Origin: Verrucomicrobiales bacterium
GTDB lineage: Bacteria; Verrucomicrobiota; Verrucomicrobiia; Verrucomicrobiales; DEV007
Length of the DNA stretch: 64,000 nt
NCBI GenBank assembly: GCA_030747955.1
Contig: JASLJT010000181.1
Location: 1,940 to 65,939 of the forward strand
Reading direction: 5' to 3'
Part shown: positions 1-64,000 of the stretch, in pieces
How the letters are laid out: each line of letters begins with the position of its first letter
Numbering within the stretch: position 1 is the first letter of the stretch
The notes under the pieces: generated by a model
The model's database searches: none
What the model was told of the DNA's origin: nothing
What the model saw: only the letters and a program-made list of their open reading frames with translations
Made by a program: the position numbers and the translations under genes

Positions 1-441
1 CACTGGCCAGGACAAACCAAAGCCAATACCATGTCTCATGCAGTAGTTACCGGAACCGATTACTACCCGACCCTTCTGAGAATGCTAGGCCTGCCTCTCT
101 TGCCCAAGCAACATATAGACGGAAAAAGTTTTGTGCCTGCTCTTAAGGGTAAAGAGCATGAACGTGGAGCAATTTACTGGCACTTCCCTCACTACAGTAA
201 TCACGGATATCAGAGCCCGGGCGGAGCGATTCGCTTGGGTAACTATAAACTGCTGGAATACTTTGAAAACGGAACCGTCCAATTGTTCGACCTGCAAAAC
301 GATCTTGGCGAACAGAACGATCTTTCTAAGTCAAAACCGGAAATGACTAAGAAACTTTTGAAGATGCTTCACGACTGGCGCAAGGAAGTAGATGCAAAAA
401 TGCCGCAAATGAAGACCGCTTCAAATAGCTCCAAGAATTAA
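1..441 (+). CDS. sulfatase-family protein, C-terminal fragment (5' end outside window)
   Basis: The frame is open from nt 1 (ORF track 31..441). The sequence has a sulfatase-type C-terminus: YWHFPHYSNHGYQSPGGAIRLGNYKLLEYFENG..QLFDLQNDLGEQNDLS. Confidence 0.8.
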   Translation, partial: HWPGQTKANTMSHAVVTGTDYYPTLLRMLGLPLLPKQHIDGKSFVPALKGKEHERGAIYWHFPHYSNHGYQSPGGAIRLGNYKLLEYFENGTVQLFDLQNDLGEQNDLSKSKPEMTKKLLKMLHDWRKEVDAKMPQMKTASNSSKN

Positions 442-509
442 AATTCACCGAGAGTTTGACAGATCAAAAGGATTCTAATCACAATCAATGAATTCAATTT
501 CTCTTTAGA

Positions 510-1376
510 ATGAAAAAAAATAATATCCTCATCTCATTGTTTCGGTTGGTCCCTGGATTACTATTCACTGTTTTAATGACCACGGGTCAATCGGAAGACT
601 TGTCTCTTAAGACAGCGCTAACATTTTATGCATCCTTTGATGGTGGGACCGATGCTGATATTAGTCGCGGTGACAAGCGTCTTTTCACTCTCATTAACAA
701 AGAGCCTAAACTTGGCAATAAAACCGAAGGAATGTCACGTATGGTTAAGGATAGAGGGCTTTCGGGTGATGCTCTATTATTCACTAAACGCAATGCCAAG
801 TGGTTGCTATATGATGGTGCCAAGAATTTTCATTTTGCAGAAAAAAACTGGAGCGGTAGCGTTTCGTTTTGGCTGAAAGTTGATCCAATCAATGGACTAG
901 ATCCCGGTTATGTTGATCCGATTCAAATTACACCCAATACCTGGAACGACGCTTCGTTTTTCGTGGACTTCGCCAAGGATGGAAATCCTCGGTCCTTCCG
1001 GCTCGGAGCATTCGCTGACAAATCGGTCTGGAATCCTGAAAATAAGGATATCCCGGAACCACAAAGGCCATTAGTCCCAGCCAAATCTAATCCATTCAGT
1101 AGAGACAAATGGACTCATGTTGCCTTCACCTGGGAAAATTTTAACACTGGAAAAAAAGATGGTGTGGCGACCCTCTATCTCAATGGAAAAAATGAAGGAA
1201 TTATTACCGAATGGAATCAAAAGTTCTCATGGACAGGCAAACCTCACCGTATTCTTATTGGTCTAAATTACATGGGTTTGTTTGATGAACTTGCCTGCTT
1301 CAATCGAGCCCTCTCATCGAAGGAGATCAAGCGTATATTTGATCATCAAAAAAGCCTTAATGAATTAATAAAATAA
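510..1376 (+). CDS. secreted LamG / concanavalin-A-like lectin domain protein
   Basis: N-terminal hydrophobic signal. LamG-type C-terminal signature LYLNGKNEG...ILIGLNYMGLFDELACFNRALSSKEIKRIF. Confidence 0.55.
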   Translation: MKKNNILISLFRLVPGLLFTVLMTTGQSEDLSLKTALTFYASFDGGTDADISRGDKRLFTLINKEPKLGNKTEGMSRMVKDRGLSGDALLFTKRNAKWLLYDGAKNFHFAEKNWSGSVSFWLKVDPINGLDPGYVDPIQITPNTWNDASFFVDFAKDGNPRSFRLGAFADKSVWNPENKDIPEPQRPLVPAKSNPFSRDKWTHVAFTWENFNTGKKDGVATLYLNGKNEGIITEWNQKFSWTGKPHRILIGLNYMGLFDELACFNRALSSKEIKRIFDHQKSLNELIK

Positions 1377-1379
1377 ATC

Positions 1380-1403
1380 ATACCTCTTTATTTAAAGAGG
1401 TAT
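1380..1403. terminator. 10-bp perfect hairpin between convergent genes (possible bidirectional terminator)
   Basis: ATACCTCTTT-ATTT-AAAGAGGTAT lies 4 nt after the stop of 510..1376. A T-rich tract follows only on the minus-strand reading. Confidence 0.45.
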
Positions 1404-1460
1404 CTAAATTGGATTACGGCGATAATATCAGGGAGTTGAAGTGAGTAGTAATCAACGCTC

Positions 1461-2240
1461 CTAATCTAGAGGCAGTAACTCTACCTTGCGAAATTCGCAG
1501 GAATGACTCTCGCTCTGCAAAGAGATCGTTCCGCTTTCGAGCTTCGTTCCATCGTCTAAATGGGGATGTTGATACTCAAGAACTACTTTTCCTTCAACGA
1601 TGTGTTTGAAGCTTTTTGATCCGTCCACAATCACCTCTGCAGTCACCCACTGGTCACCATGGTAAGTTTTTGATTTGGAATTTATACAGTGCCTTTTGAG
1701 CGGCTTCTCATTCATAATAACGTCCGTGCCGGGTGTGCAAAGGTTAAGAGTTGAGCGTTTCCCCTCACCCTTACCACCGAGCAATTGTACCTCGATCGAA
1801 TTTGGGAAATCTTGATCGATCTTCATCGTTTTGGGATCTTGCCCGTGTAGCATGAGGCCACTGTTACGATACGCCCATCCAGGACCGCCCTTCAACTGTT
1901 CCCCTAGGAACCGATATTCCACACGAAGACGATAACTGGAGTACGAAGTCTTGTAAAAGAGGTGTCCAAAGGTCTGATTAAACTCATCGTATTTTTTGTA
2001 ATTGACCTTGATGACTCCGTCAGCGACCAAGAATGTGTTGCGCTTGTCTTCTCCAAGCTTTTCGTAGCGAATCTTGGGCGTCCAACCAGTCAGGTCCTTG
2101 CCGTTGAAGAGCTGAATCCACTTCTCATTTTTTTCATCTTCGAGAAACTCACTTTTCTTCTTTTCATCAGCTAAGGTGGGAAGTGAAAAGGCTATTACTA
2201 AGGTTGCTGAGAAGATAAATATGAGTGAGAATAATTTCAT
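1461..2240 (-). CDS. DUF1080 (3-keto-disaccharide hydrolase family) domain protein, secreted
   Basis: Signal peptide MKLFSLIFIFSATLVIAFSLPTLA. DUF1080 hallmarks: WIQLFNGKDLTGWTPK near the N-terminus and GTISLQSESHSCEFRKVELLPL at the C-terminus. Confidence 0.8.
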   Translation of the reverse strand: MKLFSLIFIFSATLVIAFSLPTLADEKKKSEFLEDEKNEKWIQLFNGKDLTGWTPKIRYEKLGEDKRNTFLVADGVIKVNYKKYDEFNQTFGHLFYKTSYSSYRLRVEYRFLGEQLKGGPGWAYRNSGLMLHGQDPKTMKIDQDFPNSIEVQLLGGKGEGKRSTLNLCTPGTDVIMNEKPLKRHCINSKSKTYHGDQWVTAEVIVDGSKSFKHIVEGKVVLEYQHPHLDDGTKLESGTISLQSESHSCEFRKVELLPLD

Positions 2241-2299
2241 CTTTAAAACTTAGAAGTAGCCCAATTTTAATACAAGCTATTTGCAAAAACTTCCCGGAT

Positions 2300-3208
2300 A
2301 TGTCGAAAACAATATTGAAAATTATTTCGCAATGCACACTTGTGTTAATTTGTACGTGTTCCCTAATCGCAGAAAATGACCCTCCAAGTAAGCCTCTATT
2401 CCGCTTCGGAGCCGTTGCGGACTGCCAATACTGCAACCAAACAAGCGGCGTTAGGAAATATAGCCTTTCACCTCAAAAACTTCGTGATTGTGTCGAGCAC
2501 TACAACAAGCTGGACTTGGCTTTCGTGATTCATCTTGGTGATTTCATTGATCGAGACTTCAAGAGCTTCGCCACAGTCACACCCATCTACAACCGTCTTA
2601 AGGCGCCTCACTATCATGTATTGGGAAATCATGATTTTTCCGTAACTGATGATAAGAAAGCACTAGTGCCAGCTCAACTCGGGCTTAAGGACCGCTATTA
2701 TGATTTTACTCACAAGGGATGGCGCTTCCTGGCGCTGGACGGCAATGATGTGAGCCTCCACGCCTATCCTAAGAACGATCCGCGAACAAAGGCCGCTGCT
2801 GCCTTCCACCGTAGCCTCAAAGCTGGTACTCCGAACTGGAATGGAGCCGTTGGAAAAGAACAGCTAAAATGGATAAAAGACAAACTCGAAGAAGCCACAA
2901 AAAACGATGAAAAAGTAATTCTATTTTGCCATTTTCCCATCCACCCAGCAAACGTTCATAACCTCTGGAACGCGGATGTACTCACAGAATTATTGAGTAA
3001 TTATTCCTGTGTTGTGGCCTATATAAATGGACACAACCATGAAGGTAACTACGGAACCAAAGACAAGATCCATTACCTAACCCTAAAGGGCATGGTCAAC
3101 ACTACTGAAAACGCCTACTCAATAATTGAAGTTCATAAGGACCAGTTATTACTAAAAGGTGTAGGGCGGCAAGAGGACCGGGAAATGCGTTTGCCAGCAA
3201 ACGAATGA
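2300..3208 (+). CDS. secreted calcineurin-like metallophosphoesterase (ADPRibase-Mn-like)
   Basis: Motifs FGAVADCQY, HLGDFIDRD, GNHDF and NGHNHEG. The start is moved to ATG 2300 (MSKTILK.. signal peptide) because the 2225 start overlaps the divergent gene. Confidence 0.7.
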   Translation: MSKTILKIISQCTLVLICTCSLIAENDPPSKPLFRFGAVADCQYCNQTSGVRKYSLSPQKLRDCVEHYNKLDLAFVIHLGDFIDRDFKSFATVTPIYNRLKAPHYHVLGNHDFSVTDDKKALVPAQLGLKDRYYDFTHKGWRFLALDGNDVSLHAYPKNDPRTKAAAAFHRSLKAGTPNWNGAVGKEQLKWIKDKLEEATKNDEKVILFCHFPIHPANVHNLWNADVLTELLSNYSCVVAYINGHNHEGNYGTKDKIHYLTLKGMVNTTENAYSIIEVHKDQLLLKGVGRQEDREMRLPANE

Positions 3209-3231
3209 GTTGAAAGATACTCGGGGGATAA

Positions 3232-4452
3232 ATGCGATATTTATTAACATTTTTGTTTTGCTTCAATTTGCCGCTTTTGGCAGTGGATAAAGCAGTTTCA
3301 TCCAAGCCCATAATGGTTCATTATATGCCATGGTATGCTTCCAAATCTGTTAGTGGCCAATGGGGGTGGCATTGGACCATGGGCCATTTCAAGCCCGACA
3401 ATCTGGGAGCCAAAGGTAAGCGCGAACTCGCCTCGCATTACAGACCATTGATCGGAGCCTATGACTCCAATGACCCGGACTTATTAGAGTGCCAGGTCCT
3501 CCTAATGAAGTTTGCCGGTATCAATGGGGTCATTATTGACTGGTATGGTACTGAGAATTTCCGAGACTACGCGACCATTCATCGCAATTCACTGAGCTTA
3601 ATTAAATACATTAAAAAAGCCGGACTAAATTTCGCCATTTGTTATGAAGATCAGTCCGTCAAACATATGATCAATGGGAGCAAAATTAAAAAAGCTCAGG
3701 AATTAGCTTACGCTAAAAAAGAATTCCAGTGGCTTGAGCAAAACTTTTTTGCTGATCCAGCATATATGCGAATCAAAGAAAAACCGATCCTGCTCATATT
3801 TGGACCACAACACTTCAAAAAGCATCAGTGGGCTCATATCATCAGCGGGCTCTCAAATATACCACAACTATACACGCTCCCTCATTTAAAAGATCAAATC
3901 AATGACGCAGGCGAATTCGGCTGGCCACCGGTACATGGTGGTAAAAATATAAGCCCAAAAATATGGCAGCAATATCTTCGAGACCTATATGCAAGAGGTG
4001 AACAAAATGGATCGACTATCGCATCTGTGTTTCCTCAGTTTCATGATATCTACCAGCAAGCAAACTTACACAAAAGTTATGGTTACCTTGGTTCCCAGAA
4101 AGGAAAGACTTTCAATCAGACCCTCGAAATGGCATTGCAAAGTAATTCTAAATTAATTCAAGTCGCCACCTGGAATGATTACGGTGAAGGAACGATGATT
4201 GAGCCAACTAAGGAATTTGCCTACCGATACCTAGAGAGCATTCAGAGCAAATTCTTAAACGATAAAAAATTTTCCTATGGCGCGAGTGATCTAAGATTAC
4301 CAGTCGATTTGTATCAACTTCGGAAACATTTCGAGAGCAATAAGCAAATTACGGCACAGCTGAACCTAGCATCAAGATTGCTCTTCGAGTCCAAAGTCCA
4401 AGGAGCTAATAAAATATTGCTCAGATATACTCCTGCTCTATCACAAAAGTAA
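3232..4452 (+). CDS. secreted glycoside hydrolase, GH99-like TIM barrel
   Basis: MVHYMPWYAS..QWGWHW, YDSNDPDLLECQVLLMKFAGINGVIIDWYG and WNDYGEGTMIEPT resemble the GH99-type pattern (FNEWHEGTQIE). Assigned by eye only. Confidence 0.45.
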   Translation: MRYLLTFLFCFNLPLLAVDKAVSSKPIMVHYMPWYASKSVSGQWGWHWTMGHFKPDNLGAKGKRELASHYRPLIGAYDSNDPDLLECQVLLMKFAGINGVIIDWYGTENFRDYATIHRNSLSLIKYIKKAGLNFAICYEDQSVKHMINGSKIKKAQELAYAKKEFQWLEQNFFADPAYMRIKEKPILLIFGPQHFKKHQWAHIISGLSNIPQLYTLPHLKDQINDAGEFGWPPVHGGKNISPKIWQQYLRDLYARGEQNGSTIASVFPQFHDIYQQANLHKSYGYLGSQKGKTFNQTLEMALQSNSKLIQVATWNDYGEGTMIEPTKEFAYRYLESIQSKFLNDKKFSYGASDLRLPVDLYQLRKHFESNKQITAQLNLASRLLFESKVQGANKILLRYTPALSQK

Positions 4453-4496
4453 TCAAAAGATTTGATCGAATTTATACTTTGTGGTACAAAGTATAA

Positions 4497-4784
4497 ATGC
4501 ACCGACGTTTGATAAAAACATGGATCCTCGTCACAGGGTTTGTCTTTTTATTTTCAAGTCTTGCCATGGTTTTGTTCAATGAAGTAGCCATGTTCTTTAT
4601 GGAACAACTGATGGATCCATGGCTTCAAATTTGCAAATCTATAACACCAATCGGATGGTGGACTCTGGGGAACATTCCTCTCGCACTGTTGGTCCTCTTT
4701 TCTGGATTGTTTTTGTATTCAATGGCAATTAGTGCAGTTGCCATTTTCATTTCAGGCCTTTCAAAAAAGCTCCTTACGACATAG
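4497..4784 (+). CDS. small hypothetical membrane protein
   Basis: The 95-aa ORF has 2-3 hydrophobic segments. I recognise no family. Its start codon abuts a strong hairpin. Confidence 0.35.
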   Translation: MHRRLIKTWILVTGFVFLFSSLAMVLFNEVAMFFMEQLMDPWLQICKSITPIGWWTLGNIPLALLVLFSGLFLYSMAISAVAIFISGLSKKLLTT

Positions 4785-4940
4785 CTCAAGATAACGGATA
4801 CGAGAAATTTTCTATCAAAGAAAAAAATTAATCTGTTATAAAGTCGTTCAAATTTAGGTTTTTAAGAAAAAATACAGAATTGGCAAGAAACCTCATTGTG
4901 GGTATATTTGAATAGTAGTTTCTATTAATTTTGAAATACG

Positions 4941-6197
4941 ATGAAAATGGAAAGACGACGTTTTTTAAAGGGTGCAGGAGTTGCAATCGCATTGCCGATG
5001 ATGGAATCTCTGATGCCGAAAGCAAAAGGAGCGGTTAATAAAAAACCGGTAAAAAGATTCGTATGTCTTTCCAACAATTATGGAGTCTACCAGAAAGCTT
5101 TCTTTCCGGATCCCAAGCAGGCTGGAAAAAACTATGACATTCCTGAAACACTAAAACCTCTAGAAAAACACCGCAAAGACTTTACAACCTTTTCAAACCT
5201 AGATCATGGCTTTACGGGTGGCCACCAGGGAGTGCCTGTCTTCCTTAGTGGGGTACGTCCAGTACTGGCTCATAATTATGAAGAAGGAAATATCAGCCTG
5301 GACCAGAAACTTGCCGAATATCATGGAGCTGCCACACGGTTCTCCTCAATGACGCTCGGAGTCAGGGAACGTAACCTTCTAAGCTTTACCCGCACAGGCG
5401 TTCAGGTACCCAATGTCAGTATGCAACAAGCTTACCGTGCTATGTTTTTTGAAGACAGTGCCGAAAAGAAAATTTCACAAGCAGATCGATTCAAGCGGCA
5501 CAATAGCATTCTCGACGTCGTCATGGGACAAGCCAAGTCCTTGAATAAAGAACTCGGCAAGCAGGATCAGGAAAAGCTCGAAGAATATCTTGGCTCAGTG
5601 CGTAGCCTTGAGAAAAAAATCTCTCAGCAAGAACCTTGGCTAAATAAGCCAAAGCCAAAGACAGATGTGGCTGAACCTAAGCCCGGAAATGGAACAGAGG
5701 AACAACTCAAAGCCATGATTGAAATCATTGCCCTGGCCCTTCAGACCGACTCGACCCGGGCAATTACCTGCTCTAGTGGATTTGCCAACGGCGACTTTGG
5801 GCTCAACGGAGGTTATCATGGTTTCTCGCATCATGGAGAACGGGACGAACCAGTAGCAGCATTAAAAAAAATCGAGGGATTCCAAATTTCCATGATGGCC
5901 TACCTGATCGACCTCTTAAAGAAACAGGAGGACCCTATTAATGGAGGCACCCTATTTGATAACACTTCAATCCTTTATGGATGCGGTATGGCAGCTGGAA
6001 CTCACCAGACAAAAAATCTTCCTCTCGTCTTGGCCGGTGGTAGCTTCAAGCATGGAGAACATAAGGTCTACCCAATGCCAGATCCGGAACGTATACCTGC
6101 TGCGAATTTATTACTTTCCATACTTCAACAAAGCGGCCTAGAAATAGACCGTTTCGGCTCAAGTACTGGTCCACTGAATGGTCTCGAATGGTCTTGA
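4941..6197 (+). CDS. DUF1552 domain protein with twin-arginine leader
   Basis: MKMERRRFLKGAGVAIALPMMESL TAT-type leader. The gene is adjacent to a DUF1592-type partner, the usual PVC gene pair. Confidence 0.75.
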   Translation: MKMERRRFLKGAGVAIALPMMESLMPKAKGAVNKKPVKRFVCLSNNYGVYQKAFFPDPKQAGKNYDIPETLKPLEKHRKDFTTFSNLDHGFTGGHQGVPVFLSGVRPVLAHNYEEGNISLDQKLAEYHGAATRFSSMTLGVRERNLLSFTRTGVQVPNVSMQQAYRAMFFEDSAEKKISQADRFKRHNSILDVVMGQAKSLNKELGKQDQEKLEEYLGSVRSLEKKISQQEPWLNKPKPKTDVAEPKPGNGTEEQLKAMIEIIALALQTDSTRAITCSSGFANGDFGLNGGYHGFSHHGERDEPVAALKKIEGFQISMMAYLIDLLKKQEDPINGGTLFDNTSILYGCGMAAGTHQTKNLPLVLAGGSFKHGEHKVYPMPDPERIPAANLLLSILQQSGLEIDRFGSSTGPLNGLEWS

Positions 6198-6255
6198 TAT
6201 AGCAAAAGAATTGAACACTGCTAAGGACGCAGAAAGAACGGCAAAATTGCTTATC

Positions 6256-9200
6256 ATGATTCTTTCATTAAAGCGCATATTGCCCATCATCTCCCTTACC
6301 CTTTGTTTGCAAGCTAGGGCAGACGAATCACTAAAGGGTCTAGTTCCTTTTTTAAGTCAGCATTGCTTTGAATGTCATGGAGCAGAAAAACAGAAAGGTG
6401 ATATTCGCCTCGACACGCTAGGTAAGGACCTTACAAAGCATGAGAACCTAGAAATCTGGCAGGGTGTCCTTGACCAGTTGAATCTCGGGGAAATGCCACC
6501 CAAAAAACAGCCGCAACCTTCTCGTGCCGAGGTTAAACCCATAGTCGAAACCTTGAGCAAGTCTCTTAAATTAGCCTATCAAAAGGCTCGCAGCACTGGC
6601 GGTCAAACCGTTCTCCGTCGGTTGAACCGGCAGGAATTGCGCAACACATTTCGAGACCTTCTTTATCTTAACGGAGCAGAATACCGTCCCGGGGCTTCAG
6701 GGTCCAGGCTAGTGGATAATAATGGTAACGGAAGTGTAGAGCGTACTGGGAATGATCCCTTGCGTTTCTTCCCAGAGGACGAAGAAGAGGATGGCTTCTT
6801 TAATATTGGAGACAAGCTGGTCATGTCTGATTTTTATCTGAAACTAGTCCTCGGTGCTGTAGAAGAAGTGTTAACACAAGCCACTCGCCTTGAAGCCAAA
6901 CCTAAAATTGAGACGCGCAAATTCGCAGGACATTTAATTAAGGACAAAGGAGGGCATATAATTGAATCAGTATCTCGCACATTAAATCCTAACTATGACA
7001 TGATGGCCACTGGCTATGAACGGTTTGGGCGGCTCGCTCCAACGGAAGTCAGGGGTGGAGTCGGTGTTGCCACTCGGTACCGAATTATCATTGAGGCTTC
7101 TGCTCACAATCAGGCTCACCCCTGGGGCGAATTGTTCAAGCTCGATGAAAAGGACCCTTATCAGCTTTGCCTGAACATTGCCGATACCAAGAATGGTGGC
7201 ATTGCAGGACCAACATCTACCCCTGTCAATCTTTGGTCAGTTCCAGGCGACGGTAAAAAGCACACATTCACTCAAGAGGTCTGGATGGACAAGACATGGA
7301 CACCTTGGATCGGATGGGAAAACGGACCATGGGATCGAGGGTTCCGCGCAGAGGTAATTGTGGAGAAAACAATGCCAAGTGAATTCAGTCCACGCCCTGA
7401 CAAGAAGATCAACAAAGAAGCACACGACAAATGGCCCATAAAAATGGCTGAAAAACTATTTAAAAATGAATATCAGGGCCCACACATTCGTATCCATAGC
7501 CTTACCCTAGAACCTATAATAGATACCTGGCCACCCAAAAGTCATACTGCCCTTTATGGAAGTGGATCAGGCAAAGAGAAGGAGATACGTAAGCTCATGA
7601 CCAATTTTGCATCACGAGCATTTCGTCAACCAGTGAGTCAGGAAACGGTCGAACCCTACGTGCAAATGGTTCTACAGCAGCAAGTCGAACCTGTCGTCAC
7701 GTTACCGGGTGGAATTAAAGATCTAAAATATAGAGTATATAAAGGGCTGTGGGAAAAGCTGCCTGATTTTAACACTCTGAAGCCCGTCGCAGAAGGCACA
7801 CTCCCGAATGGTCTAATGGACTTGAAGGTTTCTAAGATGAAGGAGCAATTCGGGATGGTTTTCATGGGTAAGCTAAATGTGCCAAAGGCTGGAGACTATA
7901 TCTTTGAAATTGCTTCTGATGATGGTGCGCGGATCCTGATCAACGGGAAAAAAGCCATTGAACATGATGGATTACATGGAGCACAACTAAAGAAAGGTAA
8001 AATCAAACTTGAACCCGGTGAACACCCTATCCGGGTCGAATACTTTGGCTATGGCCAGCCCAATAGCTTCCGTGCAGGATGGGGCGGCCCGGGCATGGCT
8101 CACTCCAAACTGTCAGTCGAAGGACTGCATGACAATTCCAAAAACCAAAAGAAAACTGATGAAATTCCTCTACTAATACGAGCGATGCAAGACGGTTATG
8201 CGGCGATGCTTTGCTCTCCACATTTTCTTTATCTTGGAGAAAAACCAGGTCGTCTCGATGAGTTTGGCATTGCAAATCGGATGAGTTACTTTTTGTGGTC
8301 TTCGATGCCGGATGAAATCCTATTTACGCTGGCCCGTGACGGCAAGCTAAGCGATCCAGCCATACGCAGGCAACAAGTCGATCGCATGCTCAAAGATAAT
8401 AAGGCCCAAGCCTTCATTCGTCATTTCCCTTCATCATGGCTTCGGCTCGACAAACTCGGCGACATGCCTCCATCAGGCGGAGACTTCCAATTTTATAAGA
8501 ACCTAAAAGTTGAACCTATGCTGGCAAGGCAAGTCACGATGTATTTCGAGGAAATCCTTAAGGCTAATGGTAAAATCGAAGAGTTCATCGACTCTGACTA
8601 CACATACATGAATCAGACCCTTGCAAAATGGATTTACAGAAGAAAAGGAATACGAGGCGAACGCTTACGTAAAGTATCATTAAATGATCCAAAGCGTGGC
8701 GGCATTTTCACTCAGCCTGGGATCATGACTGCAACAGCCAACGGAGTCGAAACCTCGCCAGTCATTCGTGGAGTCTGGGTACTGGAAAATGTGTTAGGTA
8801 CTCCACCCTCTCCCCCTCCTCCCGATGTAGAACCGTTGCCAACTAATACTCGAGAAGCGACTAGCGTAAGGGAACTATTAAAATTGCATCGAAAAAATGA
8901 AGCTTGCTACAGCTGTCACATTAAGATCGACCCTATGGGGTTTGCGTTCGAAAACTTCGATGTCGTCGGCCGTTGGCGCGACAAGTACAAACGGGCCAGG
9001 GATCCGATCGACACCTCAGCCATTATGGCCAATGGTAGAGAAATTGCCGATATCATTGAATTCAAGAAAATGCTGATTGAACGCAAGGAGCTCGTAGCCC
9101 GTTGTCTAACCAACAAAATGCTCACTTATGCAACAGGGCGCCAACTCGAAGTGGCCGACCGTGGAGAAGTTGACCTCATCATGAAAAAATTAGGTCAAAA

Positions 9201-9264
9201 AGAAAATCGACTACGCGACCTAGTGAAGCTTGTAGTAGAAAGTAAGATATTCTTGAACAAGTAA
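6256..9264 (+). CDS. DUF1587/DUF1592/DUF1595/DUF1588/DUF1585-type protein with CxxCH motifs and an inserted PA14-like domain
   Basis: Signal MILSLKRILPIISLTLCLQA. CFECHG near the N-terminus, LRRLNRQELRNTFRDLL, a PA14-like GDYIFEIASDDGARILINGK..IRVEYFGYG (about nt 7727-8100), and C-terminal CYSCHIKIDPMGFAFENFD. ATG 6256 is preferred to 6178, which overlaps the upstream gene. Confidence 0.8.
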   Translation: MILSLKRILPIISLTLCLQARADESLKGLVPFLSQHCFECHGAEKQKGDIRLDTLGKDLTKHENLEIWQGVLDQLNLGEMPPKKQPQPSRAEVKPIVETLSKSLKLAYQKARSTGGQTVLRRLNRQELRNTFRDLLYLNGAEYRPGASGSRLVDNNGNGSVERTGNDPLRFFPEDEEEDGFFNIGDKLVMSDFYLKLVLGAVEEVLTQATRLEAKPKIETRKFAGHLIKDKGGHIIESVSRTLNPNYDMMATGYERFGRLAPTEVRGGVGVATRYRIIIEASAHNQAHPWGELFKLDEKDPYQLCLNIADTKNGGIAGPTSTPVNLWSVPGDGKKHTFTQEVWMDKTWTPWIGWENGPWDRGFRAEVIVEKTMPSEFSPRPDKKINKEAHDKWPIKMAEKLFKNEYQGPHIRIHSLTLEPIIDTWPPKSHTALYGSGSGKEKEIRKLMTNFASRAFRQPVSQETVEPYVQMVLQQQVEPVVTLPGGIKDLKYRVYKGLWEKLPDFNTLKPVAEGTLPNGLMDLKVSKMKEQFGMVFMGKLNVPKAGDYIFEIASDDGARILINGKKAIEHDGLHGAQLKKGKIKLEPGEHPIRVEYFGYGQPNSFRAGWGGPGMAHSKLSVEGLHDNSKNQKKTDEIPLLIRAMQDGYAAMLCSPHFLYLGEKPGRLDEFGIANRMSYFLWSSMPDEILFTLARDGKLSDPAIRRQQVDRMLKDNKAQAFIRHFPSSWLRLDKLGDMPPSGGDFQFYKNLKVEPMLARQVTMYFEEILKANGKIEEFIDSDYTYMNQTLAKWIYRRKGIRGERLRKVSLNDPKRGGIFTQPGIMTATANGVETSPVIRGVWVLENVLGTPPSPPPPDVEPLPTNTREATSVRELLKLHRKNEACYSCHIKIDPMGFAFENFDVVGRWRDKYKRARDPIDTSAIMANGREIADIIEFKKMLIERKELVARCLTNKMLTYATGRQLEVADRGEVDLIMKKLGQKENRLRDLVKLVVESKIFLNK

Positions 9265-9294
9265 TATCTCTTCCAAGGTCATGGCTATCGAATC

Positions 9295-10134
9295 ATGAAA
9301 TATTTAATTCTATCATTAGCAGGGTTAATCTTTCCCCTCTCTCAAACCAAGGCTCAGGCTCCAAAGCTAGAAGTTTCACCGATCCCAAAAGGAAAACTGA
9401 TGGCCTTTGCCCCTGCCTTTTCAAAATACATCAATGTATTCGGGGTCCACGTCTTTGCCACCAAACGGACTCCCGACTCAAAGATACTCCATGCCGCTTC
9501 AGTGCTTGCAGAATATCTAGACAATGATGAGAATGGAAAACCAGACAATCTGCAAGTCGTTGATGCTTTGATTTCTAGGGACGCCTACCTTGAAATCTTC
9601 GCAAACGAGCGCGAACTGGAAAGAGTGCACGGCAGGGGAAAACATTTCAAGGAAGGTTTTCACTATGGAATTTCACAGTTTGTTGAAGAAACCAATCCCG
9701 GAAATGGTAGATTCGATGCTACTCTCGAAGAAGTGTTCCACCTGATAACTCACCATGGATACGGGAATGCTTATCCAAGAATTTTTGGGCCCCGCTCAGG
9801 AACACAGATTGCAAAGTGTTTGGATTTAGCCCGTAAAGGACACTTCGTTGAAGTGCCAGAATCGTATCCGGAAGGAGCCTGGTTCACTTATGATGACGAG
9901 AGTTGCGAGTACGGCTGCATGGTCACGGAATATATCTATTGGGCCATGACTTCTATACTTGGTGCACAAAAATCCCTTCATAGGCAACGGGAAATTAAAC
10001 ACGAGTGGCGGCTTCCAACTCGTGAACTTGTTAGAAAGGGAGATCCTGCCGTTTTTAAATTATTGAATGAACCCAAGTATAAATTTCCAAAGGTCCTTCC
10101 TGATGGAAAATATAAGTTGAACGTATCAGATTAG
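9295..10134 (+). CDS. hypothetical secreted protein
   Basis: Signal peptide MKYLILSLAGLIFPLSQTKAQA. It starts 30 nt after the DUF1592 gene on the same strand. It contains LEEVFHLITHHGYG. I recognise no family. Confidence 0.6.
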   Translation: MKYLILSLAGLIFPLSQTKAQAPKLEVSPIPKGKLMAFAPAFSKYINVFGVHVFATKRTPDSKILHAASVLAEYLDNDENGKPDNLQVVDALISRDAYLEIFANERELERVHGRGKHFKEGFHYGISQFVEETNPGNGRFDATLEEVFHLITHHGYGNAYPRIFGPRSGTQIAKCLDLARKGHFVEVPESYPEGAWFTYDDESCEYGCMVTEYIYWAMTSILGAQKSLHRQREIKHEWRLPTRELVRKGDPAVFKLLNEPKYKFPKVLPDGKYKLNVSD

Positions 10135-10148
10135 ATTCGTTGAACTAA

Positions 10149-11015
10149 TTATTTAATCCCAATCAACAAATTATCAATGAGCTGACTAGTGTCTTCTAAT
10201 GACTTGTCGCTACCTTCTCGGGTAGCCCATCCAGCAAATCCTATCTCATGTAAAGCGGCCCGGACCTTGTCCCAGTCAACGTCACCTTCGCCGAGCCTGC
10301 AGAATCCATTCTTCTTGCCCCAGTCCTTCACATCAAGCTTGACGGTGCGGTTACCTAGGGTCCTAATCCAGTCCTCAGCAGGCGCAAATTTTTGCATGTT
10401 TCCGATGTCAAAATATGCACCGACCCAGGGACTATCGAATTCATCAATATAGTCCCGAAACTTTTCAGGACTCTCACAAAAACCGTTCCAAACCGTCTCG
10501 ATCAAAACTCTAACTCCAAGCCTAGAAGCTAGAGGAATAACGGCCCTGACTTGCTCAATTGAGCGTTCCCAAACATGCTCATGGGTTTCGTTAGCGCCTC
10601 CTACCCTTCCTGGCACAAGCAACACAGAAGACCCTCCAAGCAAATGAGAATTCATCAAAGCATTCTCGAGATTCTTCCTTCCCTTCTCACGGACTTCGAG
10701 TCTCGGATCACTTAATCGGACAGACCAATGTCCACCGTTAACGAGTCCATGCACACGAATCCCGGTCTTTTTAGCCGCTGCCCTGTAAGCTTCTGCTTCC
10801 CCAGCATTACCACTTTCGACACCATCATACCCAAGTCCTTTGAGTCGCATAAAAAAAGCTTCAACTGATTCTCCCCTCTTTTTACCACCCTTCAGTGCCT
10901 TATATATTCGACCCTTAAAATTCGGACTTTTATTTAAATCTTGCGCACCGGAAGTAATTAGCGGAACAGAAGTTAAGGGAATTGCAGAACATTTAAGAAA
11001 GGATCGACGGTTCAT
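10149..11015 (-). CDS. xylose-isomerase-like TIM-barrel protein (sugar phosphate isomerase/epimerase family) with TAT leader
   Basis: MNRRSFLKCSAIPL leader. Family-typical GYDGVE, LIETVWN and FDIGN segments. Confidence 0.75.
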   Translation of the reverse strand: MNRRSFLKCSAIPLTSVPLITSGAQDLNKSPNFKGRIYKALKGGKKRGESVEAFFMRLKGLGYDGVESGNAGEAEAYRAAAKKTGIRVHGLVNGGHWSVRLSDPRLEVREKGRKNLENALMNSHLLGGSSVLLVPGRVGGANETHEHVWERSIEQVRAVIPLASRLGVRVLIETVWNGFCESPEKFRDYIDEFDSPWVGAYFDIGNMQKFAPAEDWIRTLGNRTVKLDVKDWGKKNGFCRLGEGDVDWDKVRAALHEIGFAGWATREGSDKSLEDTSQLIDNLLIGIK

Positions 11016-11167
11016 ATAATGAAGTATGTTTTATTTAGTGTGAGAATATTAGTCCAAAAAGCATCAATAATACAAGTAGGAGCTTATCCGTGAGATGATT
11101 TCCCTTGCCCATGGGCTTGTAAAATAGAAAATTGATTCCGATATTTACCGCTACTGATTAAACTTTG

Positions 11168-13831
11168 ATGTTCGACTCATTCTATCTAAAGAACAACAAT
11201 CCTCTGATGATCTGGCATTGGCTAATTTTATTGTTAATAGCAAACCTAAATTTACGGATCGAAGCTCAAGAAAGCGCTGATTCAGACTGGTGGTCCCTCC
11301 AGCAAATTAAAAGACCAGAAGTTCCTGCAGTTAAAAACAAGAAATGGGTTCGTAACCCAATTGATAATTTTGTTCTCGCAAAACTTGAAGAGACAGGACT
11401 CGACCCTGCTCCTGAAGCAAATCGCAGGTCGCTGACTCGCAGACTACATTTTGATCTTATCGGACTTCCTCCAGCCTCAGATTCAACCCCCGATATTAAC
11501 GAACTCCTTGCTAGCCCACATTACGGTGAACGGTGGGCAAGGCACTGGTTAGATGTGGCCCGTTATGGAGAAAGTAATGGGTTCGAATATGATCAACTGC
11601 GTCCCAATGCCTGGGCTTATAGGGACTGGGTCATTGATGCGTTAAATCAGGACATGCCTTATGACAAGTTCGCACGACTCCAAATTGCAGGTGACGTCAT
11701 TGAACCTAATGATCCAGGAGCCATCATTGCCACGGGCTTCCTTGTGTGCGGAGCATTCGATGGGCTCAAGCCTTCCGGAGACAAGCAAAGAAAAATCATG
11801 CGACAAGATGAAATGGAAGACTTAGTTGGGACCGTCAGCCAAACTTTCCTCGGACTCACGGTCCATTGTGCACGATGTCACGATCATAAGTTTGACCCGA
11901 TCCCGCAAAAGGAATATTACCAGATGGCATCTGCCCTGGGAGGTGTACATAGAGGAGATCGCGATGTTCCGGCTTCCGGAAACCCGAAAACTTTAAAACA
12001 AAAAAAGGATCTTCTACAACAAAGGCTCGAGACCGGTGACAAAAGAATCCGTGAACTGATTCTCAAGGAAAACAAAGGTGACAAAAGAAATAATGGAGGA
12101 CCGCAACCCATAGCAATATGGACCTTTGACAAGGACCTAAAAGACCAGATAGGAAACATTCATGGAAAAGCATTGGGCGGTGCCAGAATCAATGGCGGTG
12201 CCCTTGAACTGGACGGGAAGTCTGCATACGTGATGACTGTTCCCATTAATCGGAACATGAAAGCAAAGACTCTCGAAGCATGGGTAAAATTAAACAATCT
12301 TGATCAGCGAGGCGGAGCCGCTATGAGCATGCAAAGTAACGATGGTAAGACATTTGACGCTATCGTGTTTGGAGAGCGCGATCCGAAACACTGGATGGCG
12401 GGTAGTGAAGGTTACTCAAGGACACAAAGTTTCGGAGGCGAAGAGGAAAACAAGGCAAAGGATGAATTCACCCACATCGCCATCGTTTACAAAGCTGATG
12501 GTCATATCACCGCCTACAGAAATGGAAAACCGTATGGAAAAACCTATAAGTCTGAATCAGTGGATTTTTCCTCCGGAAATTATCAGGTTCTATTTGGAAT
12601 GCGCCACGGAACTAAAGCCGGTAGTAATTTAATGTTAAGTGGGAAAATTGATCGGGCCCAACTCTATGATAAGGCGCTCACGGCTGAAGAAATTGCACTT
12701 TCATCTAGTGGAAATTTTGTCTCAGAAGCTGAGCTGGTCGCTAGGCTCAGACCAGAACAAAAAATTGTCAGGGAAAGCTGGAAAACTGAAATTGCCCAGA
12801 TTGATAAAGCGTTAAGTAAAATGAAAAAGAGGAAAGTGTACGCAGTAAGGCCATCAAAGGCTCCGGTGACACATCTTCTAGTTAGAGGTAGCCCTTTCGA
12901 ATTAGGGGATGAAGTTTCAGCCGGCGGGGTTCAATCTGTTACTGGATCAATATCTTCAAATTTCGGGCTAAAGGCGGACGCTCCTGATGCCGAGCGGCGT
13001 AAAAAATTAGCAACCTGGATAAGTGCCCCTGACAACCCTCTCTTTGCCAGAGTCATAGTCAACCGTCTCTGGCATTATCACTTTGGGAAGGGTCTCGTTC
13101 AAACAACCAATGATCTGGGTTTTAATGGCGGAACCCCTTCTCACCCGAAACTTCTTGATTGGTTAGCTGCTGAACTTAAGGAACAGAAATGGAGCCTAAA
13201 ATCGATGCATAAAATAATATGTAATTCCGCTACTTATCGGCAATCCTCGCAAGAAAATCCTAAAGCCTTGGCAAAAGATTCGGACAACGTATTGCTCTGG
13301 AAAAGATCGATCTCAAGGTTAGAAGCTGAGCTCATTCGTGACTCGATACTGACCGTTTCAGGGCAACTAAATAAAAAAATGGGTGGGCCGGGTTATCGCG
13401 ACTTTAAAATGTACAATCACAAAGGTTCTTGGGTCTATGATGCCACCGATCCAGAAGGAGCTGAATTTAATCGCCGTAGCATCTACAGGACCTGGGCAAG
13501 AGGTAACGTTCATCCACTCCTCGCACCACTTGACTGCCCTGACCCATCAGCATCTGCTCCCGTCAGAAGTATTACAACGACTCCTCTAGGCGCCTTGTCC
13601 ATGATGAACACTTCGTTCGTTCTTCGTATGTCACGCAAATTTGCTGACAGATTAAAAGCAGAAGCCGGAAACGATATTAATGCTCAAGTCAAACGCGGCT
13701 TCGAGCTCGCCTTTATGCGTGAGCCAAAGGAAAAGGAAAAAAAACTCATCGAGGACTTCGTAAAAGAGAACGGCCTTACGGCACTTTGCAGAGTCCTTCT
13801 TAATTCCAATGAATTTATTTATCTGAACTAG
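11168..13831 (+). CDS. DUF1549/DUF1553 (PSD1-type) protein with inserted LamG domain
   Basis: HYGERWARHWLDVARYGESNGFEYD (DUF1549), HCARCHDHKFDPI, a LamG-like ALELDGKSAYV...GKIDRAQLYDKALTAEEI (about nt 12170-12700), and NPLFARVIVNRLWHYHFGKGLV (DUF1553). The first ATG is at 11168; the track start 11165 is TTG. Confidence 0.85.
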   Translation: MFDSFYLKNNNPLMIWHWLILLLIANLNLRIEAQESADSDWWSLQQIKRPEVPAVKNKKWVRNPIDNFVLAKLEETGLDPAPEANRRSLTRRLHFDLIGLPPASDSTPDINELLASPHYGERWARHWLDVARYGESNGFEYDQLRPNAWAYRDWVIDALNQDMPYDKFARLQIAGDVIEPNDPGAIIATGFLVCGAFDGLKPSGDKQRKIMRQDEMEDLVGTVSQTFLGLTVHCARCHDHKFDPIPQKEYYQMASALGGVHRGDRDVPASGNPKTLKQKKDLLQQRLETGDKRIRELILKENKGDKRNNGGPQPIAIWTFDKDLKDQIGNIHGKALGGARINGGALELDGKSAYVMTVPINRNMKAKTLEAWVKLNNLDQRGGAAMSMQSNDGKTFDAIVFGERDPKHWMAGSEGYSRTQSFGGEEENKAKDEFTHIAIVYKADGHITAYRNGKPYGKTYKSESVDFSSGNYQVLFGMRHGTKAGSNLMLSGKIDRAQLYDKALTAEEIALSSSGNFVSEAELVARLRPEQKIVRESWKTEIAQIDKALSKMKKRKVYAVRPSKAPVTHLLVRGSPFELGDEVSAGGVQSVTGSISSNFGLKADAPDAERRKKLATWISAPDNPLFARVIVNRLWHYHFGKGLVQTTNDLGFNGGTPSHPKLLDWLAAELKEQKWSLKSMHKIICNSATYRQSSQENPKALAKDSDNVLLWKRSISRLEAELIRDSILTVSGQLNKKMGGPGYRDFKMYNHKGSWVYDATDPEGAEFNRRSIYRTWARGNVHPLLAPLDCPDPSASAPVRSITTTPLGALSMMNTSFVLRMSRKFADRLKAEAGNDINAQVKRGFELAFMREPKEKEKKLIEDFVKENGLTALCRVLLNSNEFIYLN

Positions 13832-13834
13832 TCG

Positions 13835-15259
13835 ATGAAAATCAATAACGACATCAAGCGACGAGACTTTCTGAACTGGAGTACGCATGGCCTAGGAGGT
13901 GCAGCCATTTCATCGCTCATGCTGGAAGATGGATTCGCCTCTCAAGCACTCAAGGCTCACCACATACCCCATAATAAGCAGGTCATTCATATATGCTTGT
14001 GCGGCGGTATTAGCCAGGTTGATTCATTCGATTACAAACCCAAGCTCAAGGAAATGCATGGTAAGTCTTTGCAGGCAGACGAAAAGCCTGACGTGTTTTT
14101 TGGTAGAGTTGGTCTGCTAAGGTCCAATGACTGGGAATTCAAGCAACGGGGACAGAGCGGAATGTGGATCTCAGATCTTTTCCCACATATATCGACAATC
14201 GCTGATGAGCTGACCGTAATTAATTCAATGGTTGCTGAATCCTCAAGTCATACACCTGCCACGTTCCAGGAAAGTAGCGGTTTCCGTCTAAATGGATTCC
14301 CGGTGATGGGGTCATGGGTATCGTATGGACTTGGCAATTTGACCAGTGATTTACCAACTTACGTGGTCCTTCCTGACTCTCGAGGCATGCCGGCCGGATC
14401 AACCAGTAACTGGACCAACGGATTCTTACCTGCCCGTCATCAGGGAGTTCCGTTCAGGACTAGTGGTGATGGAAACGCTATCAGTAACCTTTTCCCGGCC
14501 GAAAAGATTGAGCCTATGGTTGAATCCAATAGTCGAAACCTTCTCAAAAAAATGAATGATCTCCACATGAAGGAAACGGGCACAAATGATACACTCGCAG
14601 CAAGAATCGCGAGTTATGAACTCGCAGCAAAAATGCAGCTCGCTGTTCCGGAAGTTACCAGCATCGAAGGCGAAACGGAAAGGACACGTGAAAGTTATGG
14701 TTTAAATGGTAAAGAAACAAGAGACTTCGGAAGGAGTTGCTTACTTGCGAGGAGACTCTTGGAACGCGGAGTAAGGCACGTTCAACTCTTCTCAGGCGGT
14801 TCTTTTGGCTCGCCAAGGATTAACTGGGACGGTCATGAGGACATGAAACGTAATCATGGACGCGAGGCTCTGCGGATAGATCAGCCCGTCGCGGCTCTGA
14901 TTAAGGATCTTAGGGCAAGAGGAATGCTTGATGAGACGCTCATTTTATTCACTTCAGAATTTGGAAGGACTCCTTTTACTCAGTCCGCATCTGACAAGGT
15001 CGGCACGGGCCGGGATCATAACCAGGTCGGTTTCAGTGTATGGCTTGCTGGAGGAGGCCTCAAATCAGGAATAAATTACGGAGCCACTGATGATATCGGC
15101 TACAAATCTGTCATTGATCCTGTCCCCTGGTATGATTTCCATGCGACTGTATTACATCTTTTGGGCATAGATCATGAGCGTCTCAGTTATTACCACAACG
15201 GGATTCAAAGGCGCCTCACTAATGTGCACGGCAATGTTCTATCTGGTATACTTGCCTAA
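13835..15259 (+). CDS. DUF1501 protein (sulfatase/alkaline-phosphatase-superfamily-like), TAT leader
   Basis: KRRDFLNWSTHGLGGAAI leader, ICLCGGISQVDSFDYKP and FTSEFGRTP..GRDHN. Only 3 nt separate it from the upstream DUF1553 stop. Confidence 0.85.
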   Translation: MKINNDIKRRDFLNWSTHGLGGAAISSLMLEDGFASQALKAHHIPHNKQVIHICLCGGISQVDSFDYKPKLKEMHGKSLQADEKPDVFFGRVGLLRSNDWEFKQRGQSGMWISDLFPHISTIADELTVINSMVAESSSHTPATFQESSGFRLNGFPVMGSWVSYGLGNLTSDLPTYVVLPDSRGMPAGSTSNWTNGFLPARHQGVPFRTSGDGNAISNLFPAEKIEPMVESNSRNLLKKMNDLHMKETGTNDTLAARIASYELAAKMQLAVPEVTSIEGETERTRESYGLNGKETRDFGRSCLLARRLLERGVRHVQLFSGGSFGSPRINWDGHEDMKRNHGREALRIDQPVAALIKDLRARGMLDETLILFTSEFGRTPFTQSASDKVGTGRDHNQVGFSVWLAGGGLKSGINYGATDDIGYKSVIDPVPWYDFHATVLHLLGIDHERLSYYHNGIQRRLTNVHGNVLSGILA

Positions 15260-15279
15260 TTGAGGAGAGAAAGGACAAG

Positions 15280-16719
15280 CTAAGAAAATATCTTGTTTAT
15301 AGGATTTCCGTGATAGATCGGATGTGGTCTGCCGGTCAAATCCTCCCAATGAGCATCCTGTGGAATTCCAAGTGCTCTATAAATCGTCGCCGCAAAATCC
15401 TCAGGACTGTGCGGATCAGTGGCAGGATGGCCTCCGTTAGAATCACTGGACCCAACTACTGCTCCACCAGTGATGCCGCCCCCAGCAAAAAGTACGGTCT
15501 GAACAGCGCCCCAATGGTCACGACCGGGGAGCTTTGCTTTTGGTATCTTGAAGATCCTAGGTGTCCTGCCAAATTCACTGGCCATCACTACGAGAGTATC
15601 TTCTAACATACCGCGATCATGTAAATCATCGAGTAACGCTGAAACGGCACGGTCAGTTGGTGGAAGCAGAAAATTCTTTAGGCTAGGAAATCCTGCTTGG
15701 TGCGTGTCCCAAGCTTCATTATTGCCAAGATTAACCTGAACTAACTTAACGCCCGCTTCTACTAATTGCCTAGCCATGAGTAAGGACCAGCCAAAAGCGT
15801 TTCTGCCATAATTGTCCTGAAGCTTGGGATCAGCTCCATGCACATCAAATGCAGACTTTGTCTTTGGATCTGCAAGGAGCGATACGGCCATGTTGGTGTA
15901 TCGGTCAAACTCTCTTACTTCGGCCTCATTTTCAAAATGCTTTTGCTGTGAATCTAGGTACCGTGAAATACCTAAACGATCCTGTAACCGATCAAGTCCC
16001 ACTGCCTCGGGTAATGATAAATCTGGCTCAAGAAATTTTTTGGTTGATCCATCCACTTTGCCTTTCGCATGATGAAAGAGATAATTAGGATATGCTCCAT
16101 AGCTTGCTGCATTGTACTTAGAGCAATTTAAAAAGAACGGTTCCCAACGCTCACCCATGAGGCCCGAGAATTGTCCTGGCAAGGTTCTCCCAGTCCGGTG
16201 AACAATTTTTTCCGGAAGGACCATGGACGGTGGAAGCGCGCCAGAACCTGTTAGGTAACGGTTCGCCATGGCTGCTATTGATGGATAGTCTTCGGGCCTC
16301 GGCTTATTCGGATCAAATCCTTGAGGAGTTTCAGAGCGACCAGTGAGCATGATGTGATGGCCCTGAGAATGCTCATTCCAGCGGTGAGTCACAGATCGGC
16401 AAAGAGCCCAACGATCACTCCTTTTAGCCAGTTCAGGTAAGTGCTCACAAATATGAAGGCCCGGTGTCTTGGTCTTAATCGGAGAGAATTCACCACGGAT
16501 TTCAAGTGGAGCATCAGGCTTCATATCAAAAGTATCAATCTGCGAAAGGCCGCCCGATAAGAAAATATAAATAACAGACTTTGCTTTTCCGTCTCCTTTC
16601 TCAGAAGACGCGAGTGCTCTTAAGAGACCCGCATCGCTTAGCCCTGAGCCCAATGCACCTATAGAACCTGCCTTGATCATGGTTCTGCGAGAAATCGTTG
16701 GGTGATTAGGAAGTTTCAT
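15280..16719 (-). CDS. DUF1501 protein, TAT leader (no adjacent same-strand partner)
   Basis: ISRRTMIKAGSIGALG leader, IFLSGGLSQIDTFDMKPDAP and ASEFGRTP..GRDHW. It is divergent from the next DUF1549/1553 gene. Confidence 0.85.
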   Translation of the reverse strand: MKLPNHPTISRRTMIKAGSIGALGSGLSDAGLLRALASSEKGDGKAKSVIYIFLSGGLSQIDTFDMKPDAPLEIRGEFSPIKTKTPGLHICEHLPELAKRSDRWALCRSVTHRWNEHSQGHHIMLTGRSETPQGFDPNKPRPEDYPSIAAMANRYLTGSGALPPSMVLPEKIVHRTGRTLPGQFSGLMGERWEPFFLNCSKYNAASYGAYPNYLFHHAKGKVDGSTKKFLEPDLSLPEAVGLDRLQDRLGISRYLDSQQKHFENEAEVREFDRYTNMAVSLLADPKTKSAFDVHGADPKLQDNYGRNAFGWSLLMARQLVEAGVKLVQVNLGNNEAWDTHQAGFPSLKNFLLPPTDRAVSALLDDLHDRGMLEDTLVVMASEFGRTPRIFKIPKAKLPGRDHWGAVQTVLFAGGGITGGAVVGSSDSNGGHPATDPHSPEDFAATIYRALGIPQDAHWEDLTGRPHPIYHGNPINKIFS

Positions 16720-16793
16720 TCCTTGGAAATTCTTATCTGGATGATTATAAATTAGCCTAGATTATTCAATCCTAACACATTATATTTCCCTCC

Positions 16794-19406
16794 GTGACAT
16801 TGATAGTCAACATATTAGGGCTTTTGAGCATTGCGGTCGCTCTATTTTTATTTGGTCCGGGTCAACTCTTTGCCGAAAAAAAACTTTGGTCGCTTAAACC
16901 TATTAATGAAATCACTGTCCCCGCAAATACCAAGAATGACTGGTCACGTAATGTCATTGATGATTTTATTATTAAAAAGTTAACTACTGAATCTTTAAAT
17001 CCAAGCCCAAGAGCGGACAGGCGCTCACTTATCCGCAGAGCCAGTTATGATTTAACTGGGCTTCCTCCAAACCCGGAAACTGTTGCTGAATTCATTAATG
17101 ATCCAAGCAATGATGAAGTTGCTTTTTCCAAAATCATCGAGATTTTTTTGGGGTCAAGTGCCTACGGTGAAAAGTGGGGCCGTCACTGGTTGGACGTGGT
17201 GCGCTACGCTGACACTGCCGGCGAGAATAGCGATCATCCAATTGAGGATGCCTGGCGATACAGGAACTGGGTAATCGACGCCTTCAATTCCGATAAGCCT
17301 TACGATGAGTTCGTTCGAGAACAAATTGCCGGAGACATTCTTGCTACTGGAAAGAAAGGTGCAGAATTTGCAGATAGTATTATTGCTACTGGGTATTTGG
17401 CGATCGCGAGAAGATTCGGTCACGACATTGATAAGAGAATGTATCTCACCTATGAGGATGCTATTGATAACCTTGGCAAAACATTTCTTGGCCTTTCTAT
17501 TGCTTGTGCTCGCTGTCATGATCATAAACATGATCCCATAACGAGTGCAGATTATTATGCTTTGTATGGTGTAATGGCTAGCTCAAGGCTTCCTTTTCCT
17601 GGGTGCGAACCTAAACAACAACCAAGGGATCTCGTGCCTCTCGTAACCAATAATGTCATTGAGGAAAACAAAGAATGGGAAGAAAAGCTCAAAAAACTTG
17701 AACGAGATCTTGTAGAAAATCCAAAAAATGAACTCATCAAAGTTGCATCAGAGAGTTACAAGATGCTTTCAGAAGGGCATTTGCCTGTTGGAAAGTCCAT
17801 AGATTTTTCTTCTGATCCGATAAAAATCAATGTTAGAAAAGGTGAAGCGATACAGATCTCAATTGCTCCGAATGCAAATCACGGGGCTGATACCACTTTA
17901 ATAGATTTAAAAATTAAACACCAAACCGATTCAGGAAATCTAGAGTGGTCAACACAAGATCTCATAGACATTTTAACTAAAGCTAATCCCCTCAATTCAA
18001 ATAAGGGTATATGGTACTTTCTAGACATTGGGCCTGAAGGACCGCGTCTGCTGAACGAAAAGGCAGAAGCCATTGATGGCCAATCAACACTAAAAAAATG
18101 GTCACCTGGAAATCTTCCATCTGTAGCCGTAAACACGAGCAAGAACCCAGTAAAAGTTTGGACAGAAATACCCGCTAGAAGTTTTTTTGTTCATCCCAGT
18201 GCACAAAGCCCAGTTGCAGTGACTTGGATTAGCCCGGTTACAGGTAAAATTGAAATAGAATTAAAAGTTGCAGACGGACACGCATTTGGGGATGGGGTGA
18301 TTTGGCAACTTCAACACTTTGCGAACCATAAAATTCATTCTTCTTATGAAAAATTGGCACTAGATAAGCACGGAATCGCTAAAATTGAGGAGCACAAAAA
18401 TACTAAACCGATAACTAAAACTGATTATGCGTATGCAGTAGCAGAAGGTACGCCTAAAGATTACCCTATTCATAATAGGGGTGATGCTAAAGATCTAGGG
18501 CCAGTCGTTAAAAGACGTTTTTTATCAGTTCTAGGAGGTGAGATTTTAGGGGATAAGGATCATAGTGGCAGACTGGATCTAGCTGATTTGATTGTTAGTC
18601 CAAAGAATCCTCTCACTGCACGGGTAATGGTGAACCGGATATGGGCTTGGCACTTCGGCCAAGGCATTGTCGGAACTCCGAATGACTTTGGTACACATGG
18701 AGCTGCACCAACTCATCCAGAATTACTGGATCATCTCGCACTCGAATTTATTAAGAGTGGTTGGAGTATTAAACAAATGCACCGCATGATAATGAGCAGT
18801 GCCACTTATCAACAGTCGGCCCGATCAGGGCCAGGACCAAAAAAATACTCTGGCTTTGACAGGCGAAGGCTCTGTGCTGAAGAGATTCGTGATACGATTC
18901 TTTATCTTTCAGGTATGTTAGATGTGTCACCCGGCAAAGAGCATCCTTTTCCACCACGCGATAAATGGAACTTCACTCAACACAACCCCTTCGCGGGTGA
19001 ATATGCCAGCAGTAAACGGAGCATTTATCTCATGCGTAAGAGAAACCAGATCTCTTCTTTTTTCAGTCTATTTGATGGTCCTGACCCTAATGCCAGCACT
19101 GCTAGCAGGTCCCGGACCACGGTTCCTAGCCAAGCCCTTTATTTTATGAATGACCCATTCTTTCATGACTGTGCCGAACAATTTGCATCGAATATCCGCG
19201 CAATCGGTCCGGATCAGAGATTAGAGCACGCTTGTCAGCAACTCTTTTCCAGATCAGCAATTCAAACCGATCATGAGGACTTTGAAAACTTTGCTAGAGC
19301 AATGGCTCCTACCGTTTCAAATGACCCCGAAGAACAGGACACCGAAATCTGGAAATCCTATTCCAGAATTCTAATGTCCAGTAACGAGTTTCTTTACCTA
19401 GACTGA
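16794..19406 (+). CDS. DUF1549/DUF1553 (PSD1-type) protein with an unassigned central insert
   Basis: GTG start with signal-like N-terminus. AYGEKWGRHWLDVVRYADTAGENSD, ACARCHDHKHDPI and NPLTARVMVNRIWAWHFGQGIVGTPNDFG. The central ~300 aa (about nt 17640-18560) are not LamG-like by eye. Confidence 0.85.
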   Translation: MTLIVNILGLLSIAVALFLFGPGQLFAEKKLWSLKPINEITVPANTKNDWSRNVIDDFIIKKLTTESLNPSPRADRRSLIRRASYDLTGLPPNPETVAEFINDPSNDEVAFSKIIEIFLGSSAYGEKWGRHWLDVVRYADTAGENSDHPIEDAWRYRNWVIDAFNSDKPYDEFVREQIAGDILATGKKGAEFADSIIATGYLAIARRFGHDIDKRMYLTYEDAIDNLGKTFLGLSIACARCHDHKHDPITSADYYALYGVMASSRLPFPGCEPKQQPRDLVPLVTNNVIEENKEWEEKLKKLERDLVENPKNELIKVASESYKMLSEGHLPVGKSIDFSSDPIKINVRKGEAIQISIAPNANHGADTTLIDLKIKHQTDSGNLEWSTQDLIDILTKANPLNSNKGIWYFLDIGPEGPRLLNEKAEAIDGQSTLKKWSPGNLPSVAVNTSKNPVKVWTEIPARSFFVHPSAQSPVAVTWISPVTGKIEIELKVADGHAFGDGVIWQLQHFANHKIHSSYEKLALDKHGIAKIEEHKNTKPITKTDYAYAVAEGTPKDYPIHNRGDAKDLGPVVKRRFLSVLGGEILGDKDHSGRLDLADLIVSPKNPLTARVMVNRIWAWHFGQGIVGTPNDFGTHGAAPTHPELLDHLALEFIKSGWSIKQMHRMIMSSATYQQSARSGPGPKKYSGFDRRRLCAEEIRDTILYLSGMLDVSPGKEHPFPPRDKWNFTQHNPFAGEYASSKRSIYLMRKRNQISSFFSLFDGPDPNASTASRSRTTVPSQALYFMNDPFFHDCAEQFASNIRAIGPDQRLEHACQQLFSRSAIQTDHEDFENFARAMAPTVSNDPEEQDTEIWKSYSRILMSSNEFLYLD

Positions 19407-19409
19407 GAA

Positions 19410-20807
19410 ATGATTTCCCAACCATCAGATCGCCGATCTTTTCTCCGTTCCTTCGTCGCGGGGTCCAGCATGATGCCTGCCCTATTACGTAATATGGATG
19501 CGCTGTCAAACAGTATTGGTCCTTTGTCCGTAAAGAATCCTCACTTCCCCGCGAAGGCAAAGAATGTGATTTTTTTGTTCATGACTGGTGGGGTTTCCCA
19601 CATCGATACCTTTGATCCTAAGCCAAAACTAAAATCTGATGTGGGCAAAGAAATCAAGCTCGATCATCCTGAAATAGAAAACCGTGCGGGTTATGAAAAA
19701 ATATATCTGAAAGCACCACAATGGGAATTCTCTCCTCACGGACAATGCGGAACAGAAGTCAGTACATTGTTCCCGCACGTGGCACAATGCGTTGATGATA
19801 TAGCGCTCATTCGTTCTATGCACACTGACCATTCCAATCACTACAACGCTACTTTGGGAATGCACACCGGATCCTTTGCTTTCGCGAGGCCCAGTCTCGG
19901 TTCATGGGTAAGTTATGGACTCGGCACTGAAAACCAAAATCTACCCTCGTTCATTACCATTGCTCCGAAGCAGACCTATGCCGGAACACAAGTGTATGCG
20001 AGCGACTTTTTGCCTGGTGCCCATCAAGGCACTTTCCTTAGACCCAGTAAAGACCCTTTCAAAAATATTCGTTCCATAATTCCCCCATCACGCCAAGAGC
20101 TTGAGTTGGCCGCGCTTCAAAGATTAAACGAACGTCATCTAATTGCCCGTTCCGGTGATGCTGAGGCAGAAGCCAGAATAAAAAGTTTTGAAACAGCATT
20201 TGGCATGCAAATGGAAGTGCCTGAACTTTTCGATTTTTCAAAGGAATCGAACGCTACTCACAATCTTTATGGACTCAATAGAGGATCGACTGAAGGCTTT
20301 GGATGGCAGTGTCTTGCGGCTCGCCGACTCGTCGAGCGAGGCGTTCGTTTTGTGGAGCTCATTGATACTGGCTCTTCAGGAAATTGGGACTCTCACGGTA
20401 ACATGATGGACCATGAAAGACTCGCTAAGAATGTTGATCAACCAATCGCGGGGCTGCTTAAAGACCTTAAATCGCGTGGAATGCTTCAAGACACATTAGT
20501 TGTTTGGACTACCGAATTTGGAAGGACTCCTTTTAACAACAAAGCCGATGCTCTTGGCAGGGAACATCATAACTGGGCATTCAGTTCATGGATGGCCGGT
20601 GCCGGAATTAAGCCCGGAACGGTCCACGGATCGACCGATGAGTATGGTATCCGCCCGGACAAGGACCCGGTACATGTACATGATTTTCATGCCACGATCC
20701 TTCATCTTCTCGGACTAGATCATGAAAAGCTCACGTATAGACATGATGGAAGGGATTACCGACTTACCGACGTTTACGGAAATATCGTCACAGATATCAT
20801 GGCTTAA
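19410..20807 (+). CDS. DUF1501 protein, TAT leader
   Basis: SDRRSFLRSFVAGSS leader, IFLFMTGGVSHIDTFDPKP and TTEFGRTP..GREHH. It starts 3 nt after the upstream DUF1553 stop. Confidence 0.85.
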   Translation: MISQPSDRRSFLRSFVAGSSMMPALLRNMDALSNSIGPLSVKNPHFPAKAKNVIFLFMTGGVSHIDTFDPKPKLKSDVGKEIKLDHPEIENRAGYEKIYLKAPQWEFSPHGQCGTEVSTLFPHVAQCVDDIALIRSMHTDHSNHYNATLGMHTGSFAFARPSLGSWVSYGLGTENQNLPSFITIAPKQTYAGTQVYASDFLPGAHQGTFLRPSKDPFKNIRSIIPPSRQELELAALQRLNERHLIARSGDAEAEARIKSFETAFGMQMEVPELFDFSKESNATHNLYGLNRGSTEGFGWQCLAARRLVERGVRFVELIDTGSSGNWDSHGNMMDHERLAKNVDQPIAGLLKDLKSRGMLQDTLVVWTTEFGRTPFNNKADALGREHHNWAFSSWMAGAGIKPGTVHGSTDEYGIRPDKDPVHVHDFHATILHLLGLDHEKLTYRHDGRDYRLTDVYGNIVTDIMA

Positions 20808-20839
20808 GGAGAACCTCCTAAAATCTTTTTATTGAGCCG

Positions 20840-21898
20840 TCACTTGCCCAGTCGGGCCCCATATTCGTTTGTGGGATCGCGATACATCGAGTGAAGATGA
20901 TTATGAGGGTCGCCTCCAAGGTCTTGGCCCGCATATTCGATAATGATACTAGGGCCCTGGATCCGATAGGAAAAATCTCCCTTTTCAACAGAAGGCCCCC
21001 ACCAAGAAAATGACATTTTATCGATCTCAGAACTTAGTTCCTCTATACGCTGTTTATGATAAGGCTCGGGCAAATCACCAACATAGACCCGGATAACCTC
21101 CATCAGGGCCTCACGCTGAGCCTTATTAAAATCCTTACATGAAACGCCGGTAGATTCTGGAACAAATCCATCTTTGCCCGCAGCAGCTATTAGATTTGCT
21201 CGTTTCTTGCCAATAATGGCACTCTTTTTTTGGGCATCGTTAAGGCTCTTGTAAAGCTTTAGACCTAATGGGGCCTCATCTAACATAGGAACAACCATAT
21301 CCTTACCAAGCTGAAACTCACGAGGTTGAGTTCCAATAAATGTAGGCGACATGGACATACGGTTACCATGGAATGCGAGATTAATTGCAATATGATGCCC
21401 ATCAAATTGTAAGCCCCAAGGCTTATTTGGAGAAGGCTTCCCAAAAATTGCTAACCAGTAGTCTTCCGCGCCAAATCCTGGACGGCGCTTACCGTTACGA
21501 AGGAGTCGATCATCAGCTAAGGGAATATTACGGGCCTTGCTATAACCTTGTTCACTTAAAACTGTACTCAATAAATTAAGGGCCGCTTTTATTTGTGATT
21601 CATTCAAGTCACCTAACCTTACGCCGCCTTGAGGGCCACGCGGTGGAACATTAGTCCACTTTGCTTTTTCTGAGCTGTCAAAAGGTAAGGCTGCTTGCGC
21701 TCTTAATTTTTTATCCAATGATGATAAAAAGGTATTGGCACTCTTAGCAAAAGATTCAGATGTCCTCTCTGAAGCACTCTTCGGATTATAATTGGATAGA
21801 ACTTTACTGGGCAGAGAAGGATACTTGCCAACTGGTGCCGCTGATAATAATGAAGCCGTAAGTAGTATTGAACAAAAAGCAAGAGGGGTAATTTTCAT
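20840..21898 (-). CDS. DUF3500 family protein, secreted
   Basis: The internal ATG at 21898 gives the signal peptide MKITPLAFCSILLTASLLSAAP. DUF3500-like WGLQFDGHHIAINLAFHGNRMSMSPTFIGTQP and DPHNHLHSMYRDPTNEYG. Confidence 0.7.
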   Translation of the reverse strand: MKITPLAFCSILLTASLLSAAPVGKYPSLPSKVLSNYNPKSASERTSESFAKSANTFLSSLDKKLRAQAALPFDSSEKAKWTNVPPRGPQGGVRLGDLNESQIKAALNLLSTVLSEQGYSKARNIPLADDRLLRNGKRRPGFGAEDYWLAIFGKPSPNKPWGLQFDGHHIAINLAFHGNRMSMSPTFIGTQPREFQLGKDMVVPMLDEAPLGLKLYKSLNDAQKKSAIIGKKRANLIAAAGKDGFVPESTGVSCKDFNKAQREALMEVIRVYVGDLPEPYHKQRIEELSSEIDKMSFSWWGPSVEKGDFSYRIQGPSIIIEYAGQDLGGDPHNHLHSMYRDPTNEYGARLGK

Positions 21899-22001
21899 CT
21901 TGTTGGGATCATGCCTTGCTGACCAAAAATGTAAACCCCAAAGATTAGGACCTGTTCTTCTTAAGCGCCATTGTGTAAATGGTCTTAAAAGAATTAGTGC
22001 T

Positions 22002-23411
22002 CTATGAAGGTAAAAGCTCCCTGATTGGAGAGCCGAATGGTAATATGGGCTGAGGCCTGCCGCCATGATCCAAGAAGGTCTGATCCTGATCAATGCCCAT
22101 ATGAAGAAGGATACTCGCCCAAACATCGTTCGGTGTCATGGCCCTAGATATAGGATGCTCCCCCTTATCGTTAGTCGCACCAATGACTTGGCCGGTTCGC
22201 ATTCCTCCTCCACTTACCAGCATGGACATTGCTCCTGGCCAGTGTCCTCGGCCAGGCTGTTTCACTTTAGTGTGCGTCCCTGGATTGGTTTCAATTTTGG
22301 GAGTTCTTCCAAATTCACCGGTCACTACAAGCATGACCCGGCGGTCAAGGCCTCGATCATAAAGATCCTCAATCATTGCTGTGATTACCTTATCATATAT
22401 AGGCAACCTGATCTTGGCTTCATCAAATAGATGGCAGTTAACAGCATGTGAATCCCAGTTATAAGTCCCATATTTGGGCATCTTTATACCCGAAACGTAA
22501 GGGTTCTCCATCACTATAGTGACGAAACGGGCCCCAGCCTCAACGAGCCTCCTTGCTAAGATTGCTCTCTGCCCCCATGCATGGCGGCCGAAACGGTCTC
22601 GGATCGAATCACTTTCAAGAGAAAGATCAAAGGCATTACGAAAAGCTTTGGAAAAAAGCATATCCATTGCCTGCTTGTTAAAATTATCCATTGATCCAAG
22701 AGCCTTGTTCGCATCGATGTCCCGTCTCAAATTATCGACTCCCTTGAGTAAGTTGACCCTGTCCTGTAACCGATCCGCCATTGCTTCATTCATTGAAAGG
22801 TTTTCAATCTTAAAGTCCTTCTCGTTCGGGTCACCGTTAACAATGAATGGGGTGTTGTGATTTCCCATCCAAGCCGCTCCAAGCGCAAATGTATCTATCT
22901 TATGCCTGCCCTTTTTAATTAAGCCAATGTTCGTTGGGAGCCCGCCATTGGCTGCTCCTTTTTCGCGCAGTGCCGCTTCAATGAATGAAGTCATTGCAGG
23001 GGAATCATTAAGTGTTCCGGTTGGCTCCTTGGGTCGCCTAGCAGTCATGAACCGCTTATGGCCTCCGCCATGATCTGAAAAGGTGTGATGAACTGATCGA
23101 ATAATATTATAACGGTCCGCACACTTTGCGTGCAGCGGCATTAATTCACTGACCTGAAGGTCCGGATTATTGGTTCGAATCGGGGAAAAGATGCCACGGT
23201 ACTCGGCCGGTGCATCGGGCTTCATGTCATACATTTCCATGTGCGGAGGCCCTCCAGGCAACCATACAAAAATAACAGCCGGGTCCTCTTTCTCATTACT
23301 TTTGGCAGCCTTTGCCAAATCACCTAGACCCAAACCACACAAAGAATAAGCGCCAAGCTCAAGGAATGACCGGCGAGTAGGGCCCGGACAAGGTGAAGCG
23401 AAAAGTGACAT
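22002..23411 (-). CDS. DUF1501 protein, TAT leader
   Basis: PTRRSFLELGAYSLCGLG leader, VWLPGGPPHMEMYDMKPDAP and TGEFGRTP..GRGHW. Confidence 0.85.
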   Translation of the reverse strand: MSLFASPCPGPTRRSFLELGAYSLCGLGLGDLAKAAKSNEKEDPAVIFVWLPGGPPHMEMYDMKPDAPAEYRGIFSPIRTNNPDLQVSELMPLHAKCADRYNIIRSVHHTFSDHGGGHKRFMTARRPKEPTGTLNDSPAMTSFIEAALREKGAANGGLPTNIGLIKKGRHKIDTFALGAAWMGNHNTPFIVNGDPNEKDFKIENLSMNEAMADRLQDRVNLLKGVDNLRRDIDANKALGSMDNFNKQAMDMLFSKAFRNAFDLSLESDSIRDRFGRHAWGQRAILARRLVEAGARFVTIVMENPYVSGIKMPKYGTYNWDSHAVNCHLFDEAKIRLPIYDKVITAMIEDLYDRGLDRRVMLVVTGEFGRTPKIETNPGTHTKVKQPGRGHWPGAMSMLVSGGGMRTGQVIGATNDKGEHPISRAMTPNDVWASILLHMGIDQDQTFLDHGGRPQPILPFGSPIRELLPS

Positions 23412-23461
23412 AACGGAACTTAGTTCAAATATAAGATCCGATAAGCTTTTTATTTGTCAAT

Positions 23462-24733
23462 TTATAGGCTTTTTATGCGAACATTACGAAACTTAACAGG
23501 ATCGCTATGGCCAGCAAAACCGATGAACCCGGAACTGCGTTTTACTCCCTTTGGGACCCGCTTCACCTTACTCAGATCGATCTTGCTGATGTCCTGATCC
23601 AATATGGTCTTTCCATTAAGAATGACTTTGATGTGGCTTCCTTTGAAAATGATTTCCTGTTTATTCCATTCTCCGATCGGAAGAAGAGCCCCGCGCTTTG
23701 CCGGAGCCAAACCGTAAACAGAACCATGAAATTGGTAAGGCTTTAAGTTGGCGTACTTCTTAGCAGTATTATCGAGGACTTGAATTTCGTAAGCTTCCCA
23801 GGCAGGATCACCCTTACCGGGTGAACGAACAGCGATCCCGTTATTTCCGCCAGGTGGCAGTTGAAATTCAAAACGAAATGCAAAGTCACTATATTCTTCT
23901 TTGGCATAAAGAGTTCCTCCCTTGCCTTTCTTGCACATGATGGCTCCGTCAACGACCTCATAATTATTAACTGCACCATGCCAACCCGTAAGATCCTTAC
24001 CATTGAAGAGAGTCTGGAATCCCTCTTCACCTCCTGATTTAATTTCCTTGATAAATACATTGCGCCAGCGAATCTCACCACCGTGCGTCTGTAGCTGAAT
24101 TGGCCCCTTCTCGAAAATAGGGATCTTACGATCAAAATAGTTTTCCATCACGACATTGTTAACTACCTTTTCTCCGTTCAGGTAAACGGTAACGCGCTCA
24201 CCTATCATGATAATCCGGAACTTATTCCACTGCCCGAAAGGCTTATCCATTTTCTTAGAAGGGTCTTTCCCTGGGGCCCCTTTACTGTTGTTCCATAGTC
24301 CTCCTGAGCCCTTATCAGCCCCTATTTTCCATTTGGCTTTTTCTGTAGGATCCCAAATCTGCACCTGGGGCACGCCACGTAAATAGATTCCGCTATCGGC
24401 TTTTGCAACGGTCTTATATTCAAGCAACAGCTCAAAATCGCCATAATCCTTAAGGGTAGTCAAATAAAGACCCTTCCCATCATTGACCAGCTCCCCATCC
24501 TCGACGCTCCAGTGCGCATTAATATCCTTGAGGGTATTTTCTTGATGCGCTTTGAGTTCCTCGGGAGACATTTTCCATAATGTCCTAGGGTCCTTGGTTC
24601 CATGACCAAACCAACCCTCAAGATCTTTACCGTTAAATAATGCCTTAAACCCTTCCGGAGGGACGTTCTGAGCATTAGCAAGTTGAGATAACGAAATTAG
24701 ACAAATGGCAGCAGATAAAAATATATAATGCAT
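23462..24733 (-). CDS. tandem double DUF1080 (3-keto-disaccharide hydrolase family) protein, secreted
   Basis: Two repeats of the DUF1080 pattern: FKALFNGKDLEGWFG ... IQLQTHGGEIRWRNVFIKEI, then FQTLFNGKDLTGWHG ... GFAGHSDPVKFRNVRIKSL. The start is set at ATG 24733 (MHYIFLSAAICLISLSQLANA). Confidence 0.8.
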   Translation of the reverse strand: MHYIFLSAAICLISLSQLANAQNVPPEGFKALFNGKDLEGWFGHGTKDPRTLWKMSPEELKAHQENTLKDINAHWSVEDGELVNDGKGLYLTTLKDYGDFELLLEYKTVAKADSGIYLRGVPQVQIWDPTEKAKWKIGADKGSGGLWNNSKGAPGKDPSKKMDKPFGQWNKFRIIMIGERVTVYLNGEKVVNNVVMENYFDRKIPIFEKGPIQLQTHGGEIRWRNVFIKEIKSGGEEGFQTLFNGKDLTGWHGAVNNYEVVDGAIMCKKGKGGTLYAKEEYSDFAFRFEFQLPPGGNNGIAVRSPGKGDPAWEAYEIQVLDNTAKKYANLKPYQFHGSVYGLAPAKRGALLPIGEWNKQEIIFKGSHIKVILNGKTILDQDISKIDLSKVKRVPKGVKRSSGFIGFAGHSDPVKFRNVRIKSL

Positions 24734-24858
24734 GGATAATCTTAATAATTGTTCTATGAACGAAAATGCACGGTTCGGGCCCATCAGACAAGAGTATTTA
24801 ATGCTCTTTCTTTAAAGCACTGTTGTGTTGTTTGAATGTATTTGTTAGCGTTTTGGTG

Positions 24859-26103
24859 ATGACTTTTCCCGCTTTGCCGTACTTAGCCTTGATTTCTTTT
24901 CTCTTTTTAGCTGCTGACTTCAGTCCTGCTGAAGAAAAAATGCATTGGTTCAAGGGCAATACTCACACGCATTCATTATGGAGTGATGGAAATGATTTTC
25001 CGGAAATGATTGCTAAATTTTACAAAGATAATAATTACCATTTCCTGGTCCTGTCAGATCATAATATTCTTAGCAGGGGCGAAAAATGGATGAATGTGGG
25101 TGCAATTGAAAAGAGAAGAAAGGCGCTCGGGGTCCCAACATTAAAAAAATATATAAGTACCTTTGGTAAGGACTGGGTCGAATTGCGCGGAGAAGATAAA
25201 AAACAAGAAGTTCGACTAAGGACTCTAGAGGAAATCCGTCCCAAATTTGAACAGGAGGGAAACTTTATTTTTATCGAAGGAGAGGAAATCACCAATAGTT
25301 TTGGTAGATCTCCAGTCCATACGAACGGGATGAATCTGAAAGAACTCATTGTTCCAAAGAAAGGAACTTCGCTCCGTGACACAATGCGGAACAATATCAT
25401 TGCTGTAAGGGAGCAATCAAATCGCCTCAACAAACCGATGCTTTCTCACTTAAATCATCCAAACTTTGGATGGTCAATTACTGCTGAGGATCTTGCTCAT
25501 GTCTTGGAAGAAAAATTCTTCGAAGTATACAATGGTCATCCCGGAATCAATCATCTTGGAGACGCAAAGAGGCCCGGGGATGAAAAGATATGGGACATTG
25601 CAAATACCATACGCCTTGCAACGCTGAAGTCCGATCCACTCTATGGAATTTCCTCTGACGATTCGCACTACTATCATGGAGGAGATGTCAAACCTGGGAG
25701 GGGCTGGGTCATGGTTCAGTCTTCATCTCTTGAAGAGGATTCTATCGTAAGATCAATGGACTCTGGAAACTTTTACGGCTCGAGCGGTATACATTTCAAA
25801 CATCTTTTGAGGGACCAGAAAAAAGGAATTCTCGAATTTGAAATCGAAGCGGATACAGATGCAGAATATGTGACAACTATCATTGGAACCCGCAAAGGAA
25901 ATGAAAATAAACCGGATCTTGTCGGAGAAACCCTAGCAACCATTAAAGGAAATAAGGTCCAATATAAGCTCAAGGATAATGAGTGGTATTTTCGAGCCAC
26001 TGTCACCTCCAGTAAAGACCATCCTCGTCCATCCTTTACTGGACAAAAAGAACAGGCATGGACTCAGCCGATCTGGGATTCTTTAGCTATAAGAAAAAAG
26101 TGA
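24859..26103 (+). CDS. secreted PHP-domain (CehA/McbA-like) metallophosphoesterase
   Basis: WFKGNTHTHSLWSDGNDFPEMIAKFY..HFLVLSDHN is typical of the PHP fold. Start at ATG 24859; the track start 24823 is TTG. Confidence 0.65.
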   Translation: MTFPALPYLALISFLFLAADFSPAEEKMHWFKGNTHTHSLWSDGNDFPEMIAKFYKDNNYHFLVLSDHNILSRGEKWMNVGAIEKRRKALGVPTLKKYISTFGKDWVELRGEDKKQEVRLRTLEEIRPKFEQEGNFIFIEGEEITNSFGRSPVHTNGMNLKELIVPKKGTSLRDTMRNNIIAVREQSNRLNKPMLSHLNHPNFGWSITAEDLAHVLEEKFFEVYNGHPGINHLGDAKRPGDEKIWDIANTIRLATLKSDPLYGISSDDSHYYHGGDVKPGRGWVMVQSSSLEEDSIVRSMDSGNFYGSSGIHFKHLLRDQKKGILEFEIEADTDAEYVTTIIGTRKGNENKPDLVGETLATIKGNKVQYKLKDNEWYFRATVTSSKDHPRPSFTGQKEQAWTQPIWDSLAIRKK

Positions 26104-26209
26104 TTTTTAGGGAGTTCTTTTTCCTACCAAAACACTATTTTCACGCAAATTAATTGGAAATTCATCGTTTTTTCTTGAATAGAAAAGTCTTTTCGAGAGA
26201 CTGGATTTT

Positions 26210-27529
26210 ATGAAGAGAAGAAATTTCCTTAAAACCTCAGCGGCCAGTGCATTGGCCGCACCAACTATAGTACCTTCCTCGGTCCTAGGAGCAAACGCTC
26301 CAAGTAATCGTATTACCCTCGGCCTCATTGGTTGTGGCGGTCAAGGCACGGGTAACTTGCGGAACCTAATGAATAAGGCTGGCACTCAAGCCATCGCCGT
26401 TTGTGATCCCGACAAGAATAACATGAACCGGGCCAAGGATCATGTGAATAAGCAATACGCAAAACAGACAGAGAGCGGCGAGTACAAAGGATGTGAAACA
26501 TTTTCAGATTATCGCGACCTTGCTGCAATGAAAGAACTCGATGCGGTCATTGTGGGTACTCCGGACCACTGGCATGCACTGGCTTGCCTTGAACTACTTA
26601 GAAATAAGAAAGATGTCTATTGTGAAAAACCAATTACTCACCTCTTTGCTGAGGGTCAGGCCGTCTATAAAGAAGCGGCAAAACAAAAAGCAATATTTCA
26701 GGTAGGTTCACAGCAACGTTCAAGTTCTCGTATGCGGGTCGCTGCCGAAGCCGTCATGAATGGAGTCCTTGGAAAAATCAAGGAAGTCAAAGTTGGTCTT
26801 CCCACAGGTGGTGGAACCGATGAAGAAGGCAAAGTCGCTCAACCAATTCCGGATCATCTTGACTATGACCTCTGGTGTGGACCAAGCAGATTACTCCCAT
26901 ACAATTCGAAACGCCTTCACTGGAACTGGCGCTGGTGCCTGGACTACGGTGGCGGACAGTTAATGGACTGGATCGGACATCACAATGACATTGCTCACTG
27001 GGGACTTGAGATGGACAAGAGTGGTCCAATCAAAGTCGAAGCTAAAGGGTTCCGTTACCATGGCAAGGGCATGTATGACCAACCCCTAGATTATAACGTC
27101 GTATCTGAATATGCTGGAGGGTACACAGTGACTCTTTCTAACAAACACAAGATGGCAGGTGGTCGAAACATGGGCACTGAGTGGCACGGTGAAAATGGTT
27201 GGATCTATGTTGACCGTGGCAGAATTGATGCTTCAGATAATCTTAAGCAATTCATAAGGGAAAGTAATGATCGTGGACCTAAGAAGGCTTACAAATCTGA
27301 GGGTGGACATCACCAAAACTTTATTACGGGTGTTAAGACTAGGAAAGAATGCATCTGTCCTGCTGAGACCGGGCACCGTTCAGCTACTCCGGGCCATATC
27401 GGATACGTCTCCGACAAGCTCGGTCGCGCAATCAAATGGGATCCGAAAAAAGAAGAGGTCATTGGAGATCCTGAAGCCGAAAAGCTATTAAAAACAGTCA
27501 ATTACAGAGGAGACTGGAAGCTCGGCTAA
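26210..27529 (+). CDS. Gfo/Idh/MocA-family NAD(P)-dependent oxidoreductase with TAT leader
   Basis: MKRRNFLKTSAASALAAP leader, a Rossmann segment LGLIGCGGQGTGN, and VYCEKPITH (EKP motif). Confidence 0.85.
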   Translation: MKRRNFLKTSAASALAAPTIVPSSVLGANAPSNRITLGLIGCGGQGTGNLRNLMNKAGTQAIAVCDPDKNNMNRAKDHVNKQYAKQTESGEYKGCETFSDYRDLAAMKELDAVIVGTPDHWHALACLELLRNKKDVYCEKPITHLFAEGQAVYKEAAKQKAIFQVGSQQRSSSRMRVAAEAVMNGVLGKIKEVKVGLPTGGGTDEEGKVAQPIPDHLDYDLWCGPSRLLPYNSKRLHWNWRWCLDYGGGQLMDWIGHHNDIAHWGLEMDKSGPIKVEAKGFRYHGKGMYDQPLDYNVVSEYAGGYTVTLSNKHKMAGGRNMGTEWHGENGWIYVDRGRIDASDNLKQFIRESNDRGPKKAYKSEGGHHQNFITGVKTRKECICPAETGHRSATPGHIGYVSDKLGRAIKWDPKKEEVIGDPEAEKLLKTVNYRGDWKLG

Positions 27530-27559
27530 GGTAACTATATCATTATCCTTAAAAAACAA

Positions 27560-27594
27560 GGGCCCGTCATCTGATAAAGATGACGGGCCCTTTT
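27560..27594. terminator. rho-independent, probably bidirectional terminator
   Basis: GGGCCCGTCATC-TGATAAA-GATGACGGGCCC is a 12-bp perfect GC-rich stem. It is preceded by AAAAAACAA and followed by TTTT, and lies between convergent genes. Confidence 0.85.
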
Positions 27595-27613
27595 AGTTAA
27601 AAAGATTTGTAAT

Positions 27614-28765
27614 TTATTTGTTCCAACCGTTCTCCTCAATGACGGCTTTCATGGCCCCAATACCAGGATGGTCGGCAGGCAAAATTTTGTGCTTCACCAG
27701 ATACTTTAGTGCATTGTTAACCTGCATAAAGTCACCCTTACGGCCGTCAGATTTTTCTGCGACCTCATTCACAAATTGTTCACCAAGTTCTTCGGCCTCA
27801 GCATGCGCTGCTGCGTTTTTCTCATAGTACAGAGATTCCATTAATCTTAAGAGCTTCTCTTTTCCTTTTTTAGTCGCGGCATCCTTGCGAATCTTAATAG
27901 CAATTTCGGCCCTCTTTTTCTTTGTCGCATCGGGAGAAAGTTTACCGTCCGTTCCGCCTTCGATAGGTCTGCTGCGCAACTGACGGTACCAAATATTGCG
28001 AAACCTCACGGGGTTGCCGTGATCCTGTAATTTGAGAGGTCCCTTCAAAGGGAAGACCTTAGCGCGTGATCGTCCTCGGTGGCCTCCTCCTCCTTCGAGA
28101 GGAGTCGAATCCTGAACAACGACCCCATTAATGAGTACCGTCATGGATCCATCATCGAGGACCTTACCGTCCTTAAGTATGGGTCGGCGAAAGATAATAT
28201 CATAACTCTGCCACTTGCCTGGAGCATTCAAGGAATTAGCCATTGGAGGCATGACTCCATAAATGGATCCAGCAAACCCATCAGGGTAAGTTGGATTATT
28301 GTAATTATCCAAGACCTGTACCTCAGTCTGACCCATCAAAAATACACCACTATTGCCGCGGCCCTGACTGCTACCAATAATCTTTGCTGGTGCGGACCAT
28401 TCAACGTGTAATTGGCAGTCTGCAAATTCTGCCTTTGATTTAATTGTTCCAGCACCACCGACAGATATGAGTGCACCGTCCTGAACTTTCCAATCCTTTT
28501 TGCGTTTTGAATTTTCATGGGTCCAATTCTTTTTGAACGACTCTGCAGATCCATCGAAAAGAATTATCGCATCAGAAGGTGCTCCGCCTGGAACTTTACC
28601 AGGTTCGACCCTAGGTGGCTGGGGTCTGTTATTATCATGGATGGCCCAAGGGTGTGTGTCATCCGGCGGATCACCGTAAAACTGCGCTGCAGCAAAGGGA
28701 ACAGCAAGGAACAGGAAAAGTACTGTTCTTACTATTTGTCGAAGATGTTTAAGGTTTGAATTCAT
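27614..28765 (-). CDS. DUF1080 domain protein with helical C-terminal extension, secreted
   Basis: Signal peptide. KNWTHENS..WKVQDGAL ... LKLQDHGNPVRFRNIWYRQL, followed by a ~110-aa Lys/Glu-rich tail. Confidence 0.75.
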   Translation of the reverse strand: MNSNLKHLRQIVRTVLFLFLAVPFAAAQFYGDPPDDTHPWAIHDNNRPQPPRVEPGKVPGGAPSDAIILFDGSAESFKKNWTHENSKRKKDWKVQDGALISVGGAGTIKSKAEFADCQLHVEWSAPAKIIGSSQGRGNSGVFLMGQTEVQVLDNYNNPTYPDGFAGSIYGVMPPMANSLNAPGKWQSYDIIFRRPILKDGKVLDDGSMTVLINGVVVQDSTPLEGGGGHRGRSRAKVFPLKGPLKLQDHGNPVRFRNIWYRQLRSRPIEGGTDGKLSPDATKKKRAEIAIKIRKDAATKKGKEKLLRLMESLYYEKNAAAHAEAEELGEQFVNEVAEKSDGRKGDFMQVNNALKYLVKHKILPADHPGIGAMKAVIEENGWNK

Positions 28766-28951
28766 GGTTTTGGTTTAAACGATAAAATTGTTCCTAGCAA
28801 GTTAACCCTTAAATATCGGAAAAAATAAAGTCCTTAGAGTTAAAGTCCCGAATAAATAGCAGTGTAAATAAAGAATTTTTTGCTAAAGGAACGTTTGATT
28901 CTGGTCTTTTGGAGCGTTTTATCTTTGTTCTGAAGAACCAACACTGCAATA

Positions 28952-30046
28952 ATGCAGAATCATTACAATAAAGCTTTTAACAACATGATCAGAAAAACTC
29001 TCTCCGCTGCGCTTGCAGCTTTTTTTACTATATCCACTTTATCAGCCGCTGATACTCTTGTGCTCAAAGGAAAATCAGGCCCAGGCAAAGGAAAGCACGT
29101 CGTTATTGTGACTGGTGACGAAGAATATCGTTCCGAAGAATCTGGTCCGATGCTTGGCAAAATTCTTTCTCAAAAGCACGGATTTGACTGCACTGTGATA
29201 TTTTCTTGGACTGATAATTATATTGATCCCAATAACCAGAAAGGGCTTCGTGGACTCAAGGCTCTTGATAGTGCGGACCTAATGATAATTGGAACAAGGT
29301 TCCGTCAGCCTAACGCCGAAGAAGCTTCACATATTACCAAATTTCTTAATGCCGGAAAACCAGTCATTGGATTCAGAACCGCAACGCATGCTTTTAATGG
29401 TGGCAATAAGTTTGGAACGGGAAATGGTGCAATTGGGTTCGGCGCATTCGGGCGAAAGGTCCTCGGTGAACAATGGATCAGCCATCATGGTGGACATAAA
29501 AGAGAGGGTGCGCGGGGAGTCATTGAGAAAAAGAACAAGGACCATGCCGTTCTCAATGGCGTGTCCGATGTCTTTGCTCCTTCCGATGTTTATGGCGTAA
29601 GGAACCTGACCGAAGCAGATACCATATTATTGCGAGGCGCCGTTACAAAAACATTGGATCCAAAGTCAGAAAACATTTCGGGAGGAAAAAATGATCCTAT
29701 GCAAGCGCTCGCATGGCTCCACCCATACGTTGCTCCTGATGGAAAGACTAAGGGCAATTCATTCTGCACAACTGCTGGCGCTTCATGCGATTTTGTGAGC
29801 GAGGGGCTCCGTCGTATTGTCGTCAATGCTACATACCATCTCACAGGTTTAACAGTACCAGCGAAAGCCGATGTCGATTATGTGGATCCATTTTTTCCTA
29901 GTTTTTATGGTTTCATTAGAGACAAGAACTGGTTCAAAGGATTGGACATGCAGTCGGAGGATTATGGACTAGGCAAGACCCCACATGCGCCTGATCCTCC
30001 AGGAAGTCCTGCATGGCCTCACCGTCCCACTCCCAAAAAGGGTTAA
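28952..30046 (+). CDS. ThuA-like (class-I glutamine-amidotransferase-fold) secreted protein
   Basis: KHVVIVTGDEEYRSEESGPMLGKIL, ADLMIIGTRFR, AGKPVIGFRTATHAF and DHAVLNGVSDVF match the ThuA-like layout by eye. ATG 28985 (MIRKTLSAALAAFF..) is an alternative start. Confidence 0.45.
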   Translation: MQNHYNKAFNNMIRKTLSAALAAFFTISTLSAADTLVLKGKSGPGKGKHVVIVTGDEEYRSEESGPMLGKILSQKHGFDCTVIFSWTDNYIDPNNQKGLRGLKALDSADLMIIGTRFRQPNAEEASHITKFLNAGKPVIGFRTATHAFNGGNKFGTGNGAIGFGAFGRKVLGEQWISHHGGHKREGARGVIEKKNKDHAVLNGVSDVFAPSDVYGVRNLTEADTILLRGAVTKTLDPKSENISGGKNDPMQALAWLHPYVAPDGKTKGNSFCTTAGASCDFVSEGLRRIVVNATYHLTGLTVPAKADVDYVDPFFPSFYGFIRDKNWFKGLDMQSEDYGLGKTPHAPDPPGSPAWPHRPTPKKG

Positions 30047-30067
30047 ACTAAAGGGCGTTCCTATAAT

Positions 30068-31093
30068 TCAATTTAAATCCAAAAGAAACTCGATGTGGGC
30101 ATGCACTATTTGTCCCATCGTGGATGCTTTATCAAATACGGAGGATTTATAATGATCGGCTAACTCTGATCGGAGCTGTTCAACCTTTTCCGGAGACGAA
30201 AGTTTTTCTTCCCCCATTATTCTAAGAAGAGACCCTATCCGAAGTTCGGCACTTTTGTATCTTCGGGAAATGAGTGTTCTTTCCTCTTTCTGGTACTGTT
30301 CGATAGTTGCTTGATTTAATAAATTCATGACCATTTCAACGATCGGATAATTATCAGCAAAAAACTGTGCCAGATATATTTTACGGCGACCTTCGTATGA
30401 TTGTTGGTCAAAATCAATGGGCCTTACCCTGTACTGTACCTCTTCAAAGTCGGGAGTAACATCAACGACATAATTGACTGACCTCATGTCACCGAGCAAT
30501 CGTACAAAACAACGCTCGTTGAACTTCACAAATTCTTTAGCTACTCGGACTTCGTTAAGTCCATCACGCTGTAACCAGTCTCGCAAAAATACATTCCCAG
30601 GAAGACCTGCAATGTGTTCTTCTATCAATGTCCCACCATTGACAAGATAGTTGATTCTAGTCGGAGATAAAATATGCTCAAGCTCCAGACCATAGAGTCT
30701 AGACGCGTCTGCTACCTTCACATAATAGTGATCAAAGTTATCATTGTAGCGGTTAATGATACGGATTCTGAAGGGGCGCGAATTGCCAAAAACACCAAAA
30801 TCTATTCTTTCAACATCCAAATGCTTGGTCTTGTTTGAATCACCGCCCATTTTAAGATCAGCATAGATTTTAGTGAGCTTTGGTCTGAGTTCAGCCATTT
30901 CATCAGGCTTATACATTAAGGTCTGCCAATTCGTTTCGGATCCATCAGGAGATTCATACGGAATCGCTTCACTGAACCGATGAAGGTCATTGTATATTTT
31001 AGGTATAGTATCTAAGTGACGGCTGTGCTTGATAAGATAAGCCTTCAGTTCAGAACTTACAGGATACGCAGTTTTTTTCTTTGAAATTTCCAT
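30068..31093 (-). CDS. hypothetical cytoplasmic protein with RIO/Kdo-kinase-like (protein-kinase-like fold) motif order
   Basis: No signal peptide. Ordered motifs YYVK(Lys) - LELEH(Glu) - LIEEHIAG(hinge) - LLGDMRSVNYVV (compare HGDLSEYNILV) - IDFDQ (compare IDFPQ). Confidence 0.4.
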   Translation of the reverse strand: MEISKKKTAYPVSSELKAYLIKHSRHLDTIPKIYNDLHRFSEAIPYESPDGSETNWQTLMYKPDEMAELRPKLTKIYADLKMGGDSNKTKHLDVERIDFGVFGNSRPFRIRIINRYNDNFDHYYVKVADASRLYGLELEHILSPTRINYLVNGGTLIEEHIAGLPGNVFLRDWLQRDGLNEVRVAKEFVKFNERCFVRLLGDMRSVNYVVDVTPDFEEVQYRVRPIDFDQQSYEGRRKIYLAQFFADNYPIVEMVMNLLNQATIEQYQKEERTLISRRYKSAELRIGSLLRIMGEEKLSSPEKVEQLRSELADHYKSSVFDKASTMGQIVHAHIEFLLDLN

Positions 31094-31112
31094 CTATTCA
31101 AAACGAGTGGTG

Positions 31113-31637
31113 TTATTGCTGCGGATCCTCTGATCCTTCCTTTTTATCTTTTGATTCTTTGGCCTGATCCATGCGTCCTTCAATCGCACGTTTAAGATAA
31201 GGCAAACGGTCCACTGTGATTGGAGCAAGTGCAACGAACACCTTGCCTCCCCCCTGACATTGTATTTCCAGAGTTTTCATGTCTTCAGTAACAAGTGCAT
31301 GATCAATTTCAGTCCAATAGATGACCTGAAGATTTTTACTGGGAAACCAGAAAGGAAATAATTCAATGCCCAGAGGCGTAAGAATAATAAACGCGTGCCT
31401 GACGCAATTCACTGCAACCCAAATACAAATTAAACTCAAACTGAACAATACAAGGGTAATTATAAGTTGAGTTGAAATTTCATTGATTGCCAGACCATTA
31501 AGGGTGGTATTCGAAAACCATATCCAAAATGTAATACACAAAAAAATTCCACCAAAAGCAACGAACGTCAGCCCTTGACGCGCGCGGGTAAAGCGAAGCT
31601 CCTTCTCTGGTTCGGTTATTTTGCGTGGTTTGCCCAA
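31113..31637 (-). CDS. hypothetical 2-TM membrane protein with PH-like C-terminal domain
   Basis: Two hydrophobic helices, then a ~70-aa soluble domain and an acidic tail. It ends 19 nt before the kinase-like gene on the same strand. The TTG start at 31637 is uncertain. Confidence 0.45.
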   Translation of the reverse strand: MGKPRKITEPEKELRFTRARQGLTFVAFGGIFLCITFWIWFSNTTLNGLAINEISTQLIITLVLFSLSLICIWVAVNCVRHAFIILTPLGIELFPFWFPSKNLQVIYWTEIDHALVTEDMKTLEIQCQGGGKVFVALAPITVDRLPYLKRAIEGRMDQAKESKDKKEGSEDPQQ

Positions 31638-31759
31638 GGTAATAAAATCAGCAAAACGATATCAATAGAATCTGATCATTGCCATTATCATTCACAAAAG
31701 AACTTACTAGCCGCACAGAAACTATAGTTTTTTGCTCTGTTAAGGGGGAAAAGTCTATT

Positions 31760-32845
31760 CTAATTTTCCTCAGCCTTCTGCAAAGTCTTAACGTTCAGGT
31801 CCTGCTTTGCATTAATGGTCGAACCGTCAATGGCAGGAAGGCCTAGCAAGGACATGGCAAGATTACCAGCGTCACCATTGCGAATTGGCTGCAGACTCTC
31901 AGATTCATACTTTGGGTTCTTGTCCTCGGGGCCCTTCCGGCTAGAAGGGTTGATCTTGTACAGCTCATTGCCGGGAGAAACATCAGGGCCCCAAACGTAA
32001 AATGGGATAGTGTAATTCAATTTTTCATCAGACTTAGTGTGTGTCTTTGTTTCCAATCTCCCACCATGGTCAGCCGTGATTATCAAGGCAGTTTTACCTT
32101 TCATTTGTTCGTTAGTGTCAATGAAATCAAATAATTTTCCTATAATCCAATTCATCTTAGAAACTGCAGAGATGTAAACAGACTTTGGCTGAATGTCCCA
32201 ACCATTAGCATGGCCAGCAGTGTCCGGGTCACGCAAATGCAACATACTAAAACCATAAGGGGTCTTGGCGAGAGATTCTGTAAAGGATTTGATGAGCTCT
32301 TCGGTTTTCTCATTAAAATGGTAATGATCTAATTTGTCTTTGCCATTATCCTCACCATGTGTGTCATCTCTGCCGCTCCGATCATTATAACTTAAGTCGT
32401 AGAGAACAAATTTTTCCTTGCTGCTAAAAAGAGCGGTCTTTAAGCCGTGGTCATGAGCAACGTCAAAGGCACTGGCAATGTAAGCTTTTTTGTTTCTATG
32501 AAGTAGCTGACCAATCTTGGGAGTGCCATTCTCAATCCAGGCATGGCCCGCTTCACCCAAAACGCCACGTCCTGTCAGCATACATGTATGGTTTGGCAAA
32601 GTGACGGTATAATTAAAGTCAGTCCTTGCGTTATGGGTATGCGCGCCTTCCTTTATTATTCGGTAAAAATTAGGAGCCCACTTTTCACCTAGGAATTCAA
32701 CCGCATCTGGCCTTAATCCGTCACAACTAATTAAGATTACGTGTTCGGTCTTATTTTTGTCTTGGGCAAAAGAACACAGCAGACCGAAACAAAATAAATA
32801 AACCGTCAATGATTGACGAAAAAACTTTGGGGAATAGTTTCTCAC
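31760..32845 (-). CDS. secreted alkaline-phosphatase-superfamily nucleotide pyrophosphatase/phosphodiesterase (NPP-like)
   Basis: GTG start plus signal peptide. ISCDGLRPDAV, TLPNHTCMLTG, HLRDPDTAGHANGW and ITADHGG metal-ligand motifs. Confidence 0.75.
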   Translation of the reverse strand: MRNYSPKFFRQSLTVYLFCFGLLCSFAQDKNKTEHVILISCDGLRPDAVEFLGEKWAPNFYRIIKEGAHTHNARTDFNYTVTLPNHTCMLTGRGVLGEAGHAWIENGTPKIGQLLHRNKKAYIASAFDVAHDHGLKTALFSSKEKFVLYDLSYNDRSGRDDTHGEDNGKDKLDHYHFNEKTEELIKSFTESLAKTPYGFSMLHLRDPDTAGHANGWDIQPKSVYISAVSKMNWIIGKLFDFIDTNEQMKGKTALIITADHGGRLETKTHTKSDEKLNYTIPFYVWGPDVSPGNELYKINPSSRKGPEDKNPKYESESLQPIRNGDAGNLAMSLLGLPAIDGSTINAKQDLNVKTLQKAEEN

Positions 32846-32889
32846 TGGAAATTAATATGAAGGTTATTTAAATAAAGAAAACAAAAATA

Positions 32890-33162
32890 TTAGTCTGGTT
32901 CTAGACCACATGTTTGTAGAAAAATTTCAAGCTCTTCTACCCCAAAATCAGAAAGGATTTTATCTACCATCCCTTCCATGTGAAAACGCAAACTGGGAGC
33001 AAAACTCTGCCCAGTAATTCGAACCATTTCTTCAAATTTCGCATCATCATCAATGACATCATATTCGCGGTACCTATATCCTTTCTGGTCGAGCCAGGCG
33101 ATGACAGCAACGCACCAAGGACAACCGGGCTTAACATAAAGATCAATGTTCGGATCGGACAT
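32890..33162 (-). CDS. glutaredoxin-like (NrdH/YruB-like) small thioredoxin-fold protein
   Basis: 90 aa. VKPGCPWCVAVIAWLDQKGYRYREYDV contains a CPWC redox motif. Confidence 0.75.
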   Translation of the reverse strand: MSDPNIDLYVKPGCPWCVAVIAWLDQKGYRYREYDVIDDDAKFEEMVRITGQSFAPSLRFHMEGMVDKILSDFGVEELEIFLQTCGLEPD

Positions 33163-33165
33163 TAT

Positions 33166-34701
33166 CTAATAGGCCTTTGAAAAGACTACTCTCCGCGAGC
33201 TCGGTTGGCCCGTCAGAATGCAAGTCCCCTCCTCAACATATTGTTCTCCATGAGGAATGCAGCGGATAGTAACTTTGTATTCTTTTGCAATTTTTTCTTC
33301 CTCTTCATTTGAACCTGCCCAATGACATAAAGCGAAGCCCCCATGAATTTCCGGTTTTTCAGTATTCGAAGGGGTAAAAAATTCTATGAACTCCTCCATA
33401 CTGTCTATTCTCTTCATGTTATCTTCTTTGAAGCGGGTCGCTCGCTCTAAGAGTGAAGACTGGATATCTTCGAGTACATTTGCTGCTCCCTGAAGAAATT
33501 CTTCGTTAGATATAAATTCTTTATCTTTTGGTGATCGATCACGACGAGTCACTGCTACGGTTCTTTTTTCAATGTCTCGGGGACCAATTTCAACACGTAT
33601 AGGTGCACCTTTTTTAATCCATTCCCAGTTCTTCGCACCGCCTTGCATGTCTCTCTTGTCAATCTCAACCCGAATGGGTAATCCTGCATAACTGGATGAA
33701 CTGAGTGATTTTGCCATACTTTCGGCAGCAGTAATGACTGCTTCACGGTTTTCTTCCTTAGGAATTACAGGCAAGATGACAACCTGAGTCGGAGCAACCA
33801 TCGGAGGAATTATGACCCCATCGTCATCACCGTGCGCCATGATCAGAGTCCCTACTAAGCGCGTACTAACGCCCCAGCTAGTGGTCCATCCAAATTGCTT
33901 TGTTCCATCACGGCCAGCAAAACTAATGTCTGAAGCTTTACTAAAATTCTGTCCAAGAAAATGTGAGGTTCCTGCCTGAATTGCTTTTTTGTCTTGAACC
34001 ATAGCTTCAATACAAAGGGTCCGATCGGCGCCCGGGAACCTTTCATTCTCTGTTTTTTCACCAGTGATGACAGGTATGGCTAAATGTTCACGTGCAAACT
34101 CCTCATAAACGTCCAGAATTTTTTCGGTCTCTTCCCAAGCCTCATCAGACGTTTCGTGAACCGTGTGCCCTTCCTGCCATAAGAATTCGGCTGTCCTTAA
34201 AAACAACCTCGGTCGCATTTCCCATCGCATGACATTAGCCCACTGATTAATTAATAATGGTAAGTCCCTGTAACTCTCTATCCATCGGGCAAAGGCCGCC
34301 CCTATTATGGTTTCTGATGTTGGGCGAATAATAAAAGGTTCTGCCAGTTCACCAGTCGGCACCATCTTGGTCTTTCCACTTTCATCCTTTTGAGCTTCGA
34401 GGCGATGATGCGTTACAACAGCACATTCCGTAGCAAAGCCCTCCGCATGTTCCGCCTCCTTTTCCAAATAAGAGAGAGGAATTAGAAGAGGAAAGTATGC
34501 ATTTTTGTGACCCGTTGCCTTAAACATTGCGTCTAACTGGCTTTGTATTTGTTCCCACAAACCGTATCCCCATGGCTTAATGACCATACAGCCACGGACT
34601 TCTGAATTCTCTGCAAGGTCAGCTGCTCTTACGACTTGTTGATACCACTCGGGAAAATCTTCCTGTCGGCTCGGACTGATGGCATTTTGAGGTTTGGCCA
34701 T
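33166..34701 (-). CDS. proS: prolyl-tRNA synthetase, archaeal/eukaryote-like type
   Basis: FPEWYQQVVRAADLAE, class-II motifs, no bacterial INS editing insert, and a C-terminal ...VVFSKAY ending in the conserved Tyr. The start is set at ATG 34701 (MAKPQNAISP). Confidence 0.9.
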   Translation of the reverse strand: MAKPQNAISPSRQEDFPEWYQQVVRAADLAENSEVRGCMVIKPWGYGLWEQIQSQLDAMFKATGHKNAYFPLLIPLSYLEKEAEHAEGFATECAVVTHHRLEAQKDESGKTKMVPTGELAEPFIIRPTSETIIGAAFARWIESYRDLPLLINQWANVMRWEMRPRLFLRTAEFLWQEGHTVHETSDEAWEETEKILDVYEEFAREHLAIPVITGEKTENERFPGADRTLCIEAMVQDKKAIQAGTSHFLGQNFSKASDISFAGRDGTKQFGWTTSWGVSTRLVGTLIMAHGDDDGVIIPPMVAPTQVVILPVIPKEENREAVITAAESMAKSLSSSSYAGLPIRVEIDKRDMQGGAKNWEWIKKGAPIRVEIGPRDIEKRTVAVTRRDRSPKDKEFISNEEFLQGAANVLEDIQSSLLERATRFKEDNMKRIDSMEEFIEFFTPSNTEKPEIHGGFALCHWAGSNEEEEKIAKEYKVTIRCIPHGEQYVEEGTCILTGQPSSRRVVFSKAY

Positions 34702-34876
34702 AATTTTAGCCCATACGTTCGTCTCGAGATTGAGATTTGCAAATTCTTGCAACTTTGCTTTATGGAATTTTTGATATTTAATACGATAGAAAGCATGAAA
34801 AATCAAACCCGCCGTCAATTTTTAGGGCACTCTTCAATTGGAACCGCGTCAATAGCGGCCTCCTCAGTTCTAAGGT

Positions 34877-36043
34877 TCACGAATTGGCGCGTTCAAGAAA
34901 TTCCTTATAGAACAACGCTCCCGCCGCTAGGTCTGTCTCTTTGATCCATTCGTCAGCAGTATGTGCCTGTTCAATGTGACCGGGGCCAGCTGCAACGGCT
35001 GGGATTCCTCCTTCCGCAGATAAAACGGCAGCATCACAGAACCAGGGAGCGCCAACTAATTTAGGTCCATTCGATAAATCGCATAATCCTTTAATAAATG
35101 GGTTGTCGGCTGAGGTATTGAGTGGTTCGCATCGAAGCTTAATGTCCACTTTAATTTCATTATACTCATGATTTTTAAGAAATTCTTTGAACAACTTTAA
35201 GGCATCTTCTCCTCCCAGTTGGGGCGTTAACCGAAAATCAATTTCTATCGTACACTTTTCTGAAACAATGTTTGTGCGGGTCCCTCCCGCAATGACTCCA
35301 ATGTTGATTGTGGGATGACCGAGCAATTCATCAAAATATTGATTGCTTAAAAGGTTCGCTCGAAAATCACTTTCTAATAATTTTATCAGTTCCACCATTT
35401 TGCTTATAGCGCTATGACCCTTCTCGGGCATTGATCCATGCGCTGCTTGACCCACTGACGTAACTTGCAACCATAGAGTGCCCTTGTGCCTGTAGACCAA
35501 ATCATTTCCAGTAGGTTCACCCACTAAGGCAAAGTCATATTCGCTACCATATTTTTTCGCAAAGTGCCTTGATCCGGGCTGACCAGTTTCCTCGCCCATG
35601 AATCCTGCAAATGTAACTCCAATGTTCAGGTCTCTAATCTTTTCAGCGCCTATTTCCGACAATGCCCAAAGCATTGCCGCTAAAGTCCCTTTTGTGTCCG
35701 AAGCTCCTCGTCCATAAATTTTGCCTTCGCTCAGCTGTCCACCAAAAGGGTCCACAGTCATGCCTCCGACTCCAACCGTATCAAGGTGCGGCCCAAGTAA
35801 TATCTGAGGCTTTCCTTCAAAGCCTGGGAACCTGCCCATCACGTTTGGCCTGCCTGGTTCGACTTCATCGTACCAAACTTCAGCGCCAATTGTCTCCAGA
35901 AAATTGCCAACTGCCTTGGCCATTTCAAGCTCTCCGGTATTTTCTAAGCCCGTTCCTGGATCACCATCAGGATTGACGCTGGGGATCCTGATAAATGATG
36001 AAAGAAGCTTATTTAACGTTGTCGGATTTACCCAGTTATCCAT
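34877..36043 (-). CDS. M20-family metallopeptidase (ArgE/DapE-like deacylase)
   Basis: IRIPSVNPDG, LLGPHLDTVG, GRGASDTKG, GEETG and the C-terminal EQAHTADEWI are typical of the ArgE/DapE/CPG2 family. Confidence 0.8.
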   Translation of the reverse strand: MDNWVNPTTLNKLLSSFIRIPSVNPDGDPGTGLENTGELEMAKAVGNFLETIGAEVWYDEVEPGRPNVMGRFPGFEGKPQILLGPHLDTVGVGGMTVDPFGGQLSEGKIYGRGASDTKGTLAAMLWALSEIGAEKIRDLNIGVTFAGFMGEETGQPGSRHFAKKYGSEYDFALVGEPTGNDLVYRHKGTLWLQVTSVGQAAHGSMPEKGHSAISKMVELIKLLESDFRANLLSNQYFDELLGHPTINIGVIAGGTRTNIVSEKCTIEIDFRLTPQLGGEDALKLFKEFLKNHEYNEIKVDIKLRCEPLNTSADNPFIKGLCDLSNGPKLVGAPWFCDAAVLSAEGGIPAVAAGPGHIEQAHTADEWIKETDLAAGALFYKEFLERANS

Positions 36044-36387
36044 TCCTCTGACTTTCAGTTTTTTCTTATCCTATCTTGGTTTAGTGGGTTTAGGAAAGGT
36101 TCCAAACCATTAAATGGACGTCTTATTATCAGGGTTAAGGAAGCTCTGATGGAACAAAATTATATTTTTTTAGCTAATTTCAGTTTCTCTTTCGACAAAG
36201 CTTTAACGAATATTTATTAAGGAAATCTTAACCATTGATATTAAAAAAAAGAAAACAACGTTACTTTTTTGTATTCTAAGAAGGTTTTGATTTATTCAAA
36301 TAGGCAAAAACCATTGACATTATGGTCAGAAATAGGCATTAATACTCTTCCCTTAATATATCCCCCATATAGAAAAAATTTTAAATC

Positions 36388-37089
36388 ATGAGCGAAGAAA
36401 ATCCTCAAACCCCAGCACCAGAAGATAAATCATCTTCTGTTCCCTTAAAAAAAGAGACCACACGAGTGACTCTTAAAGCATCCGAGGGTGCAGCTCCGCC
36501 GCCGCCAGCGCCTGCGGCCCCTAAGCCTGCAGCTCCTGCACAAGCAACTCAACCATTAGCTCCTGCTCCTGCTCAACCTTCAGCAGCCAAAACAGTTCCA
36601 TTGAGTCCTGCACCAGCAGCTTCAAGCCCAGCAACACAATCCTCTCCACCTCAAGCGACTGTCAAACTACAACCATCTCAACCAGGTGCTGCAAGTACAC
36701 CGGGCGGTGTAGCTGCACCTCTTTCAACTGGTAAACTTTCTGCTAGCTTGGATGATGATGGTGAAGAGAGCTTCCTCAATCCACTCGCGTGGGCTTGCGT
36801 TGTCTTAGCTCTGGCCGTGCTACTGATAGAAGCTGCAAGTTCTCCGAGCTTGTCCCAACAAGATCCAAAAATGCCGGATTCAAAATCTTGGGGAATTCCC
36901 CACGATGATTATGACCGTCGGTACAATCCACAGGTAGACAATAAGGAAAACAAAGAAGCAAAAACTTTCAAGTTCACTAAGGAAGATGTGAACCGTATAG
37001 CTTCTCCTACGAATCTGTTTCCTGCCCAATATAAAAGAAGTTTACCCACTAAAGAGTATGATGCTTATAAGGGTGAACAGAACAATTAA
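36388..37089 (+). CDS. hypothetical Pro/Ala-rich single-pass membrane protein
   Basis: The N-terminal ~120 aa are low-complexity P/A/S/Q-rich. One TM helix (LAWACVVLALAVLLIEAA), then a Lys/Asp-rich tail. Confidence 0.55.
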   Translation: MSEENPQTPAPEDKSSSVPLKKETTRVTLKASEGAAPPPPAPAAPKPAAPAQATQPLAPAPAQPSAAKTVPLSPAPAASSPATQSSPPQATVKLQPSQPGAASTPGGVAAPLSTGKLSASLDDDGEESFLNPLAWACVVLALAVLLIEAASSPSLSQQDPKMPDSKSWGIPHDDYDRRYNPQVDNKENKEAKTFKFTKEDVNRIASPTNLFPAQYKRSLPTKEYDAYKGEQNN

Positions 37090-37231
37090 GGTCTAACTTC
37101 TCCTTATTGTATTTAAACATTTTTATACCAATGCCAGCTGCAATCATTCTTACAATTATTTCTCTTTTGGTTCTTGTTCTTGAAATCTTGTCTCGCCAAT
37201 CGGGCTAAGCTTTTTTTCATCTATAGGAAAA

Positions 37232-37555
37232 ATGGCAGGAGTTATTTCTATTACCCAAGAAAACTTCGAATCTGAGGTCACGCAAAGCGACGTCCCGGTC
37301 CTCGTGGATTTTTGGGCAGAGTGGTGTGGACCATGCAAAATGCTGGGTCCAATCCTTGATGAATTAGCTGAAGAAAAAGGTGATTCGTGTAAAATCACAA
37401 AAGTGAATATCGATGATTGTCGTGATCTCGCTGTGACTTATAACGTGAAATCGATACCCATGATGCTTTTTTTCAAAGACGGCGAAGTTAAAGATGAGGT
37501 AGTTGGACTCATTAATAAAGAGGCTATTTCCTCTAAATTGGACGCAATTTCATAG
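37232..37555 (+). CDS. trxA: thioredoxin
   Basis: 107 aa. VLVDFWAEWCGPCKMLGPILDELA contains the canonical WCGPC motif. Confidence 0.95.
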   Translation: MAGVISITQENFESEVTQSDVPVLVDFWAEWCGPCKMLGPILDELAEEKGDSCKITKVNIDDCRDLAVTYNVKSIPMMLFFKDGEVKDEVVGLINKEAISSKLDAIS

Positions 37556-37556
37556 T

Positions 37557-37583
37557 TTTTCGTGTAACTTGCACGAAAATTTC
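37557..37583 (+). terminator. rho-independent terminator after trxA
   Basis: TTTTCGTG-TAACTTG-CACGAAAA followed by TTTC, starting 2 nt after the trxA stop. Confidence 0.6.
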
Positions 37584-37687
37584 TACAGGTATTATTATCT
37601 GCCTAAGAATAAAGCGATTAGTCTGTGCTTGGGCAGGTTTTTCCTTCCCAAGACCCAAATACTTGCTTAGCTGAAATCAGAGATCCT

Positions 37688-39001
37688 ATGTCTATTCCAT
37701 ACCAACGCACTCTTGCCTCAAGCGCTTCGCTCGAAGGCACTTCGCTTCACACGGGTGAAAAAGTGACACTGACCATGAAACCGGCTCCTGCCAATCATGG
37801 CATTGTGTTCCGTCGTATCGATTTAGATGATAAGCCCTTCATCCCTGCGATCGTTGACAACGTACAACAAGTTGAGCGGGCAACGACCTTAGCGGTCGGC
37901 TCAGTCAAAGTCCATACGGTAGAACATGTGATAAGCGCATTGGCTGGAATGGGCATTGATAATGCAATCATTGAGATGGATGCCAATGAACCCCCGATCG
38001 GCGACGGTTCATCGGCTCCATACGTTAACTGTATACGTGAAGCTGGGACAGAAGAACAGGACCAGTTGGCAAGCGTGTTCGAAATCCGTGAACCCATTCA
38101 TATGGAAAATGAAAATGGTTCCATCATTACCATTCTACCTAGTAAGACTTTCCGTGTGTCCTGCACGCACGCTGGTGAGGGAGGAAGGATGACCCAGTAT
38201 TACTCAACTGAAATCACTCCTGAAATTTATGAAAAAGAAATTGCTCCTGCCCGCACATTTGTATTTTACGAAGATGTTGAGCCTTTGTTGGAAAAAGGAC
38301 TAATCAAAGGTGGGTCACTAGAAAATGCTGTTGTTATAAGAGACGAATCCATACTGAGTAAAGAGCCTCTCCGGTTCGAAGAAGAATTCGCAAGACATAA
38401 AATTCTCGACGTGATCGGGGATCTGATGCTCTCCGGTAAGCGCATCATGGGACATGTACTCTGCGTAAAACCAGGACATGGGCCAAATACCCAAATGGCT
38501 GTCCAATTAAAAAAGGCATTTGGTGCGGTCATGTCAATGACGCCTCGAGTTAACATTCCTACGGGTGAGGGCGCCTTGGACATTAATGAGGTAATGAAAA
38601 TTTTGCCTCACCGTTATCCTTTCCTCTTGCTGGATAGGATTATCAAATTTGAAGGCGATAACAAGTGCACGGGAATCAAATCTGTAACAATAAATGAACC
38701 ATTCTTTCAGGGTCACTTTCCAAATCATCCCGTAATGCCTGGAGTATTACAATTAGAAGCGATGGCACAACTCGCAAGCATCATGCTACTCCGAAAACCT
38801 GAAAATCAGGGTAAGATAGGTTATTTTTTGAGCGCCGATAAAGTAAAATTCCGTAAACCGGTAATGCCTGGTGATACTCTTTTTATTGAAGGTGAGGCCT
38901 TAAAAATTAAAAGTAGTGTTGCCCAGGCAAAGTGCCGTTGCTTTGTCAATGAAGCTTTAGTTTCCGAAGCGGAACTCAAATTCAGTTTGATTTCGAGCTA
39001 A
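37688..39001 (+). CDS. lpxC-fabZ: bifunctional UDP-3-O-acyl-GlcNAc deacetylase / 3-hydroxyacyl-ACP dehydratase (LpxC-FabZ fusion)
   Basis: The N-terminal half is LpxC-like (GIVFRRIDL, TVEHVISALAGMGIDN, HKILDVIGDL, GHGPN). The C-terminal half is FabZ-like (LPHRYPFLLLDRI, NEPFFQGHFPNHPVMPGVL). Start at ATG 37688. Confidence 0.9.
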   Translation: MSIPYQRTLASSASLEGTSLHTGEKVTLTMKPAPANHGIVFRRIDLDDKPFIPAIVDNVQQVERATTLAVGSVKVHTVEHVISALAGMGIDNAIIEMDANEPPIGDGSSAPYVNCIREAGTEEQDQLASVFEIREPIHMENENGSIITILPSKTFRVSCTHAGEGGRMTQYYSTEITPEIYEKEIAPARTFVFYEDVEPLLEKGLIKGGSLENAVVIRDESILSKEPLRFEEEFARHKILDVIGDLMLSGKRIMGHVLCVKPGHGPNTQMAVQLKKAFGAVMSMTPRVNIPTGEGALDINEVMKILPHRYPFLLLDRIIKFEGDNKCTGIKSVTINEPFFQGHFPNHPVMPGVLQLEAMAQLASIMLLRKPENQGKIGYFLSADKVKFRKPVMPGDTLFIEGEALKIKSSVAQAKCRCFVNEALVSEAELKFSLISS

Positions 39002-39076
39002 TTTTTGTCTGTTACTTTCTACGCATGCATTGTGATACCAGCTTGCGATTTGGTCCTATATGGATGATCTTATGAG

Positions 39077-39865
39077 GTGCCGAATGTTGACATTCATCCC
39101 ACTGCCATAATAGATCCGGGAGCGATAATTGGTGATGAGACCAAAATCGGTCCATATTGTGTCATTAGAGAAGGTGTGAAAATCGGACGTGGTTGTGTTC
39201 TTCACGATCATATTTCTATTGAAGGGTCTACCACTATAGGTGATCAGAATACCTTTCATGCTCACTCTGTGATCGGAGGCCAAAGCCAAGACCTAAAATA
39301 TTCAGGTGAGCCAACGTACTTAGAAATTGGCAATCAAAATACTTTCCGAGAATTTGTTACTGTTAATAGGGGCACGGACCCCGGTAGCAAAACTCAAGTC
39401 GGAAGTCATGGGACTTTTTTGGCTTATTCGCACATCGCTCATGATTGTGTTGTCGGTGACCATGTTATTTTTTCCAATAACGGAACCCTTGCAGGCCATG
39501 TCCAGATGGGTGACTATGCAATTCTTGGTGGATTAACTGCCGTTCACCAATTCTGTCGTATCGGTTCTCATGCAATTACGGGCGGTTGTTCAAAAATTGT
39601 TCAGGACGTTCCCCCATTTATGATCGCTGATGGTAACCCTGCGGAAATTCGAAGCATTAACGCTATTGGCTTGCAGCGTCGTGGATTTGCTGATGGAGAC
39701 ATACGATCTCTCAAAGAGGCTTATAAGACTATTTTCTTGAGAAAAATGACAGTCTCAGATGCATTGCAAGAACTGAAAAATAGTTCTGCTGAGCTGGCCG
39801 GTGAACATCCTGTGAATATCCTAATCGCATTCATAGAATCCAGCGAGAGAGGCATCATTCGCTAA
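39077..39865 (+). CDS. lpxA: acyl-ACP--UDP-N-acetylglucosamine O-acyltransferase
   Basis: IHPTAIIDPGAIIGDETKIGPYCVI hexapeptide repeats and the LpxA C-terminal helical domain (NAIGLQRRGF). GTG start. Confidence 0.9.
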   Translation: MPNVDIHPTAIIDPGAIIGDETKIGPYCVIREGVKIGRGCVLHDHISIEGSTTIGDQNTFHAHSVIGGQSQDLKYSGEPTYLEIGNQNTFREFVTVNRGTDPGSKTQVGSHGTFLAYSHIAHDCVVGDHVIFSNNGTLAGHVQMGDYAILGGLTAVHQFCRIGSHAITGGCSKIVQDVPPFMIADGNPAEIRSINAIGLQRRGFADGDIRSLKEAYKTIFLRKMTVSDALQELKNSSAELAGEHPVNILIAFIESSERGIIR

Positions 39866-39884
39866 AATAGCTTATTAATTGAAA

Positions 39885-40184
39885 ATGAAGCCCAGTATCA
39901 ATCGACTTCGGCTCATTGGCTACATTGAAGGTATCTCTTTTCTGATACTTCTGCTATTTGCAATGCCGATGAAATACATGGCTGGCAAACCATCCTTCGT
40001 GGTATGGTGTGGTTGGATTCATGGAATGCTTTTTATTTTGTTTTGTTTCGCATTGCTCGAAACCAAAATAAAATTGCAGTGGAAAATTCAAACTGCAGTG
40101 GTTCCTTTTATTGCAGCGTTTGTTCCTTGCGGACCATTCTTTATTGATCGTTGGTTAAAAAGTTCTGATCGGAGTTGTTCTTAA
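39885..40184 (+). CDS. DUF3817-family small membrane protein
   Basis: LRLIGYIEGISFLILLLFAMPMKYMAGKP..GWIHGMLFILF. ATG at 39885; the track start 39879 is TTG. Confidence 0.65.
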   Translation: MKPSINRLRLIGYIEGISFLILLLFAMPMKYMAGKPSFVVWCGWIHGMLFILFCFALLETKIKLQWKIQTAVVPFIAAFVPCGPFFIDRWLKSSDRSCS

Positions 40185-40189
40185 GACTT

Positions 40190-40783
40190 TTAAGTTTTCT
40201 GTTCGTTGTTTTTGTCCAGGATATTTACTATCTTTTGTTTCAATTCACCAAATTCAAACTCATTTAATACTGAGACGCTTCCAATTTCCTGATCCTCTGT
40301 AAACAGCGGCAAATTCACCCACGACCGACAGCCCCCATATTTTTTTTCATACGGTATTTTCAAAATTTCTTCAAATCGAAAGACTCTGACAAGAGCTGCA
40401 CTAATTGAGGGCTGGTCGTCGCCTTCTTTCCCCCAATTATATCTATCTAAGATTATTTGCTCATCCCAAATGTGGTATTCGTGCAGTGCTTCTATGCTTT
40501 TCCATTGAGATAAATGCCAAACCGAATCGATACTTGCCCAATATTGAATTGGTACTATTTCTCCGATCTGATATTCAGTTGTTGGAGCGGCTGATCTTTC
40601 AGGATCAATACGAACTCTTTCTTCTTGTTCGTGAAATCTTGTAGGAAACAATGCAAATTTTTCGTGTTCAAATTGAAAGCCTTTCTTGCCCTCGTGAATT
40701 CCCCCCTTCCGCAATATTAAACTTTGTTTTCCGCAACCGAGCGTATCGCATATGATAGACCATTCTTTAAAGGCCACATTCAT
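40190..40783 (-). CDS. DUF1802-like hypothetical protein
   Basis: FKEWSIICDTLGCGKQSLILRKGGIHE...FALFPTRFHEQ resembles DUF1802. The start is uncertain (ATG at 40783, 40798 or 40834). Confidence 0.5.
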   Translation of the reverse strand: MNVAFKEWSIICDTLGCGKQSLILRKGGIHEGKKGFQFEHEKFALFPTRFHEQEERVRIDPERSAAPTTEYQIGEIVPIQYWASIDSVWHLSQWKSIEALHEYHIWDEQIILDRYNWGKEGDDQPSISAALVRVFRFEEILKIPYEKKYGGCRSWVNLPLFTEDQEIGSVSVLNEFEFGELKQKIVNILDKNNEQKT

Positions 40784-41021
40784 TGATTCTCCTGACATCG
40801 CCCAAAGAATGTTACTTAATGGCAATGCATGCAAGGAATTGAATATTTGTTTTAAGGCGCTGCTTTGATGTCATTCGTAACTTCATTTTTACTGATCTCC
40901 GCCATACTCATAGATTATCAGCCCCGATAAGCACGAACTTGTGGCTATTGCTTGTATTTACCCTGTTTTACTGGTATTTTCTCATCAATACCTCCTCTCA
41001 AAAATATACCCCCCATTTTCC

Positions 41022-44000
41022 ATGCATTTTTCTTTGCTCACCAATTTTGGTGTTACTTTACTCGTTACTTTAATTTTAGCGGTTACTTCAGTCGCTGAAC
41101 GCGTCACTTTTAGTGAGATTCATTACTCTCCAAAAGATGATAAGCCTGAATATATAGAGCTATTTAATAATTCCGGTTCCGCTGTTGATTTTGCGTGCTG
41201 GGAATTTTCGGATGGTATCGATTATAAATTTCCTGACTTCTCCGCATCATCTCCTCAACAAACATTTATGTGCGCTTTTGAGCGCGTATTAGTCACCAAT
41301 GTTGATGAGAAAACATTCCGCGCAAATTATACAGTGCCTGGGGATGTTAAAATATTTGGTCCTTACACTGGTTCTTTGAGTAATGCAGGAGAAGCCCTAG
41401 AGCTGAGAGATAAAAATGGCGTCATGGTTTGCCGTGTCAGATACAATGATCGGGGAACGTGGCCTGTCGCTGCTGATGGTGCTGGTCATTCATTGCGTTT
41501 AATCAACAAGTATCTTAGTTGCTCAAAATTTGATAATTGGGCTGCGAGTGCATCTCCGGGGGGCACACCAGGAGTGGCCCCTGCAGGCTCGGACGGGCAA
41601 CGTTTTTCAAATCCATCAGTGGATCTTGCAGCGTCTTTTCCGATCGTCAGTCTTGGAGATGAATGGAAATATGATGATTCTGGCAATGATCTTGGTAGCG
41701 GATGGAAGGAGTCAGGATATGACGATTCATCATGGTCCAGTGGTGGTGGTATCTTTGGTCGAGAAACTGCTTCACGGATAGCAGCGATGCCTGAACCCAA
41801 GATTCAAACCGAATGGAAAGAGCGCATTTCAACTCATTATATGAGAAAACAATTCGAATGGGCCGGCGGAACAACCTCTGCTTTCTTTTCAATGGATGCG
41901 ATTCTTGATGACGGACTGGTTATTTATTTGAACGGGAAAGAAGTCGGGCGCCATCGCATGCCTGCTGGAGAAATTAACTATCAGACTAATGCATCTTCAG
42001 TGCCTTCATCACTTGAGGCAAAGATCGAACAAGGAATCATTGAATCTGACATAAGTGGTATGCTGATAAATGGCACTAATACACTAGCTGTAGAGGTTCA
42101 TAATAATAGCCGTAACAGCTCGGACCTTGTCTTTGGTCCAATCATTCGGGTTTCAGGTGCTGGGGGTGCTGCCATTATTAATGAAGTAAAGGTCGGCGAT
42201 GCTGGTAATGGATTTATCGAATTTTATAATTCCTCTGACAAAGAAATCAATTTGCAGGGATATCATCTTAGTAATGATATCAATGATCTTAAAAAGTTTA
42301 CTATAGGAGCTAATGCCACTATTTCCGCCTCAGGTTTCACGACCATTGGCTTTAAAGAGGCAGGATTCACTGTGGGTGGTAAAACAAAAATTTATCTAAG
42401 TTCTCCTGGTGCCGTTACAACACTTGATGCGTTCGAGGCTACGCTCGGAGCTGATGGCCGTTCTGTTGGAAGAAAACCAGCCGGTGGATCTGACTGGTTT
42501 GTTTTTACTGATCCGACCCCAGGTGCCGCTAATATAGACAGTAGTGATCTTGCGGGCTTGCTTGATCTCAACGAGGTCCACTTTGATGCAGAGGGAAATG
42601 TGGATTGGATTGAACTTTCTGCTGATAGTGATGCTGCTATTCCGGTTGAAGGCTTGTCTTTAACTTCCAAAATTGATTTTTCAGATGCTGTCCCTTTGTC
42701 GGGTTCTGTTTCGGGCAATTCTCCAAAGAGCTGGGATGTCAATTTTTCATCTGAAAACACAAATGAAATTCGGGTCTATCTAATCACCTCAGGGGGCACT
42801 GTGCTAGCAGCAGACTCTTTCCGTGTTCGCGATGGTGTAGAAAGCTATCAAAGTGATCCGCCTGGAAAAGAATGGTTCCGGGGCCCTGGTCATACGAAAA
42901 ATGCAGCTAACGAGCCGGTCAGGGAAACGAGCATCATCATCAACGAAATAATGTCCGATCCTCCAAGTGATGAAAGGAACGGTGAATTTATAGAGCTGTA
43001 TAATAGGGGCAATGAGACCGTTGATCTTAGTGGCTGGGAATTTGTTGAGGGAATTAGTTTTACTTTCCCGGCCGGCACAAGCATTGGGGCTGGGGCTCAT
43101 TTGGTAGTTGCTGCTAACAAAGATTGGATCAAATCAAATTATGGCGATGTTCCGGTAATAGGAAACTATGAAAACAACTTGGCTAATGAAGGTGAACTTC
43201 TGAGGCTCGAGGACAGTAACGGAAATTTGGCTGATGAAGTGAACTACAAAGTTGGTGGAGATTGGCCACAATGGACAAATGGCGATGGAAGTAGTATGGA
43301 ACTCATTCATCCCTTTGCTGATAATGATCTTCCTAGCTCTTGGAAAGATAGTGATGAGAGTCAGAAAACAAGTTTTGAGGAATACAGCTTCACGAGCATC
43401 TATCACCACCTTTCAGTTCCGCGTCTTGATAAAGAATTGTGGGTCCATCTTGTCGGAGACGCACATGTCATTCTGAAAGATATAGAGCTTCTCAGGGGGG
43501 GTCAGGATATCATGCAAAACGCTGCTAAGCGTACTACGAACGGTCGAGGTGAAACTGGATGGTTGCCACAGGGAACGCATCATGCCAGCTATTTTGAAAA
43601 TGGTGAATTTCACCTGATTTCTGATGGGCACGGTGACAATCGAGCAAACAAAGCTGAAATTCAGGTCAATGAATTAACGCGCAATGATGAGCTGACTCTT
43701 AAGTTCAAGGCCCGTTGGGTTAAAGGAAAGCCCAGGGTCATTTTCAAAACATTTGAAGACAGTTTTGTTTCTACTTATAGGTTACCTATTCCTAATGATC
43801 TTGGCAGTCCTGGTAAACCAAATGGATCATTACTTTCTTCAGCGCCGCCCGCCTTAGGCTATTTATCACACAATCCAGCAGTCCCCACTAGTAAGGAGCC
43901 TGTCACTGTATCTGCTAAGGTGTCCGGAGCCGCAGATTCAGTCAAACTTATGTATCGTCAGGACTCAGCAACCAATGACAGGGACTGGAAATCTCTTACT

Positions 44001-47000
44001 ATGAATGACAACGGTGCCGGTGCAGACTCTCGTGCCGGTGATGGAATATGGTCAGCCCAAATTTTAGATCAGGGAGTAGATAATAGGATCGTGCAATTCT
44101 ATGTCCTTGCAAAAAATGGCGCACAAGAAGTCACTCTTCCTTCCCGTGCACCTGAAATACCAGCAATGTACGTTGTCGATAATTCTGAAATTAAGACTGA
44201 TGTAACAAGTTATCGGGTCGTGATTTCAGATTATGATCGCCGTTCAATGACGAGCGGAAGCAGCGCAGCATGGGAATGGAAATTTCCAAACCTTTCTAAC
44301 AATTATAAAAAGATGACCCTCATCGTTGATGAAAAAGAAATATTTTATAATTGTGAGGTCCGATCTTCCGGAAGCCCTTGGCATGCTGGAAGCAGATCAA
44401 ATTTCACACAACGAGGTAAATTTAAAATGCCTTTAGACAAACGTCTCCGCGGCCTTGCAAAAATTGCTTGGGACAATACCCCGGCAGCAGAGGGTGCTGC
44501 TAATATATTTAATAACAAAGTTCCTAGATACATGCTTTATCTTATGGGCCATGAAGTGAACGAAAACGAATTTGCTTCAATGATTGAGAACGGAGGAAAT
44601 CCTAGACACTCAGTAGAATTTTTTGAACCAGTCGGTAATGATTTTCTGGAAAGAAACTTTGGGGATGATGGTCCGCAAGGAGAGCTTTACCGACAAGATG
44701 ATATATTTTTCTTCGATGATAATTACAGCAAAGACCAAATAACCAGTCGGTACTGGTGGTACGCTGGTGATGACTGGCCGGGTCCAGGAAGATATCACAG
44801 TCAGTGGCTGAAGCGTTCGAGGGAAACAGATTATGATTATACAGCTTTAATCAATCTATTAAAAACCGTAAAGAATTCTAACGGGTACACTGAAGAGGAA
44901 ATAAATCGTCTCGTTGACGCGAGAAGAATATGCATGATGGCTGCCGTGAGAGGTTACATCGGGGACTGGGATTCTTTCACATTAAGACGCCCCAAGAACA
45001 GTTTCTTTTACAGGGGCCCAGGAGATGGAAAATTTCATTTCTTCTTCCATGACTCTGACTTGGCTTTTCAAAACACTGGAGAAATGATCTTTAGTGGAGG
45101 AAATGAATTCTCAGCTTGGCTTCGTAAGCCTTATAACAGGCGTATTTTTCGATACTATCTAACAGAAATATTGGATAAATTTCAGGCCAAAGGGCCACGT
45201 GTGGATGCCTGGTTCGACTGTGAACAGGCAGTTTCCACCACCTACAATCCAAACCAGAATAAATATACGGGTTGGGACAGTGGCAGGCGCAATCGTATTT
45301 TGAGTGAACTTTCAAATGGTCATACCAGAAAACTTGATGTCGACCCAATTGCCAATACATCTAATGATAATATCACAATTACCGGAGAAGCTGGATATCG
45401 GGTCTGGGAAGTTGCCGTAGAAAACCACCCCGAGGGTCAATTCAGCTGGATCGATGAAACAACATGGAAAATTGAAGGAATTTCCTTAAGAAGCGGATCA
45501 AACTCTTTCCGTGTCATCGCATTGGATGATGATGGTAAGGCTGCGTTTGGAGAAGAAACAGATACTGTCACGGTAAACAAAACAAATAATGCAGCTCCGC
45601 ACATAGTCCTTGATTTGAATCCTGGTTCTGCAAACGTCGAGCTGGCCAGCACCTTGGTCCTTGATGCCAGTGAAAGTTACGACCCAGAAGGTGATGCCCT
45701 TTCATTTGTATGGAGCGCTTCGTCAGAGAATGTCGTTTTAACATCAGATGGCCCGACTGCCGTTGTCAGTTTTGCGACTCCTGGACTATATGAAATATCT
45801 TTAGACGTAACAGATCAGAAAGATAAAAAATCCACAATCTCAAGGCAAATAACTGTATTTGGGCCTAAGGGCTTTTCAGCATTTAATGATGTTTGGATTG
45901 CCCCATGGATCCAAGAACATGACATAGAACAAAAAGACAATTACTCTCCCGGGGCCTGGTGGTCCCTCAGTGAAGCACTAGGGAAATTAGTTATTCAATT
46001 GCCGGATGATAAGTCCTATCCGTTAGGGCTGCCTCCGGGCATTGCTGATTCAAAAAGTTATATCCAGTTAGATCATGCCTGGCAATATAGTGATGAAAAC
46101 ATCGATTATATGTCCGAATTTGCTAAAGTAGGCTTTGATGATTCCTCTTGGAAAACAGGAAAGGGTATGTTTGGTAAAGATTCCGGCACGATACCAGAGC
46201 CAGGGATCAATACTCCACTGCAAAACAATTCGGCAGAGAACCTAGTAAGTTATTACTTTAGAACAGAATTTGAATTCTCTGATGATCCGGTCGGTTCAGA
46301 AATTGATCTCCGCGCTGTCATAGATGATGGAGCTAGATTTTGGCTCAACGGCATTGAAATTGATCGTGTCCGGTTACCTAATGGTCAGATCGAGCATGGA
46401 ACCGGAGCAAGCAGTAATACTGCTTCTAGAGATGAAAAACAATCACGGCAAGTGGGTATTTACGATGGTACCGGATCATTAGTAAATGGGACAAATGTAC
46501 TCGCCGTGGATCTTCATAACCGTAATTCTAGAAGCTCTGACTATCTCTTTGCTGCCGAGCTTGATATCACAGCTCAACCGGTCACGGAAGGTGGTAATCT
46601 CGATGGAACCACGCACCCCTGGCTTAAACGTGATCTACCCACTCATTCCAATTGGGTATTACAAACTGATCTTGAACTATGGAATCTCCAATTTGATGAA
46701 TTTATGGCGGGCTTAATAATCGAAGTTGATGAATCTGCCAAGCGATCTCGTTATGCTTTCGGTTATAAAGACGGAAGGCATTTAGCCGTCACCAAAATTA
46801 CCTCTTCTGGGAGCGCTGGAACAGTACATAGCGTTCCATTTTCTTCATCTGATGATGTTGTTATAAGAATACGCCGCGAAGAGGATCGTCTCTTTTTCGA
46901 AAGATCTCCCGAATCTGGAGTTTGGGAAATTATTCATCGCCTCGACCTTCAGACGAATTGGGAATCAGTGCATGGTGGAATATTTACAAGCTCAGAAGCC

Positions 47001-47948
47001 GCCCGTGGATTGAAGGTGAGTTTTGACTATATGATGCTCATTTCTCCTGATGAATCTTCACCTTCTAGTGGAGACATAGTTGTTTCAGAAGTAATGTATA
47101 ATCCATTAGAGGGTTCTGATTATGAATTTATTGAACTTTATAATGCGGGAGGAAATTCTGTCGATCTGACTGGTTTTTCTCTCCCCCAAGGTCAACCCGT
47201 GAATGAATTTATCTTTCCTGAAAGATCAATAGGTGCTGGTGAATATCTTCTAATTGTGGCTGATCGTGAATCTTTTTTAAGTAAATATGGTCAGCAGATT
47301 AATGCCCAAATAGTAGGCAGTTGGTCTGGTGGTAAGTTAAATAATAATGGCGAGGAAATTGTACTTTTGGATAGGGATGGAAATCTTGTCACGAGCTTTG
47401 TCTATGACAACAACGGGCCCTGGCCAACTCAGCCTGACGAAGATGGTTATTCTCTTGTATTATCCAATCCATTGTTGGGAAATACAAGTGATGGCTCTTT
47501 GTGGACATCAAGTTCTGCAATTGGAGGATCACCAGGAAAGGCTGAAACAATCAACGAAGCGTTTGCATCTTGGATGGAAGCCAGGGGAGAAACTAATCCA
47601 TTAGACGTTAAGGGAGGCGATTTACTCAATAATCTTCTTACGTATGCTTTTGGAATGGATCTTATTGGTGAAAACCCTCAAAGCGGAATTCCTTCATTGG
47701 ATATAGTCGAACTAGAAGGAAGACAGTACTTTGCCCTTGAATATCGGGAAAGAAAAGATGCGCCAGGTATCGAGTTTATCATTGAAATGAGTAATGATTT
47801 AATCACTTGGTCACAGGACAAAAACAACACAATTGAAATTTCTAGAGTGGCGGATGGTGCTGGTGCTGAACGAATCCTTTTACGCTCTAGGGATGCTATA
47901 AATGATAAGGATTTAGGGTTTTTGCGTGTGCGTGTTCTTTCGCCCTGA
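41022..47948 (+). CDS. giant (2,308 aa) secreted multidomain protein: lamin-tail domains x4-5, CotH kinase-like domain, PKD-like and lectin-like beta-sandwiches
   Basis: Signal/TM MHFSLLTNFGVTLLVTLILAV. LTD signatures: SEIHYSP..EYIELFN, IINEIMSDPP..EFIELYNRG, VVSEVMYNP..EFIELYNAG. CotH-like central region: NNYKKMTLIVDEKEIFYNCEVRSSGSPWH ... FFHDSDLAF. PKD-like LDASESYDPEGDALSFVW. A duplicated W.Y..E...W..GKG.FG...DDG...LNG sandwich. Confidence 0.8.
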   Translation: MHFSLLTNFGVTLLVTLILAVTSVAERVTFSEIHYSPKDDKPEYIELFNNSGSAVDFACWEFSDGIDYKFPDFSASSPQQTFMCAFERVLVTNVDEKTFRANYTVPGDVKIFGPYTGSLSNAGEALELRDKNGVMVCRVRYNDRGTWPVAADGAGHSLRLINKYLSCSKFDNWAASASPGGTPGVAPAGSDGQRFSNPSVDLAASFPIVSLGDEWKYDDSGNDLGSGWKESGYDDSSWSSGGGIFGRETASRIAAMPEPKIQTEWKERISTHYMRKQFEWAGGTTSAFFSMDAILDDGLVIYLNGKEVGRHRMPAGEINYQTNASSVPSSLEAKIEQGIIESDISGMLINGTNTLAVEVHNNSRNSSDLVFGPIIRVSGAGGAAIINEVKVGDAGNGFIEFYNSSDKEINLQGYHLSNDINDLKKFTIGANATISASGFTTIGFKEAGFTVGGKTKIYLSSPGAVTTLDAFEATLGADGRSVGRKPAGGSDWFVFTDPTPGAANIDSSDLAGLLDLNEVHFDAEGNVDWIELSADSDAAIPVEGLSLTSKIDFSDAVPLSGSVSGNSPKSWDVNFSSENTNEIRVYLITSGGTVLAADSFRVRDGVESYQSDPPGKEWFRGPGHTKNAANEPVRETSIIINEIMSDPPSDERNGEFIELYNRGNETVDLSGWEFVEGISFTFPAGTSIGAGAHLVVAANKDWIKSNYGDVPVIGNYENNLANEGELLRLEDSNGNLADEVNYKVGGDWPQWTNGDGSSMELIHPFADNDLPSSWKDSDESQKTSFEEYSFTSIYHHLSVPRLDKELWVHLVGDAHVILKDIELLRGGQDIMQNAAKRTTNGRGETGWLPQGTHHASYFENGEFHLISDGHGDNRANKAEIQVNELTRNDELTLKFKARWVKGKPRVIFKTFEDSFVSTYRLPIPNDLGSPGKPNGSLLSSAPPALGYLSHNPAVPTSKEPVTVSAKVSGAADSVKLMYRQDSATNDRDWKSLTMNDNGAGADSRAGDGIWSAQILDQGVDNRIVQFYVLAKNGAQEVTLPSRAPEIPAMYVVDNSEIKTDVTSYRVVISDYDRRSMTSGSSAAWEWKFPNLSNNYKKMTLIVDEKEIFYNCEVRSSGSPWHAGSRSNFTQRGKFKMPLDKRLRGLAKIAWDNTPAAEGAANIFNNKVPRYMLYLMGHEVNENEFASMIENGGNPRHSVEFFEPVGNDFLERNFGDDGPQGELYRQDDIFFFDDNYSKDQITSRYWWYAGDDWPGPGRYHSQWLKRSRETDYDYTALINLLKTVKNSNGYTEEEINRLVDARRICMMAAVRGYIGDWDSFTLRRPKNSFFYRGPGDGKFHFFFHDSDLAFQNTGEMIFSGGNEFSAWLRKPYNRRIFRYYLTEILDKFQAKGPRVDAWFDCEQAVSTTYNPNQNKYTGWDSGRRNRILSELSNGHTRKLDVDPIANTSNDNITITGEAGYRVWEVAVENHPEGQFSWIDETTWKIEGISLRSGSNSFRVIALDDDGKAAFGEETDTVTVNKTNNAAPHIVLDLNPGSANVELASTLVLDASESYDPEGDALSFVWSASSENVVLTSDGPTAVVSFATPGLYEISLDVTDQKDKKSTISRQITVFGPKGFSAFNDVWIAPWIQEHDIEQKDNYSPGAWWSLSEALGKLVIQLPDDKSYPLGLPPGIADSKSYIQLDHAWQYSDENIDYMSEFAKVGFDDSSWKTGKGMFGKDSGTIPEPGINTPLQNNSAENLVSYYFRTEFEFSDDPVGSEIDLRAVIDDGARFWLNGIEIDRVRLPNGQIEHGTGASSNTASRDEKQSRQVGIYDGTGSLVNGTNVLAVDLHNRNSRSSDYLFAAELDITAQPVTEGGNLDGTTHPWLKRDLPTHSNWVLQTDLELWNLQFDEFMAGLIIEVDESAKRSRYAFGYKDGRHLAVTKITSSGSAGTVHSVPFSSSDDVVIRIRREEDRLFFERSPESGVWEIIHRLDLQTNWESVHGGIFTSSEAARGLKVSFDYMMLISPDESSPSSGDIVVSEVMYNPLEGSDYEFIELYNAGGNSVDLTGFSLPQGQPVNEFIFPERSIGAGEYLLIVADRESFLSKYGQQINAQIVGSWSGGKLNNNGEEIVLLDRDGNLVTSFVYDNNGPWPTQPDEDGYSLVLSNPLLGNTSDGSLWTSSSAIGGSPGKAETINEAFASWMEARGETNPLDVKGGDLLNNLLTYAFGMDLIGENPQSGIPSLDIVELEGRQYFALEYRERKDAPGIEFIIEMSNDLITWSQDKNNTIEISRVADGAGAERILLRSRDAINDKDLGFLRVRVLSP

Positions 47949-48112
47949 TGTTGTGGAATTATTAAATTGGTTCATTTGGGGATTTTAAATGCATCTCATT
48001 GACTAGGTGGAATGTTTTGGTAGTATCATAAAGCCTTTCGCGCTGGTGAGCTGTTTGCGCTTTTTGTGTTTTTCGTCTCACCTGCGCGGAAATTATAGAA
48101 ATCATTTGAAAT

Positions 48113-48189
48113 GGTGGCCGTAGCTCAGTTGGTAGAGCCCCGGTTTGTGGTTCCGGTTGTCGCGGGTTCAAGTCCCGTCGGTCACCCCA
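48113..48189 (+). tRNA. tRNA-His (anticodon GTG) with genome-encoded G-1 and CCA
   Basis: Hand-folded cloverleaf: acceptor GTGGCCG/CGGTCAC, D arm GCTC-AGTTGGTA-GAGC, anticodon loop TTGTGGT, T arm GCGGG-TTCAAGT-CCCGT. An extra 5' G at 48113 lies opposite discriminator C73. CCA is encoded at 48187-48189. Confidence 0.9.
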
Positions 48190-48243
48190 TTTGATTTCTA
48201 AATCTGTTGTTTTTAGTTTTTAAAAGTATGTTTTTTCGCGCAA

Positions 48244-48942
48244 ATGGACTCTATAGAGAAACGAATCGGTTACAGTTTTGAAAACCCTAGACTTCTCTCT
48301 GAAGCTTTAACGCACCCAAGCCTCGCGTATGAAAACCAGGATAGTGGTTCTGATAATCAACGCTTAGAATTTCTTGGTGACGCTGTTTTGCAACTAGTGT
48401 TGACCTATGAATTGTTTACTATGTTTCCTGATTTTTCAGAGGGTCATTTGACCAAATTAAGGTCCCGATTGGTTTCAACCGAAGCGCTTGAGGAGTATGC
48501 ATTGGGGATTGATCTTGGTACTTTTGTTTTGCTTGGTAAGGGAGAAGAGCGAACGGGAGGTAGAAGTCGTCAGGGCGTCTTAGCTGATGCTTTTGAGGCA
48601 CTAATTGGTGCGGTCTACTTAGACAGTGGTTTTGAATCAGCGAAGGGGTTTATATTGAATTCTTGTAAGATAAAATTCGCTCAAATTGTTGCCGAACCTA
48701 TTGAAAAAAACCCAAAGGGTGAATTACAGGAGGTCCTCCAAAAAATATCTCAATTTGCCCCCACTTATCGGGTTCTAAATCAGGAAGGTCCCGACCACGA
48801 CTGTTCATTCGAGACTGAAGTCTTGTGGGATGGTCGAGTCCTTGGTGTTGGTCAGGGAAAAAACAAAAAAGAGTCAGAACGATCTGCTGCTCAAAACGCA
48901 CTCGTAAAATCTCTATGGATAGATACAAACAGTTCTCAATAA
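48244..48942 (+). CDS. rnc: ribonuclease III
   Basis: NQRLEFLGDAVLQLV signature, a catalytic ADAFEALIGAVYLD segment and a C-terminal dsRBD (PKGELQE..GPDH..F.., AAQNAL). Confidence 0.95.
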   Translation: MDSIEKRIGYSFENPRLLSEALTHPSLAYENQDSGSDNQRLEFLGDAVLQLVLTYELFTMFPDFSEGHLTKLRSRLVSTEALEEYALGIDLGTFVLLGKGEERTGGRSRQGVLADAFEALIGAVYLDSGFESAKGFILNSCKIKFAQIVAEPIEKNPKGELQEVLQKISQFAPTYRVLNQEGPDHDCSFETEVLWDGRVLGVGQGKNKKESERSAAQNALVKSLWIDTNSSQ

Positions 48943-49246
48943 CTTGTTAATATGTGTTCCCAAAATAAATTATTGGTTTTGTTAATAAGCCGGAACTTGT
49001 GTCTGTAAATTTAGTTATGGAAAAATGCTCACAGGTTTAGCTCGCTTATTGGTATCTTATTCACTGTTTTTGAATAGTCATCCGGTACTGTGGAACAGCC
49101 TATTTTTGCATGTGGAATAGATTTTTCATAGGTTATTAACACTTAGAAGAAGAAGAAGAAATTATATTCCTTTAAATTATTTATCTTAGAGTGTTGTGAA
49201 AACTATTTAAAAGGGTCCCCTCTTTCCACTATATTGATATCATCTT

Positions 49247-50017
49247 ATGATAATAGCTAGAGGACTCGTTGCTTTATTTCTCATTCCATTAGTTGGGTTG
49301 CTCCATTTTCTTTTTGCTACTCAGTTTGAAATTTATGAGCAGCGACCCGTGTGGGCAGCTGTTGTTATTCTTGCTTCATTGATTGTTCTTGCCAGGCTAT
49401 TAATCAAAGCTAGCAAAAATAGAAAAACTCTCTTTTTGCTAAATCTGATAGCTTGGTGCATGGCTCTTTTACTTGTTTGGTGGGTTGAAGATTTCACTCA
49501 TTATCCCGCGTTAGATACAAGCTACAAATTGGGTCAGAAAATTAATTGGTCTGACAAAGAACAACTGCAGGACAATCAGGGGCGTCCATTTGATATAGGG
49601 TCTCAACTTAATCAAGCAGATCAAACACTACTTATTTTTTACAGGGGTCACTGGTGACCATACTGTGTTGCTGAGCTCGTGAAGCTAGAAAACAAAATAG
49701 AAGAACTTAACTCGATGGGAATACAGGTCATAGCAATCTGCAAAGGGACTGCTCAAGATTCTCAAAGAACAAAAAATAAAACCAAAGGATTCTTTTCTTT
49801 TGTTTCAGATCCTAGCGGATCATTCATTGATAGTCTTGGATTATTAGATGAGGGAGGAAACCCGCTTACGGGTGAAGACACTGCACGAATTGGTAAAATG
49901 TTAGTCGATAAAAAAGCGGAGATATTCTGGTTTAGATTCACAGAAAATAATAGAGTTAGAATAGCCTCAACGGAGCTAATTTCGCAAATAGAGCAAGTTA
50001 TAAAAAACCGTAAATGA
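49247..50017 (+). CDS. membrane-anchored PRX_like2/AhpC-TSA (redoxin) family protein with in-frame TGA at the redox Cys position; candidate selenoprotein (UxxC)
   Basis: Track ORFs 49247..49657 and 49679..50017 share one frame. They are separated only by TGA (49655-49657) and 7 sense codons. The joined sequence reads LLIFYRGHW-[TGA]-PYCVAELVKL..GIQVIAIC, matching the FYRGxWCPxC redoxin motif. The N-terminus has ~3 TM helices. Confidence 0.6.
49668..49690 (+). promoter_or_regulatory. candidate bacterial SECIS-like hairpin
   Basis: Hand fold: UU(G)CU(G)AGCU-CGUGA-AGCUAGAA, 8 bp with two single-G bulges. The apical loop contains GU and starts 20 nt after the UGA. Confidence 0.35.
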
Positions 50018-50024
50018 CTTAATA

Positions 50025-51920
50025 TCAATGAGTTACACTTCTGTTTTTGCTTATCCAAATAGTCAACACCGCTATATCAGCCGGAGTTATTCCACTAACA
50101 CGAGAGGCCTGTCCTAACGTTTTAGGTTTAATTTTATTGAGACGAACAGAAGCTTCTTTTTTCAAACCACTAATTAAATTATAATCGAGCCCATCAGGTA
50201 TAGAGACACTCTCCATGTTTTCTGTTCTAGCGATCATTTGTTCTTGTCGTGCAATGTACCCAGCATTTTTGCACTCTATCTCAACCAATCGCCAAATTTC
50301 TTCACTAAACAATGATTGTATATCTTCAGGCAATTTACTTAACCCATTCCCTGGCTTGCGAAACCACTCATTGATCCTTAAACCTTCAAGGTTCTTCTTA
50401 TGAGCTAAATCCAAAGCAACGGTATAATCTTCTTTTTTCTTCTTTATTCTTTTTAGCCTTTCTCCCCCCACCAAACCAAAGTCCGAGGACCACTCAGTTA
50501 ATCTAAGGTCGGCATTATCCTGTCTTAATAAAAGTCTATACTCTGCCCGGCTAGTGAACATTCTATAAGGCTCAGTTACACCACGGGTTACCAAATCATC
50601 AATCATTACACCAATATATGATTTTGACCTTGGTAATATTAGAGGCTCTTTGCTCTGGCTTTTAAGAGCCGCGTTAGCACCAGCAACCAGACCTTGTGCT
50701 GCTGCTTCTTCATAACCAGAGGTTCCATTAATTTGACCCGCAAAATAAAGGCCTCCGATAATCTTTGTTTCTAGTGTTGGCTGAAGTTGTGTCGGTGGAC
50801 AGAAATCATACTCTACAGCATACCCAGGACGTATAATTTCTGCATTCTCTAATCCTTTAATGGATCGTATAAATTCATATTGTATTGAATAAGGCAAAGA
50901 CGTGGATACACCATTGACGTAATATTCATTTGTTTGGCGCCCCTCTGGCTCCAAAAAGACCTGATGGCGCTCGCGGTCTGCAAATCTTACTACCTTATCT
51001 TCTATCGATGGACAATATCTTGGACCAACTCCCTCAATAACACCACTATGCATCGGAGATTGATCCAAATTGGATCGAATTACATCATGTGTGGATCCAT
51101 TTGTATATGTTATCCAACAAGGCAGTTGTTCCACGTGGAACATTGGATCAGACCAATTATTTAGGGTAAAAGTATCTAAACCTGATGAAGGTTTGTTATT
51201 TTTAACAATTGTGTCCGCAAGGAAACTAAATTTGGGTGGGGGCTCATCGCCATCTTGCCTCTCACAAAGATTAGTATTAATAGATCTACCATTTAAACGG
51301 CAAGGGGTCCCCGTTTTGAACCGTTCGATTTCGATACCCAAATCCTTCAAAGAATCTGAAATCGTCGAAATACCATCACCCATCCTACCACCAGCTTGAT
51401 TTTCTTTACCAACATGCATCAAACCCCGCATAAAGGTTCCAGAGCTAATGATAATCGATTCGGTATGATATTCGACGCCCAGATTAGTACGGATTCCGTA
51501 AACCTCATCATTTTTAATCAAGAGGTTTGCTACATTACCCTGGTGCAAATCCAAACCATTTTGACACTCCAATTCAAACTTTATTCTAAACTGGTAAGCT
51601 TTCTTATCACATTGAGCTCTCGGGGCTCGTACACTTGGTCCCTTAGATGCATTTAACATTCTAAATTGAATACCGGTCGCATCAGTGTTCAGCCCCATTA
51701 ATCCACCAAGCGCATCAATTTCTCTAACTATATGCCCCTTACCCAATCCTCCAATAGCAGGGTTACATGACATCTGCCCAATGGTATCGAGATTCTGAGT
51801 AATGACTGCAACCTGGCAACCCATCCGAGCTGCGGCCATTGCTGCTTCGACTCCAGCGTGACCTGCTCCAATAACAAGAACGTGATATTTTTTGGGATGG
51901 ATGTAATTACTCAAAATCAA
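50025..51920 (-). CDS. mnmG: tRNA uridine-5-carboxymethylaminomethyl modification enzyme MnmG (GidA)
   Basis: HVLVIGAGHAGVEAAMAAARMG FAD motif, with GidA-typical sequence throughout (QMSCNPAIGG, GPRYCPSIEDK, TSRAEYRLLLRQDNAD). TTG start at 51920. Confidence 0.95.
   Translation of the reverse strand: MILSNYIHPKKYHVLVIGAGHAGVEAAMAAARMGCQVAVITQNLDTIGQMSCNPAIGGLGKGHIVREIDALGGLMGLNTDATGIQFRMLNASKGPSVRAPRAQCDKKAYQFRIKFELECQNGLDLHQGNVANLLIKNDEVYGIRTNLGVEYHTESIIISSGTFMRGLMHVGKENQAGGRMGDGISTISDSLKDLGIEIERFKTGTPCRLNGRSINTNLCERQDGDEPPPKFSFLADTIVKNNKPSSGLDTFTLNNWSDPMFHVEQLPCWITYTNGSTHDVIRSNLDQSPMHSGVIEGVGPRYCPSIEDKVVRFADRERHQVFLEPEGRQTNEYYVNGVSTSLPYSIQYEFIRSIKGLENAEIIRPGYAVEYDFCPPTQLQPTLETKIIGGLYFAGQINGTSGYEEAAAQGLVAGANAALKSQSKEPLILPRSKSYIGVMIDDLVTRGVTEPYRMFTSRAEYRLLLRQDNADLRLTEWSSDFGLVGGERLKRIKKKKEDYTVALDLAHKKNLEGLRINEWFRKPGNGLSKLPEDIQSLFSEEIWRLVEIECKNAGYIARQEQMIARTENMESVSIPDGLDYNLISGLKKEASVRLNKIKPKTLGQASRVSGITPADIAVLTIWISKNRSVTH
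51127..51142. repeat. 16-bp perfect palindrome TGTTCCACGTGGAACA, copy 1 (inside mnmG coding sequence)
   Basis: Read directly from the sequence. Identical to copy 2. The shared 18-mer TGTTCCACGTGGAACATT is in inverted orientation. Confidence 0.9.
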
Positions 51921-51999
51921 TATTAGTGAATGGTTTAAATTTTGATTCGAAGATGTTCGAAAGCAACGCCTTTTCAGCCATTATTCACCTAAAACAGAA

Positions 52000-52015
52000 T
52001 GTTCCACGTGGAACA
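52000..52015. repeat. 16-bp perfect palindrome TGTTCCACGTGGAACA, copy 2 (80-95 nt upstream of the mnmG start, in the divergent intergenic region)
   Basis: Read directly from the sequence. It lies between mnmG (-) and the 52250 membrane-protein gene (+). Candidate operator. Confidence 0.9.
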
Positions 52016-52249
52016 CAAAAAGAGCTGCATTGATTTTTTAGCATGAAAAACAAGGGAAATAAATATTTATTTTGTTGTATGTTATTGGTTATTAGGGGTT
52101 TACAATGGAATAACCATAAACTGTAAAGGTATCAACATGATAATTACCAACCAATTTTATTCATTAAACACCATAATAGATTTTAGGCTTACAATTTTTA
52201 CAAACCGCTCTAGCGGGGAGCAAAAAATGAGATACTTTTCTATCAAAGA

Positions 52250-52837
52250 ATGTTCAAGCGCATTTCATTAATCTTTTTGCTTCTAGTCATGTTTGTTGTG
52301 GTTCGAGTAGTGCCCGCCTATCTCGGCCAAACAACAGCAGAAGCATTTGCTAACATTTCACCACTAGCAGCACTGGCTCTCTGTGGAGGAATGATGTTCC
52401 CAACGAGGATCGCCTTTATGCTCACCTTTGGAACCTTCATCACAAGTGACATAATACTCAATCTTAAATATGAGCAGCCAATCATAAATTACTATTCACT
52501 TTTTCTTTTAGTTTTATTTGCTGTCATTTTCACTTGTGGATATCTACTAAGAAAACATAGAAGAATTAATGTTCTGTTAGGCTGCACCATCGCATCGAGC
52601 TTACTGTTTTATCTTCTTTTGAATTCAGTATCCTTTTTCATGGATCCACACTATACCAAAAATATAGCAGGGTGGTTTCAAGCAAACACAACGGGCGTCC
52701 CAGGATATCCCCCCGCTTGGCTATTTGGCATCCGGACATTGGTTAGCAATTCAATATTTGCACTCGTCTTTTACTTTGCCTTAAGCCCCAAATCTGACAC
52801 ATTAATGAAAGCGCCGCACCTTTCTCAAACCACCTAG
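52250..52837 (+). CDS. polytopic membrane protein, DUF6580-like putative transporter component
   Basis: 195 aa with 5-6 hydrophobic helices. FANISPLAALALCGGMMF resembles the DUF6580 N-terminal pattern. Confidence 0.5.
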   Translation: MFKRISLIFLLLVMFVVVRVVPAYLGQTTAEAFANISPLAALALCGGMMFPTRIAFMLTFGTFITSDIILNLKYEQPIINYYSLFLLVLFAVIFTCGYLLRKHRRINVLLGCTIASSLLFYLLLNSVSFFMDPHYTKNIAGWFQANTTGVPGYPPAWLFGIRTLVSNSIFALVFYFALSPKSDTLMKAPHLSQTT

Positions 52838-52851
52838 ATTCTTTGCAAACT

Positions 52852-53925
52852 ATGCTAGAACAAATTGAGTCCCATAAATATAGCGAACAAGAAGTGAATA
52901 AGTCACTTTCTGATACGGAGAAGATAGAATTTTTACGCCAAATGGTACGTATCAGGCGCTTTGAAGAAGCATCCTTAAAGTACTATAATGCAGGTAAAAT
53001 GGGTGGATTTTTGCATCTGTACATTGGTCAGGAATCAATCGCAGTTGGCACGGCATCTTTATGTGGTGACAATGATCACATGATCACGGCCTATCGCGAT
53101 CACGGCCATGCACTAGCTGTTGGAATGTCTATGAATGAGTGTATGGCTGAGCTCTATGGAAAAAAAACAGGTTGCTCAAAGGGAAAGGGAGGATCGATGC
53201 ACTTTTTTGCTCCTGATAAAAATTATTGGGGCGGACATGGCATTGTAGCTGGGCAGACTCCACTCGGGTTGGGATTAGCATACGGGCTGAAATATAATGA
53301 AGAGAAAGGGGCCGCTCTATGTTTCTTAGGAGATGGAGCCGTTAATCAAGGATCTTTTCATGAATCTCTTAACTTAGCTCAGTTGTGGGAATTACCGGTA
53401 ATTTACGTTATAGAAAATAATGGATATTCAATGGGAACTAGCCAAAAACGTTCCTCAGCATTTAATAATTGTTTAGCGCAGAGAGGAGATGCATATGGAA
53501 TAGAGTGGGATGTTGCTAAAGGTAATGACATCTATGAAGTGAGGGCCAAAACCAAAGAAGCGATGGACAGGGCTCACAACGAGTCACAACCCACGATATT
53601 AGAATTTGATACTTACCGTTACCAGGGACATTCAGTAGCAGATGCTAATGCTAAAAAATACCGATCCCCAGAGGAGATAGATTATTACAAAGAAAATTAT
53701 GACCCGATTAGCGTTTGGAAAAAACGCCTTTTTGAGGAGAGCGTCATTGATGAGAGCGGCTATAAAGAATTAGATAATGCGGCCAAGAGCGAAGCTAAGG
53801 ATTCAGTGACCTTTGCTGAAGAAAGTGATTTTCCTGATCTTTCAGAAATCACGGATGATGTTTATTACGAGGTCGATAATCAAACAGAATCAGGAAAACA
53901 GGGAAAACATTTTTTTCATGACTAA
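52852..53925 (+). CDS. pdhA: pyruvate (2-oxoacid) dehydrogenase E1 component, alpha subunit
   Basis: FLHLYIGQE, YRDHGHAL, GKGGSMH, the GDGAVNQG ThDP motif and YRYQGHS. ATG at 52852; the track start 52843 is TTG. Confidence 0.9.
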   Translation: MLEQIESHKYSEQEVNKSLSDTEKIEFLRQMVRIRRFEEASLKYYNAGKMGGFLHLYIGQESIAVGTASLCGDNDHMITAYRDHGHALAVGMSMNECMAELYGKKTGCSKGKGGSMHFFAPDKNYWGGHGIVAGQTPLGLGLAYGLKYNEEKGAALCFLGDGAVNQGSFHESLNLAQLWELPVIYVIENNGYSMGTSQKRSSAFNNCLAQRGDAYGIEWDVAKGNDIYEVRAKTKEAMDRAHNESQPTILEFDTYRYQGHSVADANAKKYRSPEEIDYYKENYDPISVWKKRLFEESVIDESGYKELDNAAKSEAKDSVTFAEESDFPDLSEITDDVYYEVDNQTESGKQGKHFFHD

Positions 53926-53970
53926 AACCCCTTTTGCTGGATAACAAATTAGCTTAAAGAAACGAATAAT

Positions 53971-54954
53971 ATGGCTTTAACATTATACCGCCAAGCACTT
54001 AACAGGGCACTCGATGAAGAGCTAGCCAATGACGATAAGGTCGTCATTATTGGTGAAGAAGTGGCAGAATATAACGGTGCTTATAAAGTCACTGAGGGAT
54101 TATGGAAAAAATGGGGGGATAAGAGAGTAGTTGATACACCCATATCAGAAGCTGGATTTATAGGAATGGGAATAGGAGCTTCAATGCTCGGAGTTCGACC
54201 CGTGATGGAACTAATGTTTTTTAGTTTTGCATACGTTGCTTTGGACCAAATGATTAACAACGCCGCGTGCGTTCGATACATGTCCGGCGGTTCAATAAAT
54301 TGTCCAATAGTTGTCAGAGGGCCTGCGAATGGCGGCACGAGTGTTGGCGCAACACATTCCCATACACCTGAAAATTTATTTGCTAACGTGCCAGGCCTTA
54401 AAGTTGTTGCTCCGGCAACAGCCCATGATGCGTATGGTCTAATGAAATCGGCGATCCGGGACAATGATCCGGTCTATGTGATGGAAAACACAATACTTTA
54501 TGGAGACCCTGCCGCTGCTTCGGATTTGTCAGACGAAGAGTTCACGGTACCAATTGGCTCCGCAGAAGTTAAGAAACAGGGAACAGATGTTAGCTTAATT
54601 GCTCATGGTCGTTCAGTTATTGTTGCTCTTGAGGCAGCAAAACAATTAGGTGAGGAGAAAGGCATTAATGCAGAGGTAGTCGATTTGCGTTCAATTAGAC
54701 CCCTCGACGAAGAAACAATATTAAAGTCTGTGGAAAAAACTAACCGGGCCGTATTGATTGACGAAAACAAACCGTTCTGTGGCGTCAGTTCACAAATTGC
54801 AGCAACCATTCAGGAAAAGGCATTTGATAGTTTAGATGCTCCCGTTTTAAGAGTGACCTCAATTGATGCTCCAGCAATTTACAGCCCACCTCTTGAGAAA
54901 GAACAAATCCCAAATGTTAGCCGAGTCGTTGATATGGTTCAGAAGCTCGGCTAA
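53971..54954 (+). CDS. pdhB: pyruvate (2-oxoacid) dehydrogenase E1 component, beta subunit
   Basis: VVIIGEEVAEYNGAYKVT, VVDTPISEAGF, HSHTPE and LRSIRPLD are typical transketolase-like E1 beta motifs. Confidence 0.9.
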   Translation: MALTLYRQALNRALDEELANDDKVVIIGEEVAEYNGAYKVTEGLWKKWGDKRVVDTPISEAGFIGMGIGASMLGVRPVMELMFFSFAYVALDQMINNAACVRYMSGGSINCPIVVRGPANGGTSVGATHSHTPENLFANVPGLKVVAPATAHDAYGLMKSAIRDNDPVYVMENTILYGDPAAASDLSDEEFTVPIGSAEVKKQGTDVSLIAHGRSVIVALEAAKQLGEEKGINAEVVDLRSIRPLDEETILKSVEKTNRAVLIDENKPFCGVSSQIAATIQEKAFDSLDAPVLRVTSIDAPAIYSPPLEKEQIPNVSRVVDMVQKLG

Positions 54955-54983
54955 AACTACAGAAAATACTAAACGACAATAAG

Positions 54984-56231
54984 ATGCCCGATTTTGTTCA
55001 AATGCCTCAACTGAGTGATACAATGACCGAAGGTACTGTTGTGAAGTGGCTCGTTAAGGTCGGTGATAAAGTCGATGTATCGGATCCCATAGCCGAAATC
55101 GAGACCGATAAAGCTACGATGGAAATGGTTGCTTTTGATGAAGGCATAATTGGAGCTATTTATGCAGAGGAAGGAACCACAGCTCCACTCGGTGAAGTTT
55201 TAGCTGTAATTGTACAAGAAGGTGAAGAGGTTCCTGATAAGTCAGCTGCTCTCGCGGCATCAGGTCCTGAGCCTGAAAAACCAGAAGAAGACAAAGAAGT
55301 ACAAAATCAGGAAGCCACCAGCAAAACTCCTGAAAATAACCCTGCGCCCGCGGCAAGTGATGAAAGAATCAAAGCCTCTCCCTTGGCAAAAAAAATAGCC
55401 AACTCTAAAGGCATTAATCTATCTGAAGTGAAAGGTACGGGGCCGGGCGGTAGGATTGTAAAAAAGGATTTAGACAATCATAAAGCCTCAGCAGGTTCAC
55501 CGACCGTATCGACCCCTCAAAGATCACAACCCTTAACAAGTGAAGATCAAAGGATTCCTCTTACAGGAATGCGCAATATTATTGCCCAACGATTACTCGA
55601 ATCTAAAACTCAGATTCCCCATTTTTATCTCAACGTTGAGTTTGATGCCGCGCCCCTAATGAACCTTAGGAAACAAGCAAATTCTGCCGCAGAAGAAGGA
55701 GACAATAAGTTCACAGTAAATGATTTCATTCTCAAAGCGGTCGCAAATGCTGCGGCCTCTGTGCCTGAAGTTAATTCTTCCTTTGATGGGGACTCCATTA
55801 TCCAGTATGGATCCGTTAATCTTTCTGTGGCGATTGCGGTGGAAGATGGATTAGTCACGCCCGTAATACCTGATGCTCAACAAAAGAGTCTCCTCGAAAT
55901 TAGTTTGGCAGTAAAAGATTTGGCTCAGAGGGCACGTGCCAAAAAACTTTCCCCTGATGAATTTTCCAGAGGAACCATAACTGTTTCTACCTTAGGAGCT
56001 TATGGAATTGATAGCTTTGATGCTATTATTAATCCTCCTCAAGCCGCGATCCTTTCTATTGGCAGCATCAAAAGCATGCCGGTAGTTGATGACGAAGGGA
56101 ACCTTGTAGCTGGGCTGCGCATGAAAGTCGGGATGAGTTGCGATCACCGGGTAGTTGATGGAGCGGTAGGCGCAAAGTATCTCGCAGAGCTCAAAAGGCG
56201 TATCGAAAATCCGGCTAGCATGTTAATTTAG
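54984..56231 (+). CDS. pdhC: dihydrolipoamide acetyltransferase (E2) with one lipoyl domain
   Basis: Lipoyl site IETDKATME, Pro/Glu-rich linker, E3-binding ASPLAKKIA..GTGPGGRI, and catalytic SCDHRVVDGA. Confidence 0.9.
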   Translation: MPDFVQMPQLSDTMTEGTVVKWLVKVGDKVDVSDPIAEIETDKATMEMVAFDEGIIGAIYAEEGTTAPLGEVLAVIVQEGEEVPDKSAALAASGPEPEKPEEDKEVQNQEATSKTPENNPAPAASDERIKASPLAKKIANSKGINLSEVKGTGPGGRIVKKDLDNHKASAGSPTVSTPQRSQPLTSEDQRIPLTGMRNIIAQRLLESKTQIPHFYLNVEFDAAPLMNLRKQANSAAEEGDNKFTVNDFILKAVANAAASVPEVNSSFDGDSIIQYGSVNLSVAIAVEDGLVTPVIPDAQQKSLLEISLAVKDLAQRARAKKLSPDEFSRGTITVSTLGAYGIDSFDAIINPPQAAILSIGSIKSMPVVDDEGNLVAGLRMKVGMSCDHRVVDGAVGAKYLAELKRRIENPASMLI

Positions 56232-56262
56232 GATTAGCCAATTAGCGGTTATCCAAATTAGG

Positions 56263-57627
56263 TTAAAGAGATCGAAGGAAATTTAAAACTAAGGAACGCT
56301 CCTTTTTGGAAAGGCTCGAGTATGCTTTTTTGGAAGAAAGGCCCTCTCCACCATGCCACATAATAGCCTCTTGCAGATTCCTAGCTCTGCCATCATGCAG
56401 AAAAAAAACATTTCCATTCACGATTTTAGTGAGGCCTATTCCCCAAAGAGGAGGGGTTCTCCACTCCTTTCCTGAAACCTCAGTTTTGTCTATTCCATCG
56501 GATAAATCGATTCCCATATCATGCAAAAGCAAATCCGTATAAGGTCTGATGGTTTGATTTTTCAATTCGCCAATCGTTGCATTAGAACTAGTTTTAAGTG
56601 TTTGGACGTGGCATTTCGCACACCCAATTTGGACAAATATTTCTTCGCCCTTTTGTACCAGCTCATTTTCCGAGTCCCTTTGTGCTGGGGGAGCTAATGT
56701 CTTAAGATAAGTTACAACTCTACCCAGTTTTGAATCATCGATGTCAGGTCCTTGGGTATTTCCAACACTTTTTATAATCTTATCTTGATTGCCAGCAAAG
56801 TCCTCCTTTGGGTGAATGCTACTAGTAATGCCCATGTCCCGAAGAAAAGCGATCGCAGTTTGAAGTCTCAAACTTGGTTGGTTTGATTTCCACCCAAATC
56901 TCCCAAGTTCAGTTTTTCCACTTTCTTGGTTCAGCACATAATTCACTTTTCCTGATATGCCGTCCTTATTTTTATCACTAGGATCGGCCAGATTTAATAT
57001 TGTCTTTTCGTCGATGGCTTCCAACAAACCCAAGCCCACTAAGGGTTGAGCCAATCTCGGACTTAATAAAATCTGAGAGTGAGGTTGCCCATAAATTGGG
57101 TTTGTTATCAAAGTGTATTGGGGCCTTCTGAGAGAGACCGTTTCTCCGTCAGAAAGGGTTTCATTGATTAATTCGTATTGGATTTCGACTTTCCCTTCGG
57201 GCTTCACGCCTGGCGCAGCATTAACGGCGAGTTGTTGGCCGAAATTCGGATCTCCTCCGGCCATTCCTGGAACATCTAACCGAAACAAGAGCCCAACACC
57301 TGACTTATTATCCTGTGGTGGCGATCCACGCCCATCACGGACATGACACCCGGAACACGATCGAGCATGATAGAGAGGCCCCAGTCCATCACGGGCAGTT
57401 GTGGAACTCGGCGCGAAGACCCAATTTTTATTAAAAAACGAATTTCCAACAACGTGGGCCCGGCGATTGATTCTGGTGATGTTTGCTAGAGGCAACCCAA
57501 AGGCATTCGGGCCTTTTTGAAAAACAGTAGTGCTTCCACCGCTTAGAACGGTTTCAGCCTTTAAGATAAGAGAGAATACCGAGAAGAAACCAAGAAAAAG
57601 AAATAAGACTATCTTATACGCATTCAC
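56263..57627 (-). CDS. DUF1111 di-haem (two CxxCH) peroxidase-like / thiol oxidoreductase-family protein
   Basis: CSGCHVRDGRG and CAKCHVQT haem motifs, RFGWK, and the C-terminal FLHDGRARNLQEAIMWHGGE. GTG start 5 nt after the imelysin stop. Confidence 0.8.
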   Translation of the reverse strand: MNAYKIVLFLFLGFFSVFSLILKAETVLSGGSTTVFQKGPNAFGLPLANITRINRRAHVVGNSFFNKNWVFAPSSTTARDGLGPLYHARSCSGCHVRDGRGSPPQDNKSGVGLLFRLDVPGMAGGDPNFGQQLAVNAAPGVKPEGKVEIQYELINETLSDGETVSLRRPQYTLITNPIYGQPHSQILLSPRLAQPLVGLGLLEAIDEKTILNLADPSDKNKDGISGKVNYVLNQESGKTELGRFGWKSNQPSLRLQTAIAFLRDMGITSSIHPKEDFAGNQDKIIKSVGNTQGPDIDDSKLGRVVTYLKTLAPPAQRDSENELVQKGEEIFVQIGCAKCHVQTLKTSSNATIGELKNQTIRPYTDLLLHDMGIDLSDGIDKTEVSGKEWRTPPLWGIGLTKIVNGNVFFLHDGRARNLQEAIMWHGGEGLSSKKAYSSLSKKERSLVLNFLRSL

Positions 57628-57632
57628 GGGAA

Positions 57633-58814
57633 TTAAGGTTCTGGTTCCTTAGAAACATTAATGCCCGAATTACTGGCAATCCTGACAAAACCATCTGCTA
57701 GATTTTCTAATTCTTCAATTAAATCGATAATCGCTTTTCTTGATTCAGAGCCGTCCTTTGCAAGGATAGCCTGATCGAATGGCGTGGGAATCGCTTTGGA
57801 TTTTTCTAGCGCTGCCGCTAGTGATTTATTTATTTTGGAAGCAAGTTCGGGATCCTTACTTGAAGCAAGTGCATTGATTCCGGGTCCTTCAATCTTAGTG
57901 CCATTGAGGGCTTTATAGGATCCAGACCAAACATTAATGATGCCAACAATATCATAGATAGCATCATTATGTGTCGTATCACTGAAGCAAGAATGCTCAT
58001 CTTCCTGAGCCCTTGATTCATATGCCACCAACAGTCTTTCTCCAGCCAACTCGAATCCGCTCAACAGAGTCATGCCCGATAGAATTTTTTGAATGGCTGC
58101 GAGTGGATCTTCTTTAACGAGAGAAGACCTATAGTTTTCTTGAGATGGCGCCCATTCATTTATTAGGCTTGCGAGATTTTCCAATAATAGGGCAACAGTG
58201 ATTTTAAGAAATGCTTTCCGGCGATCTGCATTGGCTGCCGTTGTGTAATCTGTGTGTGGACGGTCACCGGGTCCGTCAACTTGAAAATCCTGACCCCAGA
58301 GAAGAAATTCAATGGCATGATAACCACAGCTTATATTTTCCTCCCCATCCTTTTCGTTTAAACCTATCAAGAGCTCCTTGGTGATTTCAGGATAAGATTT
58401 AGCATCATTGATGATACCGGATTCGGGGACTTCTTTGACATAGTCGACGTAAGATTCGTCCATCGGCCAAGCATTGAGAAGCCCCTCGGGACCATCTTCA
58501 TCATCAATAGGGCCGCCATAAAAACGGTAAACTTCCGTTTGTAGGTAAGGTAGCCTTGCGCTTATCCAGCTTTCTTTTGCGGCCGATAAACCTTGTTCGG
58601 AGGGAGAATCGAGAAACTTATTTATTGAGTCACTCATCTCTGTTGCAGCATTATGTGAATCTAGGTAAGAGGCATAAACTATTTCTGAATATGTTTGAAC
58701 TATTTGAGTGAGGTCTAAAGGCTCGGACTTGGGAGAAACAGTTTTGTCCGACGAACAGGAAATCAAATAGAGGGCGGTAAAACCCAGAATAATGAAACGC
58801 AATACGATAAACAT
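57633..58814 (-). CDS. imelysin-family (Peptidase_M75-like) lipoprotein
   Basis: Lipobox LYLISCSS. The imelysin HxxE region GYHAIEFLLWGQD. Upstream partner of DUF1111, as in known loci. ATG at 58814. Confidence 0.75.
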   Translation of the reverse strand: MFIVLRFIILGFTALYLISCSSDKTVSPKSEPLDLTQIVQTYSEIVYASYLDSHNAATEMSDSINKFLDSPSEQGLSAAKESWISARLPYLQTEVYRFYGGPIDDEDGPEGLLNAWPMDESYVDYVKEVPESGIINDAKSYPEITKELLIGLNEKDGEENISCGYHAIEFLLWGQDFQVDGPGDRPHTDYTTAANADRRKAFLKITVALLLENLASLINEWAPSQENYRSSLVKEDPLAAIQKILSGMTLLSGFELAGERLLVAYESRAQEDEHSCFSDTTHNDAIYDIVGIINVWSGSYKALNGTKIEGPGINALASSKDPELASKINKSLAAALEKSKAIPTPFDQAILAKDGSESRKAIIDLIEELENLADGFVRIASNSGINVSKEPEP

Positions 58815-58868
58815 GATAATGATTATCAATATCGCTCGAATAATTTAAATCATCAAACCAAAAACCTG

Positions 58869-60929
58869 CTAAGCCACAACCCCATCATTATCACCGTCGT
58901 ACATAATTAGGGACTTCAAATGAAGATTTTCAGGGTTTTCTATATTAGGATCTAACTTGATTAATGCAGAAGAAAGGGACCGGGCTTGTTTCACCAGTTC
59001 CGTTTCCGTAATCAGATCACCTAGCTTGAGTCTATCAATACCGCTCTGTGCCTTGCCGAGCAATTCTCCTGGTCCTCGGAGTTTAAGATCTGCTTCAGCA
59101 ATGACAAATCCGTCCGAGCTTTCTTCAAGGGCCTTGAGCTTTGCTTTTGAGTCGTCGGTAACTTTTCCTGTCATGAGCACACAATAACTGTTGTGCTTCC
59201 CTCTCCCGATCCTGCCCCTGAGTTGATGAAGTTGGGCCAATCCAAATCTTTCAGCATCAAATACATACATAATTGTGGCATTGGGAACGTCAACGCCCAC
59301 TTCGATTACGGTAGTGGAAATGAGAACATGGATTGATCCGATCCTAAAACGATCCATGATAGAATCTTTTTCTTCCGGAGGAATTCTGCCATGTAGTAAC
59401 TCACATTTAAAAGGTGATAAGTTTTCTGACCACTGCTGGAATTCACCTTCGACAGAGCCAACTTTAATTTTTTCTGAGTCTTCTATTAGAGGATAAACGA
59501 TATAGGCTTGTCGGCCTTCGCTAAGTTTAGTTTTCAGGAACTTAATAGAATCTGAGAGATGCTTCTTTGATTGCCGGACATATGTATTAATTTTTCCCCT
59601 TCCGGGCGGCAGTTCATCTATGACAGAAACATCCAAATCTCCGTATACAGTGAGCGTTAGGGTGCGGGGAATTGGGGTAGCCGTCATTACAAGAACATCA
59701 GGGCAGGACCCTTTATTTATTAATTTTTGTCTCTGACTCACTCCAAATTTGTGTTGTTCATCAATGACTATAAGGCCGAGATTTTTGCTATCTGTTGAAT
59801 CATATAAAAGGGCATGAGTGCCCACAATAACACCGGGAGAATTTTGTTCAAAAAGAGGCAAATCAGAGCCTGTTTTCTTTTTTGCAGTACATAAACCAAC
59901 ATTGATTCCAAGGGGTTCCAACCATTGAGAAAGTACAGCATGATGTTGTTCGGCCAATATTTGGGTTGGAGCCATGAGGGCAGCCTCAGAACCCGCTTCT
60001 ATGGCGAGTAAAATAGCACAAACCGCTACAAGAGTTTTTCCGGACCCAACGTCTCCCTGGAGGAGTCTGTTCATTGGTTTTGATGAAGCAAGATCAGAGC
60101 GTATTTCGTCTACGCAACGAGACTGAGCGGAAGTCATCTCAAAGGGCAGTGAGGAAAGTAATTTTGTTAGCAATTTCCCAGGGCCACAATTTGCGGACCC
60201 GGGCAACGCATTATGCTGTGCTTTTCTGTAAGCAACATTGAGCTGCAAAATAAAAAATTCCTCACAAGCCAATGCCCGTCTAGCCGATGCAAGTTCATTA
60301 TCTGAGGCTGGGAAGTGAATTGCACGTAGAGCTTTAATCCTGCAAATTTCTACAAGGTCATTGGGGGGTAATATTTCGGGAAAACCATCCTCCTCTAAAT
60401 TTTCAATGATGTCGAAAAGAGCTTCTCTTAATGGCCTTTGGCTAATGCCGCTTGAGAGTGGATATATAGGTGTAATGCGATCAAGATGAATGCCCGAGTT
60501 CTCATTGTCTGCATCAACAATTTCAAATTCCGGATGATCAATTATTAACCGCTTACCGCTTTTTTTAACTTTTCCGTAAACTATAATTTTGTGACCGACT
60601 AGGATCATCTTGTGAATGAAAACCATGTTAAACCAACGCAATGTGATTTGATTTATACCTGCCCCTTCTGAGTCACTGATTAGAGCTTCAAAAAAGCGGC
60701 GTCTTCCATAGAACTTTTTTGAAGAATCAATGACCTCACCCTTAAAGCATATTGGAGATTCCGTAGGCTCATAAGGAAATTCATTGAACTGTTGACGGTT
60801 TTCGTACCTCTTTGGATAATGTGCAAGGAGATCATTTACTTTCGTATAGCCAATCTTTGTAAGATTCTTAAGGAGCTTTTTATCCAATGAACCTATTTCA
60901 TCGATAGGGGTTTCCGCGGTGAAAGACAT
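58869..60929 (-). CDS. recG: ATP-dependent DNA helicase RecG
   Basis: Wedge/OB N-terminus. Walker A LLQGDVGSGKT, DEQHKFGV, MTATPIPRT and HQLRGRIGRG helicase motifs. Confidence 0.95.
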   Translation of the reverse strand: MSFTAETPIDEIGSLDKKLLKNLTKIGYTKVNDLLAHYPKRYENRQQFNEFPYEPTESPICFKGEVIDSSKKFYGRRRFFEALISDSEGAGINQITLRWFNMVFIHKMILVGHKIIVYGKVKKSGKRLIIDHPEFEIVDADNENSGIHLDRITPIYPLSSGISQRPLREALFDIIENLEEDGFPEILPPNDLVEICRIKALRAIHFPASDNELASARRALACEEFFILQLNVAYRKAQHNALPGSANCGPGKLLTKLLSSLPFEMTSAQSRCVDEIRSDLASSKPMNRLLQGDVGSGKTLVAVCAILLAIEAGSEAALMAPTQILAEQHHAVLSQWLEPLGINVGLCTAKKKTGSDLPLFEQNSPGVIVGTHALLYDSTDSKNLGLIVIDEQHKFGVSQRQKLINKGSCPDVLVMTATPIPRTLTLTVYGDLDVSVIDELPPGRGKINTYVRQSKKHLSDSIKFLKTKLSEGRQAYIVYPLIEDSEKIKVGSVEGEFQQWSENLSPFKCELLHGRIPPEEKDSIMDRFRIGSIHVLISTTVIEVGVDVPNATIMYVFDAERFGLAQLHQLRGRIGRGKHNSYCVLMTGKVTDDSKAKLKALEESSDGFVIAEADLKLRGPGELLGKAQSGIDRLKLGDLITETELVKQARSLSSALIKLDPNIENPENLHLKSLIMYDGDNDGVVA

Positions 60930-60937
60930 GCAGTGGT

Positions 60938-62650
60938 TTAGCTAATGGCGGAACGGATGGCTTTAATATTCATTTGTATACTGACCTTACCTCTAAAATC
61001 ATTTCTAAGAACCGTGAAAGCGATATCCCATGGGGGCTTAGGAAGCTCATAGTCTGTTCCATTAAAATAAATAGCATCACAAATAGATTTACGCTGACGC
61101 AGGGTCATTCTTATATGTTTTTCCTTAAGAATTCTTGGTTCTGAAGTTGGAGTAACTCCGCGGCAGAATAGCAAAGGCTCAGGATTTTTGGACCCAAAGG
61201 GTTCAAGCTTTAAGTAATGGTCGAGTAAATTCAGATGCAATTCACTGAGAGGACATTCGGCGTCCAATCTCAGTTTTGGGGTAAGGCAATCCTGATTACT
61301 GTTTGCAGAAACATGAGCACAAAGATGATCATGGAATGCATTTATTTGATCCTCATGAATTGAAATCCCTGCCGCCATTTGATGACCACCACCAGATATA
61401 AGGAATTGACGACCATCATTGATGACATCAATTAATGAAATTCCTTCAATGCTCCTGCCGCTTCCCTTTCCTATCCCATCTTTATCAATGGCAACAACAA
61501 ATACAGGGCGATGAATTTTTTTTGAAATGCGAGATGCGACGATACCAACGACGCCAGGGTGCCATCCTTGTTTTCCTAAAACAATCCCCATATTCTTTGT
61601 TCCGAACTGACCACTATCAATCATTTCAAAGGCTTCTGCAGTGGTTCTCCGCTCCAGATCCTGTCTTTGACGATTTCGTTCCTCCAATGTGTCAGCCATT
61701 CTCATAGCTTTAGCCGAGTCAACGCACAGTAGTAATTCAAGAGCCTTTCCCGCAGTATCGATTCTTCCTGCCGCATTTATGCGTGGCCCGATACGGAAAC
61801 CAATGTCCATTGCACTGTAAGGGGGTCGAATATTAGCTAATTCGATGAGTGCAGCGAGCCCAGCATTTTTGGTTCTACCTAGTTCAACTAACCCACGTTT
61901 CACCAGGGCACGGTTTTCATCAATTAATGGGACCAGATCTGATACGGTTCCAACAGCGACCAGATCAAGAAATTCTCGCAAATCAAATTCCGCTAATGGC
62001 CGGCGCTTTAAGAGAGCGTGGGCAAGTTTAAATACTATGCCAACACTACAAAGATAATCATAACTGGATTCTGAAAGATCCCTAGTGGCCTTAGGGTTGA
62101 CCAGAGCACAACAATCAGGCAAGCCCTCGGGCGAAGCTTCATGGTGGTCTAAAATAACAGTTTCAACGTTCTTTTCATTGAGCCACGTAATTTCTTTATT
62201 TGATGTTGTTCCGCAGTCGACGGCTATGATTAAAGACGGTGAAAATTCATCCAGACAACGGGTCAATGCATTTACAGAAAGCCCATAGCCTTCTTCGATT
62301 CTATGAGGCAAGAAAGGCATCGATTCGTTCCCATAAGCCGATAAAATTTTATTGAGAAGGGTCAAAGAAGTGACTCCATCAACATCGTAATCTCCGTAAA
62401 TGACAATGGACTCTTTTTTGTCTATTGCTTGAAGAACACGATCAACCGCCGCATCCATGTTTGGTATCTCAAAGGGGTCACTGAGCGTATTCAATTTTGG
62501 GTTCAGATATGTTTGGCTCTCATTGATTGAATTGATACCACGGACATTCAAAATGTCCTTAATTACAGAAGGTATGTCACTACTTGAAATACCAGCAGTA
62601 GTCCGATCCGGGAGGATCCACTTACGAGCATCAAGTTTATCCGTGATCAT
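60938..62650 (-). CDS. recJ: single-stranded-DNA-specific exonuclease RecJ
   Basis: DHH motifs IYGDYDVDGVTS, AVDCGT and ILDHH, plus the DHHA1 motif GGGHQMAAG. Confidence 0.95.
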   Translation of the reverse strand: MITDKLDARKWILPDRTTAGISSSDIPSVIKDILNVRGINSINESQTYLNPKLNTLSDPFEIPNMDAAVDRVLQAIDKKESIVIYGDYDVDGVTSLTLLNKILSAYGNESMPFLPHRIEEGYGLSVNALTRCLDEFSPSLIIAVDCGTTSNKEITWLNEKNVETVILDHHEASPEGLPDCCALVNPKATRDLSESSYDYLCSVGIVFKLAHALLKRRPLAEFDLREFLDLVAVGTVSDLVPLIDENRALVKRGLVELGRTKNAGLAALIELANIRPPYSAMDIGFRIGPRINAAGRIDTAGKALELLLCVDSAKAMRMADTLEERNRQRQDLERRTTAEAFEMIDSGQFGTKNMGIVLGKQGWHPGVVGIVASRISKKIHRPVFVVAIDKDGIGKGSGRSIEGISLIDVINDGRQFLISGGGHQMAAGISIHEDQINAFHDHLCAHVSANSNQDCLTPKLRLDAECPLSELHLNLLDHYLKLEPFGSKNPEPLLFCRGVTPTSEPRILKEKHIRMTLRQRKSICDAIYFNGTDYELPKPPWDIAFTVLRNDFRGKVSIQMNIKAIRSAIS

Positions 62651-62844
62651 CGTTAAAGAACTTGCGGGTAAGCCTGTTTACGTGAATCTGGTTCCTTTCC
62701 AACCCCATGCATGGTGGTTATGATAAGGGCTATTGTTTCAGTTTTCTGTTTATTAATCATATTTTCAGGGGTGAATTTCCGCCTGATGATAATGTATATC
62801 AATGCATTTTCATAGCCTGACGCATATCAGTTCATGAGAATGTA

Positions 62845-64000
62845 TCATTTTCTCGAAGTTGTTTTTCTTGTTCGGATTTTCTTTACGGTTTTCCAAGTCG
62901 TGCCGTCGTTCGACACGAGGATGTTAAAGGTTACTAGGGCACGATCACTCAGTTTCCCCTCGCGATCCCGCGAGAGTACGACCCGGCCGATTTTCCCTTG
63001 CTCCAGCAACTTAATTTGGGCCCAACCCGTTGACTTGGTGGGAATCCAGCTACGTCCGTTGCCATACATTCCATCGTTCAGGAAAGCGATCTGATGCTTA
63101 TGCGCTAAGCCCGGAAGCAGCGAAGAAGCCGTAGCCTTGCCAGTTAAGGCGAGGTTTGTTTCTGAACTTGGTGCAAAGATCTCAAACTCATCTATGCAAG
63201 GTTGACCTATTGAGCCGGGCAAGATATTCACACGCACATACTGTGCCTCGACTGGTTCGAAACGGAATACGTTTGGCTTTACGGGATCAAAACGGTGTAC
63301 GATTTCAAGGGCAAGGCGAGACTTGTCATCCGCCTTGGCTGTAGGGACATTGGAACTACTGGGCTGATCGAGCATGTAGGCAAGCAAGTGATTCATCTCG
63401 ACAGGTGATTGAACCAAACCGGCCGGCATCATGGATTGATGGCTGGTGGCTCGTTTGGTAACTTCGGCACCCAGGAGCTTCATCACGGTTCCGGTGATCA
63501 TTCTTAATTCCACAGTATCACCGTCTTTTTCGATAAATCCGGTGTGTTTGGCGCCATCCTTCATGGTCAGTGTGGTGGGATGGAAGTTGGGCGAGACGAA
63601 ACGATTCGGGAGGAGGATTGATTCCGCGAGGTATTGAGGGGAGAAGCGTGTATGCACGTTCACCAGCGAAGGGCCAATGCCTCCGCCCTTGCCATCGTCA
63701 GGAGCTAGGTGGCAGGCGATGCAGCCGCGGGCCGTGAACAGTTTCTTACCGGCTGCAGCTTCCCCCTTTTGGTAGGTGGTGTTCCAGTCCATTTCGGCGA
63801 ATGCCGGGGGAATCTTTTCGTTGCTGGATAAGTTAGCGGTTTCTAAGGCACGCAAAGCTTCCTTCTGGGCGCGAGCATTCACAGATGCCTTCGATTTGGA
63901 TCCCAGATCGACACCGGCGTTCTTGAGGATCGTCAGTATTTTGGAGTCAATATCGGTGTTTTTTAGAAAGAACAATTGCACCGCAGCAGGCAATTTCACG
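62845..64000 (-). CDS. cytochrome-c-domain (CxxCH) protein with C-terminal F5/8-type-C (discoidin) domain; N-terminus outside window
   Basis: The frame is open to the window end. LFTARGCIACHLAPDDGKGGGIGPSL...QSMMPAGL is a class-I cytochrome c pattern. The C-terminal ~150 aa are discoidin-like (NLALTGKATASS..WAQIKLLEQGKIGRVVLS). Confidence 0.7.
   Translation of the reverse strand, partial: VKLPAAVQLFFLKNTDIDSKILTILKNAGVDLGSKSKASVNARAQKEALRALETANLSSNEKIPPAFAEMDWNTTYQKGEAAAGKKLFTARGCIACHLAPDDGKGGGIGPSLVNVHTRFSPQYLAESILLPNRFVSPNFHPTTLTMKDGAKHTGFIEKDGDTVELRMITGTVMKLLGAEVTKRATSHQSMMPAGLVQSPVEMNHLLAYMLDQPSSSNVPTAKADDKSRLALEIVHRFDPVKPNVFRFEPVEAQYVRVNILPGSIGQPCIDEFEIFAPSSETNLALTGKATASSLLPGLAHKHQIAFLNDGMYGNGRSWIPTKSTGWAQIKLLEQGKIGRVVLSRDREGKLSDRALVTFNILVSNDGTTWKTVKKIRTRKTTSRK

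Follow-up and report, generated by a model that had tools for sequence, protein, structure and literature searches.

An in-frame UGA codon at positions 49655-49657 of the window, by which we mean the whole 64-kb stretch of DNA that we analysed, is very probably decoded as selenocysteine (Sec). Sec decoding is supported because the TGA is conserved among homologs, the frame past it is under selection, Sec alternates with Cys at this position, and a hairpin follows the codon in the TGA forms but not in the Cys forms. The same four comparative lines back an earlier note on this DNA, in which the gene was taken to be Sec-decoded and not a pseudogene. We are also highly confident that the two open reading frames (ORFs) on either side of the codon, 49247..49657 and 49679..50017, belong to one gene, which encodes an integral-membrane selenoprotein of 256 residues. 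The gene belongs to a class of bacterial selenoproteins that has been catalogued since 2005-2008, and its architecture is not new. It leaves the current understanding of Sec decoding and of Prx-like selenoproteins unchanged. It does indicate selenocysteine use by abundant marine Verrucomicrobiota, which is undocumented in the literature that we searched, as our queries on Sec use in Verrucomicrobiota returned nothing relevant. Additionally, it would mean that the membrane carries a Sec active site, which probably faces the periplasm.

A gene divided by an in-frame UGA codon

Translated from the ATG at 49247, the frame has a sole internal stop, the TGA at 49655-49657, and it ends at the TGA at 50015-50017. 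The ORF list divides it into products of 136 and 112 residues in the same frame, the second with a GTG start. Reading through the codon gives ...QTLLIFYRGHW-U-PYCVAELVKLENK..., in which the residues after U begin PYCVAEL (Table 1). Three observations of the earlier note held on inspection. The two ORFs lie in one frame and are parted only by this TGA. The TGA sits at the first Cys of a redox motif, as its column is that of the first Cys of the ResA WCxxC motif and homologs carry Cys there. Finally, the GTG listed as the downstream start is an internal Val codon, Val145, which falls in the apical loop of the hairpin described below. Public gene callers break the gene at the same TGA in all public assemblies examined, and in public annotation the half with the redoxin domain is called a truncated AhpC/TSA protein, and the half with the membrane helices carries the label hypothetical protein.

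Table 1. Positions of the gene, its predicted elements and its protein domains in the window.
Feature	Positions	Strand	Details
Complete gene of the predicted selenoprotein	49247..50017	+	ATG start, 256 codons, Sec at codon 137, true stop TGA 50015-17
Codon of U137 (UGA, very probably selenocysteine), at the start of the U-P-Y-C redox motif	49655..49657	+	
Cys140 codon TGT, resolving/partner Cys of UxxC	49664..49666	+	Invariant in the family
Spurious "second ORF", the C-terminal half of one protein; false start GTG = Val145	49679..50017	+	
SECIS-like hairpin, stem 49672-78 / 49682-88, apical GUG 49679-81	49672..49688	+	Comparison with homologs
Weak candidate for a lower stem around the hairpin, UGUU 49666-69 / AACA 49691-94	49666..49694	+	MFE and RNAalifold
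N-terminal membrane domain, residues 1-85	49247..49501	+	Hydropathy and charge counts in five orthologs
AhpC-TSA/Redoxin (thioredoxin-fold, PrxQ-like) domain, residues 106-223, across the TGA	49562..49915	+	Pfam, PDB matches

The UGA could instead specify one of the standard amino acids (Trp, Gly or Cys) through codon reassignment or near-cognate suppression, without Sec machinery, which we consider very unlikely. There is a precedent within the Verrucomicrobiota, where UGA has been reassigned to Trp in two ciliate endosymbionts with tiny genomes (PMC13462651). One public gene call also gives Trp at the TGA of a homolog, P0010, a 246-residue public protein in which TGA was translated with code 4. 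In the window, however, TGA is the normal terminator of 10 of the 42 long ORFs, the selenoprotein gene itself among them, and the 19,394 codons of these ORFs include one in-frame TGA, that at 49655-57, compared to 317 TGG. The window is also a typical region of a large free-living PVC-type genome, with PSCyt/PSD/DUF1501 genes, sulfatase-like genes and a 2335-residue LTD/CotH protein, and it does not resemble a 0.16-Mb endosymbiont. This stop codon usage leads us to reject codon reassignment, as does the fact that it is known among the Verrucomicrobiota in tiny endosymbionts only. Furthermore, the column holds Cys in homologs and never Trp in a true TGG form, and plain suppression would leave the TGA-form-specific hairpin unexplained.

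A systematic scan of the window for TGA-joined ORF pairs gave no second credible case. One such pair, 16794..19406 and 19410..20807, was considered as a selenoprotein and set aside, since its second member is a gene that begins at an ATG of its own and encodes a twin-arginine signal. Scanning the window and 14 loci for tRNAs identified tRNA-His only and no tRNA-Sec, and Pfam searches of ~44 window ORFs found no SelA, SelB or SelD; none was found in the fetched loci either.

Sec and Cys forms among homologs

We recovered orthologs by scanning species-representative genomes and metagenomes. These sequences come from independent assemblies, comprising an NCBI MAG, Logan, JGI, Tara and ENA records and two GTDB species representatives. 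TGA occupies codon 137 in all 13 marine Verrucomicrobiota sequences (10 distinct at the nucleotide level), every one of which is 771 nt long with zero indels, and their protein identity to the window product ranges from 99% down to 57%. The exact N-terminal product is called in the NCBI MAG GCA_036133695.1 and in one Logan assembly; the DNA of both shows few, mostly synonymous, differences from the window and keeps the TGA. The TGA is likewise kept in the orthologs from the Akkermansiaceae MAG SI034_bin91 (86% identity) and the Verrucomicrobiales MAG UWMA-0292 (71%), and in those on JGI, Tara and ENA contigs, where identity falls to 57%. Assemblies with the gene include GCA_036133695.1, JABGYE01 (SI034_bin91) and DUBC01 (UWMA-0292), the last two being the GTDB species representatives.

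The wider family was collected in an exhaustive HMMER search with the post-TGA half as query (E <= 1e-3, with 50%-identity clusters as representatives), which returned 83 representatives. Most of these (66 of 83) are post-TGA fragments of 74-132 residues that start within ~35 residues after the motif. Many begin MELVQLQK..., and some start directly after the TGA, for example MVCRAGLVKL and MCVAELVRL. All eight fragments that we inspected as DNA have an upstream ORF with three transmembrane segments (3-TM) that ends in TGA at the same column, and these eight distant TGA homologs are 23-32% identical to the window protein. Their upstream ORFs are 130-136 residues long where whole (those of L032 and L034 are cut by the contig end) and end in the motif (F/L)(Y/F/N)RGxW-TGA-(P/M)xC. 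A word-indexed protein search with the read-through sequence returned two distant Cys homologs only and missed the gene's own N-terminal product.

In total, the column is TGA in 21 sequences, the 13 from Verrucomicrobiota and the eight distant homologs. It is Cys in L007-L017 and in P0031, P0046, P0057, P0064, P0066, P0071 and P0078, and Ser in two representatives. The earlier note had proposed asking whether homologs carry TGA or Cys here; both occur, and rarely Ser. Full-length Cys forms (FYRGxWCPxC) make up ten of the representatives, and in eight of these ten the N-terminus is multi-TM; further Cys forms (FFRGHWCPYCVAEL) are found in deltaproteobacterial, Binatia and alphaproteobacterial MAGs. 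Residues R133, G134, W136, C140, L144, W228, R236 and R238 are invariant in the family, and P34 in the first loop is nearly so. As judged from the TGA codons, Sec forms predominate among the subfamily representatives found. Because every inspected distant locus has a 3-TM ORF followed by TGA, and because Cys forms accompany them, we conclude that a 3-TM domain joined to a UxxC redoxin with the signature NYRVRP at its C-terminus defines a widespread subfamily. Since callers split the gene in public assemblies, this widespread and, by prediction, mostly selenium-dependent subfamily of membrane redoxins is nearly invisible in protein databases.

The two ORFs might also be taken at face value, as a 136-residue membrane protein and a C-terminal half made from an internal start, which could perhaps assemble as a split redoxin. 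Gene callers give exactly these two products, and the GTG at 49679 is invariant. Such a split, however, would fall inside the thioredoxin fold at its active site and delete the first redox residue, whereas the Cys-form homologs are single chains, and the TGA column alternates only with Cys and rarely Ser. The invariance of the GTG has another cause, namely its place as the apical loop of the hairpin. Other start candidates are unconserved (Met157, for example, is Leu in L024 and L025), and the starts called in distant homologs fall on differing residues. Two separate polypeptides are therefore extremely unlikely, and we take the two ORFs as one Sec-decoded gene in what follows.

Purifying selection beyond the TGA

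Conservation past the stop was another check proposed in the earlier note, and it is clearly present. In divergent pairs of orthologs, dN/dS is 0.16-0.26 after the TGA, compared to 0.12-0.28 before it, and the frame is unbroken, with no indels, even though the sequences have diverged to dS > 1. Purifying selection thus acts in frame on the downstream half just as it does on the upstream half. A pseudogene or a sequencing or assembly error, in which TGA would be a nonsense mutation one base away from TGT or TGC, has next to no chance of being correct. Thirteen sequences obtained from separate samples with separate assemblers share the TGA, as do the eight distant homologs, and the intact frame keeps a downstream dN/dS of ~0.2. 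A misread TGT/TGC or a frameshift, which the earlier note had named as grounds for abandoning Sec decoding, is not what these independent assemblies contain.

Synteny is kept as well, with tRNA-His and rnc upstream of the gene. The downstream neighbour in L001 is a convergent mnmG (GIDA family, Pfam), and L025 has a 626-residue ORF at the place and in the orientation of mnmG.

A hairpin specific to the TGA forms

The hairpin, which starts 14 nt after the UGA, is likely to be a SECIS element, judging by its conservation among the TGA forms. In the window it consists of four Watson-Crick pairs, AGCU/AGCU at 49674-77 / 49683-86, plus a U.G pair. The closing G-C pair has been lost, leaving the apical GUG flanked by an unpaired C and A (a C-GUG-A loop); L035 has the same loop atop an 8-bp stem. 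The window hairpin has a folding energy of -5.7 kcal/mol, and RNAfold z-scores of +0.9 (61 nt) and -0.2 (46 nt) are not better than those of shuffled sequences. RNAalifold on the verrucomicrobial orthologs alone gave no covariation in the hairpin, and a search of Rfam found nothing of the SECIS type, either at the gathering score or with E <= 10. With z-scores at chance and no covariation within the Verrucomicrobiota, energy alone is uninformative, and support came with the distant Sec forms. The earlier note had proposed a hairpin at 49668..49690. Its existence is borne out, its energy is no better than chance, and all of its support comes from the comparison with homologs. The possible lower stem shows no covariation; its pairing is broken in L024 and L025 and out of register in distant homologs. 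Another hairpin, GGUCAC/GUGACC, which lies upstream and includes the UGA, was discarded because it is not conserved in orthologs.

A hairpin in this very register also occurs in the distant Sec forms, where it is much more stable (48-nt folding energies of -8.6 to -16.6 kcal/mol). With the U of the UGA as nucleotide 1, the stem comprises nucleotides 18-24 and 28-34, and apical nucleotides 25-27 are G(U/G)N; a typical distant hairpin reads GGAGCUG-GUG-CAGCUCC. Between 5 and 8 of the 8 hairpin positions are paired in all Sec forms, compared to 3-4, non-contiguous, in 11 Cys-form genes. Over 15 Sec-form sequences, 84.8% of cells are paired, whereas sliding the 3' partners reduces this to 20-46%. 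Three stem pairs have compensatory changes among the Sec forms, including C-G to U-A through two synonymous changes in L033 and G-C to A-U in L031. The covariation score was reached by none of 500 shuffles, in a test on related sequences and a coding region, where part of the signal could stem from the protein motif ELVQL.

The coding sequence carries a further trace of the hairpin. Among the verrucomicrobial orthologs, 7 of 12 synonymous sites in codons 138-152 are invariant, compared to 26 of 99 in the rest of the gene (Fisher p = 0.029). Variation at third positions is confined to the spacer and internal loop, and the third positions of the stems and apical loop do not vary. The stem codons spell E-L-(V/G)-Q-L in the Sec forms and E-L-V-K-L (GAG CUC GUG AAG CUN) in the window lineage. 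Since the stem is written in the E-L-(V/G)-Q-L codons and the Cys forms keep only E-L..L, the RNA signal appears to shape the protein motif. The hairpin in the E-L-V-Q-L codons would illustrate clearly how a signal in the RNA can restrict a motif of the protein, and it offers a simple signature for re-annotation of the family.

A conserved guanosine in a small apical loop has been stressed as a feature of bacterial SECIS elements (PMC1088965, PMC2398784), and some genuine SECIS elements fail the consensus model (PMC9312934). The hairpin described here resembles bacterial SECIS elements, of the E. coli fdhF type and of the bSECISearch consensus, in lying shortly after the UGA and inside the coding sequence, and in the conserved G (here G-U) of its small apical loop. 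The stem of the window lineage is, however, very short and of low stability.

Protein architecture and proposed chemistry

The membrane domain contains three hydrophobic segments (approximately residues 5-24, 35-53 and 61-80) that are conserved in all orthologs. Its first loop has the conserved motif (F/G)xY(E/Q)xxP, its second loop is rich in K/R, and the distant Sec forms have a homologous domain. Between helices 2 and 3 lie 3-5 Lys/Arg and 0-1 acidic residues, and the charge is neutral to acidic both in loop 1 and in the stretch that follows helix 3. By the positive-inside rule, as applied to these charge counts only, the N-terminus is probably cytoplasmic and the redoxin domain periplasmic.

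The second domain was identified by Pfam as AhpC-TSA (PF00578; residues 106-223, E 4.7e-15, 56.1 bits against a cut-off of 26) and, over the same region across the TGA, as Redoxin (PF08534; E 7.3e-11). Its sequence matches in the PDB are ResA, which is the best, Asp f3 and BCP. These alignments place the TGA column at the first Cys of the ResA WCxxC motif and at the Thr of the peroxiredoxin TxxC motif, and they place Cys140 at the peroxidatic Cys (Asp f3 peroxiredoxin). U137 would therefore replace the Thr of TxxC and also hold the nucleophilic position of a thioredoxin-type CxxC. The available AlphaFold2 model is of the homolog P0010, which is 34% identical to the post-TGA half of the window protein and has Trp in place of Sec. 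The model, which is confident (pLDDT 88.7, pTM 0.76), has three long helices followed by a linker and a domain of the thioredoxin fold, and the solved folds nearest to that domain are PrxQ/BCP peroxiredoxins, with 3hjp (Bcp4) at a TM-score of 0.86 and an rmsd of 2.1 Å.

These features suggest a mechanism. The ribosome would read the UGA at 49655-57 as selenocysteine, with the hairpin, through G49679-U49680 in its apical loop, recruiting SelB.GTP.Sec-tRNA(Sec) as bacterial SECIS elements do; dependence on SelB is presumed here. After the three transmembrane helices, the PrxQ-like domain with its active site W-U137-P-Y-C140 would face the periplasm. By analogy with the chemistry of the family, the U137 selenolate would attack an oxidised substrate, which may be a disulfide or sulfenate or a peroxide, and U137 would then form a selenenylsulfide with C140 that is recycled by a reductant. 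Such a U137-C140 selenenylsulfide redox cycle is the most likely mechanism. A more speculative proposal, which we think doubtful, is that the 3-helix domain, with the conserved Pro and the (F/G)xY(E/Q)xxP motif of its first loop, is a functional partner of the Sec-redoxin and more than an anchor. The protein would then be an unrecognised, mostly selenium-dependent membrane redox enzyme, and in the verrucomicrobial lineage its UGA would depend on an unusually minimal 4-bp SECIS that is read largely by sequence. If the membrane domain does act as a functional partner, the enzyme might remove lipid peroxides or peroxides close to the membrane, or it might pass electrons along on the periplasmic side.

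Relation to known redoxins and selenoproteins

The WCPxC motif of the ResA/TlpA/CcmG (DsbE) proteins aligns residue for residue with W-U-P-Y-C of the window protein, and in both an N-terminal anchor lies in the membrane and the redox domain is predicted to be extracytoplasmic. Those proteins have one anchor helix, however, compared to the conserved 3-helix domain here, and the structural neighbours of the P0010 model are peroxiredoxins, not TlpA-like proteins. The window protein also scores far below the models for this group (17.7 against 123 for TIGR00385, 16.3 against 170 for NF002854 and 18.1 against 210 for NF041202), and cytochrome-maturation gene context is absent at this locus. PrxQ/BCP proteins provide the closest solved folds to the P0010 model, and Cys140 aligns with their peroxidatic Cys. 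The Thr of their TxxC motif is replaced by Sec here, and scores of 23.8 against 140 (NF006960) and 16 against 260 (NF053650) place the protein outside that family.

None of the NCBIfam models reached its cut-off with the window protein. The highest score, for this protein and for its relatives alike, came from NF040769, SelL-related redox protein, a model of PRX_like2-type redoxins; the window protein reached 36 bits and its relatives 35-49, where the cut-off is 120. Selenoprotein L (SelL) is a eukaryotic protein with a UxxU motif. SelL and NF040769 share with the window protein a thioredoxin-like dithiol/selenol motif in a Prx-like fold, and SelL has itself been termed "a Prx-like protein" (PMC2398784). 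The window protein nevertheless falls below the NF040769 cut-off and is not a member, and the profile is without a membrane domain.

Closest of all are the Prx-like UxxC proteins, an abundant and mostly marine class of predicted bacterial selenoproteins (PMC1088965, PMC2398784), for which the definition of a Prx-like thiol:disulfide oxidoreductase selenoprotein family is given in PMC1088965 and PMC9312934. Selenoproteins of this PF00578 group carry UxxC or UxxU. The Prx-like proteins of the Sargasso set and "Prx-like 1" of the GOS set share PF00578, a UxxC in the same context and a marine habitat with the window protein. Its PF00578 domain score, its W-U-P-Y-C motif and its similarity to a catalogued member put it among the UxxC Prx-like selenoproteins. 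It also shows the features expected of a bacterial selenoprotein, namely a Sec/Cys pair, in-frame conservation after the UGA and a downstream hairpin with an apical G, of which the window copy is weak.

The earlier note had considered a 3-TM anchor joined to a Sec redoxin to be an undescribed architecture. That claim of novelty was overstated, since the subfamily is widespread and a member was already present in the 2008 GOS "Prx-like 1" set. What this family adds to the Prx-like class is the 3-TM domain, the predominance of predicted Sec forms, the in-register ELVQL hairpin and the Verrucomicrobiota lineage; the membrane domain is undescribed in the GOS work, and the word "transmembrane" occurs 0 times in PMC2398784. 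The member in question, JCVI_READ_1095515485517, is 39% identical to the window protein over the whole redoxin domain (E 1e-24), and the match includes the C-terminal N(Y/W)RVRP signature (NWRVRP in the read). The motif GHWUP (compare YRGHWUPYC) appears 30 times in the GOS sequence supplement, which also lists a TM-anchored read with FFRGHWUPYCVAEL.

Apparent coding constraint and annotation of the Sec forms

In the Sec forms of the family, the homologs that carry TGA at the active-site column (loci L026 and L029-L035, and the window at 49672-49688), the SECIS-like stem is encoded by the codons of an E-L-(V/G)-Q-L motif, with the Val/Gly codon forming the apical loop of the hairpin. The Cys forms retain E-L..L alone. 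The protein sequence of the Sec forms appears to be constrained by the RNA signal.

Public annotation renders one distant homolog differently. For P0010, the protein at L029, the gene call gives Trp for the in-frame TGA, producing a full-length 'W-form'. Genetic code 4 was apparently used in this call, and the 'W-form' is really a Sec form. A word-indexed protein search missed the window's own 136-aa N-terminal product and all of the verrucomicrobial ortholog fragments, despite the presence of that product in the searched collection, as found by exact look-up.

At the 3' end of the gene, we detected no terminator-like hairpin between it and the convergent mnmG. The copy in GCA_036133695.1 has TAA instead of TGA as its true stop, and its internal TGA is unchanged.

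Coordinates of the features discussed
Feature	Position	Strand	Details
P0010	L029 177-917		Logan SRR18502801; public gene call
Selenoprotein gene end / convergent mnmG end	50015-50027		7 nt apart
PSCyt2/PSD1 gene	16794..19406	+	
DUF1501 gene	19410..20807	+	
LpxC + FabA/FabZ-like dehydratase domain	37625..39001	+	single ORF; E 3.9e-95 and 9.3e-32
lpxA	39077..39865		next after LpxC-FabA/FabZ-like ORF
2335-aa ORF	40941..47948	+	four lamin-tail domains, CotH kinase-like region, PKD domain
Six ORFs without Pfam match	9295..10134, 24823..26103, 28952..30046, 30068..31093, 31113..31637, 36388..37089		

Other genes in the window

The PSCyt2/PSD1 and DUF1501 genes also lie in one frame, separated solely by a TGA. 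We rejected a second selenoprotein at 16794..20807, since the downstream gene starts at an ATG of its own and encodes a twin-arginine signal (MISQPSDRRSFL); the TGA between the two is an ordinary stop.

Six window ORFs of 174-426 aa had no Pfam match at E <= 1e-5; their neighbours are PSCyt/PSD/DUF1501 and 3-keto-disaccharide-hydrolase genes. The 2335-aa ORF immediately precedes tRNA-His, rnc and the selenoprotein gene.
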